From contig CAWJKZ010000021.1 of the NCBI GenBank assembly GCA_963843575.1, positions 321,661-385,660 on the forward strand: a stretch of DNA of 64,000 nt, given 5' to 3'. Below the pieces are notes generated by a model. That model was not told where the DNA came from and made no database searches. It saw only the letters and a list, made by a program, of their open reading frames with translations. The stretch comes from an uncultured Acidobacteriota bacterium (GTDB lineage Bacteria > Acidobacteriota > UBA6911). The position numbers were made by a program, and so were the translations under genes. Below are positions 1 through 64,000 of this stretch, one piece after another. Each line of letters starts with the position of its first letter. Positions within the stretch are counted from its first letter, which is position 1.

Positions 1-564
1 GTGCTCAGCGTCAACTACCGCAGCGGCATAGGCTACGGACGCGCGTTCCGAGAAGCCCCTGGACGCGGACCCCGGGGCGCGTCCGAATACCAGGACGTCG
101 TGGCGGCCGCCCACTACCTGCGCGGCCGCGACGACGTGAACCCGGCGAGGATCGTTCTGTGGGGCGGATCGTACGGAGGCTACCTCACCGCGCTCGGGCT
201 GGCGCGCAACTCCGACCTGTTCGCGGCCGGCGTGGACCTGCACGGCGTGCACGACTGGTCCACGCGCGCCTTCCGAACCTGGGCGGGGACGGAATCGCCC
301 GAGGTCGTCAAAAAAGCGCGCGAAGCCTCGCCGGTCGCTTCAGTCGATAAGTGGACCTCTCCCGTCCTGCTGATCCACGGCGACGACGACCGCAACGTGG
401 ACTTCAGCCAGACCGTTGACCTTGTTCAGAGGCTCCGGGCGCGCAAGGTCGACTTCGAACAGGTTGTGTTCCCCGACGAGGTGCACGACTTCCTGCTGCA
501 CCGCAACTGGCTGGACGCCTTCGCGGCCGCGGCGGAGTTCTTAGACCGGCGCCTGAAAAAATGA
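1..564 (+). CDS. S9 prolyl oligopeptidase-family peptidase, C-terminal part (5' partial)
   Basis: GGSYGG nucleophile motif, LLIHGDDDRNV (Asp) and DEVH (His) catalytic triad pattern. Confidence 0.9.
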   Translation: MLSVNYRSGIGYGRAFREAPGRGPRGASEYQDVVAAAHYLRGRDDVNPARIVLWGGSYGGYLTALGLARNSDLFAAGVDLHGVHDWSTRAFRTWAGTESPEVVKKAREASPVASVDKWTSPVLLIHGDDDRNVDFSQTVDLVQRLRARKVDFEQVVFPDEVHDFLLHRNWLDAFAAAAEFLDRRLKK

Positions 565-569
565 GCGAT

Positions 570-642
570 GTGGGCCGCGGCGGCTCGCCGCGGCCCCCGG
601 GCGGCAGGATTTTGAGGGCCGCGTCGAGCCGGCGCGGCCCAC
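570..642. repeat. GC-rich inverted repeat (REP-like doublet or bidirectional terminator) between convergent genes
   Basis: gtgggccgcggcggctcg...cgagccggcgcggcccac arms. Confidence 0.6.
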
Positions 643-652
643 TGCCGCCGGC

Positions 653-1894
653 CTACAGCACCTCGGTGCCGCGCCCCTGCTGGATCAGCGAGATGTAAGT
701 TTCCAGCTCCCTGTTTGTGGCAGGTTCCGTCAGGTCGATCGTGCGCCGGCGCTCGGCCGCCATGTACGCCGCCGAAATCAGCCGAGTGATCTCAACGCCG
801 TAACTCCAGGGCAGGAACCCGTTGCGGCCGGACCGGAAGGCACGGATCGCGTCCTCCATCTCGTCCGGGTATCCGTACAGGTCCGTCTCGTTGTACTGGA
901 CCGCGAGCAGCCCGCGGGTCGCGGTCGATTTTTCCAATGCGACCTCGGCGTTGGCGACGGCGTTTGCGGCCGAGTCCCCGATGAAGATGCTCAGGGGAGA
1001 GATCAGGGTGTTGAGTTCAAAGGCGTACCCCGGGCCCGTGCCGTCCATGAACAACCGCAGCCCCTGTTTCTCGAACATCCAGGAGTTCGTGAACTGCGAT
1101 TTGACTTTTTGCCCGGTTTCGGGATTTCGATAGGTGATCAGGCCGGTGGCGAAGTCCTCCGCTGGATGTTTGGCGTAGTCGACCCCCATGTCCTTGAGCA
1201 GTTTCTCGCGCCAGTAGGGCTGGCCCCACTTGAGCAGGGCCACCTCGGCGGTCACGGTCTGCGGCTCCAGGAACGTGAGCCCCTTGCCCTCCGGAGTCAG
1301 CAGATACCAGCCCACCGCGATGCTGTGGCAGCCCATGTCGCTCATGACGCCCCCTCCCTGGCGCCGTGGGTCCCAGAACCACCCTTCGTGAGGCCCGCCG
1401 TGCTCTTCCGAACTGCGGGTCAGGGACATCGGCCCCATCGTCCTCTGCACGGGGGCGAGTTGCGCCATCTGGGCGCGCACCGGTTTCATGAACAGCTGGT
1501 TCTCAAAATACGCGGTCCGCAGATTGGCGCTGTCGGCAAGCTCCGCCAGACGGCGCGCCTCCGCGACGGTGCGGCCGAGCGGCTTTTCGCAGATGACCCC
1601 TTTGAGTTCGGCGCCCGACCGGACCGCGGCCGCGATCTCCTCGACGATGGCGATGCGCGTGTAGTTGGGGGCGAAAATCGCAAGCGCGTCGACCTGTTGC
1701 GCCAGTTCGCCGACGGTGTCGTAGACGACCGGTTGACCCAGGCCGTAATCGCTCACCAGGGCGCACAGCGATTCCGCGCCGCGCAACGCCGTAACGCCAC
1801 TCACTTCTATGCCGCGCACCTGTTTCATGGCGGCCACCTGAAAACGCGCGATAAATCCTGCTCCTATGATTCCCAGCCTGAATGGTGCAGCCAT
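653..1894 (-). CDS. Gfo/Idh/MocA family oxidoreductase
   Basis: GIIGAGFIA Rossmann motif, CEKP motif, GGGVMSDMGCH. Confidence 0.9.
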   Translation of the reverse strand: MAAPFRLGIIGAGFIARFQVAAMKQVRGIEVSGVTALRGAESLCALVSDYGLGQPVVYDTVGELAQQVDALAIFAPNYTRIAIVEEIAAAVRSGAELKGVICEKPLGRTVAEARRLAELADSANLRTAYFENQLFMKPVRAQMAQLAPVQRTMGPMSLTRSSEEHGGPHEGWFWDPRRQGGGVMSDMGCHSIAVGWYLLTPEGKGLTFLEPQTVTAEVALLKWGQPYWREKLLKDMGVDYAKHPAEDFATGLITYRNPETGQKVKSQFTNSWMFEKQGLRLFMDGTGPGYAFELNTLISPLSIFIGDSAANAVANAEVALEKSTATRGLLAVQYNETDLYGYPDEMEDAIRAFRSGRNGFLPWSYGVEITRLISAAYMAAERRRTIDLTEPATNRELETYISLIQQGRGTEVL

Positions 1895-2014
1895 ATCTTC
1901 CTCCCGAAGATCGTTTCCGAAGCGAAACGGGGTGAAGCTATCAGAGGCACGCGGCGGCCGTCAATGGAGAGGGGCCTGGGCCGGTGGTATATTTCGCAAG
2001 AGGGGGTTCGCGGG

Positions 2015-2413
2015 ATGCGATTCGCCGTTTTAATCTGGATGCTGCTTGCGGTTGCCGAGCAGGACGCCGCGCTCCAGGGACGTCTGGTGGTGGAGCCGGG
2101 GAAGTCGCCGGTCTTAGAAAGCGGCGGCAAGCCTGTCCCGCTGACAAGCGTGCGCCGCTCCGTCCGCGAGACGCTGCAGGACAGCAGGATTTCAGGCAAG
2201 GAACTGCGGGTGATCGGCCGCTCGAAGCCGGACGGGTCGTTCGAAGTCGACGAGTTCTACGTCGTGCGCCCCGACGGGGCCCTATACCGGCTGGTTTACT
2301 TTTGCGACGTGTGCAACATCACCAGATTCGGCCCAGGGAAGTGCGAGTGCTGCCAGCAGCCGACCATCCCCACCGAAATACCCCTCACCGACCCGCGGGT
2401 GCGGAAATACTGA
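2015..2413 (+). CDS. small exported protein with C-terminal CxxC...CxCC metal-binding-like motif
   Basis: ATG at 2015 (in frame with ORF 1109..2413), hydrophobic N-terminus MRFAVLIWMLLAVA, YFCDVC...GKCECC. Confidence 0.65.
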   Translation: MRFAVLIWMLLAVAEQDAALQGRLVVEPGKSPVLESGGKPVPLTSVRRSVRETLQDSRISGKELRVIGRSKPDGSFEVDEFYVVRPDGALYRLVYFCDVCNITRFGPGKCECCQQPTIPTEIPLTDPRVRKY

Positions 2414-2431
2414 ACGATTGTCCGGGCTGAA

Positions 2432-2611
2432 GAGGCTGTCCAACGGTTGATTGTGAAGTGCGGCGGCTCGACGCCGCTTTGGTGGCGGCGCCTCGGCATC
2501 ACCAAAGGCCGAGGTCGCCGGGTCGCATCTCGCAACTCGGCTTGGCGCCGAGGCGCCGCACTCCAGATTACTTCAGTTCGTCCGGATTGAACGTCAACGT
2601 TGGACAGCCTC
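2432..2611. mobile_element. 180-bp MITE-like element, 14-bp TIR GAGGCTGTCCAACG, 4-bp TSD TGAA, inserted in a REP palindrome and carrying a REP doublet
   Basis: TIRs at 2432-2445 and 2598-2611; TGAA at 2428-2431 and 2612-2615. Confidence 0.75.
2455..2565. repeat. REP-like doublet, family B (G[GA]AGTGCGGCGGCTCGACGCCGCTTT type)
   Basis: Related units at 52192-52297 and 57854-57967. Confidence 0.7.
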
Positions 2612-2647
2612 TGAAGGCCGGAACCACCTGAGTCACTTGAGGTCCGC

Positions 2648-5176
2648 TCAGTTGTCGCGCAGGATTTCGAGCGGGCGGTGTTTGAGGACGCCGCGGCTGG
2701 CGAGCCAGCCCGTGACCATGGCGAGGGCCGCGGTGCCGGCCATGCCCGCCAGCAGGGGCGCCCAGCGGAACTCGAACTCCGTGTCGAGCAGCTTGCCGAG
2801 CAGGTAGTAGGCGGCGGCGGAAGCCAGCAGCGCGCCGATCAGGCCGGCCACCGTCCCCACGATCAGGAATTCGGCTGCGTGAATCCGCGCCACCTGCGAC
2901 CGTGTTGCGCCCAGCGCCTTGAGCAGCACTGCCTCCCGGATCCTCTGGTAACGCGTCGACGCGACGCTGGAAGCAAGGATGATCACCCCGGCCACGATGG
3001 CGAACAGCGCCACAAACCGTATGACGGCGGCGATCTTGTCGAGAATACCCTGCACCCTCGACAGGATCTGCCCGACATCGATTGAGGTGACGGCGGGGAA
3101 GCGTGAGAACAGGGCGTTCTGCACCGCGACCACCGCCGCAGGACGCACCCGCAGTGCGCCGACGTACGAGGCGGGCAGCCCCTCCAGGGACCCGGGCGAG
3201 AAGATGAATTGATTGCTCGTGCCAGGCCGGGCGAACTCCGCATCCCGGATGTTGGCCACGGTGCCGCGGATGGTCTGGCCGCTCGACTCGAACTCGAGGG
3301 TGCTGCCGACGCGGATCCTGAGGTGGTTTGCCGCGTATTGGCCGACGGAGATCAGCGGGGTGCCGAAGGGGGCGCGCCACCACTTTCCCTCGACGATGCG
3401 GGTGTCCGGCGGCTGGTCCTCCGCCCACGTCAGCACGAACTCGATGCGGAAGTAGCGACGGTCGGGCGGATCCAGGGCGAGCTCGTCGGCCGTGCTGCCG
3501 TTGAGCCGCTGCAGGCGCGCCGGGATCGCGGGGATCGGCTCGCCGGGGTCCACCACCCCGGGCTGGGTTCGGACGAAGCTCCACAGCGGCGCGCGGTCGC
3601 GCTCGGTTATCCCCAGGATGAAGAAATTCGGGAAGTTGGCCGGTGCGCTCCTCACGATCTGGGAGAGCAGGGAAGTCTGGATCAGGTAGATCGTCAATAC
3701 GAAGGCGACCCCGATGCCGAGCGAGACCAGGATGGCGCCCACATGACTGCCCGGCCGGTAGAGGTTCCTCAGCCCGTGGCGCAAGACGAGCGAGCGGGGG
3801 CGGGGCACGCGCCTGAGAAGCACCATCAGGAGCTTGGCCGCGAGCGCCAGGACGACGACGGCGGCGGCCAGCCCGCCTATGAAGACAAAGCCGCGCACCC
3901 ACGAACCGGCGAGCCAGCTCGCCAGCGTCCCGACCCCAGCCAGAAGCGCAATCGACGAGACGAGCGGCGCGGGATCGTGCCACAGCCGGCGAAGCGTGGA
4001 ATAGTGCGTCTCGGGCATCTCCCTGAGGAAAACGCGCGCGGGGCGGATCTTGCGCAACGCCAGCAGCGGCGGCAGCAGAAACAGCAGGGTGGTGGCCACC
4101 CCGATCAGGAAGGCCTGCGCCGCGACGCTGGGCGCGAGCTCCAGCCTCGTGGGCAGGTCCACCAGGCCCTGGAGCAGCGGCGGGAAGAGCCGCTGGATGA
4201 CGTAGCCCAGCCCCACCCCCAGCAGACTCCCCGCGATGCCGAGCGCAAGGCCCTGGATAAGGTAGATCCGGATGATCTGCCGGGAGCGGCCGCCGAGCGA
4301 TTTCAGTATCGCGATCGTGTCGAGCTTCTGCTGCAGGTAGGTGTGAACGCTCGTCGCCACCCCGAGGCCGCCCACGAGCAGCGACATCAGCCCGACAAGG
4401 CTCAGGAAATTCCCCATGCGCTCGAGCCCCTGCGACACGGACGGATTGGGGGAGCGGTAGTCCGAGATCCGGGCGCGCCGCTCCAGCGCCGTGCGCAGGG
4501 TGGCCCGGGCCCCCTCGAGCCCAATGTCGGGGGTGAGCCGGAACAGGAAGGTCTCCGACGCGCGGCTGCCGAACTGGATGAGGTGGCTGCGCTCGAGGCC
4601 GCCGCGCGTGATCAGGATGCGCGGGCCGAGTTCCACCCCTGACGCGATGCGGTCCGGCTCGCCCGTCAGCACGGCGGCGAGACGAAAACGGCCGTCCCCG
4701 ATCTGGATCGTGCTGCCGAGCGAAGCGCCTGTCCGGACGAGCAGTTCCCTGGTAGCGATCGCGGCGTCGTCGGTCAGGACGGCGGACAGCGCCGCCGGCG
4801 GTTCAAGTTCGACGGTGCCGTAGAAAGGGTACATGAGGGGATCGATCGCCCTGACGGTCGAGAGCACAGGCTGAGCCGCGCCCGCGAGGGAGGCCATCGA
4901 GAGCGTCTCGGTGATGCGCGTCATCGCGGCGCCGCGCTGCTCGAGCTCCCTCAGGGTCCGCAGCTCCGCGTCGTTCGGGGCCGAGTTCATCCGTACCGCG
5001 AGATCGGCGGCGATCAGTTCGCGCGCCGACCGCGCCATGGAGCTGTCGAGCGCCCGGCTGAAGCCCTTTATGCCGCTGACGGCGCCGACTCCCAGCGCGA
5101 TGGCCAGCACCATGAAACCGAAACGCCGGAGCGCGGGCCGGATTTCGCGCCAGGCCATGCGGAGCTCAAACCCCAT
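2648..5176 (-). CDS. ybbP: FtsX-like (YbbP-type) ABC transporter permease
   Basis: 842 aa with two FtsX-type TM modules (IAILKSLGG, LLKALGATRSQV); adjacent ATPase and arylesterase. Confidence 0.85.
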   Translation of the reverse strand: MGFELRMAWREIRPALRRFGFMVLAIALGVGAVSGIKGFSRALDSSMARSARELIAADLAVRMNSAPNDAELRTLRELEQRGAAMTRITETLSMASLAGAAQPVLSTVRAIDPLMYPFYGTVELEPPAALSAVLTDDAAIATRELLVRTGASLGSTIQIGDGRFRLAAVLTGEPDRIASGVELGPRILITRGGLERSHLIQFGSRASETFLFRLTPDIGLEGARATLRTALERRARISDYRSPNPSVSQGLERMGNFLSLVGLMSLLVGGLGVATSVHTYLQQKLDTIAILKSLGGRSRQIIRIYLIQGLALGIAGSLLGVGLGYVIQRLFPPLLQGLVDLPTRLELAPSVAAQAFLIGVATTLLFLLPPLLALRKIRPARVFLREMPETHYSTLRRLWHDPAPLVSSIALLAGVGTLASWLAGSWVRGFVFIGGLAAAVVVLALAAKLLMVLLRRVPRPRSLVLRHGLRNLYRPGSHVGAILVSLGIGVAFVLTIYLIQTSLLSQIVRSAPANFPNFFILGITERDRAPLWSFVRTQPGVVDPGEPIPAIPARLQRLNGSTADELALDPPDRRYFRIEFVLTWAEDQPPDTRIVEGKWWRAPFGTPLISVGQYAANHLRIRVGSTLEFESSGQTIRGTVANIRDAEFARPGTSNQFIFSPGSLEGLPASYVGALRVRPAAVVAVQNALFSRFPAVTSIDVGQILSRVQGILDKIAAVIRFVALFAIVAGVIILASSVASTRYQRIREAVLLKALGATRSQVARIHAAEFLIVGTVAGLIGALLASAAAYYLLGKLLDTEFEFRWAPLLAGMAGTAALAMVTGWLASRGVLKHRPLEILRDN

Positions 5177-5885
5177 GTTGTCCCACCGTGCCGCCCGGGG
5201 CCGGCGTCGCCGCCGGGAGAACCTCGTCCATGATCTGCCCGTCGCGCAGCCGCACGATCCGGTCGGTGAGCCGGCTCAGCGCGGGATCGTGGGTCACAAT
5301 CACCAGCGTCGTTCCCTGCTGCCGGTTCAGGCTGAGCAGCAGGTCCAGAACGACAGCTCCGGTCGCGCTGTCCAGGTTCCCCGTCGGCTCGTCCGCCAAC
5401 AGGATCGACGGGTTGCCGGCGAAGGCACGCGCCAGGGCGACCCGCTGCTGCTCGCCGCCAGAGAGCTGTGCGGGATAGTGCGAGCGCCTCTCCGCCAGGC
5501 CGACGGCGTCCAGCAGGGCGCCGGCGCGCTCCCTGGCCCCACGGGCTTCGCCTCGCAACTCCATCGGCAGCATCACGTTCTCTTCGGCCGTGAGCGTCGG
5601 GATCAGGTTGTAGGATTGGAACACGAAGCCGATCTTGCGGCCCCGCAGCAGGGCCAGCTGGTCCTCGCTCATGGCCGAGATCTCCTCGCCGTCGAGCTTG
5701 ATCGATCCACCCGTCGGTGCATCCAGGCCGGCGAGCAGGCCGAGCAGCGTGCTCTTGCCGCTGCCGGACGGTCCCTCGATGGCGACCACTTCCTTCGCGC
5801 GCACCGTTAGATCTATGCCCCGCAGGATCTGCACCTCGTGCGCACCCGAAACAAGAGTCTTGGAGAGATTCCTGACCTCGATCAT
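5166..5885 (-). CDS. ybbA: ABC transporter ATP-binding protein (YbbA/LolD-like)
   Basis: GPSGSGKST, LSGGEQQRV, LLADEPTGNLD. Confidence 0.9.
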   Translation of the reverse strand: MIEVRNLSKTLVSGAHEVQILRGIDLTVRAKEVVAIEGPSGSGKSTLLGLLAGLDAPTGGSIKLDGEEISAMSEDQLALLRGRKIGFVFQSYNLIPTLTAEENVMLPMELRGEARGARERAGALLDAVGLAERRSHYPAQLSGGEQQRVALARAFAGNPSILLADEPTGNLDSATGAVVLDLLLSLNRQQGTTLVIVTHDPALSRLTDRIVRLRDGQIMDEVLPAATPAPGGTVGQHGV

Positions 5886-5944
5886 CCGATGTTCTCCAGG
5901 GTGAATCTGTAATAATAGCACCAGTCAATCGGGTCCTGGCTTCA

Positions 5945-6369
5945 GAGGCTGTCCAACGATCGCGCATTGGCCACATAAACTTCGTGCCCCAGCCCCTTCA
6001 GCAGTTCATCTGTCCAGGGCGAATGCGTCCCAACCTCGAGCGCCACCCGCGACCTCGGTATGAATCTGAAGTACGCCTCAAACTCCCCTGTCGTCGTCTC
6101 CAGTTGCCCCGCTGCCGCTATCTCGCCCCTGTCGTCCAGAATGCAGTAATGCGTCTGCCGATCACCCAGGTCCAATCCGATGTAGTACCCAGCCCCCTCC
6201 TTCCCGTTCCCCGAGTCCCCCAGCTTCTGCAACAATCGTGCTACCGCCGGTCGCATCAACTTCAATGCCCTCTCGGACTGCTGCTTGCTGTCGTTCCTCT
6301 TAACGCTTCCCTTTGTTCCCTGAACCTTGATAGTCTTCTCATCTCCACAATCAACCGTTGGACAGCCTC
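5945..6369 (-). mobile_element. IR-bounded element containing a truncated IS110-family transposase N-terminal (DEDD) fragment
   Basis: GAGGCTGTCCAACG at 5945 and its reverse complement ending at 6369; translation YYIGLDLGD...VALEVGTHSPW...GHEVYVANAR ends at the IR. Confidence 0.8.
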
Positions 6370-6438
6370 TGAAGGCCGGACCCACTAGGTCTTGACCGGT
6401 CTGCAGTACTGTACCTAAAGTTGGAGCCGGGGGACGAC

Positions 6439-7161
6439 GTGCGGAAAAGAAGATGTGGGGCTGCGTGGTGGGCGGCGGCGGTGCTGGTCGCCGCGGCGTG
6501 GTGGGCGGCGGCGGGGTGCGGCACCGGCACGACGGAGCCGGCGGAGCAACCCCGGAAGGAAACGGCAGCCGGCGGGCAGGCCCGGCCGAAACCTGATGCG
6601 GACGATCGCCCGCTCATCGTCGCGCTGGGGGATAGCCTGACCGCCGGCCTTGGGGTGGACCCGTCCGGCAGCTACCCCTCGAGGCTTCAGGCCAAACTGG
6701 ACGCGGCAGGCTACCGGTATCGCGTGGTGAACGCCGGGGTCAGCGGCGACACCTCGGCTCAGGGAGTGAACCGGCTCGGGGCCGTGCGTGCGCTCAAGCC
6801 GAGGATCGTCGTCGTGGCACTGGGCGCCAACGACGGCCTGCGCGGCATCCCGGTGGCGAGCACGCGCCAGAACCTGGACGAGATTATCTCCACCCTTAAA
6901 CAGGACGGCGCCAGTGTGCTGCTCGCCGGAATCGAGCTGCCGCCGAACTACGGGCCACAGTATACCGGCGCCTTCCGCCAGATGTATGCGGCGCTCGCCA
7001 GGCAGTACCGCGTCGCCTTTCTGCCGTTTCTGCTGGAGGGTGTGGGCGGCCACGCGGAGTTGAACCAGTCCGACGGCGTCCACCCGACCGCTCAAGGGTA
7101 CGAGATCGTCGCCGAAAACGTCTGGAAGGTCCTCAGACCCATGCTGGGCCGCCCGTCCTGA
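6439..7161 (+). CDS. tesA: GDSL arylesterase/acyl-CoA thioesterase (TesA-like), probable lipoprotein
   Basis: GDSLTAG, NAGVSGDT, GAND, DGVHP blocks; AAAGC lipobox-like; start codon uncertain. Confidence 0.85.
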   Translation: MRKRRCGAAWWAAAVLVAAAWWAAAGCGTGTTEPAEQPRKETAAGGQARPKPDADDRPLIVALGDSLTAGLGVDPSGSYPSRLQAKLDAAGYRYRVVNAGVSGDTSAQGVNRLGAVRALKPRIVVVALGANDGLRGIPVASTRQNLDEIISTLKQDGASVLLAGIELPPNYGPQYTGAFRQMYAALARQYRVAFLPFLLEGVGGHAELNQSDGVHPTAQGYEIVAENVWKVLRPMLGRPS

Positions 7162-7207
7162 ACGGGTTGGCTAACACCCCGCCGCTTTGCCTGCCGGCGC
7201 GGCGTGT

Positions 7208-7895
7208 TCAGCTCAGCTTCTTCGGGCTGACTTTGTTCAGTTCGTTCAGCAGGATCTGAACGTCTTTCGGCGGGTTCTCGGTCGGTTTGAGGAGAAGGTC
7301 GCGCGGCGCCGTCTCTTTGCCGTAAAGGACGAAGTTCGCGTCGTTGTCCGGACGAATCGCCTCCCCCTTGAGCGTGAGGCCGCCAAACAGGCCGCGGCTG
7401 CGCGAGTACGCCAGGATTTTCGCCGTCAGCCAGGCGTCGGTCTGCGCTGCCGCCGTCCGCCCGACGGGCCCTGCGGCCACCGACGCATCCCCGCCCAGGG
7501 TGAACTTGCTGTCCAGCAGGCTGTCGAGGCCCGTTGATGTTCATGACGACCAGGACGAGATCTACCGCCTGCGCACCGATCTGCAGTCCGAAACTCCCGC
7601 CGCCGAGCAGCAGCATGGACGGAGCGCTCCAGGGGCCCTCACCAAGGTTGGTCCTGCACGTGATCAGGCCCTTGCCGTAGTTGCCGCCGATCATGAAACC
7701 GCCTTTTTTCATCGACGGGATCACGGCGACACAGATGCACCTGTCCAGCAGGTCCTGCGGAATCCCGCTTTCGCGGATCCCCATGATCTCCCGCAGCACG
7801 ACCGCCGACTTGACCACCCGGTCGCCCACCTCGCTGCCCAGCGCCGTCGAACACAACAGACTGCCTGCCACCGCCAGAAGCCACAGCCGCTTCAT
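7208..7895 (-). CDS. lipid-binding SYLF (Ysc84) domain protein, apparent +1 frameshift near 7530
   Basis: GGSFGLQIGAQAVDLVLVVMN, then in another frame AAGPVGR...ILAYSRSRGLFGGLTL; removing one base joins them. Confidence 0.8.
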
Positions 7896-8293
7896 AAACG
7901 CCCCTCCCCGAAACCGGTTCCGTCCAATTGTCCGTGAGAATGTCAAGAGTACCACACTCATAGATGTCATAGCCCCCGGGTTGGTCTTAACATCTGCCCC
8001 AAAAATCGCTTCCAAGACCTGCGAGTTGTCCGGGTAGGACAGGAATTTCCGGGCAGGGGATCATCGCGCGAGAGTTGAGAACATCGAGGCTTAGAGGTTG
8101 GCAACACCAAAGGCTCACCTTCAAGACTGGAAGAACTCAAAGAATCTCGAACAGATTAACGAAGCTGGATTTCATAATCGTAAATGTGCTAAAAATTCAG
8201 CCGCAGCGGCTTCGTTCGGGTGGCGGGGCTCTGCCGTGCTCGGGTAAGGCGTCTCTGCCTGTCTGCGGCTGTAAGTCTGGGGGAGGGTGTTGG

Positions 8294-9310
8294 ATGAGGA
8301 CGATCAGCAAGGCCAAATCGTATCTGCGCGAATTCCGCTTCCTGGCCAGGGGGCTGCTGTCGACGGATCACCCTGTACTCGCGCACGTGATCCCGATGCG
8401 GCGCTGCAACCTCACCTGCGGCTACTGCAACGAGTACGACCGGGTTTCCCCGCCGGTGCCGCTCGAGACCATGTACCGGCGTCTGGACAAGCTGGCTCGG
8501 CTCGGCACTGCAGCCGTGATCATTAGCGGCGGCGAGCCGCTGCTGCACCCGGAGCTGGACCGGATCATTGCGCGGGTCCGACACCACGGGATGCTGGCGG
8601 CCCTGATTTCGAACTGCTACCTCCTGACGCACGACCGCATCCGGGACCTGAACCGTGCCGGGCTCGAGTACCTGCAGGTCAGCATCGACAACGTCACCCC
8701 GGACGAGGTGTCCAAAAAGAGCCTCAAGCTGCTCGACCAGAAACTCGGCTGGCTCTCGGAGCTCGCCGAGTTCAAGGTGAACGTGAACTCCGTCATCGGC
8801 GGCGGCATACGCACCCCCGAGGACGCGCTGACGATAGGGGCCCGGGCCGTGGAGCTGGGCTTCAGCGCGTCGCTCGGGATCATCCACGACCAGTCGGGCA
8901 CCCTCAAGCCGCTGACAGGGGTGGAGCGCGAGATTTACATCAAGATGAAGAAGTTCGGCAAGCGGGGCTACACGCGCCTCAACTACTTCCAGGATCGCCT
9001 GGTCGACGGCAAGCCGAACGGCTGGCGGTGCCGGGCAGGGGCGCGCTACCTATACGTCTGCGAGGACGGCCTCGTGCACTACTGCTCGCAGCAGAGGGGT
9101 TATCCGGGGATCCCGCTGGAGAAATACACCGTCGAGGACATCCGGCGCGAGTATCGGACGAAAAAGGCGTGCGCCGACTACTGCACCATCGCGTGCGTGC
9201 ACCAGGTGGCCACCTTCGATTTCTGGCGGGATCCGCAGAATGTCGCCATCAAGGGCACCGTGCGCGAGGAGGCCGTGCACGCCATTCAAATGCTCTGCCA
9301 GATCGAGTAG
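8294..9310 (+). CDS. radical SAM protein with C-terminal Cys-rich (twitch/SPASM-like) extension
   Basis: [20 protein letters not shown]...YCSQ...CADYCTIAC. Confidence 0.88.
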
Positions 9311-9404
9311 GGAAGTCGGAGGGCGATTGATCTTCGGGGTTCTTCGATGCCTTTACAGCCTTCGAGGGGAAGAATCCCGGGCCCGTCGCCCGTTCGCGCG
9401 CAGC

Positions 9405-10268
9405 TCACCGGCGCGGGGCGTTGTTGCGGATGGTGACCAGGACCGACTCGAGTGATTCTTTCGGGGTGGAGCGGATGTAGCCGCTGACCCCGGGGATGAA
9501 CTTCACCAGGGTGGGGATGTCGCGGCTGAGGCTGGCCGACTCGCATTCGACGATCACGCCTTCGGCTGTCTGCTCGAACCTCCACCAGCTCACGAGCCGC
9601 CACAGGAAACCCCGGTCGTTGCCGGGGGGCCTCTCGCGTTCCTGGGGCGTTCCGGCTTTCTCCACCTCGGCGATCCGGGTCGCGACGCTGCGGCTCGATA
9701 CCCTGGAGGGGCTGTGCCGCGTGTAGAGACACTCCTGCTCGCTGTTGTAGTAGGCGGTGACGAGCGCCTTTGTCCGCCTCAGCCTGAAGAAGAACTTGAA
9801 GGCGTCGCCCTGCCGGGACAGGAGCTTCGACTTCTCGACGTCGGAGAATTTCCCCGCGTGGTGCTCGTAGTCCTGGAGGAACACAAGAAGTTCGGGCAAC
9901 TTCGCGTTCGGGATCAGGATCGCGCCCCACCAGTGGTGTATTTCGCCGTCTGGCACTTCGAATTTCTGTCCGGCGGGCACGACGGACGGTGCGGGCATGC
10001 GTCGCACGACGACGCCGCCCTTGGCGAGTTCCCGGCGAAGCTCGTCTTTCTCTTTCGGGGCGAGGAAGTCCTCGATGAGAAAGCGGCCGGGGTCTGCCAG
10101 TTCGCGTTCGACCTTCTTGTCCGCCCAGCCGTAATAGCGGTTCCAAGCCTGCTCGGTGGCGGGTGTGAGTACGGCGGCGAGGGCGTCGTATTGGGAAGCC
10201 GGCACGGCGACCGCGAGCGACAGGAAGAGGCACAGGGTCAGCGCGTGGTGTCGGTGTGGTCGCGTCAT
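9405..10268 (-). CDS. hypothetical secreted protein
   Basis: Signal-peptide-like N-terminus; overlaps stop codon of upstream SRPBCC gene. Confidence 0.7.
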   Translation of the reverse strand: MTRPHRHHALTLCLFLSLAVAVPASQYDALAAVLTPATEQAWNRYYGWADKKVERELADPGRFLIEDFLAPKEKDELRRELAKGGVVVRRMPAPSVVPAGQKFEVPDGEIHHWWGAILIPNAKLPELLVFLQDYEHHAGKFSDVEKSKLLSRQGDAFKFFFRLRRTKALVTAYYNSEQECLYTRHSPSRVSSRSVATRIAEVEKAGTPQERERPPGNDRGFLWRLVSWWRFEQTAEGVIVECESASLSRDIPTLVKFIPGVSGYIRSTPKESLESVLVTIRNNAPRR

Positions 10269-10753
10269 TCTTCGGGCCGCTTGCGGGCTTTCCCGGCGCG
10301 TTCCCTGCGCTCGCAGAAATCCTTCAATTCAAGCAGGACGGTGTTCCATCCCTCGTCGAGGATGGAGCGCACCTCGGCATCGGCCGTGGCGGACCGGTCC
10401 TCGTCCCGCATGATCACCTCGGTGTCGCGCTGCCGGGTCGTCCGGATGGCATAGGTGATCCTGTGGTGGGCGTTGTCGGGATCCGGGCCGCAGCCGTCGT
10501 CGACCCAGAGCAGCTCAACGGCGAGGTTCGGCTCGATGCGGGTGTAGACGGCCCGGCCGCGCTGGCCGGTTTTCCCCTGCCTCCAGTAGGCCGACAGCTC
10601 CCCGCCGACGCGCGGGTCGGAACTGGCGCGGTCGCAGAACCACCGGACGAGGTCGTGCGCGTCGGTCAGCGCCTGGTACACGATCGCCGGCTTAGCCTTG
10701 ATGAGCACGTGCTTCTCGATCCTGCTGTGAGCGGGCTGGGATTCCGGGGTCAT
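10265..10753 (-). CDS. SRPBCC/AHSA1-like domain protein
   Basis: VYQALTD...LVRWF, DPRVGG, C-terminal GWNTVLLELK helix. Confidence 0.8.
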   Translation of the reverse strand: MTPESQPAHSRIEKHVLIKAKPAIVYQALTDAHDLVRWFCDRASSDPRVGGELSAYWRQGKTGQRGRAVYTRIEPNLAVELLWVDDGCGPDPDNAHHRITYAIRTTRQRDTEVIMRDEDRSATADAEVRSILDEGWNTVLLELKDFCERRERAGKARKRPEE

Positions 10754-10791
10754 CAGGGTCTAACGATACCACAGATACAGGCTTTTTCGCC

Positions 10792-12573
10792 TCAGCGCAG
10801 GTCCGGCATCAGTTTACGGATAAGCGCAGCCTGGGGCGATTCGGGGTCGAGGCGGAGCGACTCTCGGAAGTGCTCCACGGCTGCGTTCCGGTTCCCGCCC
10901 TGCAGGTGGTAGCGGGCCAGTTGGTAGTGGGCGCGGCTGCTGTTGGGGTCCAGCTCCAGCACGCGCCAGATGCATTCCAGGAAGCGGACCTGCTCGCCGG
11001 ATTCCTGGTAGACGGTCGCCAGGTTCAGGAGCAGGGCGGCGTTGTCCTGGGGAAAGAGGCGCCGGGCGGTTTCTCCGGCCTCGATGGCTTCCGGGTACCG
11101 GCGCAGATTCATGAGCGGCACCATGAGGTTGGCCGCGGCAGCGCCGTAATCGGGTCGGATCTCGAGCGCCCGCCTGTACTCCCGGATGGCCCCCTCGGAA
11201 TCTCCCGCCCGCACCAGGGCGTCCCCGAACCAGAGCCGCACCTTCACGTTTTCGGGGGCCGACGCCGCGGCGGAACCGAAGAGGGACAAGTCGCTCTTCC
11301 AATCCGGCAGGTGGACGGAAGTCAAGGCCGAGAGGACCACCGCCGGGAAGAGCACGGCGGCAAATGCCCCTTTCGTTAACGGATCGGCTCGTTCGCCGGT
11401 CCCCGGCGGGAAGCGGGCGCAGACCCGCCCGGCGAGGGCTGCGATGCCCAGGCAGAATGCGACCGAAGGGAAGTAAAGCGTCCTTTCCGCGAAGATGGTC
11501 CCGATCGGGAAGAGCACGTTCGCCGTGGGCGCCACCGCCGTTATGTACCACGCCGACGCAAACGCCAGCTGGCGCGCCGTCCGGCCGCGCACGAACCACA
11601 GCAGGACGGCACCGGCCGTCAACGCGACGGCGGTGAGAAACAGCGGGTCGTGCCAGGAGACCCTCAGAGGCAGCGTGTGGTAGGAGTAGTCCGGGAGTAG
11701 CCGGTAGGGCGCCAGCTGCAGGAGCACGGCGTAGGCCTGGTTGGCGGCCGCGCTCACGATGCGCACGAACGTGGTCTGGTGGGCCAGCGGGTTCTCGACG
11801 AACAGCGGTCTGGAGACGAACGAGTGGTCTGCGCCCCCGAGGACGGCGACCCGCAACGCGAGCGACCCTGCCCCGGATGCTGCCAGCGCCCACAGCCGGG
11901 CGTCCCACGCAAGCCTCCAGATCCTCGCGGCCGGGCCATCGGCCGTCGGGCGGGCCCACTCCCACACCAGCAGTATCGCGGGGAGCACAATGACGTGTTC
12001 CTTTGAGGAGACCGCAAGGGCGAACAGGATCATGAGCTGGGGTATGTTCCGGGAGGGGGAAAGCCCGTCCGAGTGCCGCATCCAGACCAGCATGACCGCC
12101 AGGGCGAAGCCGCAGGACAGCAATTCGGCGCGCCCGACCACGCCGGCGACCGGCTCAATGTGGATGGGGTGGGCAGCGAACAGCAGTCCCGCCAGCGCGG
12201 CGGTCCAGCGCGACCGCAACACGTGCAGCGCAACCCTGTAAACGAGAAGCGACACGGCCGCGTGCAGGATCACGTTGACCAGGTGGAACCCGGCGGGGCC
12301 ACCCCCGTGCACGAGCCGCTCCAGGGCGAACGACAGCACGGTGACGGGGCGATACATGCCGTGGGTGGCCCCAGGCCAGTAGGAGGAGGCCAGCAGGCTC
12401 TTCCACCCCGCCCACGTCTGAACCGCAGGGTTGCGCGCCACGATCACCCAGTCGTCGAACGTGAACTCGAACCAGACCGACCGCAAGTACACCAGGATCG
12501 AGAGCAGGAGGATGCTCCAGAGGACGAGCCCTTCCGGGCGGGGCGGGGCGGCACTCTGGGTCCGGCGACGCAT
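10792..12573 (-). CDS. TMTC-like (GT-C/DUF1736) membrane protein with C-terminal TPR repeats
   Basis: FTFDD, YRPVT, FHLVNVILH, HPIHIEPVAGVVGRAE, SKE, AERTLY motifs plus TPRs. Confidence 0.8.
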   Translation of the reverse strand: MRRRTQSAAPPRPEGLVLWSILLLSILVYLRSVWFEFTFDDWVIVARNPAVQTWAGWKSLLASSYWPGATHGMYRPVTVLSFALERLVHGGGPAGFHLVNVILHAAVSLLVYRVALHVLRSRWTAALAGLLFAAHPIHIEPVAGVVGRAELLSCGFALAVMLVWMRHSDGLSPSRNIPQLMILFALAVSSKEHVIVLPAILLVWEWARPTADGPAARIWRLAWDARLWALAASGAGSLALRVAVLGGADHSFVSRPLFVENPLAHQTTFVRIVSAAANQAYAVLLQLAPYRLLPDYSYHTLPLRVSWHDPLFLTAVALTAGAVLLWFVRGRTARQLAFASAWYITAVAPTANVLFPIGTIFAERTLYFPSVAFCLGIAALAGRVCARFPPGTGERADPLTKGAFAAVLFPAVVLSALTSVHLPDWKSDLSLFGSAAASAPENVKVRLWFGDALVRAGDSEGAIREYRRALEIRPDYGAAAANLMVPLMNLRRYPEAIEAGETARRLFPQDNAALLLNLATVYQESGEQVRFLECIWRVLELDPNSSRAHYQLARYHLQGGNRNAAVEHFRESLRLDPESPQAALIRKLMPDLR

Positions 12574-12609
12574 CGGTCTTTCCTTTCCGTCGGTGCCGCG
12601 CAGCATAGC

Positions 12610-12730
12610 GGAAGCCGGAAGCCGGAAGCAAGAAAGACGGAAGCCAAACTTCGGAAGGCGGAAGGCGACGCTTCCACGACAGGGCAATCCGGTGAGGACC
12701 TGACCGCCTCGGCTTCCGGCTTCCTGCTTC
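12610..12730. repeat. degenerate GGAAGCC heptamer tandem repeats with inverted counterpart
   Basis: ggaagccggaagccggaagc... and ggcttccggcttcctgcttc; similar run at about 63024-63075. Confidence 0.5.
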
Positions 12731-12796
12731 AGTATTCTTGCTTTATCCGTTTTCTAATGCCATTCTGGCCATGCTCTGCAAACTCTAACGAGGCTG

Positions 12797-15560
12797 ATGA
12801 TGCGCGGACGAATTCCGATCTTGGTGTTTCTGCTGGCGCTGTTCCTGCTGGTCGGTGGCCTGACATTTGCCGTCGATCTGTACTTCGACTGGCTCTGGTT
12901 TGTGGAGCTGGGGAAGAGCGTGATATTTACGACGACGCTCTATGCGAAGAGCTTGGTCGGCGCGTGCGCGCTGGCCGTCACGTTCGCTTTCCTTTATCTG
13001 AACCTCTGGCACGCCAACCGTGGGCCCGGCCTGATCCAGATCGGGATACCGACGCCGGCCGGGCAGATCACTGCCTACACGCTTCCGCCCGAGACGATCC
13101 GGAAGGGGGCGGGGCTGCTGTCGCTGGTGGTGGCCCTGTTCATGGCGGTGAGGGAGGCCGAAAGCTGGGAGCTCTTCTGGCGCTGGTTGCACCGCGTGCC
13201 GTTCGGAAACGCCGACCCGGTGTTTGGCCGCGACCTCTCGTTCTATTTCTTCACGCTGCCTGTGCTGGCCGAGTTCGTCCGTTTCGGCATGCTCCTGGTG
13301 TTCCTGGCGGGGGTCGGTGCCCTCGTCTTGTACCACTTCAAGGGGATCCTGGCGTCGGGCGGCATCCGGAGTTTCGGCCGGCGCGGGCGGGTGGCGGTGC
13401 ATGTCTCGGTGCTGGCGGCGCTGTTTTTCCTGCTGCTTGCCTTTGACGCCTACCTGGACCGCTTCCAGATCCTCTATGCCAACCACGGGCCCATGTTCGG
13501 CGCGACCTATGCGGACCTGCACGCGCGGCTCCCGATGCTGTCGGTCCTGGCGTTGGCCGCGCTGGCGGGTGCGGCGCTCTGGGTCTACAACGCCCTCAGC
13601 CCGAACAACCGTGGTGCGATCGCGGCCGTGGTCCTCTACGTGCTGGTCCTGGTGGCCGGCAACGTTTATCCCTCGCTGCTCCAGAAATTCATCGTTTCGC
13701 CCAACGAGCTGAGCAGGGAGGGGCCGCAGATCCAGCACAACATCCGGGCAACGCTGCAGGCCTACGGGCTCGACAAGATCGAAGAGCGGGACTTGTCGGG
13801 CGACAAGGCGCTTTCCCCTCAGGATATCCAGGCCAACGCCGCCACCATCCGGAGCATACGTTTGTGGGATCACGAACCGCTGCTGGACGCCTTCAGCCAG
13901 ATCCAGGAAATTCGGCTCTATTACGATTTCGCTTCCGTCGACAACGACAGGTACGTCGTCGATGGCGAACCGCAGCAGATGATGCTTTCCGCGCGTGAGC
14001 TCAATTCGACGAGCCTGCCCGAGCGCAACTGGATCAACGAGCACCTCAGTTACACCCACGGCTACGGGCTGACCCTCGGCCCCGTCAACCGCGTCACTAC
14101 CGAAGGGCTCCCGGTCCTCCTGGTGCAGGACATCCCCCCGAAAGCGCAGCTCCCGCAGCTGACGGTCAACCGGCCGGAGATCTACTACGGCGAGCTGACC
14201 CGCGGGTATGCCGTCGTGGACACGGGGCAGAAAGAGTTCGACTACCCGGCCGGGGACGAGAACGTCTACACTTCCTACCAGGGCAAGGGCGGAGTCGCCG
14301 TCAACTCCCTGGCGCGCAGGCTGCTGTTTGCCGTCTACTTCAAAGATCCGAACATCCTGCTGTCGCCGCTGCTGAAGCCGACGAGCCGGTTTCTCTTCTT
14401 CCGCGACCTCAAGACGAGGCTGGGCCGCGTGGCCCCGTTCCTCATGCTGGACCAGGACCCCTACCTGGTCATCTCCGAAGGTAAGCTGTACTGGGTCCAG
14501 GACGCCTACACGCAGTCGGACCGGTACCCGTACTCGACGCCGACGCCCGGCATAGGAAATTACATCCGTAACTCGGTGAAAATCGTCCTGGACGCCTACG
14601 AGGGGAGCGTCGACCTGTACGTCGCCGACCCGAACGACCCGCTCCTCAAGGTCTACCAGGGGATCTTCCCCGGCGTGTTCCGGCCGATGGCGGAGATCCC
14701 CCCGGACTTGCGCGCGCACCTGCGTTACCCGGAAGACATCTTCCGGGTCCAGACCTACATATACTCCGTGTACCACATGTCGAGCTCGCAGGTGTTCTAC
14801 AACAAGGAGGATCTCTGGGAAATCCCGGTGATCGGTTCGGGCGGCTCCGAAAAGGCGATGTCCCCGTACTACACGATCATGCGGCTGCCGCGGGAGAATG
14901 CCGAGGAGTTCATCCTGATGCTGCCGTTTACGCCGGGACGCAAGGACAACCTGTCGGCGTGGATGGTCGCGCGCAGCGACGGGGACAAGTACGGCCAGCT
15001 TGTGGTCTACAGGTTCCCCAAGCAGAAGCTGGTCTACGGGCCGAAGCAGATCGTGGCGCGCATCAACCAGGACGCGGAAATCTCGCGGCAGGTCTCGCTC
15101 TGGGACCAGCGCGGTTCGCAGGTGATACAGGGCACGCTGCTGGTCATCCCGATCGAGGAGGCGCTCCTGTATGTCCGGCCCCTGTACCTGCGCTCCGAGA
15201 GCGGCAAGATCCCGGAACTGAAGCGGGTGATCGTGGCCTACGAAAACAAGATCGCGATGGAGGAAACGCTCGAACGCGCAATCGGGCGGATATTCAACGC
15301 CGGGACGGGCGGTGCCACGCCCGGGTCGGAAACCGCTGCAGCCGGCGGTGACGACGGCTCCGGGGGCGGCGCCTTCCCAGCCGGCTGCGGGTGCCGCCGG
15401 ACTGGCGCGCCAGGCCGGCGAGGCCTACGACCGGGCGGTGCAGGCGCAGCGCCAGGGAGACTGGGCGCGGTATGGCGAGGAACTCCGCAACCTCGGCGCC
15501 ATCCTCGAAGAGTTGCAGCGCAGCGGCGCGCAGCCGAAGCCGGAAAAACCAAACAGGTAA
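12797..15560 (+). CDS. UPF0182 family membrane protein, apparent +1 frameshift at about 15310-15400
   Basis: DPVFGRDLSFYFF, IRLWD, YTHGYG, NYIRNSVK motifs; typical C-terminus GDWARYGEEL lies in frame 15312..15560. Confidence 0.85.
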
Positions 15561-15571
15561 AGAGGAAGCTC

Positions 15572-16079
15572 ATGGCGGGCTCGCAGTCCTTCGACATCAC
15601 TTCAGGGTGTGACCTCCAGGAGGTCGACAACGCCGTCAACCAGGCGCGCAAGGAGTTCATCCAGCGGTACGACTTCAAGGGCGCCAAGGTCTCGATCGAC
15701 TATGACCGCACGGGCAAGAAGATCGTGCTGCACGGTCCGGACGAGTTCAAACTCAAGGCCATGTGGGAGGTGCTCCAGGAAAAGCTGGTCCGCCGGAAGG
15801 TCCCGGTGCGGAACCTGAAGCTCGGCAAGGTTCTGCCGGCCGCCTCCGGCAACGTCTCGCAGGAAGTCACTCTGCAGCAGGGCATCCCGATCGATGACGG
15901 CGCGGGCGATCGTGAAGTTCATCAAGGAGCGCAAAGTCCGGCGCGTGCAGGCCGAGATCCAGGCCGACCAGGTGCGCGTCTCCTCCCCATCGCGGGACGA
16001 CCTGCAGACGGTCATGCGGCAGCTGCGGGAGCAGGACTTCGGTCTCGAGCTGAATTTCGGGAACTACCGCACCCTCTGA
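15572..16079 (+). CDS. yajQ: YajQ family cyclic-di-GMP-binding protein, apparent +1 frameshift near 15895
   Basis: SFDITS...QEVDNAVNQA...RYDFKG, then IQADQVRVS...DDLQTVM...FGNYR in the next frame. Confidence 0.85.
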
Positions 16080-16084
16080 ACTGG

Positions 16085-16181
16085 GTCGGGGCTTCAGCCC
16101 GGACGCCGTTAAACCCGTCCCAGTCGTTCCGCGCGTGACCGCCCAAGCCACCGCAAAGAGCGTCCGGGCTGAAGCCCGGAC
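16085..16181. repeat. REP-like inverted doublet, family A (GTCCGGGCTGAAGCCCGGAC)
   Basis: Palindromic units at 16085-16104 and 16162-16181 in opposite orientation, between convergent genes. Confidence 0.7.
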
Positions 16182-16217
16182 GCGGAGCGTGTCGGGTGGA
16201 CCCACGACGCCGCAGAC

Positions 16218-17264
16218 CTATCGGAGCGATTCCATGATCTCCTCGAGGGCGGCGCGCGAGGGGCGCACGCGGTCGGCGGTCAGCGAGGAGAGCGCTTCGT
16301 CGTGCATGTTCAGAAGCGCGGTGAAGTCGGGCTTGTCCGGGTCGACGTAGAGCAGCCCGGTCAGGAACTCTCCTTTCGAGTTGGCTTCGCGGATCAGTCG
16401 GAGCGCCCCGGGTTTGCTCCGCGCATCGTAGTCACGCTCCAGTTTCCGCAGGGTGATCCGGGAGCCGTCGTGCATCTGGACCACCTGGGTGGTGCCGGGC
16501 TCGTATTCGACGGCGATCTGTTCGTAATAGGGGACGAACCCGACCTCGTGCAGGAGTTCTTCGCTCTCCTTGGCGTGCTTGTAGCTCTTGGTGGAACCCT
16601 CGTGGTTGTTGAAGGTGACGCACGGGGAGATGACGTCGAGGAAGGTGGTGCCCCGGTGCGCGAGCGCGCCCTCGAGCAGCGGCACCAGCTGCTTCGGGTC
16701 GCCCGCGAAGGAGCGGGCGACGTAGCCGCAACCCAGCTCGATCGCCAGGACGCAGCAGTCGATCGCGGGCAATTCGTTCAGGACGCCCGTCTTGAGGCTC
16801 GAGCCGAGGTCCGCCGTCGCGGAGAACTGCCCCTTGGTGAGGCCGTAGACGCCGTTGTTTTCCATGATGTAGATCATGGGCACGTTGCGGCGCAGCAGGT
16901 GCACGAACTGGCCCATTCCGATGGAAGCCGTGTCGCCGTCGCCGCTCACACCGATGGCGACGAGGTGGCGGTTGGCCAGCAGGGCCCCGGTGCCGATGGC
17001 GGGCATGCGCCCGTGGACGGCGTTGAAGCCGTGCGCACGGTTCAGGAAGTAAGCCGGGGTCTTCGACGAGCAGCCGATGCCCGACAGCTTGACGACCCGG
17101 TGCGGCTCAATCCCATATTCGAAGAATGCCTTGATGATCTGGCTGGTGATGGCGTCGTGGCCGCACCCGGCGCAGAGCGTGGAGTCTTTGCCCTTATAGT
17201 CCTGCAGCACCAGACCGAGTCGGTTGGTTCCCTTGGGGCGCGGGGGTTGTACGGCGGTGGACAT
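16218..17264 (-). CDS. korB: 2-oxoacid:ferredoxin oxidoreductase beta subunit
   Basis: CAGCGH, SGIGCSS, GDGD TPP motif, NNGVYGLTKGQ. Confidence 0.92.
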   Translation of the reverse strand: MSTAVQPPRPKGTNRLGLVLQDYKGKDSTLCAGCGHDAITSQIIKAFFEYGIEPHRVVKLSGIGCSSKTPAYFLNRAHGFNAVHGRMPAIGTGALLANRHLVAIGVSGDGDTASIGMGQFVHLLRRNVPMIYIMENNGVYGLTKGQFSATADLGSSLKTGVLNELPAIDCCVLAIELGCGYVARSFAGDPKQLVPLLEGALAHRGTTFLDVISPCVTFNNHEGSTKSYKHAKESEELLHEVGFVPYYEQIAVEYEPGTTQVVQMHDGSRITLRKLERDYDARSKPGALRLIREANSKGEFLTGLLYVDPDKPDFTALLNMHDEALSSLTADRVRPSRAALEEIMESLR

Positions 17265-17266
17265 TT

Positions 17267-19117
17267 TTACTCCTTTTCCTGTTCGTGCGCCACGATCGAA
17301 TTCGTGATCGACCGGGCATCGATCGGGATGCCGTTGAAGTGAAGGACGGAGCGGAGCTTAACCGCGGCCCCGGGGCAGTCCAGGGCGAGAATGGAAGCCA
17401 TCTGGGCATCCCGGTTCTGTTCGACGACGTAGGTGCGCTTGTGGCGGGCGAGGAACTCGCCTACGGCCGGCGACAGGGGGAGCGCACGGACGCGCAGGTA
17501 GTCCGTCTCGATTCCCTGCTCGGTCCGCAGCTGGTCCCGGCACTCCCCGATGGCGTGGTGGGTGGTGCCGTAGGCGATGATGCCGACTTCGGCCGTTCCA
17601 TCCCCTTCGATCAGCGGTGCGGGCGCGGCGTGGCGGGCGCCGTCCATCTTGCGCGCCAGGCGGTTCATCAGGTTGACATAGTCGTCGGTCCGCTCAGTGT
17701 ATTCGGCCTGCTCGTTGTGCCCGCTCCCGCGCGTGAAGTAGGCGGCCGCCGGGTGGTCTGCCCCGGGGAGCGTGCGGTACGGGACACCGTCGCCGTCCAC
17801 GTCCAGGTAGCGCGAGAAGCTGCCCAACCGGTCGAGGTCCTCCGTCGACAGCACCTTGCCCCGGTCGATAGGGATGTTATCCGGGTACTCGAACGGGTCT
17901 GACATCCAGTTGTTCATCCCGAGGTCGAGGTCGCTCAGGCAGAAGACGACGGTCTGGAATTTCTCGGCAAGGTTGAAGGCCTCCTGGGCGAACTGGAAGC
18001 ATTCCTCCACGGTGGCGGGGAGGAGCAGGATGTGTTTCGTGTCGCCGTGGCTGAGGTAATAGGTCGAGAGGACGTCGCCCTGGCTCGTTCGGGTCGGAAG
18101 GCCGGTCGACGGGCCCACGCGCTGGATATCCCAAATGACGGCCGGGATCTCGGCGAAGTAGGCCAGCCCGACGAACTCGGACATCAGCGAGATGCCCGGG
18201 CCCGAGGTCGAGGTCATCGCGCGCGCCCCGGCCCAGCCCGCCCCGACGACCATGCCCACGGCGGCGAGCTCGTCTTCGGCCTGGACGATCGCAAACGTGG
18301 CTTTGCCGGTTTTCGGGTCGATCCGGTACTGTTTCATGTAGTCGATCATCTGTTCGACGAGCGACGTCGACGGGGTGATCGGGTACCACGTCACCACGGT
18401 GCAGCCGCCAAACATGGCGCCGAGCGCCGCGGCCGCATTCCCGTCCACGATGATCTTGCCCGTGGTCTGGTCCATGCGCTCGACGCGGTACCGGTCGGTT
18501 TTGACGAGATTGGCCCTGGCGTACTCCACGCCGACCCGCACCGCCTGCACATTGATCTCGGCGGCCTTGGCCTTCGCTTTGAACTGCTTCCTGATCGCTC
18601 TTTCGACTTCGTCGACGTCGATGGACAACAACTGCGCCATCACCCCGACATAGATCATGTTGGCCAGCAGCTTGCGGAGCCGCGCATCGGTCGTGACCTG
18701 GCCCGCCAGCTTGCCGAAGGGGACCTCGTAAAGGCTGATGTCGTCGCGGATCCCCTTGAGCCGCAGGCCCTCGTCGGCCAGCAGCGCGCCCCCCGGCTGG
18801 ACGGTCATGGCATCCTCGCGGGCGGTTTGCGGGTTCATGGCAACCACGACATCGATCTCCGCCTTGCGCGCGATGTATCCGTGCCGGCTGGCCCGGATCG
18901 TGAACCAGGTGGGGAGCCCCGCGATGTTTGAGGGGAACAGGTTCTTCCCGCTGACCGGGATCCCCATCTGGAATATCGAACGCATCAGGACCATATTGGC
19001 CGACTGGCTGCCGGACCCGTTGACGGTGGCGACCTGGATGCTGAAGTCGTTGACGATGGGGGCCCGCGCGGCCGCGTCTTCGGTTTCCACGGTCGCGGCT
19101 GTGTTTGAATTATCCAA
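17267..19117 (-). CDS. korA: 2-oxoacid:ferredoxin oxidoreductase alpha subunit
   Basis: YPITPS, QAEDE, TSGPG, GPSTGLPT; probable TTG start after GGAG. Confidence 0.9.
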   Translation of the reverse strand: MDNSNTAATVETEDAAARAPIVNDFSIQVATVNGSGSQSANMVLMRSIFQMGIPVSGKNLFPSNIAGLPTWFTIRASRHGYIARKAEIDVVVAMNPQTAREDAMTVQPGGALLADEGLRLKGIRDDISLYEVPFGKLAGQVTTDARLRKLLANMIYVGVMAQLLSIDVDEVERAIRKQFKAKAKAAEINVQAVRVGVEYARANLVKTDRYRVERMDQTTGKIIVDGNAAAALGAMFGGCTVVTWYPITPSTSLVEQMIDYMKQYRIDPKTGKATFAIVQAEDELAAVGMVVGAGWAGARAMTSTSGPGISLMSEFVGLAYFAEIPAVIWDIQRVGPSTGLPTRTSQGDVLSTYYLSHGDTKHILLLPATVEECFQFAQEAFNLAEKFQTVVFCLSDLDLGMNNWMSDPFEYPDNIPIDRGKVLSTEDLDRLGSFSRYLDVDGDGVPYRTLPGADHPAAAYFTRGSGHNEQAEYTERTDDYVNLMNRLARKMDGARHAAPAPLIEGDGTAEVGIIAYGTTHHAIGECRDQLRTEQGIETDYLRVRALPLSPAVGEFLARHKRTYVVEQNRDAQMASILALDCPGAAVKLRSVLHFNGIPIDARSITNSIVAHEQEKE

Positions 19118-19328
19118 GGTGTTTACGTCTCCAGTGAATGATGCGACGACAAACGAGATCACGACCATCCCGAGAGGCGAAATTCTACCACCGATCCCGG
19201 ACCGATTTTTAGGTGCAATTTGCCGGTTGGGGCCTCGCGCTTCCCTCGCTCGGAGGAAAGCGCGGCAGTCACCCGGTTGAGGCTCGGCGGTGCGGGGGTG
19301 GGCCTCCCCCTCGCTCGGGTCGGCAACG

Positions 19329-20102
19329 ATGATAGAATACGGCGCGGGGGGCGACGTGATCGAGGTCCAGGGTCTTACCAAGGTCTATGGTTCGCTCGGC
19401 GCGGTGACGGACCTCTCGTTCGGCGTCGAGCCGGGGGAGGTGCTGGGCCTGGTCGGACCGAATGGCGCCGGCAAGACCAGCACGCTGCGGTGCATCGTCG
19501 GGATCGTCCCCCCGACGCGCGGCAACGTTCGGATTTTCGGCCACTCCATGACCGACGACCCGGTCGCTGCGAAGCGGCAGATCTCGTTCATGCCCGACGA
19601 GCCCCGGCTGTTTGACTACCTGACGGTTTTCGAGCACCTGCAGTTCACGGCGCGCATCTACCGCGTCGACGATTTCGAAAACAGGGCTGGGACGCTCCTG
19701 GAGGAGCTCGAGCTGGCCGACAGGCGCGACGCCCTTCCCGCAGAGCTGTCGCGGGGCATGAAGCAGAAGCTGGTCATCGCCTGCGGACTGCTTCACGCGC
19801 CGAAGGCGATGCTCTTCGACGAGCCGCTTACCGGGCTCGATCCGCTCGGTATACGGCGTATGAAGTCGACCATCCTGAGGCGTGCGCGGGAGGGGGCGTC
19901 CGTCATCATCAGCTCGCATCTACTGCATCTGGTCGAGGAATTGTGCGACCGGGTGCTCATCCTCAAGGCCGGGCGCAAGATCATTCACGGCTCCCTGGAC
20001 AACATCATGCGCAGCCTCCCGGAACTGCGGGGCGACGAGAATCTAGAGGAGATCTTCCTGCGGGTGACCGGGGACACGGGGCACGAGGCGGTGCCGCAGT
20101 GA
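19329..20102 (+). CDS. ABC transporter ATP-binding protein
   Basis: GPNGAGKTS, LSRGMKQK, FDEPLTGLD. Confidence 0.9.
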   Translation: MIEYGAGGDVIEVQGLTKVYGSLGAVTDLSFGVEPGEVLGLVGPNGAGKTSTLRCIVGIVPPTRGNVRIFGHSMTDDPVAAKRQISFMPDEPRLFDYLTVFEHLQFTARIYRVDDFENRAGTLLEELELADRRDALPAELSRGMKQKLVIACGLLHAPKAMLFDEPLTGLDPLGIRRMKSTILRRAREGASVIISSHLLHLVEELCDRVLILKAGRKIIHGSLDNIMRSLPELRGDENLEEIFLRVTGDTGHEAVPQ

Positions 20103-21841
20103 TCCGCGCCTTCTTGTTCTACCTCTACCGCACCTCCAGGAACCGGCTCGTCGTGCGGCTGAAGCGGTTGCGGCGGCCGAAGTACCTGCTGTCGGGGCTG
20201 GCCGGGCTAGCGTACGTCTACGTGGCGTTTCTGCGGCAGTTCCTGTCTGGGGCGCGCGCCCAGCCGCCTCCTCAGCTCACGCTGGACCCGAACCTGCTCG
20301 GACCCGCCGAAATCCTCGTCGCCCTCGTCCTGCTGGCTCTCGTGTTGGCGCCCTGGCTCTCCTTCGGGCGCCCCAACGCCCTCCTGTTCACGGAGGCGGA
20401 GATTCAGTTCCTGTTTCCCGCCCCCATTTCCCGTCGCGCGCTGCTGCGTTATCGCATCGCGCGCGGGCAGGTGGCGATCCTGTTCGGCGTGCTGGTCTCG
20501 ATCTTGGTTTTCGCTCGGCCGCGCCTGGTGCCGCACCGGCTGTTTCTGTTTGTCACGGTCTGGGTGGTGTATTCGTTCCTCGGCCTGTACCGGATGGGGA
20601 CGTCGCTCGCGAAGACCAGCCTGCTGGAGCACGGCGCGGCCGGGTTCCGGCGTCAGCTGTGGGTGGTCGCGTCGCTTCTGGCGCTCTTCGGGGCCGTCGT
20701 GGTGTGGTTGAGGTGGTTTGTGCCGGCGCCCCTGGAGATGGCGCACTCGACCCCGGCCGAGGTGCTGGCCTGGCTGCGACAGGCCGCGGAGAGCGGGCCG
20801 GCCTTCTACCTGCTGCTCCCGTTTCGCACCCTCGTCCACCCGGCCCTCGCCGCGGGAGTGGGCGAATTCCTGCTGCGCCTGGTCCCCGCGCTCGGCGTCC
20901 TGGTGCTCACCTACGCCTGGGTGCTGAACAGCCACGCCCGGTTCGAGGAGGCCGCGGTAGCCCGCGCCCAGACCGTTGCGCGTCGGATCGAGGCAGCTCG
21001 GTCCGGGGTCGTGCCGAGACGTTCGTCCAGGACCCCGTTCGTGCCATTCCGGCTGAGACCTGACGGGCCCGCGCACTCCGCCTTCCTCTGGAAAAATCTC
21101 ATCTCGGTCGGGCGCGTGAACCCGTGGCGGCTGATCCTCGTGCTGTCGGCAGTGGCACTGGCGATCGGTTTTTCATCGATGAGCCGCCGGAGCCTCCTGA
21201 TGATTGCGGGAGGAATGGCCTCGGGGATTGCCGCCTTCCTGACTGTGCTGGGGCCGGTGATCTTGCGCAACGACCTGAGAATGGACCTGCTGCACCTGGA
21301 CGCGATCAAGACGTACCCGATCCCGGGATGGCGAGTAGTCCTGGGCGAGGTGCTGGCGCCGGCGGCACTTCTCGGCGCCGCCGAGTGGTGCCTGGTGCTG
21401 GTCGCCGCGGCGACCCTGACGGGACTGGGACAAGTAACGTGGGGGCCGTCGCAGAGGTTCTCGCTGTGCCTCGGGGCGATGACACTGCTCCCGTGTCTGA
21501 GCCTGATGGCGCTCCTGGTGCAGAACGCCGCCGCGCTGGTCGTCCCAGGCTGGGTGCAGCTCGGGCGCACGCAACAGCGCGGCATCGAGGCCATGGGTCA
21601 GCGCCTGATCACGATGGTTGCGACGATCGTGGCGCTCGCGGTCGCCGGTCTACCCGCGGGAGCCGTGTTTGCCGCCGCATACTTCCCGGGATCGTGGCTT
21701 CTGGGCTATGCCGCCATCCCCTTGGCTGCTCTTTTCGCGGGCGCGGCGCTCCTGATCGAGGCCACCGCCGTCATCGCCTGGCTCGGCCGCCTTTTCGACA
21801 ATCTTGACCCGTCGGAGGAACTCTCCGAAGGCAGTCCGTGA
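20099..21841 (+). CDS. putative ABC exporter permease
   Basis: Multi-TM protein with EIQFLFPAPISR motif; GTGA overlap with the ATPase gene. Confidence 0.75.
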   Translation: MIRAFLFYLYRTSRNRLVVRLKRLRRPKYLLSGLAGLAYVYVAFLRQFLSGARAQPPPQLTLDPNLLGPAEILVALVLLALVLAPWLSFGRPNALLFTEAEIQFLFPAPISRRALLRYRIARGQVAILFGVLVSILVFARPRLVPHRLFLFVTVWVVYSFLGLYRMGTSLAKTSLLEHGAAGFRRQLWVVASLLALFGAVVVWLRWFVPAPLEMAHSTPAEVLAWLRQAAESGPAFYLLLPFRTLVHPALAAGVGEFLLRLVPALGVLVLTYAWVLNSHARFEEAAVARAQTVARRIEAARSGVVPRRSSRTPFVPFRLRPDGPAHSAFLWKNLISVGRVNPWRLILVLSAVALAIGFSSMSRRSLLMIAGGMASGIAAFLTVLGPVILRNDLRMDLLHLDAIKTYPIPGWRVVLGEVLAPAALLGAAEWCLVLVAAATLTGLGQVTWGPSQRFSLCLGAMTLLPCLSLMALLVQNAAALVVPGWVQLGRTQQRGIEAMGQRLITMVATIVALAVAGLPAGAVFAAAYFPGSWLLGYAAIPLAALFAGAALLIEATAVIAWLGRLFDNLDPSEELSEGSP

Positions 21842-21874
21842 CGAACCCAAAAACTCGCCACGAAGGACACTGAG

Positions 21875-22079
21875 TACACAGTCTCATAAGTACGCTGATG
21901 TATTTCTCAGGACGCAGAACAACACGGGTAATAGACGACAAAAAGCAAAACAGAACGCAGATTGCGCGGATCCAACGGATTCACGCGGATCGGCCGCGTC
22001 CTGTCGCCAGGTCGATCCGTGGGGATCCGCGCGCATCCGCGTCCTGAAAAATACGTCAGCGTATTTGTGAACATCAGTA
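21875..22079. mobile_element. about 205-bp MITE, copy 1 (about 40-bp imperfect TIRs, CTNAG flanks)
   Basis: TACACAGTCTCATAAGTACGCTGATGTATTTCTCAGGACGC...GCGTCCTGAAAAATACGTCAGCGTATTTGTGAACATCAGTA; second copy at 23767. Confidence 0.75.
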
Positions 22080-22317
22080 CTAAGGTGGCGGGCGGGCATC
22101 TGCGGCGTTGCCGCTCCTCGACGATGTCACCACAGCGCCTGCGTCGCGGCGCCTGGCATCTGCCCGCCCGGCGCTCGCGCCAAAGTGCGAACTTATTCTC
22201 GCGCGAACCCTAAGGACGGAGTCCGAGCCCGCCAGTGCGAATCCTCCGCAGTAGAAGGATGCTACCTGCCGAATTTCGGGATTTCCGCGTCCCTCCGTGC
22301 CTGGTTCTTGGGATCGG

Positions 22318-23076
22318 TTAAGGTGCGGGGGCAAACTCCGCGACGACCGGGGCGTGGTCGCTGGTGCCGAATTGTGCGAGCACGGTACAGGCGCAGGCGC
22401 GCTCGGCCAACCCGCGGCTGGCGAGCACGTAGTCGAGGCGCCACCCGATGTTTCGCTGGCGCAGGTTACGCCACGGAGCCCACCATGTGAAGAGGTTCTC
22501 GTTCCCGGGATCGAGCGCCCGGCCGACATCGACGAGGCCCTTCGAGAGGATCCGCTCGAACAGTTCGCGCTCCTCGGGAAGTTGCCCGATGACCCCGGGT
22601 TTCCGCTCCTTCGGGTGGACGTCCATCTCGGTGCGGGCGATGTTGATGTCTCCGCACAAGATCAGGTCCAGCCCGGCGTTGTGCGTCTCCTCGACGTAGC
22701 GTTCCATTGCTTCGAGGAAACGGATTTTGGCCGCGAAGTCCTTTCCCCCGTTCGGCACGTATACGGAACCGAGCACGAGCCTGCCGATCCGGGCGGTGAC
22801 GATGCGCGTTTCGTGGTCGAACGACGGGTGCGCGAAGTCAGGCCGGTCGCCTCCCGAGACGTCCTTGCGGATGTGCAGCCCTACCCCGGAATAGGCACGC
22901 TCGCCGTGCCAGTAGCACCAGTAGTCCGGCATCTCGCACAATGCGGCCGGCACCTGGGATACAGCTGCCTTGATCTCCTGCAGGCACAACACGTCCGGCC
23001 GGTCGCGCCCCACCCACTCGGCGAACTGGCTTTCGCGCGCCCGAATGCCGTTGACGTTCCATGTCGCGATTTTCAT
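22318..23076 (-). CDS. xth: exodeoxyribonuclease III
   Basis: MKIATWNVNGIRA, LCLQE, GDINIA, GWRLDY, SDHAP. Confidence 0.93.
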   Translation of the reverse strand: MKIATWNVNGIRARESQFAEWVGRDRPDVLCLQEIKAAVSQVPAALCEMPDYWCYWHGERAYSGVGLHIRKDVSGGDRPDFAHPSFDHETRIVTARIGRLVLGSVYVPNGGKDFAAKIRFLEAMERYVEETHNAGLDLILCGDINIARTEMDVHPKERKPGVIGQLPEERELFERILSKGLVDVGRALDPGNENLFTWWAPWRNLRQRNIGWRLDYVLASRGLAERACACTVLAQFGTSDHAPVVAEFAPAP

Positions 23077-23268
23077 TAGCCTGCTCCCTTCGTGAAACAA
23101 ACCAGTTTAGCACTCTGCGCCACGCACCCGCTTGACCCAGGTCGGTTGCAGGCCAACCTGGCCAGGGCAATTCCCTACACTTTTTCCCCGATCTGCGCCA
23201 CCCCAGCTGAAACGCGACATCAACCAACTCATAAGCATCATATTATCAATAATATACGCCTGCATGGC

Positions 23269-23284
23269 TGGAACATTGTTTGCT
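23269..23284 (+). promoter_or_regulatory. putative sigma54 -24/-12 promoter
   Basis: TGGAAC-ATTGT-TTGCT with exact GG-N10-GC spacing, AT-rich tract upstream, about 100 bp before the gene at 23387. Confidence 0.55.
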
Positions 23285-23386
23285 TTAACAATATGAAGTT
23301 CAAGAAATGGCAAGGAGGCCGGGCGTGTGCGTTGCCTGCATTGAAGTCTCGATCCGGAGACCGCCCGGCTGAAGGAGAAGTTAGTA

Positions 23387-23761
23387 ATGCAGACAAGAGA
23401 AATCCCGCGAGATGAATGGGGTTCCTTTCTCAACGGGTTTAGCCGGCGGCACGAGCGCTGGCGGATCACCGTGGACGTGCTATCGCCGGACCTGGGTGCT
23501 CAGACAGAGGTAAAGCAGGTGCCGCTGCTGGGTATCAGTGCCGCAGCGAAATGCGGGGAGAACAAGATATCCATCATGACGGCAAACGGCCCGGGAGCCC
23601 ACACCACTCACTTCATCGAAGAACCGCGCCGGCTCTGGCTGGAACAATCCGAGGAGGGTGCCGACCGCTCGATCGAAATCGAATCCGCCAACGGCATAAA
23701 AACGATCGTGCGTTTCCGCGACACGGTCGAGTCCCCAATCCCGGCCTGGTCGCCGCGGTAG
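23387..23761 (+). CDS. DUF5335-like small protein
   Basis: MQTREIPRDEWGSFLNGFSRRH...PLLGIS pattern; GGAG RBS. Confidence 0.75.
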   Translation: MQTREIPRDEWGSFLNGFSRRHERWRITVDVLSPDLGAQTEVKQVPLLGISAAAKCGENKISIMTANGPGAHTTHFIEEPRRLWLEQSEEGADRSIEIESANGIKTIVRFRDTVESPIPAWSPR

Positions 23762-23766
23762 CTTAG

Positions 23767-23973
23767 TACACAGTCTCATAATTACGCTGACGCATTTTTC
23801 AGGACGCAGAACAACACCGGGCGATGAAAGACAAAAAGCCAAAACAGAACGCAGATTCCGCGGGGGCTACCTTGGGCACGCAGGACTTTCCGGGCCCCAC
23901 CGGAGGTCGATCCGTGGGGATCCGCGCGCATCCGCGTCCTGAAAATACGTTGGCGTATTTGTGATCATCAGTA
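23767..23973. mobile_element. about 207-bp MITE, copy 2, with perfect 5-bp TSD CTTAG
   Basis: CTTAG at 23762-23766 and 23974-23978; same TIRs as copy 1. Confidence 0.8.
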
Positions 23974-23974
23974 C

Positions 23975-24940
23975 TTAGTGGGAAGCGAGATCCCGCACTT
24001 TCTCGAGACGCAGTCTGATCGACGCGGCGAGCCGGGAGCCCGGGTGCAGGCGCAGGAACTCCTCCATCTCAGCCGCGGCCGCGGAAAAGTCGCCGCGCCG
24101 CCCGTATATTTCCATCAGATGCAGCTGGGGATAGCTGTAGTGCGCGGGATCCAGGGTCTTCGCCTTTTTCAGGTGCCGGAGCGCCATTTGTTCGTCGTGC
24201 CCGTAAAGGTAGCTCAACCCGAGCTGGGCTTCGGCCATCGGATCGGCCGGGTTCTGCTCCACGGCCCGGAGGTTGACTTCCAGCGACTCGCTGAATTTCC
24301 TTTCGGAGAGCAGGACGTTCCCGAGGTTGACGAGCGGCGAATACAGGTCGGGCTGCTGTCTCAGCGCTTCCCGGAAACAGGCCTCGGCCTGAGGGTAGTT
24401 CTGTCGGTGGAGCGCGATCGCCCCGAGGTCGTTCCAAGCAGCGGCGAACCGCGGGGCGAGTTTCAGGGCTTTCTTCAGGCACTCGACTGCCCCTTTCACG
24501 TCGCTCTTGCCCAGCAGCAGCCTCGATTTGGCGTGCTCGTCGCGCGCGCGTTGGGGCAGCGTCAATTCTCCGAGCGAGATACTTTGCGACCGTGAGGAAC
24601 GCGCGTTCAGGCGGAGTTCGATCCTCACTGCGTTGGCCGTGTCGGCAAAGGGGGGGCCGATCTCCAGGGTCTTCCGCAGCAGGGGCGCTCCGGGAACGGC
24701 GGCTACGAGGGTGTAGACCCCGGGGCTGAGCCCGCCAAATCTGAAGTCGCCGTCCTCGGCGGCCACGGTCTCCTGGGACAGCGGCGCGGCGGCCGAACTC
24801 AGGACAATCACGGGCTTGGGATTATTAAATGCCTTCCCGTCGGGCTGGAGGACCCGGCCCAGGAGGTGATAGGAGCCGGGTTCGTCGGCCACGGCAAGGT
24901 GGCAGGCAATGAAAATCAGCCACGGCAGACATCGGTACAT
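23975..24940 (-). CDS. secreted carboxypeptidase-regulatory-like domain plus TPR protein
   Basis: Signal peptide, DGDFRFGGLSPGVY, TPR motifs AWNDLG and LVNLG. Confidence 0.75.
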   Translation of the reverse strand: MYRCLPWLIFIACHLAVADEPGSYHLLGRVLQPDGKAFNNPKPVIVLSSAAAPLSQETVAAEDGDFRFGGLSPGVYTLVAAVPGAPLLRKTLEIGPPFADTANAVRIELRLNARSSRSQSISLGELTLPQRARDEHAKSRLLLGKSDVKGAVECLKKALKLAPRFAAAWNDLGAIALHRQNYPQAEACFREALRQQPDLYSPLVNLGNVLLSERKFSESLEVNLRAVEQNPADPMAEAQLGLSYLYGHDEQMALRHLKKAKTLDPAHYSYPQLHLMEIYGRRGDFSAAAAEMEEFLRLHPGSRLAASIRLRLEKVRDLASH

Positions 24941-25063
24941 AAGCGCCCGCCCGGCGGCGCTTGCTGGCGGCGAAGCGCCGCGGTTATTATGATTTGTGCT
25001 CGGCGAATTTGGCCTATTATAGGGTGCGGCAGTCTCGAAAAGCACGACAAATGAGGGGAAAAT

Positions 25064-26095
25064 ATGATCGGGGCCGCGATGTGGGTGTGCTGCTGGGCCC
25101 TTGTTCTGGGGTGCAACTCGATGAGCGGGAATCCCTCCGCCAATGTGGTTCCGATCGTCGTCGCCCACCGCGGGGCCTCAGGGTATGCCCCTGAGCACAC
25201 GCGGGCGGCATACAGGCTCGCGATCCGGATGCGGGCGGACTTCGTCGAACAGGACCTGCAGATGACAAGCGACGGCGTGCTGATCTGTTCGCACGACGCC
25301 GAACTCAGCCGGACTACCGACATTACAAGCCGTTTCCCGGAGCGGGCGACCTCGCGCGACCCGGAGCGCTCGGGTGCGGCCCGGCGCGGCTGGTATGCGG
25401 TCGACTTCACCCTCGCCGAACTGAAGACCCTCGATGCGGGCTCCTGGTACAACAGGGCGAACCCCTTTTCAGCGCGGCCCGAGTACGGCGGGCAGCGCAT
25501 CCAGACGCTCGACGAGGCGATCGAGGAGGTGCAGGGGCATGCCGGGCTTTACATCGAGACCAAGCACGTGGATTTCTACCTCGGGCTGGGCCACGACATG
25601 GTCGCCAAGCTCGCCCAGACCCTCGCGGCCCACGGGCTGGATGGATCCGACGCGTCGGGCACCCCCGTTCTCATCCAGTCGTTCACGAAATCGAGCTTGC
25701 GCCGCATGGCGCAACTCGCCCCGCGGTACCGGCGCGTTCAGCTGTTGCCGATGGAGGATGTCGGCCGGGAGGATACGCGCCGTATCACCCCTGAACTCGC
25801 CGCCGAAATCGCGGCCTACGCCTACGGTGCCGGACCCGACAAGGCGATGCTGGGCCGGCGGTCCGACGTGGAGGCGCTGCACGGGGCCGGTCTGAAGATT
25901 CACCCTTACACTTTCCGTGGCAGCACGACGGCGGTGGTCCGCAAGCCCCTGGATCAGGTCGAGGAAAACGGCGCGACGGTGCGCCGGAACCTCGTCGACG
26001 AGATCCGGCGCTACGTAGATATGGGGATCGACGGCGGATTTTGCGACTACCCCGATGTTTGGAGGGAAGCGGTGCGCCTCGGCCAGCCGGATTGA
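25064..26095 (+). CDS. glycerophosphodiester phosphodiesterase (GlpQ-like)
   Basis: AHRGASGYAPEHT, EQDLQMTSDG...HD, IETK, IQSF. Confidence 0.92.
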   Translation: MIGAAMWVCCWALVLGCNSMSGNPSANVVPIVVAHRGASGYAPEHTRAAYRLAIRMRADFVEQDLQMTSDGVLICSHDAELSRTTDITSRFPERATSRDPERSGAARRGWYAVDFTLAELKTLDAGSWYNRANPFSARPEYGGQRIQTLDEAIEEVQGHAGLYIETKHVDFYLGLGHDMVAKLAQTLAAHGLDGSDASGTPVLIQSFTKSSLRRMAQLAPRYRRVQLLPMEDVGREDTRRITPELAAEIAAYAYGAGPDKAMLGRRSDVEALHGAGLKIHPYTFRGSTTAVVRKPLDQVEENGATVRRNLVDEIRRYVDMGIDGGFCDYPDVWREAVRLGQPD

Positions 26096-26170
26096 GCTGC
26101 GGGTCCTTCCGCCGGCGATGTCTCTGCCGGATCGGTACTGATTTTGCATCCAACAAAGGAGAAGAAGAGA

Positions 26171-27109
26171 ATGCCTCGGACTTCGCTCGCGTTCGTTGCC
26201 GCAATTGCGTCCCTGGTCCTGCTGTCGTGGGGTACCCAGGCTGCGCAGCCTGAAATCGTGGGGCGCTGGGACCTGACGGTCGGGACGGCCCCCCACACCT
26301 ATCCCTCCTGGTTTGAGATCACGTCCAAGGACGGCCGGCTTGCCGGCCGTTTCGTCGGCAAGGTCGGGAGTGCCCGTCCCATCAAGCAGCTCGAGTTTGC
26401 CGGAGGCACCCTGAGGTTCTCGTTGCCCCCGCAGTACGAAACGCTCAAGAAGGACATCTCGTTCAGCGGGACGTTATCGGGCGGCCGGTTGAAGGGGACC
26501 ACCGACGGCGAGGGCGGCGTCCTGCCGTGGGTGGGGGTGAGGGCGCCGGCGCTGCCGAAGCCGAAGAACATAAAGTGGGGCGCCCCCGTGGCCCTGTTCA
26601 ACGGGAAGGACATGGCAGGATGGAAGCTGAAGGACCCGTCGCTCCCGAATGGCTGGAAAGTGGTCGACGGCATCGTGATGAACACGATGCCCTCCAGCGA
26701 CATCGTCAGCGAGAAGCAGTTCACGGACTTCAAACTTCACCTGGAGTTCAACGTGGCCCCCAAGAGCAACAGCGGGATCTACCTGCGGGGGCGTTACGAG
26801 GTCCAGGTGCAGGACGACATCGGGAAGCCGCCGGAAAGTCACCTCGTCGGCGGACTCTACGGGTTCATCGATCCTACCGAGAACGCGGCAAAGAAGGCCG
26901 GAGAGTGGCAGGCCTACGACATTACCCTCCTCGGACGCTGGGTGACGGTGACGCTCAACGGCAAAACGGTCATCGACGACAAGGAGATTCCGGGGATCAC
27001 CGGCGGCGCGCTCCACAGCCGCGAGGGTGAACCCGGACCGCTCATGCTGCAGGGGGACCACGGCGCGGTGTCCTACCGCAACGTCGTGCTTACGCCGCTC
27101 CAGAAATAA
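26171..27109 (+). CDS. DUF1080 (3-keto-disaccharide hydrolase) protein
   Basis: LFNGKD..GW, NSGIYLRG.YEVQ, LQGDHG.V.YRN. Confidence 0.88.
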   Translation: MPRTSLAFVAAIASLVLLSWGTQAAQPEIVGRWDLTVGTAPHTYPSWFEITSKDGRLAGRFVGKVGSARPIKQLEFAGGTLRFSLPPQYETLKKDISFSGTLSGGRLKGTTDGEGGVLPWVGVRAPALPKPKNIKWGAPVALFNGKDMAGWKLKDPSLPNGWKVVDGIVMNTMPSSDIVSEKQFTDFKLHLEFNVAPKSNSGIYLRGRYEVQVQDDIGKPPESHLVGGLYGFIDPTENAAKKAGEWQAYDITLLGRWVTVTLNGKTVIDDKEIPGITGGALHSREGEPGPLMLQGDHGAVSYRNVVLTPLQK

Positions 27110-27214
27110 TGACAGAATCCCGTAGGGGCGGCACTCCTTCGAGGTGAGTTTTGCGGCTGATCTCCAGGACTCGAAGGATTCGCGGCAGCGCCTATCGGGT
27201 CACTGGAACTCGTC

Positions 27215-27243
27215 TTGCCGGCTGAATACGAATGTCGTATGCT
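27215..27243 (+). promoter_or_regulatory. possible sigma70 promoter of the tssJ operon
   Basis: TTGCCG-N17-TATGCT about 45 bp before the ATG. Confidence 0.4.
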
Positions 27244-27286
27244 CAAATGCAGCGCTCGGCAACCATCGCAAACATCGGGGAATACT

Positions 27287-27748
27287 ATGCGATCCGAAAG
27301 GTACTTCGTGTGGTCGATTCTGATAGCGAGTCTGCTGTTCACCCTGGGGTGCCCGAAAGAACCCGCCCGTGTCAACATGGTCTTGGCCGCCGCCCCCAAC
27401 GTCAACACCGACCCGGGGGGGCAGCCCCTGTCGGTGGTGGTGCGCATCTACCAGCTGAAGGACAAGGGACGGCTGGAGACCGCGGACTACAACGCCATGT
27501 GGAAGTCGGACCGGGAGACGCTCTCCGATGATTTTCTCGACCGCCAGGAGCGGGTCGTGCAGCCCGGAACCCAGGAGATGATCGAGGTCAGGGCCAATCC
27601 GCTGGCCGCCTATCTCGGGGTAGTCGCCCTCTTCCGGAATCCTTCCGGCGACAGTTGGCGCAGGGTCGTTCCGATCAAGGGCAAAAATCAGAAGGTCACC
27701 TTCAGCCTGCGCGAGCAGAGTATCGAGCTGAGCTCTTCGGGAAAATAG
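27287..27748 (+). CDS. tssJ: T6SS lipoprotein TssJ
   Basis: TLGC lipobox, PLSVVVRIYQLKD, LGVVALFRNP..DSWR. Confidence 0.9.
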   Translation: MRSERYFVWSILIASLLFTLGCPKEPARVNMVLAAAPNVNTDPGGQPLSVVVRIYQLKDKGRLETADYNAMWKSDRETLSDDFLDRQERVVQPGTQEMIEVRANPLAAYLGVVALFRNPSGDSWRRVVPIKGKNQKVTFSLREQSIELSSSGK

Positions 27749-27759
27749 GGACGGCAACG

Positions 27760-29112
27760 ATGACGCGCCTGGAAAAAGTGCTCTGGAGTGAGGGGTTGTT
27801 TCTTACCCCGCAGCATTTTCAGCAGTGGGACCGCTACTACGAGGAGTTCGTCAGCTTCCGGCTGCGCTCGCTGACGACATTCGCCTGGGGGGTCGAGGAG
27901 CTGGAGTTCAACGGGGAGGCGCTCCAGAACGGGGTGGTCGAACTGCTCCGCTGCCGGGCGGTGTTGCCCGACGGCATGCCGCTCAACATCCCCGAGACGG
28001 ACCCCGCCCCCCCGAGCCGTAACTTCACGGCTGACTTTCAGCCGTCCAGCGAACGGCTGAGCGTCCATCTTGCCGTCCCCGCGCTGCGCGCGGGCGGGGC
28101 GAACCTGGGCGTCAACGGAGGCGGGCCCGCAGATTCGATGACGCGCTTCCGCATGACGTCGGCCTCGGTGACGGACGAGAACACCGGCGAAAACCCGCAG
28201 CCGGTCTCGCTGGCCACGAAGAACCTCCGGCTCCTGCTGGGCGAGGATGTCTCGGGGCACGGGTCGCTGAAGGTGGCCGAGCTGCGCCGCACCCCGGAGG
28301 GGAAGGTTGTGCTGGACGATTTCTTCATCCCGCCGGCCACCGCCCTGACGGCCTCGAAGTACCTGCTCGACATCGTGCGCCGCTTTTACGAGGTGCTGAC
28401 GGCCAAGAGCGTGACCCTCTCGGACCAGCGGCGCCAGAAGGGCCCGGGGATGGCGGACTTCACCACTTCGGACGTCGCTAACTTCTGGCTGCTGCACACC
28501 GTCAACTCCTACCTGCCGGTCATGATGCACCTGCACCACGTCCAGAAGTTCCATCCGGAGCAGCTGTATCTCGCGATGGCGCGCCTCGCGGCGGAGCTGA
28601 CGACCTTCGTCACGGACGCGAGCCCGGGCGACCTCCCGAAGTACTTCCACAGCGATCTCACCCGCACCTTCACGGAGCTCGACCGGCGGCTGCGCGTCCT
28701 GCTGGAGACGGTGATCCCGACCCGCTGCGTCCCCATACCGTTGGAGCGCACGAAGGAATCGCTCTATGTCGGGCGCATCCTGGACGACCGGCTGCTGACC
28801 CAGGCCGAGTTTTTCCTCGGGGTGTACGCGCGGATCCCCGAGACGCAGATCATCGAGCGCGTGCCGCGCAAGACCAAGATCGCTTCGCTCGACACGATCA
28901 ACTATCTCCTCGGGCAGGCGCTGCCGGGCGTGTTGCTCCGCCCTGTCCCTATCGCCCCGGGGCCGATCCCGGCCCGCATGGGCTTCAAATACTTCCGCCT
29001 CGAGAAGCTCGGCACCTATTGGGACACCATCGCGGCCTCGCGCAGCGTCTGCATCTATTTCCCGGCCGAGTTTCCAGATCTCAAGCTGGAACTGTATGCC
29101 GTGAAGGATTGA
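27760..29112 (+). CDS. tssK: T6SS baseplate subunit TssK
   Basis: VLWSEGLFLTPQHFQQWDRY, HPEQLY, ALPGV. Confidence 0.93.
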   Translation: MTRLEKVLWSEGLFLTPQHFQQWDRYYEEFVSFRLRSLTTFAWGVEELEFNGEALQNGVVELLRCRAVLPDGMPLNIPETDPAPPSRNFTADFQPSSERLSVHLAVPALRAGGANLGVNGGGPADSMTRFRMTSASVTDENTGENPQPVSLATKNLRLLLGEDVSGHGSLKVAELRRTPEGKVVLDDFFIPPATALTASKYLLDIVRRFYEVLTAKSVTLSDQRRQKGPGMADFTTSDVANFWLLHTVNSYLPVMMHLHHVQKFHPEQLYLAMARLAAELTTFVTDASPGDLPKYFHSDLTRTFTELDRRLRVLLETVIPTRCVPIPLERTKESLYVGRILDDRLLTQAEFFLGVYARIPETQIIERVPRKTKIASLDTINYLLGQALPGVLLRPVPIAPGPIPARMGFKYFRLEKLGTYWDTIAASRSVCIYFPAEFPDLKLELYAVKD

Positions 29113-29121
29113 GGTGCCGAC

Positions 29122-29841
29122 ATGCCTTCGTCACGGGACGATTTCGACAGCACGGATTTCGGCGCGGGGTCGGCCGGTTCAAAGAAGACCCTGGTGGATC
29201 TCTGCCGCGACGCTTTCCTCCTCATCTTTCACATCCGGGGGGGCAACGACCCCGGGCACCCCGACGACTTGCGGAAGAGCATCGCCGCGCTGCTCCGGAC
29301 GTTCGACGCCCAGGCGGCCAAATCGGGGTACAGCGAGGAGGATGCCAAGGCGAGTCGCTACGCCCTGTGCGCGCTCATCGACGAGACGATGCTCAACTCG
29401 AGGTGGTCGTTCAAGGACCAGTGGGCTGCGCGGCCGCTGCAGCTCGAGTATTTCGGGGAACAGCTGGCAGGGGAACGCTTCTTCGACCTGTTGGAGCGCG
29501 TCCGGCAGAAGGGGCGGAGGAAGGCCGATCTGCTCGAGGTCTTTTGCGTGGTGCTGATCCTCGGTTTCCAGGGCAAGTACAAGATGCGAGCCGGGGACGA
29601 GCTCGCGACCGTCACGCACGAGGTGGTGCAGGAGGTGCAGCAGTTCCGCGGCGGAGCCCCGGAACTGTCGCCGCATTGGCAGGTGCCCGAGGAGCATGTC
29701 GAAAAGCCCCCGCAGACAGTCCCGATGTGGGCGTGGGTTACCGGCATCGCGGCCGTGGCGCTGGTCATCGTGGTTTACGTGGTGCTGAAGCTCTGGCTGG
29801 GTTCGGCAGCCTCCGACGCCGTCGGTCGGATGGTCCTGTGA
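29122..29841 (+). CDS. tssL: T6SS TssL (DotU family), no OmpA extension
   Basis: YALCALIDE, PLQLEYFGEQLAGERFF, LGFQGKY, C-terminal TM segment. Confidence 0.92.
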   Translation: MPSSRDDFDSTDFGAGSAGSKKTLVDLCRDAFLLIFHIRGGNDPGHPDDLRKSIAALLRTFDAQAAKSGYSEEDAKASRYALCALIDETMLNSRWSFKDQWAARPLQLEYFGEQLAGERFFDLLERVRQKGRRKADLLEVFCVVLILGFQGKYKMRAGDELATVTHEVVQEVQQFRGGAPELSPHWQVPEEHVEKPPQTVPMWAWVTGIAAVALVIVVYVVLKLWLGSAASDAVGRMVL

Positions 29842-29893
29842 GTTTCTGTCTCCGGGTCTTACCAACGCAATCTCTTTTAGCAACCGGCGAGCC

Positions 29894-32800
29894 ATGAACA
29901 TATCGGCGTCAGGCCTGGCAACAAAAGTGGGGATCCCGGTCGCTCTGGCTGCGGCGGCGGTGTGGGCCGTCAACTCCTACGTCAGCCCGGACGCGGCCAA
30001 GAAGCTTCTTGCCATCATCCTGATTTTCGCGGCGGCGCTGCTGGTCGTGTGGCTCCTGGTGTGGCTGATCCGGGCCCTGGTGGTGTCGATGTCCGGGGCA
30101 CGGTCGCGGGCCAGGGCCGCGCGCGAAGCGGCCCCGGCCGAAGGGGCAACCCCGCAGGAGCGGGCCGCCCTGGACGCGCTGCAGGGGAATATCGACGTCG
30201 CGTTGCGGGTCGTGCGCGAGTCCAAAATGGCTCGGGGCCGCAAAGGCGACGAGGCGCTGTACGCCTTCCCCTGGGTGGTCCTCTTCGGCCCGCCGGAATC
30301 GGGCAAGAGCACCCTCCTGCGTGACTCGGGCGTGGAGTTCCCGTACAGCACGGCGGGCGAGGCCCGCAAATCGAAGCGCCCCGGCGTGGGAGCGGGCTGC
30401 GAATTCTGGTTCTCCCGCGACGCGGTTGTCCTCGACATGTCCGGGACCCTCGGGACCGGGGATGACGAGTTCGAGGTGTTCAAGGGCTTCCTCGACCGCC
30501 TGAAACGAGCGCGGCGCGAGCGCCCCATCGACGGCATGGTCGTAACGGTCCCGATCCGGGACATCCTGGACCAGGGCGCCGACCACGTCGAGGGGCTGGC
30601 AAACCGCCTCCGGCAGCGGGCGGACGAGATGACGCGGCGTTTCGGCATCCGCTTCCCCATCTATGTCCTTTTCACCAAGTGCGACCAAATCGACGGCTTC
30701 CCGGAGTTTTTCCGCAGTTTCCGGAGCCGCGACCGTGCCCAGGTTTGGGGCGCGACCATCTCCCGGGAGGCCCGCAAGCAGCTCCCCGTCGACGAGATCT
30801 TCCGGCAGGAGTTCGGGCGCATCGCCGAGTCGCTGCACGGCTATCGCCTCCAGGCGCTCGCGGCCGAGAAAGACCCGGGACGGCTCGCGCTCGTGTTCGC
30901 GTTTCCGGAGCGGTTCGCGGCGCTCGGCGCCAAGCTGGAGTCGTTCGTCGGCACCCTGTTCCAGGCGACCCCCTATTCGGAGAGGCCCATTTTCCGCGGG
31001 TTCTATCTGAGCAGCACCGGCGTTGCCGTCCCGGAGGCCAGGCCCGACGCGGAAGAGTTCCGCTGGGACGCCGCACGCCAGGCCGCCGCCCCGCAGCAGG
31101 AGCCGCAACGGGTCAAGAGCTATTTCCTGGAATCGCTCCTGCCCCGCGTCGTGTTCGCGGACCGTCCCCAGGTCAAGGCGTCCGTGGACACGCGCCTGCG
31201 CCGGCGGCTGTGGCTCGACGTCGCCTTCTTCGGGACGATCGCGGTGTGCACAGCGCTGCTGGTCGGGATGCTCTACTCGTTCAGCGAAAACCGCGGCCTG
31301 ATCGAGTCGACGCGGCTGGCGGCCGTGCGCCTCACCGACGCCGGATGGAACGGGCGGCGCGCGTCGGACCTGGCCGCACTGCAGCAGCTGCGCGAACGTC
31401 TCGACGAGCTGGACCGGTACCAGACCGAAGGGCCGAAATGGACGATGCGGTGGGGGTTGTACTCGGGCGACCGGGTCGTGGAGGCCGCACGCCGCGTGTA
31501 CTTCCGTCGCCTGCGCACCTCCTTCCTCCTGCCGACGGCCGACACCCTGCGGCAGAAGCTCAACGCCTATGCCTCGGCTCAGCCCGGAGCGGTCAATTAC
31601 AGCGAGTTTCACTCCTTCCTGCAGGCCTACCTGATGATGACCGAGCCGCCGCGGTCGCAGGAATCGTTCCTGCGCACCACGCTGGCGCCGGTGTGGAAGG
31701 CGCTCGGGCCCCCCGAGGCCGAGCCCGTGGTGCTGGACCAGCTGCGCTTCTACGCGCAGCAGTTGCCCAAGAACGACGCCGACCTGCAGCTGACCCGCGA
31801 CAACGAGGTGGTCGCCCGGGCGCGCCGCGCGCTCGGCCAGTTCCCGGCGCTCGATCGGCTCTACATGCGCCTGAAGACGGAGGGGAACGCCAAGTACCCG
31901 CCGTACACCCTGGCGCAGGCCACCGGGGGGAAGAGCCTGGAATACCTGAACTCCAGCCACGACGTCCCCGGGGTGTTCACCGAGGCCGGCTGGACGGGGT
32001 ACTTCAAGCAGGCCATCGCGCAGGCGGGCAAGGAGATGGTCCAGGACGACTGGGTCGTCGGGCCGACCTATAGCGGTGCGGTTCGTTCGACCGACGCCGA
32101 CTCGGAACGGCAGATCCGGGACAAGTACTTCACCGAATACGTCGAGGAGTGGCAGAAGTTCCTGGAGGGTGTCTCGGTGCGGCCCCTGGCGGACCTGAAC
32201 GAGGCCCGCTCGGCCCTGGACTCGTTCTCGCAGCAGGACTCCGCAGTGTCGCGCCTCCTGATGAATGTGGCCGCCAACACCATGCTGCGCCGGGAGCCGG
32301 AGAAAGGCAACAGCATCACCTCGATGGTTTCGAGCACCCTGGCCACACTCGGGCTCTCGACCCGCGTGAACCGCGCCGAGCTGATCGATGCGGTGGCCGA
32401 CCAGTTTCAGGCACTGCACGACGTCGTCACGTCGCCTGACGGCGGCAAGACCCCTTCGATGCTGGCAGGGTATATCCTCGCGCTGAGCAAGGTGCACGCG
32501 CGGCTCGAGGCGCTGTTCGGAGCCGGCACCCAGTGGGAGCAGGTCAAGGCCTACGTCGACATGATTGCGAACAACCTCTCCAGCAACGAGTTCCAGGAGG
32601 GTTACCGAATCACCGCGCTGATCAACAAGCAGTGCCGCACCCGCAGCACCCAGCCGGTCGGACCGATGCTGGAGCAGCCGCTGCGGCAGACCTGGGCGGC
32701 GATCCTGCGCGAAGTCGGCTTCCGGCTGGACGGATTGTGGAAGACGCAGGTGGCGGAACTCTACCGGCGGGACATCGAGAGCAGCTACCCGTTCAACCTC

Positions 32801-33478
32801 TCGGGGCAGGACCTCCCGCTGGCCACCCTGTCGCAGTTCTTGAAGCCGCGCGAGGGGAGCCTCGACGCGTTTTACGAAAAAGAACTCAAGATGTTCCTCA
32901 CCCCATCGGGCAGCGCGTTCGCGCCGCGCACGCTGTTCAACGCCGAGGTGGCATTCTCCCCGCAGTTCCTGGAGTTCCTGGAGAAGACGAACGCGATCCG
33001 CCAGGCGCTTTATCCTCCCGGGGCGCCCGACATGAGCGCCACCTTCGACCTGACCCCGGACGCGACACCGGGCGTCACCGAAAGCCTGCTGGAGATCGAC
33101 ACACAGAAGTTGCTTTACAGAAACGAGCGACCCGTCCCCTCCGTGGTGACCTGGCCGGGGAAGGGGGGATCTCCCCAGGCAAAGCTGAGCATCTCGCTGA
33201 CCGGCTCGGGGGAACGGCCGGGCATTCCGGCGATCGAAGGCGAGTGGGCCCTCTTCAGGCTGCTGGCGCAGGCCCGGGTCGTGCCGCTCTCTCAAACTGC
33301 CTACAGCGTCAGCTGGTCGCTGCCGAGCGCCGACGGGAGGAAGCTCGAGGTGCGCTACAAACTCCAGGCGCGGAGCTACCGAAACCCATTTCCCCCGAAC
33401 TTCTTCCGCGTGGTGAGCTGTCCTGAGACCGTTACGCAGCAGTCGTCGGCCGCCGCGGGACTGTCGCCGGCGCGCTGA
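29894..33478 (+). CDS. tssM: T6SS membrane subunit TssM (IcmF)
   Basis: PWVVLFGPPESGKS, PIDG, FPIYVLFTKCD, RGFYLSS, EGEWALFRLL. Confidence 0.93.
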   Translation: MNISASGLATKVGIPVALAAAAVWAVNSYVSPDAAKKLLAIILIFAAALLVVWLLVWLIRALVVSMSGARSRARAAREAAPAEGATPQERAALDALQGNIDVALRVVRESKMARGRKGDEALYAFPWVVLFGPPESGKSTLLRDSGVEFPYSTAGEARKSKRPGVGAGCEFWFSRDAVVLDMSGTLGTGDDEFEVFKGFLDRLKRARRERPIDGMVVTVPIRDILDQGADHVEGLANRLRQRADEMTRRFGIRFPIYVLFTKCDQIDGFPEFFRSFRSRDRAQVWGATISREARKQLPVDEIFRQEFGRIAESLHGYRLQALAAEKDPGRLALVFAFPERFAALGAKLESFVGTLFQATPYSERPIFRGFYLSSTGVAVPEARPDAEEFRWDAARQAAAPQQEPQRVKSYFLESLLPRVVFADRPQVKASVDTRLRRRLWLDVAFFGTIAVCTALLVGMLYSFSENRGLIESTRLAAVRLTDAGWNGRRASDLAALQQLRERLDELDRYQTEGPKWTMRWGLYSGDRVVEAARRVYFRRLRTSFLLPTADTLRQKLNAYASAQPGAVNYSEFHSFLQAYLMMTEPPRSQESFLRTTLAPVWKALGPPEAEPVVLDQLRFYAQQLPKNDADLQLTRDNEVVARARRALGQFPALDRLYMRLKTEGNAKYPPYTLAQATGGKSLEYLNSSHDVPGVFTEAGWTGYFKQAIAQAGKEMVQDDWVVGPTYSGAVRSTDADSERQIRDKYFTEYVEEWQKFLEGVSVRPLADLNEARSALDSFSQQDSAVSRLLMNVAANTMLRREPEKGNSITSMVSSTLATLGLSTRVNRAELIDAVADQFQALHDVVTSPDGGKTPSMLAGYILALSKVHARLEALFGAGTQWEQVKAYVDMIANNLSSNEFQEGYRITALINKQCRTRSTQPVGPMLEQPLRQTWAAILREVGFRLDGLWKTQVAELYRRDIESSYPFNLSGQDLPLATLSQFLKPREGSLDAFYEKELKMFLTPSGSAFAPRTLFNAEVAFSPQFLEFLEKTNAIRQALYPPGAPDMSATFDLTPDATPGVTESLLEIDTQKLLYRNERPVPSVVTWPGKGGSPQAKLSISLTGSGERPGIPAIEGEWALFRLLAQARVVPLSQTAYSVSWSLPSADGRKLEVRYKLQARSYRNPFPPNFFRVVSCPETVTQQSSAAAGLSPAR

Positions 33479-33493
33479 CAAGGAGCAGAGACG

Positions 33494-34960
33494 ATGGACA
33501 CCCTACTGGAACAGCTCCAGGCTAAAGCGGCGGGGCACCCCCCCTCGCTTCCACTCAAGCTGCTGGTCGTTGCCGACTGCGCCGGGGATGCGACGCAACC
33601 GGCCGTCCGAATCCAGCAGGGGCTCGACGGGCTGTTTCAGAGCCTCCGCCCCACCGTGCGGCTGAGCGTTGAGAACCGGCTCCAGCCGGGAGCCCCGAAG
33701 CTGGCGCTCGAGCTGCAGTTCCGCTGCCTGAGCGATTTCCACCCCGAGTCGGTGGTCGGCCGCACGGCGGTCCTGTCCGAGGCGCGGCAGGCGGGCCATC
33801 CCGCCCTGGCGGAACAGCTCGACCTGGTGCTTCACCACCCCGAGTTCCAGCGCGTGGAAGCGGCCTGGCGCGGCCTGGCGCGGCTCTGCCGTGAACTCGA
33901 GGACAAGCCCGGCGTGATCGCGGAGGTGCTCACGACAGGCCGGAAGGATCTTGCAGGGACGTTCCACGGCCGGGTTTTCGAACCGGAGTACCGGGGAGAG
34001 GCCGGGCCGCCCCTGTCGGCGGTGCTGTTCGATTTCCGGTTCAGCCACGAGCCCGCCGACCTGCCCCTGCTCGAGGCGCTCGCTGCCGATTGCGCCGCCC
34101 TGGAAGCCCCCATGATCGCAGCCACCTCGCCCGCGTTTTTCCAGCTGAAAAACCTTGCCCATCTCCCCAGCCTGCCGGAACTCGGGCCGCGGATGCAGCA
34201 GCCCGCCTATGCCGGTTGGCGCCGCTTCCAGACCGACGCGGCGTCCCGCTGGGTGTGCCTGACCGCCAACCGCTTTCTGGCGCGCGAGAGCTACGCCCTG
34301 AGCCGCGAAGCCGGGGACGCTCTCGACTACCGCGAAAAGGCCGATGCCGCCCACCCCGAAAACTACGTGTGGGCGGAGGCCGGGTGGCTCATCCTGTGCA
34401 ACCTCGCCCGCAGCTTCTCGAAATACCGCCACTGCGTGGTCATCGACGGGATGAGCCCAGACACCGCCCACGACAACCTTCCGGTACGCCCTTTCCCAAA
34501 AAAGGCGAACGTGGAGGTGCCGAGCCCGACCGAGATTCTCCTGGACGACACCAAGGCGTGGGAGATCGTCCGGGCGGGCATCACTATCCTGCTCGGGATC
34601 AGCGACGGGGCAGTGGCGAGTTTTCCACTGGTGGCCAACGCTTACCGGCTGAAACCCGGAGTTGTCACGGTCGAGTCGGCGCTGTCCTACCAATTGTTCG
34701 CCGGGAACCTGTTCCACTATCTGGTTGCCCTCTACCCTGAATTCCCCGCCGAGGGCGCCGAGGCGGTAGCTGCTTTCGTGCGTTCCCACCTCGAGGAGTT
34801 TCTCGTGCCGTTTGTGGGCGACCAGCCTGGGGAGTCTGTCCGCGCCGAGCTCGTCGAAGCTGCCGGCGAGACTGCCGGCCGGACGTTGCAGGTCACGCTC
34901 CGGCCGCAGCTCAAGATGCAGGGGAAAGACGTGGACTTCGCGCTCAGCATCGCGCTCTGA
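33494..34960 (+). CDS. divergent TssB-TssC sheath fusion protein 1
   Basis: TssB-like LPLKLLVVAD...VENRL...DFHPESV followed by TssC-like QLDLVLHHPEFQRVEAAWRGL and NRFLARESY. Confidence 0.78.
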   Translation: MDTLLEQLQAKAAGHPPSLPLKLLVVADCAGDATQPAVRIQQGLDGLFQSLRPTVRLSVENRLQPGAPKLALELQFRCLSDFHPESVVGRTAVLSEARQAGHPALAEQLDLVLHHPEFQRVEAAWRGLARLCRELEDKPGVIAEVLTTGRKDLAGTFHGRVFEPEYRGEAGPPLSAVLFDFRFSHEPADLPLLEALAADCAALEAPMIAATSPAFFQLKNLAHLPSLPELGPRMQQPAYAGWRRFQTDAASRWVCLTANRFLARESYALSREAGDALDYREKADAAHPENYVWAEAGWLILCNLARSFSKYRHCVVIDGMSPDTAHDNLPVRPFPKKANVEVPSPTEILLDDTKAWEIVRAGITILLGISDGAVASFPLVANAYRLKPGVVTVESALSYQLFAGNLFHYLVALYPEFPAEGAEAVAAFVRSHLEEFLVPFVGDQPGESVRAELVEAAGETAGRTLQVTLRPQLKMQGKDVDFALSIAL

Positions 34961-34968
34961 GAGGCCCC

Positions 34969-36780
34969 ATGGTCAAGAACGCCAGAGACAGGATCCGGTT
35001 CGGCGGTGAGGCGCCGTCGGAGTCGTCGTCGCCGCCGCTGCGACTGCTCGCCATCGCCGATCTCTCCTGCGCCGGCGACGGCGTCGCCCGGCGGGTGCGC
35101 GTGGACAAGGACTCGTTCAACGAGGTGCTCCGGACGGTGTGTCCCCGGATTGCCATCCAGCTTCGGTCGCGGTCTCCCTCGGGTTCCCCAGTGGAAGCCG
35201 AGTTCCCGATCCAGGACCTGAAATCCTTCGCCCCCGCGCAGCTCGCCGGCGCGCCCCTGTTCCGCGACCTGGTCAGCGACAGGGCCGCGGCAGTCGATCT
35301 GCGGGACGGCCGGATCCGGCCGGAGGAGTTCAAACACCGGGTTCAATCCGACGTCTTGCGCGACGCCCTTGCGGGGCTGATGCACGAACCGTCCGCGCCG
35401 CCGGCCGTGGAAAAAACCCCCGAGCCGCAGCGCCGCACGGACCCCCGGAAGGACGACATCCTCGATTCGATTCTCGGCATGGTCGAGGCCCCCGCTGCCG
35501 CGGGGGCGGCAGAGCCGACAACCGACGGGGCTGCCCGCGTCCAGGCCTTCATCTCCGACATGTTCAAAGGTGGGCGTCCTGGCGGCGGAGTGGACCGCGG
35601 GAAGGCCGACCGGATGGTGAAGGACATCGAGGGCATGCTGGTCTCCCGGATGAACGAAGTGCTCAACCACCCCGAGTTCCGGCGGTTGGAGTCGGCCTGG
35701 CGCGGCCTGAAGTTCCTGGTGGACCGCACCGACTTCCGCGACGCGATCGAACTCGACGTCGTTTCCGCGCCCAAAGGGGAATTGGTGCGGGTCATGGAAG
35801 CCGCGTTGACCGATCTGGACGCCGGCGCTGCCGGGGTGGACGCGGTGCTGGCGGCCTTCGAGTTCCGCAACACTCCCGAAGATCTGGACGTCGCAAGACG
35901 CGCGGCGGAGCGCGCCGCGGAGCTCAGGGCTCCGGTCGTGATCTCCGTTGGTGCGTCGTTCTTCGGACAGGAGAGTGCGGCGGAGGTGACGCGCATCCCT
36001 CACCTGCGCGCGCACCTCGACACCCCCGGGTTCGTAAAGTGGGACTCCTTCCGCGGCGTCGAGAGTTCACGATGGCTCGGCGCGGCGTTCAACCGGTTCC
36101 TCCTGCGGAACCGTTACGAGCCTGCGTCGGCCCGGGTGGCGTTCCCATTTCACGAGGCCGGCGACGGTCTGTGGGGCGACCCCGTCTGGGCGATAGGATC
36201 GCTGCTGGTGCGCAGTTTTTCACGCACCGGCTGGTGCGGGCACATCACCGGAGTGCGCGGGGGCGGGGTCCTCGAGGACTTGCCCGTGCGGGATTTTGCG
36301 CTGCCGTCGGGGGACGTGCGGCAGATCCCGCTCGAGTCGGTGTTTCTGCGTGGCAGGGAAGACGATTTCTACGCCGCCGGTTTCGCGGCGCTGCAGTGCG
36401 GTGAGGACCAGGACGTCGCCGCCCTGTTGGCTGCGCCGACGACGCACCGGCCCGAACAGTACCCCGACGCGCGCGAGAGCGAGAGCAGCCGTCAGCGCGC
36501 CCAGTTGTCCTACCAGCTGGTCGCCGGCCGGATCGCCCGCTTCGTGGAGCGGGAACTCGCGCAGCTGGGCGGGTCGGCTGCGGCGGAAATCCAGACGGGG
36601 CTCGCCGCCGCGCTGAAGCGATTGATGGGGCAGGCGAGTCCGGATTCCGTGCAGGTCCGCCTCTCGGAAAGTCAGGAAAGGGTCGGCTACCACGACCTCG
36701 CGGTTGACATCCGCCCGGGCCCGTCGATCTGGCCTTTCTCGACGGCGATTCAACTGAAGATTCCGCTGCGCAGGAACTGA
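34969..36780 (+). CDS. divergent TssB-TssC sheath fusion protein 2
   Basis: TssB-like PLRLLAIAD...VDKDSFNEV...LKSFAP followed by TssC-like VLNHPEFRRLESAWRGLKFLVDRTDFR, RFLLR, GGVLEDLP. Confidence 0.8.
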   Translation: MVKNARDRIRFGGEAPSESSSPPLRLLAIADLSCAGDGVARRVRVDKDSFNEVLRTVCPRIAIQLRSRSPSGSPVEAEFPIQDLKSFAPAQLAGAPLFRDLVSDRAAAVDLRDGRIRPEEFKHRVQSDVLRDALAGLMHEPSAPPAVEKTPEPQRRTDPRKDDILDSILGMVEAPAAAGAAEPTTDGAARVQAFISDMFKGGRPGGGVDRGKADRMVKDIEGMLVSRMNEVLNHPEFRRLESAWRGLKFLVDRTDFRDAIELDVVSAPKGELVRVMEAALTDLDAGAAGVDAVLAAFEFRNTPEDLDVARRAAERAAELRAPVVISVGASFFGQESAAEVTRIPHLRAHLDTPGFVKWDSFRGVESSRWLGAAFNRFLLRNRYEPASARVAFPFHEAGDGLWGDPVWAIGSLLVRSFSRTGWCGHITGVRGGGVLEDLPVRDFALPSGDVRQIPLESVFLRGREDDFYAAGFAALQCGEDQDVAALLAAPTTHRPEQYPDARESESSRQRAQLSYQLVAGRIARFVERELAQLGGSAAAEIQTGLAAALKRLMGQASPDSVQVRLSESQERVGYHDLAVDIRPGPSIWPFSTAIQLKIPLRRN

Positions 36781-36817
36781 GTCAGCGTACGGAGTGAAGT
36801 ACTGGCGCATCAGCACC

Positions 36818-36847
36818 TTGTTTGCGACAGGGGCGCACCGATATAAT
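36818..36847 (+). promoter_or_regulatory. possible internal sigma70 promoter upstream of vgrG
   Basis: Perfect TATAAT at 36842-36847 with TTGTTT 18 bp upstream. Confidence 0.4.
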
Positions 36848-36934
36848 TTGGCTACTTTCGAATCGGGGCAACTCAGGCAGCTTTCCTGGTGGCAGTTCCT
36901 GCCAACTTTGCCTGTCTGACGGGGGGGTCTGAAC

Positions 36935-39283
36935 ATGGCGACGACAGCCCGAAGGTTGGGGCTGGAAGCTGATTTCTTCTTCCAGGCCGGTTCCTATTCG
37001 GAGAAGGATCTTCGTGTGGTCCGGTTTGAGGGGACGGAGTCGCTCTCGGAACTATTCCGGTTCCAGCTGCAGCTTGCGTTGGAGGATGTCGAGGCCGATT
37101 TCGAATCCATCCTTGGCAAACCGGCACGACTCAAGATCATGGGGCGTGAAGGGACGCGGTACGTCAACGGCATTATAAGCTGGTTTGAACAGGCCGGCGA
37201 ACCGACGCGGCTGACGCAGTACAGCGCGGAACTCGTGCCGAGAATCTGGCTGCTCCATCACCGTCACAACTCGCGAATCTTTCAGGAGATGACGGTTAAG
37301 GACATCATCGACAAGGTGCTGAAAGACGCGAAGATCCCGCCCGACGAATTCGAATTCCAGTTGCGCAAGACGTATCCGACGCGCGAGTACTGCGTACAGT
37401 ACCGGGAATCGGATTTTGCGTTCATATCCAGGCTCATGGAAGAGGAGGGAATTTACTACTGGTTCGAGCACACGGAGAAGAAGCACGTCCTGACGATGAG
37501 CGACGCGTTCTCCATCCACGTCCCCATCGAGGGGAACGCGGGGCTGGTGCTGCATGAAGTGACAGGCGAAGAGCCCGACTTCGAGCACATCTACCACTTT
37601 CGCTACACGGAAGAGGTGAGGCCCGGGGAAGTTGTCCTCCGCGATTTCGACTTCAAGAAGCCGTCCTTGGATCTGACGGCCAACAAGGCCGCAGATGTTC
37701 GTAAAGAGCTCGAGATTTATGACTACCCGGGCGAATACGTCCAGCCGGCCGTAGGCAAAGATCTCAGCGAGGTGCGGCTTCAGGAAGCGCAGACTCCGCG
37801 GAAGGTCGGTCAGGGCAGAACAAACTGCCGCCGCATGCTCCCCGGGCGCAAGTTCACCTTGGACAAACACAACCGGACGGCGTTGAACCAGGAATACCTG
37901 ATCACGCGCGTGCTGCACACCGGGGCGCAGGTTCAGACGTTCAAAGAAGCGGCCGGCACGTCGAAGGGCAACGAGTACAACGCGGAGTTTTCGTGCATCC
38001 CGGCGAAGGTCCAGTTCCGGCCGGCGCGGGTTACGCCGCGCCCTGTCGTGCACGGCTCGCAAACCGCGATCGTGACCGGTCCCGCGGGGGAAGAAATCTA
38101 CCCGGACGAGCACGGGCGCGTGAAGGTGCAGTTTCACTGGGACCGCGAGGGCAAGAAAGACGAAAAGACCTCCTGCTGGATCCGGGTGAGCCAGAACTGG
38201 GCCGGTCCCAGCTGGGGGGCGATGATTATTCCTCGGATCGGCCACGAGGTGATAGTGGACTTCCTGGAAGGCGATCCTGACCAGCCGATCATCACCGGTC
38301 GCGTCTACAACGGCGCAAACCGGCCTCCCTACCCGCTTCCGGGCGAAAAGACCAAAAGCACCTGGAAGTCGAACAGCTCAAAGGGGGGCGGTGGTTCAAA
38401 CGAACTCCGGTATGAGGACAGCAAAGGGTCGGAGGAGATCTACCTTCACGGGCAAAAGGACTGGAACATCGTCATCGAGAACGACAAGACCCAGAAGATC
38501 GGCCACGACGAAAGCCTCGACGTCGGCCACGACCGCAGCAAGCATGTGGGGAACGACCAGTCCGAAAAAGTCGACAACAACAAGAGCATCACGGTCGGGG
38601 TCAACCACACGGAGAAAATCGGGTCCAATAAGGACCTTACGGTCGGCGCCAATCACACGGAGAAGATCGGCGCCAACATGTCAGTTACGGTCGGCTCAAA
38701 CTTGACGGAGAACGTTGCCCTGAATTATTCGGAAACCGTCGGTATCGCTATGGAGCTGACAATAGGCGCGGCCATGACCCATACGGTCGGCGCAGCGCTC
38801 ATGCAGAGTGTGGGCGCCAACATGTCCCAGAGCATCGGGGTTTCGAAATCGATCAATATTGGATCGAACCTGACTCAATCGGTGGGCGCAAATTCAAAGG
38901 AGCAGATCGGGAGCAACAAGTCCACGAAGGTCGCCAGTAACGACACCATTTCAGTCGGTGGAGACCAAAAGCTCGATGTCAGTGGCAAGCGAAGCACCTC
39001 GATCGGAAAAGAGGACTCACTGAAGGTTGGGACGAAGCTCACCATCGACGCTGGAGATCAGATCGTACTTCAGACGGGCAGTTCCAGCATAACCATGAAG
39101 AAGGATGGCACAATCAACATCAAAGGCATGAAGATTACGATTGAAGGTACTCAAAAGATCGAGGAGAAGGCAGCCCAGATCAGTTCCGAGGCCCAGACGA
39201 AGAACGAGATGAAGGGCGCGATGGTGACAGTCGAGGCCTCTGGCATCAACACAATCAAGGGCGCCCTGGTGAAGATCAACTGA
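36935..39283 (+). CDS. vgrG: T6SS spike protein VgrG with long gp5-like beta-helix repeats
   Basis: YCVQYRESDFAFISRLMEEEGI, GRVKVQFHWD, IPRIGHEVIVDFLEGDPDQP; repeated (H)TEKIGxN units. Confidence 0.95.
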   Translation: MATTARRLGLEADFFFQAGSYSEKDLRVVRFEGTESLSELFRFQLQLALEDVEADFESILGKPARLKIMGREGTRYVNGIISWFEQAGEPTRLTQYSAELVPRIWLLHHRHNSRIFQEMTVKDIIDKVLKDAKIPPDEFEFQLRKTYPTREYCVQYRESDFAFISRLMEEEGIYYWFEHTEKKHVLTMSDAFSIHVPIEGNAGLVLHEVTGEEPDFEHIYHFRYTEEVRPGEVVLRDFDFKKPSLDLTANKAADVRKELEIYDYPGEYVQPAVGKDLSEVRLQEAQTPRKVGQGRTNCRRMLPGRKFTLDKHNRTALNQEYLITRVLHTGAQVQTFKEAAGTSKGNEYNAEFSCIPAKVQFRPARVTPRPVVHGSQTAIVTGPAGEEIYPDEHGRVKVQFHWDREGKKDEKTSCWIRVSQNWAGPSWGAMIIPRIGHEVIVDFLEGDPDQPIITGRVYNGANRPPYPLPGEKTKSTWKSNSSKGGGGSNELRYEDSKGSEEIYLHGQKDWNIVIENDKTQKIGHDESLDVGHDRSKHVGNDQSEKVDNNKSITVGVNHTEKIGSNKDLTVGANHTEKIGANMSVTVGSNLTENVALNYSETVGIAMELTIGAAMTHTVGAALMQSVGANMSQSIGVSKSINIGSNLTQSVGANSKEQIGSNKSTKVASNDTISVGGDQKLDVSGKRSTSIGKEDSLKVGTKLTIDAGDQIVLQTGSSSITMKKDGTINIKGMKITIEGTQKIEEKAAQISSEAQTKNEMKGAMVTVEASGINTIKGALVKIN

Positions 39284-39664
39284 GTGGACGAACAACCCTG
39301 GTCGACATGGTTTCGGTTCACTTTAGCAGCGTTTGCGACTTGGAGATTGTCGTTGCTCTTTGCACGCGACGATGGGCCATGGGAGCTATTTGCACGTATC
39401 CGGAAATTTGCAAGCCGAGTTGCGCTCGGTCGGGCTGTCGGCTGCGTCAAGTGCATGAGTATATGGTTTGCTATGCCGCTTGCGTTTTTTGTCGGCGGCA
39501 GCCTCATACAAATGGTTGTGGTATGGCTTGGCCTTTCAGGGGTAGCAGCCCTGATCGATGAGTCGACTCGGCCGCCATTCGAGTGGAAGGAAGACCCAAA
39601 GAATGAGTTGCTGCGGGGAAACCCGGACCGCACCGCTGACAGAGCGGCACCGGATGAAGATTAG
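39284..39664 (+). CDS. DUF1360-like small membrane protein
   Basis: GTG directly after the vgrG stop; ATWRLS.L...DDGP...CVKCMSIW pattern. Confidence 0.6.
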   Translation: MDEQPWSTWFRFTLAAFATWRLSLLFARDDGPWELFARIRKFASRVALGRAVGCVKCMSIWFAMPLAFFVGGSLIQMVVVWLGLSGVAALIDESTRPPFEWKEDPKNELLRGNPDRTADRAAPDED

Positions 39665-39866
39665 CTACTCCGGTGGCCGTCCCATTGAGGTGATCGGCCC
39701 CGTTACGGGTACGAAATATCGTTTTTCCGGGATGGCCAGGATTGGTCTGGTGGATCCGCGGGATGCGGTAATGATGGTGCGGAACCGCAGATTCAGAGTC
39801 GAGGGGATCGTGGAGCTACCGCCTGGGGCGGACACAGCTTCAGGGAGGAGGGAGACACATGGGTAA
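39603..39866 (+). CDS. small hypothetical protein (MSCCG...GPVTG..YRF...VDPRDA)
   Basis: ATG at 39603, overlaps both neighbouring genes. Confidence 0.55.
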   Translation: MSCCGETRTAPLTERHRMKISYSGGRPIEVIGPVTGTKYRFSGMARIGLVDPRDAVMMVRNRRFRVEGIVELPPGADTASGRRETHG

Positions 39867-40233
39867 GCCGGCAGCAAGACTGGGCGACTCAACCATGCAT
39901 GGTTCACCGTTGCTGGGTGCGGCGTGCATGACAGTGCTCATCGGCGGCAAGCCCGCATGGCGCATTACCGATCAGCACACCTGTCCAATCCCAAATGCTC
40001 CGCCTCCGGCTTGTACTGGTACGCCCCATGGTCCGGGAATCACCACGCCCGTTCCGGACGGCGGTTCGGGGATCGTCTTGATTGGGGGAAAGCCGGCCGC
40101 TCGGGTCGGAGACATCGTCATGGAGCCCGGCGCTCTCCTTCCGCTGCCGCCCCCCAACAACATCGTCGTCGGCGAGTTCACGGTGCTGATCGGGATGGGC
40201 GGCGGTGGCGGGTGCCCCGCGGGCGCAACCTGA
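39859..40233 (+). CDS. PAAR domain protein
   Basis: KPAARLGD..MHG, KPAWR..DQHTCP, KPAARVGD. Confidence 0.9.
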   Translation: MGKPAARLGDSTMHGSPLLGAACMTVLIGGKPAWRITDQHTCPIPNAPPPACTGTPHGPGITTPVPDGGSGIVLIGGKPAARVGDIVMEPGALLPLPPPNNIVVGEFTVLIGMGGGGGCPAGAT

Positions 40234-40747
40234 ACGTGACGAAAAGCTCCGGTCGGAGCTACGCTTTCTCTCAAGCTGGAGTGCGCATCGTCTAGTGGAA
40301 CCTTGGCGGCTGGCGTGCGGTTTTATGACAAGGAGAAAAATTCACCGGGATTTCAACGAATTTCTTGCCCGGTACGCGGATTGGGACGCCGCGCGCGGGA
40401 CCGACCTGGAGCCGAAGAACCGGAGAGGGCGTTCCCGACGTGAGTTCTGCGACCGGGAAGATGAATGACGCGCCAACAGACATCGCGGCCGGTCTAAGGG
40501 ATTGCGTTCTATGGAGGCTGCGCCGGACGGCATAACCTTTTTGATTTCAAATGGATTGGAAAGGGTGGGGGGGGTATAGGATTAGGTGGAGAAGTTCGAT
40601 CAGACAGATCTCCGGGTGATCGTTTAGATTAGTCCCGAGTCGCGAATTCACTCTCGCGCGCCGTATTCGAGCCGTAGGGGTTGCTCTCCTATGAGTGACT
40701 CCGGCTTTACATCCCTGTCCGGCGCGCTATTGCCAGAAAGGATTTCT

Positions 40748-41692
40748 ATGGCTGAGGACCAGAGACGTGCCGGCCAAGCGCGGGTGAACGCCGAAGAGTT
40801 GAGGCCTGGCGTGGATCTTTCCAAGCGCTGGCTTGAGGGAGCCGACCTCTCTCGCCGCGATCTTGCTGAAGCCAATCTGTCGGGAGCGAACCTCCGAAAT
40901 GCCAACCTGTGCAGCGCTGTCCTCGCTGGTGCCATTCTCACCGAGATCTCGGCTGAAGGAGCGGTAATGCGCGAAATCTCGCTAGAGAATGCCGAACTCA
41001 GCGATGCACTCCTCGTATCCTGCGACCTGACAGGGGCGAATCTCAAGGGGGCTAATTTGGCCAAGGCCAATCTGACGCGCGCGAAGCTAACCCGCGCCAA
41101 TCTGACTGGAGCCAATCTCTCGACTGCCAAACTGGCGGAGGCTGACCTGACTGGGGCTGTTCTTACGAGTGTAGATCTGTCTTCTGCGACGGCACCGGGG
41201 GCCATTCTGAGGGACGTCATCATGGAGGGATCGAATGCCAGGATGGCAGACTTTTCGGAGTGCGATTTCAGCCGAGCCAAGGTCCGGAAAGCCAGTTTCG
41301 AGCGGGCTGCGCTAACGAGGGCAACATTTGACCAGACCGCTGCAGAAGGCGCTGTGTTCGAATTCGCTGATCTGCGAGGTGCGACAGTCAAGAAGGCCGA
41401 ATTCGCACAGGCCAGCTTGGTCGGAGCGACTTTGTCTGGTGCCCGGGCGTTCGACTGTGATTTCCGCGAGACGGATTTCTACTGGGCTGAGATGGAAGGC
41501 TTCGAGATGGTGCGGTGCAACACCGAGGGCGCAAGGGTCCCGGAGAAGGTCGAGATCAAGTACGGCCCTCGGGGCGTGAAGCCACCCGAGGTTAAGCCGG
41601 TTCCCTTGTATCGAACCGCCGCGACTGCAGAGGAGAGGAAGAGACTGGTCGAGGCGGCTCTCAGGGCTGAATCCTCGCAAGGCAAGGAATAG
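40748..41692 (+). CDS. pentapeptide repeat protein
   Basis: Extended A(N/D)Lxx repeats. Confidence 0.88.
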   Translation: MAEDQRRAGQARVNAEELRPGVDLSKRWLEGADLSRRDLAEANLSGANLRNANLCSAVLAGAILTEISAEGAVMREISLENAELSDALLVSCDLTGANLKGANLAKANLTRAKLTRANLTGANLSTAKLAEADLTGAVLTSVDLSSATAPGAILRDVIMEGSNARMADFSECDFSRAKVRKASFERAALTRATFDQTAAEGAVFEFADLRGATVKKAEFAQASLVGATLSGARAFDCDFRETDFYWAEMEGFEMVRCNTEGARVPEKVEIKYGPRGVKPPEVKPVPLYRTAATAEERKRLVEAALRAESSQGKE

Positions 41693-41769
41693 GTAGCACG
41701 AGAACGTGGCGCCGGCGATTCCGGCGGCCGGGTAATTTCGGGCATTCGAAAGACGCTTCAAGTGTCTCT

Positions 41770-41976
41770 ATGCGCGTAGTCAACGGAACCCCATATCCTG
41801 TGGATACAGTGCTCTGGGAAGATCTCCAGGGACACTCCAAACTGACAGTTATCGTCAAGGCTACGTTCGAGATTGGAAAGGGTAAGATGGCGGCAGCCGA
41901 CAAGCAGCTCCCTGTCTTCGCTGCTGACCAGCACTACCGAGATGATCCCACCGCTTCTATGCGATCAGAAGGGTAA
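41770..41976 (+). pseudogene. truncated DUF2169 N-terminal fragment
   Basis: WEDLQ...VIVK.TF...PVF.ADQ.YRDD aligns with the first ~68 aa of the gene at 46550, then stops. Confidence 0.75.
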
Positions 41977-42082
41977 ACTCTACGAGGACAGGGCGTGGAA
42001 GAGCTGTCGCGAGGCGGCGAAACGTCGGCCCAGAAAACCGTGATACCCAGCAGCGGCGCTGGCCGGCATTAATGGTACTGAC

Positions 42083-45000
42083 ATGTGCGACGTCAACATT
42101 GCCACCGGTCAAGTTACGCAGTTCCAGATCGACGTGCTCCTATCGGGAAGGATTCCCTGGCGTCTGACCCGTCGCTACTCGAGCGAGAACCCCAAGCGCG
42201 GTGTAGTCGGCTATGGCTGGACGTTGAACCTTGGCACGTTCCTTCGATGTGGACCCGAACAGATCCAGATGCTGGTTGACGGCGAGCCGTCTTCGCAGTT
42301 CCCGCCGATCGCCGTCGGCCACTTGCGCCCGCTGGACGACTCTGGAGTTGCGGTGGCCCGAACGGACGCAGGCATCTCCGTGACGGACCGCGTTGGCACG
42401 ACATTCGTTTTTCCGTGTGGCGAGCCGCTGCCGAACCTAGTCCCCTGCGTGAGGCGATACGATCACTATCGTAACTTCATCGAGTACCGCTACGACGGCG
42501 ACGCACGGCTTCGGACGCTGACCGACACGTTCAATCGGCAGATAGTCTTCGCATACGACGGGCGCTCGCGGCTGGTCGAGGTGTTTGCCGCGTTCGGGTC
42601 GACCCACTGGTCTCTTGTCCGTTATGAGTACGACAAGGACGACGATTTGGTCGCCGTCATCGACCCCGGCGGGAATCCCACTCGATACGAGTACTCATCA
42701 CATCTGCTCACGCGTGTGACTGATCCCACCGGTCGCGATCTCTACTACCAGTACGATCGCGACAAGAAATGCGTACGGACCTGGTTTACTGGCGGGGTGT
42801 GGGATCGGCAGCTGTCCCACGATCCGCTTCGGCGGCGCGTTCTCGTCACTCATCCGGACGGATACTCGAAGCTCTTCAGCCACGACGGCAAGGGCACCGT
42901 AACCGGCGACGTCGATCCCCTGGGTCGGGTGCGCGAAGATGTGGTGGACCACAACGGGAAGATCCTTCTGCGTGCTGGCGCGATACCGACGGTCATCCGC
43001 CGCGACCCTGGTTCGAACATCGTGCTGATGTCTCGGAATGGGCTGGAAACCTTTGCTGAGGTCGACGCGAACGATCAGGTGACGCTGCTCAGAAAGCACG
43101 ATGGCAGTGTCTGGAAGTACGAATATGACGCCGCCGGCAACCCGACACGTTCGGAGGCGCCAGACGGCGCGGTGTGGAAGTTCGACTACAACGAACACGG
43201 TGACCTAGTCCGTTTCGTTGACCCTACCGGTTATGAACGACATCGCGAACGCGCTGCTGACCGGCTCGTCCTGCGCGATGCGTGGGGCCTTCGCCAAGAC
43301 GAGCGATTCGATCGCCTTGGCCGGACGACCCAGGTTATCGATGGAGAGGGCGGCGAGGTCCGCTTCCGCTACGACGCGTCCGGAAGACCGCTCCAACGCA
43401 TCAACCCTGACGGAACATCGACATCGGTCGAGTATGACGCCGCTGGCCGTCCCACTCTTCTGACAGACGAACTCGGTAAGCAACTGCGATTGATGAGGGA
43501 TCCCACGAACACGTGGGTCAAGGTCTTCCGTTCCGATGGACACCAGGAAGTCTACGAGTACGGCCTGAGCGACGAACTGAGAAGGATTACAAATTCAGCG
43601 CGCGAAACAGCCGAGCTCTGGTACGACGCCGCGGGCCGATGTACGCGCGTCCGCTATTTCGACGGACGACAACACGCGATCGACTATGACGACGCGGACA
43701 ATCCAATCGCGCTGCGAGATGGTCGAACGGGCACGGTGCTGGCCACGTGCAAGTACGCCGACGACAAACTCGTCGAGGAGCTGTATTACGACGGGCGCCA
43801 CTTGAAGATAGAGTACGGCCCGGCTGGGGAAGTGGTTTCGGTCGAGAACGACGACGCGACGCTGTCGTATGAGCGCGATGCGTTGATGCGTATCGTAAGG
43901 GCGCGTCAGAACAACCTGGAGCTGAACTACGGCTACAACCTCAGGGGGGATCGCACGTCTCTGACGACGAACAGGGGTCGTCGAATCGAGTACGTCTGGG
44001 ACGGTCGCGGTCGACTCGTCAGGATGGTCGACACTGCGGCCGGAACGTACGAGTATTCGTACGACGGCCGGGACCTAGTGACCGGGATCCGGATGCCCAA
44101 TGGGTGCGTCCAGTCTATCAAGTACGACCGACGACAGCGGATGATCTCGCGCCGCGTGACACGCGTCGATGGTTCCGAGATCTGCTCTCGAGAGTTCTCG
44201 TACGACCAACGATCACGACTGATCCGATACCTGGATAGCGTGCGAGGGACGCGAAGCTACACGTACGACGCATCGGATTTCCTGACGTCGGCCAGCGATG
44301 ACGGAGGCATCGTCCGGTTTCAGCACGACTCGAACGGCAACCTGCTGGCGACACGGAACGGGGATCCGGTCGCATACGCCCGCGGGGATCGCCCGACGCG
44401 CGTCGGCCCGGATGAAATCGGCTACGACGAGCGAGGCAACCTGGTCCTGTGGCGGTCTAGCAGCGGCGAATCTCGTTTCGAGTACACGGGCGAGAGCTGG
44501 CTCAAACGCGCGCGGCTCGCTGCCGGCACCGTGGCGGAATACGAATACGATGGGCTCGCACGCCGGACCGCGAAGACGGTTGATGGGCAGCGCACCGAGT
44601 TCGACTGGGATGGTGTCTGTGTGCTGAGCGAGCGCACCGAGACCGAGGCGATCGAATACCTGTTCATGCCCGGCTCCTTCTTCGTAGCAGGGGTCACGCG
44701 GGGCGGGCGACACTATTCCTACGTGCTCGACCAGCAGGGAGCGCCCACTGAGCTGATAGACGATGCCGGCGAGATCGTGTGGGCGGCTGATTACGCCCCG
44801 CACGGCGAAGTCACGGCCGTTCGAGTCGCCAAGGTCGCCCAGCCCTTTCGCTTCCTCGGTCAGTACTACGACGACGAACTGACGTGGCACTACAACCGGT
44901 TTCGGTACTACCACCCGCTACTCGGCCGGTTTACGAGCCCTGACCCGCTGTGCTTTGCGGCGGGCATCAACCTGTATCGGTACGCACCGAATCCCGTGAA

Positions 45001-45532
45001 TTGGGTCGATCCCTTGGGGCTGTCGGTGGCGACGCCCGGCGCCGGCGGCAACCCGGCCACATGCGAGGTGATATCGAACTGCGACTGGGGCCCGAAGATG
45101 ATGGAGGAGGCTAGGAAGAAGACGAGCGGGGTCAACGAGAAGGGATGCGATGCGATCATCACCGGTCCGTGCACCCGGCCTCCGGACCAGAAAGACTATT
45201 ACATGAGCAATTGCGTTGACGAGGATGACAAAGCAAAGGTTGAAGCATCCCTCAAGAGTCAGAACGATTCGTGCAAGAGCAAGCAGGTCGACCACATCAA
45301 GGAGGTTCAGTGCGGTGGTCAGAACGAATGCGATAACCTGGCACCGCTGACGCAAACGGTGAACGGGAGTTTCGGTTCGCAGATCAGGTCCTGCCGCAGC
45401 CAGTTGGCGGCCGCGGGTGTGACTGGCACGGTGTCGATGGTAATCAAGCTGGTGAACATTCGAAGTGCTTCCGCCGCGCAGCTGAAGAAACACGACAAAC
45501 AACCGTGTAGTGCCAAACCAGCATGCCCGTGA
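42083..45532 (+). CDS. RHS repeat toxin (DUF6531-like start, YD repeats, RHS core) with C-terminal Cys-rich HNH-type nuclease domain
   Basis: GYGW motif, YD repeats, RFLGQYYD...YNRFRYY...PVNWVDPLGL; tip DHIKEVQCGG...NL...VNGSFG. Confidence 0.88.
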   Translation: MCDVNIATGQVTQFQIDVLLSGRIPWRLTRRYSSENPKRGVVGYGWTLNLGTFLRCGPEQIQMLVDGEPSSQFPPIAVGHLRPLDDSGVAVARTDAGISVTDRVGTTFVFPCGEPLPNLVPCVRRYDHYRNFIEYRYDGDARLRTLTDTFNRQIVFAYDGRSRLVEVFAAFGSTHWSLVRYEYDKDDDLVAVIDPGGNPTRYEYSSHLLTRVTDPTGRDLYYQYDRDKKCVRTWFTGGVWDRQLSHDPLRRRVLVTHPDGYSKLFSHDGKGTVTGDVDPLGRVREDVVDHNGKILLRAGAIPTVIRRDPGSNIVLMSRNGLETFAEVDANDQVTLLRKHDGSVWKYEYDAAGNPTRSEAPDGAVWKFDYNEHGDLVRFVDPTGYERHRERAADRLVLRDAWGLRQDERFDRLGRTTQVIDGEGGEVRFRYDASGRPLQRINPDGTSTSVEYDAAGRPTLLTDELGKQLRLMRDPTNTWVKVFRSDGHQEVYEYGLSDELRRITNSARETAELWYDAAGRCTRVRYFDGRQHAIDYDDADNPIALRDGRTGTVLATCKYADDKLVEELYYDGRHLKIEYGPAGEVVSVENDDATLSYERDALMRIVRARQNNLELNYGYNLRGDRTSLTTNRGRRIEYVWDGRGRLVRMVDTAAGTYEYSYDGRDLVTGIRMPNGCVQSIKYDRRQRMISRRVTRVDGSEICSREFSYDQRSRLIRYLDSVRGTRSYTYDASDFLTSASDDGGIVRFQHDSNGNLLATRNGDPVAYARGDRPTRVGPDEIGYDERGNLVLWRSSSGESRFEYTGESWLKRARLAAGTVAEYEYDGLARRTAKTVDGQRTEFDWDGVCVLSERTETEAIEYLFMPGSFFVAGVTRGGRHYSYVLDQQGAPTELIDDAGEIVWAADYAPHGEVTAVRVAKVAQPFRFLGQYYDDELTWHYNRFRYYHPLLGRFTSPDPLCFAAGINLYRYAPNPVNWVDPLGLSVATPGAGGNPATCEVISNCDWGPKMMEEARKKTSGVNEKGCDAIITGPCTRPPDQKDYYMSNCVDEDDKAKVEASLKSQNDSCKSKQVDHIKEVQCGGQNECDNLAPLTQTVNGSFGSQIRSCRSQLAAAGVTGTVSMVIKLVNIRSASAAQLKKHDKQPCSAKPACP

Positions 45533-45587
45533 GCAGTAGATTTCATTTGGTAGAGATCGAAGAACGGCACCTTCTCTGGAGAGAACG

Positions 45588-46229
45588 ATGGGCGAGCAAG
45601 ACGAGCTGAGATTCAAGATCGATACGCTTCACAACAGGCTGAACGAGTTCTATGCGCTCGACGATAGCTGGCGCACGCTCGGCGAATGGCCCGAGGGTGT
45701 AACCGGCTCCGTTTTGCACCCACCGGCCTCCAGCGATGAGATTGCCAAGGCCGAAGCTCGATTCGGTCACAAGTTCCCCCCCTCATATAAGGAGTTCCTC
45801 CGGTTACAGTCCGCATGGGAGCACTTCTGGGGTGACAACACGCTCATAGGCACGGGGCGTCCGGCGACACAGAGAGCACAAGACAAAATTGCCGAGTACA
45901 TCGGATTCCAGCGAGACTCGTTGCGAAGGCAACTTGGTGCGGACTTGTCGCCCGAGGCGATCACGGCTTGGGAATCCAAAGAACCGCGAAACCTTTGCCT
46001 TGCCAATCAGTTGATCATCGGGACTGACTTCAGCGGCGCATTGTGGGCGTACGATACGCGTACCCGCCGTGAGAATGGCGAGATGACTCTCGTGTTTTGG
46101 GAGCTCAGCTACGGGGCCCAGGACCCGACCTTCGAGCGGTTCTTTCCCGACTTCCTGGACTTTGTGATTGGCGAAGTGGATTTTCGGATCGAGCATCTCA
46201 AGGCCGAGGAACAGAACGATTCCCAATAG
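45588..46229 (+). CDS. SMI1/KNR4 (SUKH) family immunity protein
   Basis: PPASSDEIAKAEARFGHKFPPSYKEFL; directly after the RHS gene. Confidence 0.85.
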   Translation: MGEQDELRFKIDTLHNRLNEFYALDDSWRTLGEWPEGVTGSVLHPPASSDEIAKAEARFGHKFPPSYKEFLRLQSAWEHFWGDNTLIGTGRPATQRAQDKIAEYIGFQRDSLRRQLGADLSPEAITAWESKEPRNLCLANQLIIGTDFSGALWAYDTRTRRENGEMTLVFWELSYGAQDPTFERFFPDFLDFVIGEVDFRIEHLKAEEQNDSQ

Positions 46230-46549
46230 ACGACCTCGGTCTTTGGGCAACGACGCCTTGGCCTTGCTGGTGCCCATCATTATCTGGCAACTGACGCCCT
46301 CATCTGGGGGTTCCGGGCTGGTGAACACTTCAGGAGACGGCCGCGCAGACCGCTGACAGCAGTTGCAGCCGTTGCGAACTAAAAAAACGCCACCGCAGCA
46401 ACGAACTTGGGCTAACCGGGGGCTAACCCGTTAATGAAACTGCCGCTGCTGCCGCCGCTTCATTCGCCGATTGAAATGCATTTGGGGGTTTGGGTGAGAA
46501 GTGGCAAAATGCGCGCAGGAACGCGAAGTCTGCACGACTACTTGAGCAT

Positions 46550-47635
46550 ATGCGGATCATCAATGAAACGTCTTTCTCGGTATGTACCTTGTTTTGGGAA
46601 GATCTGCAGCAGCGTGCCATGCTCTCGGTCATCGTGAAGTCCACGTTTGCCATTCAGAACGGCAAGGCGGCAGCGGCCGCCGATCAGGCACCGGTTTTCA
46701 CTGCGGATCAATATTACAGGGACGATCTGGCGGCACCTGTTCGGATGGAGGCTGACACCGTTTCTTTTAAACCTGCCGCGGACATTGTCCTCGTCGGATA
46801 CGCGCACGCTCCTCGGGGCCGTCGCGTAACACAGCTCGAAGCCATTCTCAAAGTCGGCAACCTGCAAAAGAGCATCAGGGTGTTCGGGGATCGCAAGTGG
46901 CGGTTTGCGAGCAAACTGGCGGGTGCTCCGGTGTTTACCTCGCCTGAACCGTTCCAATCGATGGAACTCACCTATGAGCGCGCGTTCGGCGGGATCGACG
47001 AGAAGTCGGCGGCGTACTGCGCGGAGAACCCGATTGGCAGAGGGTTCATCGGCATCAGAACGCCGGAGGCGATTCATGACAAACCACTGCCCAATATCGA
47101 GGACCCACGTCACCTGATCCAATCATGGGATGATCACCCCAAACCGGTCGGATTTGGATTCTATGGCCGCGGCTGGATGCCGCGGCTCAAGTACGCCGGC
47201 ACGTACAACGACAAATACCGCAAGGAGCGGGCGCCCGCTTTGCCCAAGGACTTTTCCAACGCTCTATTCAACGGCGCTCACCCCGATCTGCAGGTCGAGG
47301 GATACCTGCGGGGCGACGAGCCCGTTGAACTTCTGAACCTCAGCCCCGAAGGCAGGCTCAGGTTCAACCTGCCGGGCATTCGACCGAAAATCTGCATTAA
47401 AAAGTGGACCACCGATCCTGTCGTATGGATCGAAAAAAACACAAGCGAGGGACACGCCGCGACTCTCCACGAGGTGCCTACTATGGAGGAATCCGTGGTG
47501 CCAAATCTGGACACACTGGTCCTCATCCCGGATGAAGGCATCTTCTACGAGGTCTTTCGCGCGGTCTGCCCGCTGAAGAGTCTCGACACCCTGGAAATCT
47601 GCCAGATCAAGGTCACCGCGTCGGAGGGTAGCTGA
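46550..47635 (+). CDS. DUF2169 T6SS adaptor/chaperone
   Basis: VIVKSTF, FKPAADIVLVG.AHAP, VFGDR.W, YERAFGG, NPIGRG, YAGTY. Confidence 0.88.
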   Translation: MRIINETSFSVCTLFWEDLQQRAMLSVIVKSTFAIQNGKAAAAADQAPVFTADQYYRDDLAAPVRMEADTVSFKPAADIVLVGYAHAPRGRRVTQLEAILKVGNLQKSIRVFGDRKWRFASKLAGAPVFTSPEPFQSMELTYERAFGGIDEKSAAYCAENPIGRGFIGIRTPEAIHDKPLPNIEDPRHLIQSWDDHPKPVGFGFYGRGWMPRLKYAGTYNDKYRKERAPALPKDFSNALFNGAHPDLQVEGYLRGDEPVELLNLSPEGRLRFNLPGIRPKICIKKWTTDPVVWIEKNTSEGHAATLHEVPTMEESVVPNLDTLVLIPDEGIFYEVFRAVCPLKSLDTLEICQIKVTASEGS

Positions 47636-47645
47636 GGAGAGGCCG

Positions 47646-47828
47646 GTGAGTGCTTCGCATATAGGGCTGCTGTTCATCGGTCTCGCAGTGGTGTTTCTGG
47701 GACTCTCGACTCGGGATTACCTGAGGGCGGGTCCGAAGATGACCCCGGCGCGGCGGACATGGCTGCGGATTGGAGTGATCTTTGCTATTGTGGGCGTGTA
47801 CCTGTTCGTCACCAACCTGGGAAGTTGA
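47646..47828 (+). CDS. small two-TM membrane protein
   Basis: GAGGAG RBS, two hydrophobic segments separated by a basic loop. Confidence 0.5.
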   Translation: MSASHIGLLFIGLAVVFLGLSTRDYLRAGPKMTPARRTWLRIGVIFAIVGVYLFVTNLGS

Positions 47829-47880
47829 TCAGTCGCGAGAGACCTCCGACCAAAATTTGGGCCACCCTGCCTGTCGTGGC

Positions 47881-47909
47881 TTGACGCTGTTGTCCAATCC
47901 CAATATCTT
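47881..47909 (+). promoter_or_regulatory. possible sigma70 promoter for the 48006-52173 module
   Basis: TTGACG-N17-TATCTT in an AT-rich intergenic region. Confidence 0.45.
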
Positions 47910-48005
47910 ATTTTGATACGACGATTAGATGGTGGCAGCCTCCGGGAACTCGGCGCAAGGCAGAATTGAACTGCGGTCCCTTTTCTTTTGACTTGAAGCG
48001 CGGCT

Positions 48006-49950
48006 ATGAAGCTGACATTTCACGGGCGAGTCGTGGAGTTCCGGTGGAGATCCGAATCTGAGGATCGGGACAAACTCGAACTCCTGCCCGATGCTCCTGT
48101 GCTGCAGCTATCGCTCAAATCAGATCCAGATGCGATGGCGGTGGTGCGACGTTTGCTCGCCGAGCGGGGCTTGCGCCAGGACGTCGGCAGCCAGGACGAC
48201 GATCAGGTCATCCGGCAGATCCTGCGGTTGCACGATACCAAAGAGCTCATCCTGAGCCACACCCTGCGGCCATACATCATTGTCGATCGTGGGCAGGTGA
48301 AGCCCGAACCGCCCCCCCCAAAGCCGACACCGCCGCCCAAGCCGCCTGACGACAAAAGAGTTGTCGAATACGAGTTGGTCGAACTGGTCGAGGTCGTGAC
48401 GCAGGCCAAAGAGAAATGGGTTAAAGGTCCTGCCATGGACACCACGGACACGGCGGTGATCGCGGAAAGCGTCGAAAGAAAGGACAAGGACGGTACCCAT
48501 TTCAAGCAGTTCATCAATCTCAGCAAGGACCTGGAGGGCCAGCCGAAGCGGCACCCCGAGTTCGGCCGCGAAATCACATTTCGTGCCCGCGTCAGGCAAA
48601 AGGACGGGCTGAAGGACAAGCTGGCGGGGGTCAAAGTCAACTTCAGCCATTCACGCACGGACGGCCCAAACAGGTCCAATCCGGCAGCTCCGAATCCTGG
48701 AGTCTGGACGGGAGCTGCACTGACCGGAAATCAGAAGGAGGGCTTCAACCGGGCAAATGGCGATGCCACGACGACAGGGCAAACCGACAGTCAAGGCTGG
48801 ACAGGCGTGGTCTCGTTCCATGTCTCCATGTTTGGCGGGGACCGCTTCGAAATCAAAGCCGAGTTGGCGCCTGGAACGCTCGGCGCACAAGGGGTAGCCC
48901 CGATCAAGACCAAAGCCCAGTATGTGGTCTGGCGGAAGTTCTGGTATCAACTCACTCATGCTACTGGATACAACCCGCCGCAACCCAATAGCGCCGAACA
49001 AGCCTATACCGAAGTCTTTGGCGGCATGACCAAGGCGAATGTGAAGACCTTCTCCAAGACGGACTTGCCGGCAGACCTGCAGGACCGGACCTTTCTCAAG
49101 GAGTACATGGTCAAGCAGGGCGCCGCCAGCGGGGATCGCCGCCATCGGTGCTCACAACAAACAAGAATTTGCCAAGATGTTGACGAGCGAGCCCGACCAT
49201 CCACTGAAGGCGCACCTGATTGTCTGTCAATATCAATGTGATCCGGCAGCCCCGTCTGCATTGGGCATCTTTTCCTTGACCGCGAACGGCCAGGCCATAA
49301 CTCTCACCAAGGGTTCGGGCGGTTCGATTGTGAGCAAGCCCGCCCTGAAGGCCGGCGCGAACCTGGTTATTGTTGGCGAGTGGGCCACTGTCCAGACGCC
49401 ATGGACCAAGGGTGGTGACATCGGCGATGCGAATATCGAAATCGATTCAGGCAGAGCCAGCACCCTCAGCGTAAAGATCAACTTGCCGCCAGGAGCTCCC
49501 GCGCCTTCGGACGCAGCCAAGGTCTACGTCAAGCTGCAGGTGCAGACCTGCGCGAGTTACCTGGGCGAATCATTCGGCAAAGGGCAGATTCTGGTCGTCT
49601 ATCGACCGTCGGCAGCCGCTGGAAGCCAGGGGAGCGAGGTGGACTACAACGATACGGTTGCCCACGAGCTCGGCCACATGTGGAATCAAACACCTGTCCC
49701 CGCGAAGCAGCCGAATTCGATGAATGACCATCCTCTGCAGTATGTCGGGCACGGCGGCCAGGGCCCCCACTGCCGGCACGGAGCGACGGTAGCGGCCGGC
49801 GCCGTCAACTGGCAGGACAAAACACAGGAGACACCCAGTCCGAAGGCCGGAGACTGCATCATGTATCACAGTTTCAGCAGGGCTTGCAGCCACAAGTTCT
49901 GCCTTACGTGCACTCCCTATCTACAGCTCCAGGACATGTCATCCATGTAG
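48006..49950 (+). CDS. putative T6SS effector with C-terminal HExxH zinc-metallopeptidase-like domain; apparent +1 frameshift at GGGG 49131-49134
   Basis: Deleting one G fuses ORFs 48006..49241 and 49177..49950 into 647 aa; TVAHELGH...HC...CIMY...FCLTC. Confidence 0.65.
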
Positions 49951-49999
49951 CGGACATGCCCAGCAGCGTCTGTTTTGCATAGAAACAGCGAGCCTGAAT

Positions 50000-51031
50000 A
50001 TGACTTCGACACGCGAGATTGTGGAGAAGGTGCTGAATTTCGGCGACAAGGAGTTTTTTGCCGCTGATGCTTCAGTCCTGTCTCCCCGGGAAGCCCAGCT
50101 GCTTGAATTGGACTTCTCGGGAGTGGCTGCAAATGCACCTCGCCGGATCGTAATCAGCGACCATGGGAAGCTTCCCCTGATCATGGCCTTGAGGTGCAGC
50201 GGTGAGAGAGACTGGGACGTGGACCTCACAGACAATTGCATGCTGGTCGCGACGAATCTCCTGGACGGCACCGTGCGCGTGACCAACGCCCTGCTGACCG
50301 AAAAGGACCTGACGAGCAGAGGCGGCAGAATCAGAGCGGAAAAGGGGCCAAAGCCCGCGGGATTGGCGGAGGTATCATCCCAACTGACCGAAATTGATGT
50401 CAGAAGACGACTGAATCTTGAATGGAAGGCCGGGACCTGGGCCCTCGGCGTCGCCTATTTCGATTGGCCGTCCAACACGGTGGTTGTGCAACTGGAAGGC
50501 GGCAGCCCCGCCCCCAATGGGCCGGTGCGGCCTGTTCGTCCTTCTTACAACCCGGCCGCGCTCAGTGCGATGAAGCAGGCAGGAAAGTCTCTGCCCAGCT
50601 ATTACCCGACAACCGAAACGCCTGCGTCTCCCGAATCCGGAGTCACCTTTGGGGTCGATTTCCGGATGAAGCAGGGCCGGCAAAGCCTGGTTGTGACTGC
50701 GTCGTTCGCAGTTCCGGTCAAGGAATTTCACATTCCCAAACAAGAGATCGTCCATGAATATCAGGATGGCCGGCGGGAAAAGGTTCAGGCAATCCTACCT
50801 GTGACCCTGGCCATGCTGAAACTCGACCACGTGTGGCCGTGGCAGTTCGATTGGGCCGTTCCCGTTTACGGGGAACCATCAGCCATAGGAACGATCGCCC
50901 GCGGTTATTTCGCCATAGATGCCCTTGCTTCGGAGGATTCTCCCCTCAGCGCCGGCTCTTACGTCTGCTATATCGTCGCCGACGGCAGGATTTTCGGCCC
51001 AAGGAAGTTCCAGGTTCCGGAAAACCGGTGA
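50000..51031 (+). CDS. hypothetical protein, paralog 1 (candidate immunity)
   Basis: Shares LPLIMAxRCSGERDWD, GTWALGVxYxDWPSN and QFDWxVPxYG with the next gene. Confidence 0.7.
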   Translation: MTSTREIVEKVLNFGDKEFFAADASVLSPREAQLLELDFSGVAANAPRRIVISDHGKLPLIMALRCSGERDWDVDLTDNCMLVATNLLDGTVRVTNALLTEKDLTSRGGRIRAEKGPKPAGLAEVSSQLTEIDVRRRLNLEWKAGTWALGVAYFDWPSNTVVVQLEGGSPAPNGPVRPVRPSYNPAALSAMKQAGKSLPSYYPTTETPASPESGVTFGVDFRMKQGRQSLVVTASFAVPVKEFHIPKQEIVHEYQDGRREKVQAILPVTLAMLKLDHVWPWQFDWAVPVYGEPSAIGTIARGYFAIDALASEDSPLSAGSYVCYIVADGRIFGPRKFQVPENR

Positions 51032-51048
51032 ACAGGGGGCCCTCACTG

Positions 51049-52173
51049 ATGAGAAAGGAGCTTCTGCTATTTTTAGTTTTGATATGCGCGATACCCCAGG
51101 AACATAGCACGGCACCCGTGTCCGCGATTCTTTCGAAGATATTGAACCTCAGCGAAAGCGAGTATTTTTCCGCAGACCCATCGGCCTTGAGTCCGCGGGA
51201 GTCGCAGTTACTGGGCATGAACTTCGTCGGTGTGGCGGTGAACGCTCCGAGCCACATCGACACTGAGCGTCATGACCGCCTGCCCTTGATCATGGCCGTT
51301 CGCTGCAGCGGCGAGAGGGACTGGGACCTGACTCTGCGAGACAACTGCATCCTCCTGGCTTCAAACCTGCAGGACGGCACGGTAGAGTTGGCGCCTGCTT
51401 TTGCGACTGACAAGACTCCCAGCGTCGAACCAGGAGCAAAGAGGGGGCCCAGACCGGCCGGGCTGGCAGAAGTTGCCGCCCAGCTGACTGAACTGGATGT
51501 GCGCCGCCTGATAGACCTCGACTGGAACAGCGGAACCTGGGCCCTGGGTGTGATCTACTACGACTGGCCGTCCAACATCGCATTGGTGGAGCTGAAGGGC
51601 CGGAAACCCCTGCGGCCCGCACAGTCACGGCCTGTATCTCCTGCGCCCGATCCGGCGACCGGCACGCGCGCAACTGCGTCAAGGAATGGCTGTGCGGCTC
51701 TGCCGTGTTATTTCCCGACGCCTAGAACCCCGGAGGCGCCCGCGTCGGGCACCTCCTTCCTCCTCGAGTATCGGGCCGAGGATGGACGGAAGAGCCTGAT
51801 CGTATTCGGGACATTTGAAATCAGAACCCGACCCTTCCATCTGCCTGGGCGACGCATAATCCATCGTTTCCAGAATGGGCGGAAGGAGACTGTGAGCGCA
51901 GCGGTGCCTGTGACTCTTGCGGTGCTGTCGGCGAATGCGACCGTGCCGTTGCAGTTCGATTGGGTCGTACCCATCTACGGCCGGCAACCCAAGGTCGGCA
52001 CAGCCGCCCGAGGCTTTCTTGCCGTCGACGCACTCGCCACAAGTAACAGGACGGGGGAGTTGGACCCTGGCCGATATGTGGCTTACCTCATCGTCGACGG
52101 CAGGATCAGCGGGCCGCAGGCTTTCGAGGTGCCGGGCGAACCAGGCGGGGTTGGTCAAGCCCCACCCCGGTAG
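51049..52173 (+). CDS. hypothetical protein, paralog 2 with signal-peptide-like N-terminus (candidate immunity)
   Basis: MRKELLLFLVLICA leader; same motifs as 50000..51031. Confidence 0.7.
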   Translation: MRKELLLFLVLICAIPQEHSTAPVSAILSKILNLSESEYFSADPSALSPRESQLLGMNFVGVAVNAPSHIDTERHDRLPLIMAVRCSGERDWDLTLRDNCILLASNLQDGTVELAPAFATDKTPSVEPGAKRGPRPAGLAEVAAQLTELDVRRLIDLDWNSGTWALGVIYYDWPSNIALVELKGRKPLRPAQSRPVSPAPDPATGTRATASRNGCAALPCYFPTPRTPEAPASGTSFLLEYRAEDGRKSLIVFGTFEIRTRPFHLPGRRIIHRFQNGRKETVSAAVPVTLAVLSANATVPLQFDWVVPIYGRQPKVGTAARGFLAVDALATSNRTGELDPGRYVAYLIVDGRISGPQAFEVPGEPGGVGQAPPR

Positions 52174-52191
52174 GCCGAAACAGAGAGGCCG

Positions 52192-52297
52192 CGGTGCGGC
52201 TCTGCCGAGAGGGCGCTTCCGAGATTATCCCGGATCGTTGCCCGAAGGTCGGCGCCGAGGCGCCGACCAGAAAGCGGCGTCGAGCCGCCGCACTCCA
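52192..52297. repeat. REP-like element, family B, at the convergence of the two T6SS halves
   Basis: AAAGCGGCGTCGAGCCGCCGCACTCCA at 52271-52297. Confidence 0.7.
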
Positions 52298-52299
52298 GA

Positions 52300-55026
52300 T
52301 TAAAACCGCAAGTCGAAGTTGTTTTCCGGGGTCAAACCCACCATCACAGAATCGCCCAGCGTCCCCGTGCCCATGCGCTGCAGGATCTCGGTGGAGATCA
52401 GCGGCAGCAGGGTGCCGTTGAGGATGTGGTCGATGTTCCGCGCACCCGATTCGACCTCCGTGCAGCGCTGCGACACGAGTTCCACGACGGCCGGGTCATA
52501 GCCGAACTTCATCCGGTGGCTCTCCGCGAGCCGCTTGCCGATCTGGTTCAGCTTCAACGCGACGATCGATTTCATCGCGTCCATCGAGATGGGGTAGAAC
52601 GGCACGACCGTCATGCGCCCCAGCAGCGCGGGCTTGAAGTGCTTGATCAGCGCCGGGCGGATCGCGTTCATGATCTCGTCCACCTCGGGCCGCACCGGGC
52701 CGCCCGCCATCGAGGTGATCGTGTCCGAAGCGAGGTTGCTGGTGAGCAGGATTATCGTGTTCTTGAAATCCACGACGCGCCCCTCGCCGTCGGAGAGCAT
52801 CCCCTTGTCGAAGACCTGGTAAAAGAGGTTCAGCACCTCCGGGTCCGCCTTCTCCACCTCGTCGAGCAACACCACCGAGTACGGCCGCTGGCGCACGGCC
52901 TCGGTCAGGACACCGCCCTCCCCATAGCCGACATAGCCCGGAGGGGAGCCGATCAAGCGGGACACCGTGTGCTTTTCCTGGAACTCCGACATGTTGATCG
53001 TGACCATGAAGCGCTCGCCGCCAAACAGCAGGTCGGCCAGCCCCAGTCCCGATTCGGTCTTCCCGACGCCGCTCGGTCCCACGAGGAGGAAGACACCGAT
53101 CGGCGTTTTAGGGTTTTGCAGCCCCGCCTTCGCGGCCCGGAGGCCTCGGCCGATGGCTTCAATCGCGTGATCCTGCCCCTTGATGCGTTCTCGCAGCCGG
53201 TCCTCGAACTCCAGGACCGCATGCGCGTCGTCGCGCACCATCTTGCCCAGCGGGATACCCGTCCAGTCCGACACCACGCGGGCGATCACCTCTCCGTCCA
53301 CCTCGGTCCGGATGAACGGGTTCTTCCCCTGCACCTCGCGCAGCTGCGCCAGCGCGGTTTCCAGCTCCTGTTTCAGCGTGGCGGGATCCTGCGCGGGCAC
53401 GGCGGCCGGGGCGGGGGCGGCAGCCAGGGCGGCTCCCGCGGAGGCGGCCGCGATCGGAGGGGCTTCGTTTGGCGCAGGCGGGTTGGCGGCGGTTTTCGCG
53501 GCTTCGTCGATCTTGCCGCGCAGCTCGAGTACGCGGTCGACGCACTCCTTTTCGCGCAACCAGCGGCTCTCGAGGTCGGAGGCCTGGCCCTTTGCTTTTT
53601 CAATGCTCTGCTTGAGGTCTCCGATCCGGACCGGGTCGACCGCCACGCCCGCGGCCAGGTCTCTCTCCAGGGCGCCCAGTTCGCGTTCGAGCGTCTGGAT
53701 GCGGCGCTGCGCGTCCTCGATCTCGTAGGGGCGGGCTGAAATCCCTATGTGGACGCGTGCGGCGCACGTGTCGAGCAGGTCGACCGCCTTGTCCGGCAGC
53801 TGCCGGCCGGAGATGTACCGGCTGGACAGCTTCACCGACTCCACCACGGCCTCGTCGAGGATCCGCACCTTGTGCGAAGCCTCGTACTTGTCGCGCAGGC
53901 CGCGCAGCATAAGGACCGTCGCCTCCTCGCCCGGTTCGTCAAGCTTCACCAGCTGGAACCTGCGGGCGAGCGCCGGGTCCTTCTCGAAGTATTTCTTGTA
54001 TTCGGACCAGGTGGTTGCCGCGATGGTGCGCAGTTCTCCGCGGGCCAGTGCAGGTTTGAGAAGGTTGGCGGCGTCGCCGCCGCCGGCCGCGCCTCCGGCC
54101 CCGATCATCGTGTGGGCTTCGTCGATAAACAGGATGATCGGCTTGGGCGACTCCTTGACCTCGGTGATGACGGCCTTCAGCCGGTTTTCAAACTCGCCTT
54201 TGACGCCGGCCCCGGCCTGGAGGAGTCCGAGATCGAGCCCGAGCAGCTCGACCCCCGAAAGGATCGACGGGACGTCCCCTTCGACGATGCGCAGCGCGAG
54301 CCCTTCCACGACTGCCGTCTTGCCGACCCCGGCTTCCCCCACGACAATCGGGTTGTTCTTCCTCCTGCGGCCGAGGATATCGATCATCTGCCGGATCTCC
54401 CGGTCGCGCCCAAACACCGGGTCGATTTCGCCGGCGCGAGCGCGGCCTGTGAAATCGAGTGTGAAACGGGCGAGGGCGGATTCGCCGTCCGTGCGGCGCG
54501 CCCCGGCAACCTGCGGTGCCCCGCCCGGTGCCGCTCCTTCGGCCGGAGCGTCCTCGGGAGACCCGGCGACGATCGTGAGGAGTTTCTTGCGCAGCTCGTC
54601 CTTGGCAACCTTGTCGAGGAGATCCACAAAGGCGCCGCTGGTATAGCGGGACGGGCGGTCGACCAGGCAGGCGATCAGGACTCCTGAACGGATTTCGGCC
54701 AGGCCGAACTCGAGCGAACCCATCAGCCAGCCGTCCTGGAACCACTCGATGAGCATCGGCGAGAAGACGGGCCTCCCGGCGTTGCCGCTGCGCAGGTCCT
54801 CGACGGCGCGCTGCACCGCCTTCTGGAAGCGGGCGGGCTCGATTTCGAAATGCCGCAGGATGTGCTGCAGGTCCCCGTTCGGGTCCTCGCACATCTTCAC
54901 CAGAAGGTGTTCGACCGTGACCTCGTAGTGGCCCCGCGAAACGCAGATGCCGGCCGCCCCTTCCAGGGAGCGGCTGCAGAACCGGTTCAAGCGACGCAAC
55001 AGCGATTTGATCTCAACGCCTATCAT
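52300..55026 (-). CDS. tssH: T6SS ATPase TssH (ClpV)
   Basis: Clp N-domain, GEAGVGKT and GPSGVGKTE Walker A motifs, GGLDA-type GGGDAANLLKPALARG. Confidence 0.95.
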   Translation of the reverse strand: MIGVEIKSLLRRLNRFCSRSLEGAAGICVSRGHYEVTVEHLLVKMCEDPNGDLQHILRHFEIEPARFQKAVQRAVEDLRSGNAGRPVFSPMLIEWFQDGWLMGSLEFGLAEIRSGVLIACLVDRPSRYTSGAFVDLLDKVAKDELRKKLLTIVAGSPEDAPAEGAAPGGAPQVAGARRTDGESALARFTLDFTGRARAGEIDPVFGRDREIRQMIDILGRRRKNNPIVVGEAGVGKTAVVEGLALRIVEGDVPSILSGVELLGLDLGLLQAGAGVKGEFENRLKAVITEVKESPKPIILFIDEAHTMIGAGGAAGGGDAANLLKPALARGELRTIAATTWSEYKKYFEKDPALARRFQLVKLDEPGEEATVLMLRGLRDKYEASHKVRILDEAVVESVKLSSRYISGRQLPDKAVDLLDTCAARVHIGISARPYEIEDAQRRIQTLERELGALERDLAAGVAVDPVRIGDLKQSIEKAKGQASDLESRWLREKECVDRVLELRGKIDEAAKTAANPPAPNEAPPIAAASAGAALAAAPAPAAVPAQDPATLKQELETALAQLREVQGKNPFIRTEVDGEVIARVVSDWTGIPLGKMVRDDAHAVLEFEDRLRERIKGQDHAIEAIGRGLRAAKAGLQNPKTPIGVFLLVGPSGVGKTESGLGLADLLFGGERFMVTINMSEFQEKHTVSRLIGSPPGYVGYGEGGVLTEAVRQRPYSVVLLDEVEKADPEVLNLFYQVFDKGMLSDGEGRVVDFKNTIILLTSNLASDTITSMAGGPVRPEVDEIMNAIRPALIKHFKPALLGRMTVVPFYPISMDAMKSIVALKLNQIGKRLAESHRMKFGYDPAVVELVSQRCTEVESGARNIDHILNGTLLPLISTEILQRMGTGTLGDSVMVGLTPENNFDLRF

Positions 55027-55046
55027 GGTGTCCTCGTTCTTCCCTT

Positions 55047-56114
55047 TTACGACCCGCCGGCGGACGCCGTCTCGGGCCAGGGGAATTGAGTTTGGGGCAT
55101 TTGGGAATGGGGCTGGTTGAATACCACCGCCGTGGTGCTGGGTGCACCGGGCAGCCAGCCCGTCCATCCCAACCGTTGGGGCGATACGCTCGAAAGCTGC
55201 AGCGGCGGAACCTCGTCGGCCGCGATCTGGACCTCGATGTCGAAATCCAGCCTGTCTCCGACCAACAGCCGCGTGAGGTTGACCATCCCGGCGTAGTCCT
55301 CGCCGACGGGGGTGAAGCGCCGGAAGGTGCGCAACGGCACGGGGCCGACCCTGATCCGGAATTTGCCGCTGCGGTCCCGCACGCGGCCCCCCACGATCAG
55401 GTCGCGCCCGAGCGTACAGTTCCGTCCCCCGATCCGGTTCCGCTGCGACTCCTCGATCGTGACCCAGCGGGGGCGGCACTGCTCGATCTCGAGGCACTGC
55501 ACCCCGAAATAGTCGCGCAACACGCCCGCGATGCTGGCGGCCGAGCGGGGCCGCTGCGTGATCAGCCCCGCGTAGCGGAGCAGGCGCACGGCCGGGAGAC
55601 CGGCCGCATTGGCGAGCTCGGCCGTGCCCAGACCGATCAGCGAGTAGACGCGCTGGGAGAACACGTCCGCGCCGCGGTGCCGGAACTGGACGTCGTAGCG
55701 GTATTTCTGCCACGTCCGGAACAGGAGCGAAAACGCGCGGTGGTGGAAGATGTCCAGGAAGTCGCGGACCGCGGCCTGGTCGTTTTCCTTCCAGATCAGG
55801 TCCTCGGTGTAGAACGTGGGGAGAGGGGAGTCGGAGCTGTAGAGCCCGAGAAACGAAGTGGTGACCCGGAATCGCTCGTCGTCGCGGGACCCGCCCGTGC
55901 GGGCGATCTCCTGGACGTCCGATGCCGGGAAGGTCATGGACACCGCTGGACGGATCCGGACCTTCTCTTGCCCGGCCGGACCCTCGTATCCGAGGGGCGC
56001 GCTCCCCGTGTAGCGCAGCAGCAGCTGGACCGCCTGGAAGAACGAGAAGGCGTGTGGCCTCTCCAGGAGCTCCTGCATCAGGCCAAGATTTGTCGTCCGA
56101 GTCTCGGTGGCCAT
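55047..56114 (-). CDS. tssG: T6SS baseplate TssG
   Basis: FSFFQAVQLL, FLGLY..SPLP.FYTE, FLDIFHHR. Confidence 0.92.
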   Translation of the reverse strand: MATETRTTNLGLMQELLERPHAFSFFQAVQLLLRYTGSAPLGYEGPAGQEKVRIRPAVSMTFPASDVQEIARTGGSRDDERFRVTTSFLGLYSSDSPLPTFYTEDLIWKENDQAAVRDFLDIFHHRAFSLLFRTWQKYRYDVQFRHRGADVFSQRVYSLIGLGTAELANAAGLPAVRLLRYAGLITQRPRSAASIAGVLRDYFGVQCLEIEQCRPRWVTIEESQRNRIGGRNCTLGRDLIVGGRVRDRSGKFRIRVGPVPLRTFRRFTPVGEDYAGMVNLTRLLVGDRLDFDIEVQIAADEVPPLQLSSVSPQRLGWTGWLPGAPSTTAVVFNQPHSQMPQTQFPWPETASAGGS

Positions 56115-57838
56115 TGGTAGACCTCGCCCTGCTTCACGCCGCGCACGGTCAGCCTGGTAAACGAGTTGACCGAGGCATACAGGGCAAACAGCTCGTTGAG
56201 TATGGTCGAAAACAGGTACAGGTCGCCTTCGCCGGAGAAGCCGGTTTCCAGGAGGTCGAGTTCGATGGCGGTGCCGCGGATGGGCACGCCCTGGAAGAGC
56301 CAGTCCATCGGTGCGGAGCGCACGCGCTGAATCGCCTCGAGGTGGAGCTGGCTCTCACGCGCAGCCTGGCGATCGACCAGCGCGTGAAAGTTGTAGACCT
56401 CCAGGACCGACCGCAGGGCGTCGGCGCTCACCAGGCTCAGATAGTTCAGCGCCAGGTGCGAGAGCAGCCGCCAATGCAGCCCCTTGTCCAGCGGCGGCCG
56501 CACCGAGGCGGTCACCCCCGTGATGTTGCGGAAGGTCGAATACTCGGGTGACTGCTGCGTGGCCGCGCTGATGTCGCCGATGCGCAGCAGCTCAGGGAGT
56601 CTCCGGTTAGTGCAGGTGAGGTCGAGAGAAACGGTCTCCGCGGGGGGAAGGACGTGCGCCTCCTGTTCCGAGACGAACGCGATGAACGAGTCCGTGCCTT
56701 CGCCGGCCACCGAGCCGCGCAGCCGGACCTGGTAATAGATCGGCTCGCGTGCCGCGTCTACGTCGTGGGTGAACGAGTAAAACGGCGCGTACTCCCGCGG
56801 CCGGGCCTGACCCTGGATCCAGCCGAAGACCTTGTCGACCGAGTATATCTCGTAGTGCTGCGCGTCGACCGACCCCGGCCGCACGCGGTACTCCACGCGG
56901 TCGTGCTCCAGACGAATCGGGTCGGCGGTGTGGCTGAACAGGTTGACGGCGGGGGTACAGAACAGCCGGAAGTTCTCGCCCGATACCCTGGGGGGCTTAT
57001 CGACCGTCCTCTTGAAGCGGAATTGGACCTCGAACTTCCGCCCGGTCTGTAGGTCCGCGGCGCGTCCCAAACCCGAAAGGTCAACGAAGCCGAACTTGGA
57101 CGGGAGCGCGAAATACTCCTGCAGCAGGCGAAAGCCGGAAAAGGAACTCTGAGGGTAGGGGAGGAGCGCGTCCTCCTCTGCGAATCCCGCCGCCCGCAGG
57201 GCGGTGGCCGGCAGCGTCATTTGCTGGCTGGGGCGGCCTTCGAGGAAACCCTGGATCACGATCTCCTGCAGATTCCGGGTGAGCCAAAGGTACAGCAGGT
57301 TCGAAAGCTCGGGCTCGCCGTGCAGGAAGAGCCGGAGCCGGCCGATGTTCAGCTGTTTGAACTGAACCCCTTCGCCGAGCTGCAAGGCGAGCCTCAGGGT
57401 CACCGGGGAACCGGCCTTTTCCTCGAGCTCTGCGCCAGCCACTTCGAGCGGGTAAAGATCGACCCCGTAGCAGGTCTGGAACCGGCAGCGCGTCCCCTCG
57501 ACTGGAACCGAGGCGATCTCGGTACCGCGGGGGATGGGGGCGCGCTCGCGCACGGCGTTGGCCACGGGCCGGAACTCCACGATAGTCATGCTTGGGATCG
57601 GCCGCAGGTAGTGCGGCCAGAGCAGGCTCAGCAGCCCGTGGGTCACCTCAGGAAATTCGTCGTCGAGCTTCTGGCGGATGCGCCCGGTCAGGAAGGCGAA
57701 TCCTTCGAGCATACGCTCGACATCCGGGTCGCTGCCGCGCTCGGCCAGCATGTGCGCGAGGGCAGGGTAGGCCTGGGAAAACTCCCGCCCCATCTCCCGC
57801 AGAAACGTCAACTCGTCCTGGTAGTACTTGTTGAACAT
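56078..57838 (-). CDS. tssF: T6SS baseplate TssF
   Basis: YYQDELTFLRE, DPDVERMLEGFAFL, CTPAVNLF, YASVNSF. Confidence 0.95.
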   Translation of the reverse strand: MFNKYYQDELTFLREMGREFSQAYPALAHMLAERGSDPDVERMLEGFAFLTGRIRQKLDDEFPEVTHGLLSLLWPHYLRPIPSMTIVEFRPVANAVRERAPIPRGTEIASVPVEGTRCRFQTCYGVDLYPLEVAGAELEEKAGSPVTLRLALQLGEGVQFKQLNIGRLRLFLHGEPELSNLLYLWLTRNLQEIVIQGFLEGRPSQQMTLPATALRAAGFAEEDALLPYPQSSFSGFRLLQEYFALPSKFGFVDLSGLGRAADLQTGRKFEVQFRFKRTVDKPPRVSGENFRLFCTPAVNLFSHTADPIRLEHDRVEYRVRPGSVDAQHYEIYSVDKVFGWIQGQARPREYAPFYSFTHDVDAAREPIYYQVRLRGSVAGEGTDSFIAFVSEQEAHVLPPAETVSLDLTCTNRRLPELLRIGDISAATQQSPEYSTFRNITGVTASVRPPLDKGLHWRLLSHLALNYLSLVSADALRSVLEVYNFHALVDRQAARESQLHLEAIQRVRSAPMDWLFQGVPIRGTAIELDLLETGFSGEGDLYLFSTILNELFALYASVNSFTRLTVRGVKQGEVYQWPPRLGRQILA

Positions 57839-57853
57839 AGGAGCTTATCGCTG

Positions 57854-57967
57854 TGGAGTGCGGCGCCGCGGCGCCGCTTTCCGCTTATGCTCTGAGGCCG
57901 AAATGCCCGGCACCTCGGCGCCACCCGAATGACCAGATCGCGACGTGGCGTCGAGCCACCGCACTTC
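57854..57967. repeat. REP-like doublet, family B, between tssE and tssF
   Basis: TGGAGTGCGGCGCCGCGGCGCCGCTTT...GTGGCGTCGAGCCACCGCACTTC. Confidence 0.65.
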
Positions 57968-57987
57968 GAAATGTCGGGCAACCGTAA

Positions 57988-58395
57988 TCAGCTGCGCACC
58001 TGGACTTCGCCGCTGCTGTCTACCTTGGTTTCGAACCAGACTGGACTGCCGGACCCGAGCACGGCGGTGACCTCGAAGTGCAGGCTGAACACGTCGTCTT
58101 CGGCGGCCGAGTGCCTCACCCGCACGTTGGTCAGACGCGGTTCGTATTTCTCGACGGTGCTGCGTATGGCTTGTTCCATGATTCGAATGGATTCGGGGAA
58201 CGAGTGGACCAGGTCGACGATGTCGGGTATGCCGTAGTCGGGGGCCACCGGCGCGTTCCCGCGCCGCGTGTTGAGCATTTTCCCGAGGTGTTCCAGAACG
58301 GAGGCGACGATCAGCCTCTCGTTCTGCTGGGTCGTGCGCGGCGCATCGGGCCGCGGGTCAGCCAGTCGCTCCAGTACGCTGCGCTCGCGGAACAT
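57988..58395 (-). CDS. tssE: T6SS baseplate TssE (gp25-like)
   Basis: LNTRRG...DYGIPD...YEPRL. Confidence 0.92.
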   Translation of the reverse strand: MFRERSVLERLADPRPDAPRTTQQNERLIVASVLEHLGKMLNTRRGNAPVAPDYGIPDIVDLVHSFPESIRIMEQAIRSTVEKYEPRLTNVRVRHSAAEDDVFSLHFEVTAVLGSGSPVWFETKVDSSGEVQVRS

Positions 58396-58452
58396 GCGTC
58401 GCCCTCTCCGAAAACCGGGGGGGCCGGCCGCTCCGGTCCCCCTGTCAGCCTT

Positions 58453-59940
58453 TTACTTCTTGTCGAGCTTGCCGACCAGCCCGAGGGTGAAAAAGGCGCC
58501 CATGTACTTGAAGTGCGGCCGGACCTTCATGTCGACGCGGTACCAGCCCGGATCGCCCTCTACGTCCTCGACCTTGATCTCCGCCTGCCTGAGCGGGCGT
58601 TTGCTGCGCACGCTCTGCGACGGGGCCTCCATGTCTGCGACGTACTGGGAGATCCACTTGTTCAGCTCCGCCTCCAGGTCGGTGCGTTCCTTCCAGCTGC
58701 CGATCTGCTCCCTCTGCAGCACTTTGATGTAGTGTGCCAGGCGGCAGATGATGAACATGTAGGGGAGTTGGGTCCCGAGCTTGTAGTTCGTTTCCGCCTG
58801 CCGCCCCTCGGCGCTGATCCCGAAGAATTTCGGTTTCTGGCACGAATTGGCGGAGAAAAACGCCGCGTTGTCGCTGTCCTTGCGCATGGTCAGGGCGATA
58901 AAGCCCTCCTCGGCCAACTCGTACTCGCGGCGCTCGGAGATGAGGACCTCGGTGGGGATCTTGGTCTGGATCTCGCCCATCGCTTCGAACTGGTGCATCG
59001 GGAGGTCCTCGACGGCGCCCCCACTCTGCGGGCCGATGATGTTCGGGCACCAGCGCCATTTCGCGAAACTGTCGGCGATGCGGGTGGCGAACGCAAAGCT
59101 CGTGTTGCCCCAGAGATAGTTCTCGTGCCCGCCGGAGACCTTTTCCTCGTAATTGAAGGCCTTTATCGGGGCCGAGGTCTCGCCGTAAGGCAGTCGGAGC
59201 AGGAAGCGGGGCAGGGTGAGGCCGACGTAGCGGGAATCCTCGGATTCGCGGAACGAGCGCCACTTGATGTACTGCGGACCCTCCAGGATCGACTTGATGT
59301 CTTTCAGATTCGGCAGCCTGAGGAACGAGTCCTCGCCGAAGAACTTCGGACTCGCGGCGGCGATGAACGGCGCGTGCGCCATCGCCGAGACCGCCGCCAC
59401 CTTCTGCAGCAGGGCCATGTCCTGCGGCCCGGGGCCGAAGTCGTAGTTGGCGATCATGGTGCCGATCGGCTTGCCGCCGAACTGTCCGTACTCGGCCGTG
59501 TACACCGTCTTGTACAAACCCGACTTCATGATCTCCGGAGCGTCTTCGAAGTCGTCGATGAGATCCTGCTTCGACACATTCAGGATCTCCAGCTTGATGT
59601 TCTCGCGGAAGTCCGTGCGGTCGACCAGCAGCTTGAGCCCGCGCCAGGCGGATTCCATCCGCTGGAAGTCCTTCTGGTGCAGGATCTCGTCGAGCTGGAC
59701 CGAGAGCTTGCGGTCGACCTCGGCGATCATCTCGTCCACGAGCCGGCGCTCCACGCGTTCCTGCGCGCGGCTAGGTTGAAGCAATTCCGTGATGAACGCT
59801 TCGACTCCCTTGCGCGCCACGTCGTAGCCGAAATCGGAAGGTTTCATTTTGGTTTGATCGAGGATCTGCTCGATCAGAGAAGGGGCCTCGGCCTCGGCCT
59901 GCTGGGCCTGAGCTTCCTTCTCGCTCTTCGCGTCAGCCAT
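58453..59940 (-). CDS. tssC: T6SS sheath large subunit TssC
   Basis: FQRMESAWRGL, EYGQFGG, PRFLLRLPYG, RLAHYIKV. Confidence 0.96.
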   Translation of the reverse strand: MADAKSEKEAQAQQAEAEAPSLIEQILDQTKMKPSDFGYDVARKGVEAFITELLQPSRAQERVERRLVDEMIAEVDRKLSVQLDEILHQKDFQRMESAWRGLKLLVDRTDFRENIKLEILNVSKQDLIDDFEDAPEIMKSGLYKTVYTAEYGQFGGKPIGTMIANYDFGPGPQDMALLQKVAAVSAMAHAPFIAAASPKFFGEDSFLRLPNLKDIKSILEGPQYIKWRSFRESEDSRYVGLTLPRFLLRLPYGETSAPIKAFNYEEKVSGGHENYLWGNTSFAFATRIADSFAKWRWCPNIIGPQSGGAVEDLPMHQFEAMGEIQTKIPTEVLISERREYELAEEGFIALTMRKDSDNAAFFSANSCQKPKFFGISAEGRQAETNYKLGTQLPYMFIICRLAHYIKVLQREQIGSWKERTDLEAELNKWISQYVADMEAPSQSVRSKRPLRQAEIKVEDVEGDPGWYRVDMKVRPHFKYMGAFFTLGLVGKLDKK

Positions 59941-59978
59941 AGTCTTGTCTCCCGCCCCGTGAGGGGCTCAAAGGGCGC

Positions 59979-60476
59979 TTACTCCTTCTTCCCCTGTTCC
60001 ATGCCCAGTTCCTTGATGAGGCGCTCGCGGGCGGCGTCATCCTGGAGCAACTCCTGCAGCTTCTTCCTGAACCCGGGCACGTTGCCCAGCGGGCCCTTCA
60101 ACGCGGTCAGGGCCTCCCGCAGGTCGAGCAGCTTCTTCAACTCGGGCACCTGCTGGGCGACCGACTCCGGGCCGAAGTCCTTCAGGGTCTCGACCCGGAG
60201 GTTGACCGGCAACTCGTCCCCTTCTTGGTTGGACAGCCGGTTCGGGACCGTGAAGTTAAGCGACAATTCCTGTTTGCGCATCACCTCGTTGAAATTGTCC
60301 TTGTCCACGTTGATCGGTTTGCGGTCTTCGAGCGGACGGGAATCGGTTCGGAAGGTGAAGTCGCCCAGGACGAGCTGCTTCAGGGGCAGCTCAATCTGCT
60401 CCTGGGCCCCTCCGGTGGCCGGTTTGTATACGATGTTGATGCGTTCCCGGGGAGCCACGGAACCCTCTTTAGCCAT
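59979..60476 (-). CDS. tssB: T6SS sheath small subunit TssB
   Basis: SVAPRERINI, ELPLK.LVLGDFT, DFGPESVAQQVPEL. Confidence 0.95.
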   Translation of the reverse strand: MAKEGSVAPRERINIVYKPATGGAQEQIELPLKQLVLGDFTFRTDSRPLEDRKPINVDKDNFNEVMRKQELSLNFTVPNRLSNQEGDELPVNLRVETLKDFGPESVAQQVPELKKLLDLREALTALKGPLGNVPGFRKKLQELLQDDAARERLIKELGMEQGKKE

Positions 60477-60502
60477 CACTGACCTCCGCGAAATGGTCGC
60501 AC

Positions 60503-62077
60503 CTAGAAGTCGACCGTTAATGCTGCGTTGACATCGATCCTGCAAATCCGCTGGTACAGTTCACCCAGCTGGCGCTCCACATCCGGGGGGCGTTCCGACA
60601 TCGCGGCGGCCAGCTTCTGGCGGCACTTGAACAGCTGCTGCACGACCGCGAGGGACAGTTCCGGTTCCCACTCCTCGAGCGAGAACCGGCGGATCTGTTC
60701 GTCCAGAAGGGTCAGGAGGGGCAGGGCAAGCTGCGGCTTGCCGGCGTCGACGCAGAGCCTAGCCATTTCGAGCTTCCACAGAAATTGCCGTCGCTGCCGG
60801 GATTCGCGGGCGATGCCGTTCGTGAATAGGGCAAGCCCCTTGTTCAGTTCGCCGTTCGAGAACAGCCGATGGGCTTCTGCCGCCGTCTTGGCGAGTTCCT
60901 GGTCGTCGCCGGCCCCCTCCCGTCCGGCCCCCGTGTTCCCGCCGGCGCCGGGCTGGGACGAAACCACCTCGCTGCGGACCCATTCCGCCGTTGCGAGGCT
61001 GAATAGTGGGGTGCCGTCGACGAACTTCAGCCCGGCAAGATCGGGGAGCCTCAGGAGCAGGGACTGCAATTCGGCCAGGATGGCCTTGCGCGCGGCGGAG
61101 TATTGCTCGCCGAGTTCCGACAGGGCCTGCGCGCACTGGCGTTGGATGTCGAACGCGAACACCTGTTCGAGGAATCCCGCCTCGGCTTCCCTCAAGACGG
61201 CGAGCCAGTCGCGCCCCGAGAGGAGCTGCTGCAATCTCTGTGCGACGCCTGCGTCCGGGGCCGGGATGTAGGTAATCCCGCCCTCCTGCGTCGGGAGGGC
61301 GACCTGCCATCCCCACGTGATCCCCCTCGTGATCCTGTACGGCAGCGGGTCGGCCGGGTCCGCCGCGAGCAGCATCGCCGCCGCCTGGAAAAGGCGCGTC
61401 CGACATTCGGCGAGGACTGCATCCACCTCGCCCGGCCCAGCCGCCTCGGGGAGGGGGGCGGCCTTGGCCTGCTCGGCCTGCTGCTGTTTTGCGGCCTCCT
61501 CTGCGGCGGCAGCGGCCCGGCGCGAGCGCACGGCGTCGGCCTGGGCCTGCACGAGCTGCCGCAGCTCGACAAATCCGGGCGCCTCGTTGGCCAGGCACTC
61601 CTCCACGGCGGCCACGAAGTCGAGCAGGCCCTGTTCGACTTCGAGCGCAAGCTCGTCGGAGGCCGCGGCCGGCTTGCGCGCCAGTGCCACGGGCAACCGC
61701 TCCTCCGCCCATTGGACCGCCCCGACCCTCCCCCGCATGCGGCTCTTCTCGGGGAACGCCGTCTCCCAGAAGTTCTTCAGCAGGTTCCGATACAGCGCGA
61801 GGCCATTGAGCAGCCCCTCGAAACCCTTGGCGTGACACAGCCCGAGGGTGAGATAGGATGCGACGCGAAGGTCTTTTGATTTGCTCTTGAGCAGGGAACT
61901 CGACAGCTGCGTGACCGCGCCCCAGTCCACCGGGACGGGGGAGAGGGCTTCCGTCTTGGCGATTTCGGCGCTGAGCTGTTCGAATTGCGGATCGAAACGA
62001 ACCGATTCGCCTGCCGGAGCCGACGCGCTTATCGGTTCGACGCCCAGGTTGACGATTTCCGCATCCAAAAAGGACAT
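60503..62077 (-). CDS. tssA: T6SS TssA (ImpA_N plus VasJ-like region)
   Basis: PISASAPAGESVRFDP.F, SKDLRVA, WEPEL. Confidence 0.88.
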   Translation of the reverse strand: MSFLDAEIVNLGVEPISASAPAGESVRFDPQFEQLSAEIAKTEALSPVPVDWGAVTQLSSSLLKSKSKDLRVASYLTLGLCHAKGFEGLLNGLALYRNLLKNFWETAFPEKSRMRGRVGAVQWAEERLPVALARKPAAASDELALEVEQGLLDFVAAVEECLANEAPGFVELRQLVQAQADAVRSRRAAAAAEEAAKQQQAEQAKAAPLPEAAGPGEVDAVLAECRTRLFQAAAMLLAADPADPLPYRITRGITWGWQVALPTQEGGITYIPAPDAGVAQRLQQLLSGRDWLAVLREAEAGFLEQVFAFDIQRQCAQALSELGEQYSAARKAILAELQSLLLRLPDLAGLKFVDGTPLFSLATAEWVRSEVVSSQPGAGGNTGAGREGAGDDQELAKTAAEAHRLFSNGELNKGLALFTNGIARESRQRRQFLWKLEMARLCVDAGKPQLALPLLTLLDEQIRRFSLEEWEPELSLAVVQQLFKCRQKLAAAMSERPPDVERQLGELYQRICRIDVNAALTVDF

Positions 62078-62216
62078 CTACTCAGATTTTCGAGTTCTGC
62101 GGGTCAATGTGTACAGACGTACCCAGTCCGCGCAAGACATACAGCCGATTCGGTCTGATTTGTCGTATCCGAGCGTGATCTGACGAAAATCATTATTTAG
62201 GTGGCTAGAAACCTTG

Positions 62217-63002
62217 TCAAGTTCTTTCCCGGACGGTCCCCCCCTGTGCCGCTGCCATTATCGACTCGACCTTCTCAACCAGGTCGTCGCGGATCTGCGA
62301 TATCTTGTCGACGTCCACAACCTCCTCGAAAACCGAGGTTCCGCTCATCTCGGTCGAATCGAGGATGAGGTGATCGGGCGGGAGCATCGTCTTGAGAGGC
62401 GCCGTCAGGGTCGTCAGCGGCAGTTCCCCCAATTCCGGCGAGGTGACGGTGCTGATCTCCCAGCGCAGGGCGCGCAACAGGTTCGCGATGCCAGGGTATC
62501 GGTTCAGCAGCAGGTGAATGAGGCAGCAACGGATGACGAACTCGCGCACGTCGTCCGGCTTCTTCTCCTCTTTGCCCGCGACGCCCAGCCGCAGGCGCGA
62601 GAGGCTCAGGCCCGACCCGTAGGACAGAACGTAGCGCACCGGCGACGTGATGGTCACGACCTTCTGGCCGACGCCGGTGTTCAACTGGTGCAGGTATTCC
62701 CACGGATGAACTTCCAGCGCAAGCCCTATCGGCTTCAGAGGGGGCCTCAGCGGCCTGGGCAGGTCAAATGGCTTCCCTGCGGCCTTGGCATATAACTCGT
62801 TGAGCGCCGCAAAGTTCTTCTCGGCGTCGAGCACCGGCTCCGGAGTGCCGCTGTCGATGTAGTCTCCAAGGACCCGACGCGGCCGCAACAGCGGCGAGAT
62901 CGTCGTCAGCTGCTCCCTCAACTGGAGGAGGAGGTGTTCCGATACGGTGCGGGTCACCTTGCGCAGAAAAAGCAGTCGCCCAATGCTGAATTCTTCGGTC
63001 AT
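62217..63002 (-). CDS. hypothetical protein heading the tssA operon
   Basis: AAGGA RBS, ATG at 63002, GC-rich third positions; no family recognised. Confidence 0.7.
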   Translation of the reverse strand: MTEEFSIGRLLFLRKVTRTVSEHLLLQLREQLTTISPLLRPRRVLGDYIDSGTPEPVLDAEKNFAALNELYAKAAGKPFDLPRPLRPPLKPIGLALEVHPWEYLHQLNTGVGQKVVTITSPVRYVLSYGSGLSLSRLRLGVAGKEEKKPDDVREFVIRCCLIHLLLNRYPGIANLLRALRWEISTVTSPELGELPLTTLTAPLKTMLPPDHLILDSTEMSGTSVFEEVVDVDKISQIRDDLVEKVESIMAAAQGGTVRERT

Positions 63003-63230
63003 GATGTCCTTTTCACTTAGAGGCAAGAAGCCGAAACAACTGAAGCCGGAAGCCCGAGAGCCGGAAGTCCGAAGTTCTGATGCCGGAGACACCGCCCCAG
63101 ACGGCGGTGGAGTGCTGGCTGCCAATGCCCGGCTTCTGGCTGTGAAATATAACACAGTAAAGGGAATAACAGTTACCGGCAAAACGATGCCAACTTTCCT
63201 TTGGCGCGAAGCTCGGTTATGATCAGAGCG

Positions 63231-64000
63231 ATGTCCGCACTTCTGATCGTTCGCTCCGGTTCGCTGCAGGGTCAGCGGATCCGGCTCAAATCGGACCTTA
63301 CCCGTTTGGGCCGCAAGGCCGAAAACGACATCGTTTTCTCCGACCACCTGGTCTCGAGCAACCATGCTGAAATCCGCCGCAGCGGCGGGGAATACCTGCT
63401 GGTGGACTGCGGGAGCACCAACGGCACCTTTGTCGGAGGGAAGCCGGTCACGCGTATGCGGCTCGGGAATCGCGACAAGTTCGAGCTGGGGGAAGGGGGA
63501 CCGGTCGTCGAATTCCGCACCGAGGGGGAAGAAGGCGGCGACCGGCCGCGGTTGTGCCCGATTTCGGGCTCGTGGCAGGGCGGCGAACCGATCGCGCTGA
63601 CCGGGGCGCGCACGACCATCGGGCGGGGTGCGGGCAACGACATTGTGGTGGGGCGCGAGGCGGGCTCGGTGGTTTCGTCAGAACACGCTCTCATCCTGAT
63701 AGAAGACGAGTCGTGCCGGATTCAGGATCTCGACAGCTCCAACGGGACCTACGTCAACGGGGAACGGATCGACGCGGTGCGCCTCCACGACGGGGACCGG
63801 GTGGAGCTTGGCTCGGGAGGCCCGGTATTCGAGTACCGGGCCGCGGGAACGGCGCGCAAGGGGCGCAAGCCGGACGAGCGCGAAGGTGAGCGCATGTTCC
63901 GCAAGCTGGAGCGTGCGGCCCGGGGCGGGCGCGCCGGCGAGCAGACCATGCTGATGCTTCATGCGGCGAACAGGTTCCACAAGCGCCGCCGATGGCCTCT
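63231..64000 (+). CDS. tandem FHA-domain protein (3' partial)
   Basis: Two FHA signatures: LGR...VSSNHA...DCGSTNGT and IGR...VSSEHA...DLDSSNGT; frame stays open to the window end. Confidence 0.85.
   Translation, partial: MSALLIVRSGSLQGQRIRLKSDLTRLGRKAENDIVFSDHLVSSNHAEIRRSGGEYLLVDCGSTNGTFVGGKPVTRMRLGNRDKFELGEGGPVVEFRTEGEEGGDRPRLCPISGSWQGGEPIALTGARTTIGRGAGNDIVVGREAGSVVSSEHALILIEDESCRIQDLDSSNGTYVNGERIDAVRLHDGDRVELGSGGPVFEYRAAGTARKGRKPDEREGERMFRKLERAARGGRAGEQTMLMLHAANRFHKRRRWP

Follow-up and report, generated by a model that had tools for sequence, protein, structure and literature searches.

The window analysed here is a stretch of 64,000 nucleotides from an uncultured Acidobacteriota bacterium. 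The host is a soil bacterium. Two adjacent open reading frames on the + strand, FUS1 (33494-34960, 488 aa) and FUS2 (34969-36780, 603 aa), occupy exactly the interval, 33494-36780, in which the initial annotation had placed two strongly diverged TssB-TssC fusion paralogs of a type VI secretion system (T6SS), away from the canonical tssB and tssC genes. The placement is correct, as the pair lies between tssM (29894-33478, +), directly 5' of FUS1, and vgrG (36935-39283, +; Pfam Phage_GPD, Gp5 and Phage_base_V), which begins 154 nt 3' of FUS2, and the canonical tssBC genes are separated from the FUS2 end by about 21.7 kb. On the same strand as the pair are tssJ (27215-27748), tssK (27655-29112) and tssL (29122-29841), which with tssM are the genes of the membrane complex and of TssK, identified jointly by the Pfam families T6SS-SciN, T6SS_VasE, DotU and IcmF.

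On the - strand, Pfam identifies clpV (52300-55713 as the longest ORF; AAA_2, AAA_lid_9, Clp_N and ClpB_D2-small), tssG (55047-56114), tssF (56078-57838), tssE (57988-58395), canonical tssC (58453-59940; VipB E 3.9e-133, VipB_2 E 1.1e-45), canonical tssB (59979-60545; T6SS_VipA E 1.4e-57) and tssA (60503-62077; ImpA_N and VasJ). The true start of clpV is probably about 229 codons inward, since alignments with the ClpV proteins of other loci begin at query residue about 229-238, and tssB likely starts at an internal ATG, giving a protein of 165 aa. The tssG-tssF-tssE genes are the only baseplate set of the genome, which holds a single TssF match, one Hcp and one T6SS locus. A profile search of the whole genome found only three VipB-bearing genes, namely FUS1, FUS2 and canonical tssC.

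Both fused genes are closely packed behind tssM, with gaps of 15 nt between tssM and FUS1 and 8 nt between FUS1 and FUS2. FUS1 has the ribosome-binding site AAGGAG (33480-33485), 8 nt 5' of its ATG and 2 nt past the tssM stop; for FUS2 the site is GAGG (34961-34964), directly past the FUS1 stop and 4 nt 5' of the ATG. The GC3 values, 0.84 and 0.85 for FUS1 and FUS2, are typical of real genes in the window. The two proteins share only 28% identity with each other and 28-30% with the window's TssC, so that the divergence claimed for them is real. The short motifs on which the fusion had been proposed by eye, LPLK.LV..D, VDKD.FNEV, DF.PESV, HPEF.R.E.AWRGL and RFL.R, are all present in the translations; EDLP is found in FUS2 and TssC, whereas FUS1 has DNLP instead.

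Is each protein truly a TssB-like segment running in frame into a TssC-like body, as first proposed? Pfam, profile-profile alignment and AlphaFold2 models searched with Foldseek all bear this out. Both domains score above the Pfam cut-offs in both proteins: for FUS1, T6SS_VipA (PF05591) matches residues 18-94 (E 1.1e-9, 38.7 bits, cut-off 24) and VipB (PF05943) residues 104-372 (E 4.5e-53), and for FUS2, T6SS_VipA matches residues 41-131 (E 2.9e-5, 24.3 bits, barely above the cut-off of 24) and VipB residues 214-493 (E 7.6e-55). The FUS1 and FUS2 families were each aligned by hhalign against 65 canonical TssB and 71 canonical TssC sequences. FUS1 residues 17-99 correspond to TssB 28-118 (E 1.4e-16, probability 98.8) and residues 95-483 to TssC 69-487 (E 3e-54), while FUS2 residues 6-127 correspond to TssB 12-142 (E 1.3e-25) and residues 155-596 to TssC 13-488 (E 2e-101). 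The TssB-like part thus ends at TssB residue 118 of 165 in FUS1 and at 142 of 165 in FUS2. The AlphaFold2 models have pLDDT 77.4 and pTM 0.84 for FUS1, and pLDDT 87.1 and pTM 0.84 for FUS2; their top Foldseek matches are TssC/VipB chains (E 2.8e-17) and TssC chains (E 3.2e-28), respectively, and the order of strands and helices in the N-terminal regions matches that of TssB. Both proteins score below the NCBIfam equivalog cut-offs, with 35.2 (FUS1) and 20.7 (FUS2) bits against 97.25 for TssB (TIGR03358), and 184 and 215.2 bits against 271.5 for TssC (TIGR03355). By these profile scores, the N-terminal parts are domains homologous to TssB/VipA rather than TssB equivalogs.

The contacts that hold a sheath together are described in PMC5807055 as a handshake of the TssB N-terminal strand with the TssC C-terminal strand, and the ClpV target is assigned there to domain 3. 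The C-terminal, gpW/gp25-like (VipB_2) domain is not matched by Pfam PF18945 in either FUS1 or FUS2. Both families nevertheless align confidently through TssC residue 487 (FUS1) or 488 (FUS2) of 495, in both models the chain finishes with helices and then three strands, and one relative (L101) matches PF18945 slightly below the cut-off of 27 (E 1.8e-5, 25.4 bits). Judged by the alignments and models, both proteins keep the C-terminal handshake domain and the C-terminal donor strand.

FUS1 is a trimmed form. Where the TssB donor arm would stand, residues 1-16 (33494-33541) form an N-terminal segment with a predicted helix at residues 4-12, conserved in the family: M1, L5, L8 and A12 are nearly invariant among 31 sequences, and mean identity is 0.64. 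This helix does not score as a ClpV handle: a PSSM scan gave handle scores of -0.1 or lower in all 31 family members. The TssB N-arm itself is missing; the alignment begins only at residue 17, equivalent to TssB 28, and no FUS1-type relative has the arm. Residues 17-99 (33542-33790) make up the TssB-like core strands, and residues 100-488 (33791-34957) a TssC-like body that includes the C-terminal VipB_2-like domain and last strand. Within that body, residues 320-391 are the most conserved segment of the protein (mean identity 0.78) and have low pLDDT in the monomer model. This segment is the inner-layer region, and its poor folding as a monomer is as expected of a surface that becomes ordered on assembly. 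By alignment, FUS1 is thus a pyocin-like two-domain subunit that retains the core together with the C-terminal domain and strand, and has lost the N-arm and all of domain 3. Because domain 3 has been lost entirely, FUS1 has no ClpV handle, and therefore cannot act on ClpV in the known way.

FUS2, in contrast to FUS1, appears from its alignments to keep every element of a sheath subunit: the TssB N-arm, the interlaced TssB/TssC core, the domain-3 helices with a putative ClpV-handle helix, and the C-terminal domain and strand. The N-terminal arm (residues 1-22, 34969-35034) is aligned to the TssB donor strand through residues 6-12, and an R-I-x-F-G-type motif recurs there in close orthologues; its pLDDT is below 50, expected for an arm ordered only within a lattice. 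Conservation of the arm is low, 0.33; distant family members vary in it and several lack it, so that competence for polymerisation would not be family-wide. The TssB-like core and domain-3 helices follow (residues 23-135, 35035-35373, with modelled strands and helices at 24-134), and then a linker of roughly 25 residues between the TssB-like and TssC-like parts (136-160, 35374-35448), which has a mean identity of 0.19 in 19 close relatives; pLDDT is below 50 over residues 141-162. The next segment, residues 161-176 (35449-35496), is a conserved helix that stands where TssC has its N-terminal, ClpV-binding helix, and it aligns with TssC residues about 19-34. Its mean identity is 0.60, versus 0.19 for the linker, and V172 is nearly invariant. 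In 29 of 58 family members the best match to a PSSM of the handle fell on the homologous site, and FUS2's own score, 2.3, is only at the 95th percentile of shuffled sequences. The rest (residues 177-603, 35497-36777) is a TssC-like body with the C-terminal domain and last strand; it reaches TssC 488 of 495, and its pLDDT is mostly above 90. Among the roles offered in the initial annotation was that of a ClpV-resistant ring. Such a role fits FUS1, with neither domain 3 nor handle, but not FUS2, in which the handle position is kept.

How well is the pair preserved? Compared with the related locus L004, dN/dS is 0.15 for FUS1 and 0.23 for FUS2, in the range of tssJKLM and vgrG (0.06-0.25), and selection is purifying, not relaxed as in decaying duplicates. 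The genes are also conserved as a pair, and none of the three outcomes that the initial annotation had listed against its reading was observed. FUS1 precedes FUS2 in 3 of 3 genome loci (L004, L005 and L007) and in 13 of the 14 metagenome loci whose downstream sequence extends for at least 600 nt, including pairs that are only 29-36% identical to the window's. The tssJKLM-FUS1-FUS2 order is found again in L004, L005 and L085, and in all seven assessable loci of the Acidobacteriota type (L004, L005, L084, L085, L087, L088 and L089) the pair comes directly after tssJKLM and before vgrG. Elsewhere (Nitrospirota, Ignavibacteria and low-GC pair loci), the pair or single fused genes are detached from the T6SS core genes, and have as neighbours regulators such as a response-regulator/PP2C phosphatase, FHA proteins and a sigma-54 activator.

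In a FastTree phylogeny of 126 rows, 105 fused sequences separate from 21 canonical TssC with support 100; FUS2 falls within the main fused clade (62 of the 126 rows, support 99) and FUS1 within a nested clade (34 rows, support 100). Single-chain TssB-TssC paralogs are a large, multi-phylum family, and therefore the feature is not peculiar to this locus. Members are named in databases as type VI secretion system contractile sheath large subunit or sheath domain-containing protein, or as ImpC, and our literature search found no description of single-chain TssB-TssC paralogs. One canonical, high-scoring VipB and one TssF are present in this genome and in all 10 other genomes examined that carry fused genes, and in none of these is a fused protein the sole sheath. 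Throughout these genomes the fused family accompanies canonical tssBC and a single baseplate, and never replaces them.

What might such a pair do? The explanation we favour, at a probability of roughly 0.4, is that FUS1 and FUS2 are lattice subunits specialised for one end of the sheath and present there at low copy. According to PMC5813253, each sheath subunit reaches the ring nearer the baseplate with two linkers, and TssE is the proposed acceptor of the linkers from the first ring; what the distal end consists of, and how growth is halted, are called still unclear in the field. FUS1 and FUS2 would be single-chain sheath protomers, transcribed together and paired since an ancient duplication, that serve the one canonical T6SS of the genome as accessories and leave its sheath in place. 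The pair would enter the TssBC lattice at low copy at one end, as the first ring or rings on TssE or as the last ring under the TssA cap. There FUS1 would be tied to the baseplate-nearer ring by one of the usual two linkers and would be invisible to ClpV, making a terminal ring whose contraction and recycling are unlike those of the bulk sheath, and FUS2 would stay ClpV-addressable. In favour of this sheath-end reading are the fused architecture, the confident sheath folds, the short gaps and ribosome-binding sites, purifying selection, the kept gene order, the one canonical sheath and one TssF per genome, and the conservation of the FUS1 inner layer. Against it are the weakly conserved FUS2 N-arm, the detached fused genes near regulators, and the scores below the equivalog cut-offs.

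The strongest competitor, which we consider somewhat unlikely, is that the proteins are soluble regulators or mimics, acting outside the stable sheath to tune its assembly, length or recycling. FUS2 might then act on ClpV as an adaptor or decoy, or end growth as a cap, and FUS1 might block free handshake sites or TssA. The FUS2 handle lies between low-confidence linkers and may be permanently exposed, which would be more fitting for an adaptor or decoy than for a subunit of the lattice. The missing donor arm of FUS1 and the signalling genes beside detached family members also fit a regulator. However, both proteins keep the complete C-terminal handshake domain and strand, for which a pure decoy would have no use, the part of FUS1 most conserved is its inner-layer region, and FUS1 offers ClpV no handle.

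One might think instead of assembly factors at the junction of membrane complex and baseplate, where the pair, as a "sheath primer", would start the first TssBC ring on TssE/TssK, by nucleating it or serving as its template, and then leave in the manner of a chaperone. The position after tssJKLM and before vgrG in the Acidobacteriota-type loci speaks for such a role, as do locus L008, where a fused gene is followed by vgrG, and L009, where one adjoins tssKLM; but gene position is not kept outside that clade, and we regard this proposal as improbable. A second, independent sheath, in which FUS1 and FUS2 self-polymerise round a tube as an alternative contractile apparatus, is disfavoured and very improbable: both proteins have sheath folds and FUS2 all the protomer parts, but this genome has a single Hcp, TssF and T6SS locus, each of the ten other genomes has a canonical TssC and a single TssF, and the fused proteins are always found beside a canonical sheath. 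That the genes are decaying duplicates of a second tssBC, or frameshift artefacts of error-prone long-read assembly, is refuted by the conservation data, for although canonical tssC of the closest relative (G406) is split over three frames, the fused architectures recur in dozens of independent assemblies and phyla and form a deep clade of their own, and here the ORFs are intact, with ribosome-binding sites and dN/dS of 0.15-0.23.

The T6SS sheath is regarded as a TssB/TssC homopolymer. If FUS1 and FUS2 are sheath-end subunits, as we favour, their terminal ring would differ from the bulk in connectivity, because FUS1 is without the N-arm, and in recycling, because FUS1 would be invisible to ClpV. 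A bolder version, which we hold to be improbable, is that the sheath is heteropolymeric here and in many bacteria, with a FUS1/FUS2 terminal ring that survives disassembly by ClpV, either as the long-sought distal terminator or as a persistent baseplate seed for re-firing at the same site. A conserved, multi-phylum, single-chain family that always rides with the canonical system offers a concrete candidate for a part, structural or regulatory, that is still missing, and at this locus it takes the form of an ordered pair with one member, FUS1, that lacks a linker arm and the ClpV-targeted domain. The annotation names hide the fact that these genes are neither TssC equivalogs nor a second system. 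FUS1 and FUS2 share with the rest of the unnamed family the fused VipA-like/VipB-like ORF and the co-occurrence with a canonical T6SS; within it, they are set apart as an ordered pair in which both members keep the C-terminal handshake domain.

Among known sheaths, the canonical TssB/TssC of T6SS-i (VipA/VipB and HsiB1/HsiC1; PDB 3J9G, 5N8N, 5URW/5URX and 5MXN) have the fold in common with FUS1 and FUS2 (Foldseek TM 0.64-0.79 on target against TssC chains), and by profile alignment an identical domain order. The canonical subunit, however, is two chains, with TssB a separate protein of about 165 aa, whereas FUS1 and FUS2 are one chain each; FUS1 differs further in the loss of the N-arm and domain 3, and FUS2 in the added low-confidence linker. 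The non-recycled R2 pyocin sheath (PDB 3J9Q/3J9R) has, as far as it is described in PMC5807055, domains 1 and 2 only and no ClpV-targeted domain 3, as FUS1 does. Unlike FUS1, the pyocin subunit builds the bulk sheath with both donor arms; FUS1 is without the N-arm and stands beside a three-domain sheath, and its sequence kinship is with TssBC rather than with the pyocin. Agrobacterium tumefaciens TssC40 (Atu4340) is described as a second TssC homologue beside TssC41 that is not redundant for Hcp secretion (PMC3702570). As described, it resembles FUS1 and FUS2 in being an extra TssC homologue within a T6SS cluster, but its gene directly follows tssB-tssC41, and FUS1-FUS2 follow tssM.

The eCIS machines have several sheath paralogs each (Afp2-4, Pvc2-4), some of them restricted to baseplate-proximal layers. 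They are a precedent for multiple sheath paralogs, and their likeness to FUS1 and FUS2 is one of analogy only, since eCIS sheath proteins are single-chain by ancestry and are without TssB/TssC signatures. FUS2 has remote Foldseek matches to the eCIS sheaths 6j0n_V and 6rao_D (E about 1e-6), with 8-13% identity and TM 0.3-0.5. Membership in the Afp2-4/Pvc2-4 group was rejected, the matches reaching only E about 1e-6 to 1e-4, TMq 0.31-0.34 and 8-12% identity. In the VipA-N3 variant of Vibrio cholerae, as reported in PMC5813253 and PMC5797969, subunits are held to the previous ring by the VipB C-terminal linker alone, and the sheath is non-contractile. VipA-N3 is an engineered linker insertion in the bulk subunit, whereas FUS1 is a natural paralog that comes without the arm.

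The window, from the genome of an uncultured Acidobacteriota bacterium of soil, contains a single type VI secretion locus, split into two arms. In the first, on the forward strand, tssJ, tssK, tssL and tssM (27215-33478) are followed by FUS1, an ORF of 488 aa (33494-34960), by FUS2, an ORF of 603 aa (34969-36780), and by vgrG (36935-39283); the second arm, on the reverse strand, consists of clpV, tssG, tssF, tssE, tssC, tssB and tssA (52300-62077). The sole Hcp match of the genome, hcp, is found about 4 kb past the window end. The initial annotation had placed FUS1 and FUS2 between tssM and vgrG, away from the canonical tssB and tssC, and the coordinates agree. FUS1 begins 15 nt after the tssM stop, with AAGGAG ahead of it, and FUS2 begins 8 nt after the FUS1 stop, with GAGG ahead of it; judged from the sequence, this layout would fit a single transcript shared with tssJKLM. 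In one sediment metatranscriptome run 5% of the sampled words were present; from this run a 218-nt contig maps inside FUS2 (36500-36717, 1 mismatch) and a 214-nt contig maps in tssM (30091-30304). Because DNA carry-over is possible and the remainder of the window is uncovered, we do not accept these contigs as evidence of transcription.

Downstream of vgrG is a cargo region. It encodes PAAR (39859-40233) and pentapeptide-repeat (40691-41692) proteins and an Rhs protein that carries DUF6531 (42083-45532); after the Rhs gene come a SUKH/SMI1 immunity-like gene (45588-46229) and one for a DUF2169 protein (46490-47635). The GC content is 0.57-0.61 over 38-52 kb versus 0.62-0.69 in the remaining window. 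Four forward-strand ORFs at 48006-52173 (411, 257, 343 and 446 aa) and a 382-aa reverse-strand ORF adjoining tssA (62217-63365) match no Pfam family at E <= 0.01. The longest clpV ORF (52300-55713, reverse strand, 1137 aa) has about 229 N-terminal codons more than ClpV elsewhere; the ClpV proteins of other loci begin aligning at query residue 229-238, and the true start is probably internal.

What are FUS1 and FUS2? The two single-chain TssB-TssC fusions are real, as first described. In both, Pfam finds a VipA (TssB) stretch and then the VipB (TssC) N-domain, the VipA match of FUS2 barely clearing the cut-off (24.3 versus 24 bits); the Pfam VipB_2 model matches neither, and both fall under the NCBIfam equivalog cut-offs. 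For profile comparison, the relatives of FUS1 were aligned in 31 rows and those of FUS2 in 58, and were set against 65 canonical TssB and 71 canonical TssC from the fetched loci. The FUS1 alignment takes in 30 of 36 matches (P0001, P0004, P0028, P0033, P0034 and P0036, fragments or simply untaken, are omitted), and the FUS2 alignment 57 of the 120 matches listed, namely the near-full-length ones with both PF05591 and PF05943. By profile-profile alignment, FUS1 17-99 corresponds to TssB 28-118 and FUS1 95-483 to TssC 69-487, and FUS2 6-127 corresponds to TssB 12-142 and FUS2 155-596 to TssC 13-488. Both thus keep the TssC C-terminal domain and last strand, with confident alignment to residue 487/488 of 495. 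AlphaFold2 models are confident (pLDDT 77.4 for FUS1 and 87.1 for FUS2, pTM 0.84 for each), and Foldseek, searching solved structures, ranks TssC/VipB chains from the sheaths of Myxococcus, Vibrio and Pseudomonas highest (E 3e-28 for FUS2, 3e-17 for FUS1). Since Foldseek compares single chains, it is the sequence profiles, together with strand and helix order, that identify the TssB-like part.

FUS2 is a single chain that makes up almost a whole sheath protomer. At its start it aligns to the N-arm, the N-terminal donor strand of TssB, and an R-I-x-F-G-type motif there is kept in close orthologues; over the wider family the N-arm is weakly conserved. A TssB-like core is followed by domain-3 helices and by a linker of low confidence and poor conservation (residues 136-160, identity 0.19). 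Next comes a conserved helix (161-176, identity 0.60), which the profile alignment sets on the handle, the ClpV-binding N-terminal helix of TssC. For 29 of the 58 FUS2-family members, the best match to a PSSM from 58 distinct canonical handles falls on the homologous site. As proof of a handle the PSSM is weak: only 14 members score above 2.3, the 95th percentile of shuffles, and FUS2 itself scores 2.3. The handle position in FUS2 is therefore taken from the profile-profile alignment.

FUS1 is a trimmed form. A family-conserved helix (residues 1-16) takes the place of the N-arm, and the C-terminal helices of TssB and the first 68 residues of TssC are missing, so that FUS1 has neither domain 3 nor handle. 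The N-terminal helix, tested because it looked handle-like by eye, is rejected as a relocated handle: the PSSM gives -0.1 or less in all 31 FUS1-family proteins, and at their N-termini it scores no better than at other positions. Of the ClpV-binding helix, whose presence was to be checked from the outset, FUS2 thus has a candidate, a conserved helix aligned at the handle position, and FUS1 has none.

What might such proteins do? According to the structural account in PMC5807055, the sheath lattice is kept together by a handshake, in which two strands join a TssC hairpin: a C-terminal one from an adjacent TssC and an N-terminal one from an adjacent TssB. The helix targeted by ClpV sits in domain 3, and the R2 pyocin sheath, which is not recycled, is without that domain. 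PMC5813253 describes two linkers per subunit that reach the ring nearer the baseplate, with TssE proposed as acceptor for the first ring, and a non-contractile sheath in which, after alteration of the VipA linker, subunits are tied to the previous ring by the VipB linker only; the same paper calls the composition of the distal end unclear. We propose, with a probability of about 0.4, that FUS1 and FUS2 may be specialised subunits that enter the lattice in low copy at one end of the sheath, a step beyond their domain anatomy. FUS2 would join the lattice as an ordinary subunit and stay addressable by ClpV. FUS1 would accept linkers and donate its own C-terminal linker, and it would be without the second tie and invisible to ClpV. 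A heteropolymeric sheath containing the two, as the initial annotation inferred, is plausible. Complex prediction (FUS2 1-112, FUS2 206-603 and the FUS1 partner) gave 0.40, 0.33 and 0.38 (controls 0.00, 0.00 and 0.23) and speaks neither for nor against. The main rival, to which we give a somewhat lower probability, is that FUS1 and FUS2 are both soluble and act as regulators or mimics; the floppy linkers that flank the candidate FUS2 handle argue for it, as does the weak conservation of the N-arm.

Neither protein is the product of a decayed gene or an artefact: against L004, the closest relative, FUS1 has a dN/dS of 0.15 and FUS2 one of 0.23 (neighbouring genes: tssJ 0.25, tssK 0.11, tssL 0.07, tssM 0.10, vgrG 0.06), against L005, where dS is saturated, the values are 0.11 and 0.23, and the same fused architectures occur in dozens of independent assemblies. 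The relaxed selection of decaying duplicates is not seen.

The two genes are also conserved as a pair. FUS1-type genes occur in three genome loci, two in Acidobacteriota MAGs (L004, L005) and one in Candidatus Poribacteria (L007), and in all three a FUS2-type gene is directly downstream. A metagenome scan gave 32 loci, 21 of them FUS1-type and 11 canonical tssBC loci that were set aside; 14 of the FUS1-type loci extend 600 nt or more downstream, and in 13 of these a same-strand FUS2-type ORF follows, in two cases (L094, L095) after a gap of about 1 kb. In the single exception, L098 (1-2427), the pair may have been rearranged or frameshifted. Directly upstream in L098 there is instead a weak sheath-like ORF (TssC 78 bits, FUS2 72 bits). 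The pairs of L007, L091, L093-L096, L100, L101 and L105 have 29-36% identity to the window proteins, and each member is nearer its own type, which argues that the duplication is old. In Acidobacteriota-type loci tssM immediately precedes the pair wherever this could be assessed (7 of 7); the distant pairs have no T6SS core gene within about 6 kb. On two low-GC metagenome contigs the pair has housekeeping neighbours and, within about 2.6 kb, a response-regulator/SpoIIE (PP2C phosphatase) gene (L101:2281-3408, L105:9127-10296).

The wider family of FUS2 includes lone fused genes in several groups. In Nitrospirota MAGs these adjoin signalling genes: an FHA and SLT transglycosylase protein in L006 (8401-9885), and an FHA-GAF-HisKA protein and a CHASE2/sigma-54 activator in L010 (145-1689, 4743-7472). 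Regulatory neighbours of this kind, kept by relatives in other phyla, are a further point for soluble regulators. Other lone fused genes are found amid transporters in Ignavibacteria (L011) and in Rhodothermales (L021, L056). In other Acidobacteriota the fused gene is ahead of vgrG (L008), beside tssKLM (L009) or divergently upstream of tssB-tssC (L018, L019, L062, L104).

Is a fused protein ever the sole sheath? None was found to be among the ten genomes behind L004-L011, L021 and L056, all of which have one canonical-type VipB and exactly one TssF; the window's genome has three VipB-bearing genes (canonical tssC, FUS1 and FUS2) and one TssF. The fused proteins thus come in addition to canonical tssB and tssC, as had been claimed for the window. 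Canonical VipB scores 381-451 bits in the ten genomes save G406, the genome of L004, where canonical tssC (contig 12, 706449-707354) matches VipB as three pieces in differing frames, one with an internal TGA, and FUS1 and FUS2 are intact. Long-read indel errors are the probable cause, and a broken canonical sheath gene could be another. In a sample of the phylum, 44 of 401 genomes have any VipB match, and several (G279, G282, G294, G383) have 3-6, some of them low-scoring and lying in open frames of 465-918 aa; several sheath paralogs per genome seem common in this phylum.

A FastTree tree of 126 rows (105 fused proteins and 21 canonical TssC, 20 of the 70 canonical TssC being used) separates fused from canonical proteins at support 100. 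Within the fused part, the FUS1-type proteins make up a nested clade (34 rows, support 100), and FUS2 is in a clade of 62 (support 99); with a long-branch warning, the deeper order is insecure. A HMMER search with FUS1 over 1.84 billion cluster representatives gave 3330 matches at E <= 1e-3, of which 160 reach E <= 1e-30. Two-stretch, fused proteins of 600-650 aa predominate among the best 150 of the 3330, with about a dozen short FUS1-like proteins (447-504 aa) and some of 800-2151 aa. In public records the family goes only by 'ImpC' or by 'contractile sheath large subunit / sheath domain-containing protein'. Six proteins of 1100-2151 aa (P0180, P0189, P0213, P0214, P0217, P0301) carry a FUS1/TssC-like stretch deep within a far longer chain.

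A plasmid search with FUS2 found no member of the fused family; its top single-piece matches were canonical Vibrio tssB-tssC read through and one canonical-type fused CDS of Ralstonia. The latter, on the R. solanacearum SL3022 megaplasmid (CP023017.1; L116:11869-13809), is a tssB-tssC annotated as one 647-aa 'type VI secretion system-associated protein', directly ahead of hcp-tssE-tssF. Since its BLASTP score to the window TssC (398 bits) is far above that to FUS2 (192 bits), we place it outside the accessory family; either the main sheath genes are fused there or the single CDS is an artefact of sequencing.

FUS1 and FUS2 belong, as a conserved pair, to a large family of single-chain sheath paralogs that seems not to have been studied. 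A full-text literature search, supplementary tables aside, brought up no account of a TssB-TssC fusion with an accessory role; in T6SS surveys, e.g. TXSScan (PMC4793230), such tables could list genes of this type. The nearest published case that we found is TssC40 of Agrobacterium (PMC3702570), which is the second of two TssC homologues and is non-redundant in Hcp secretion.
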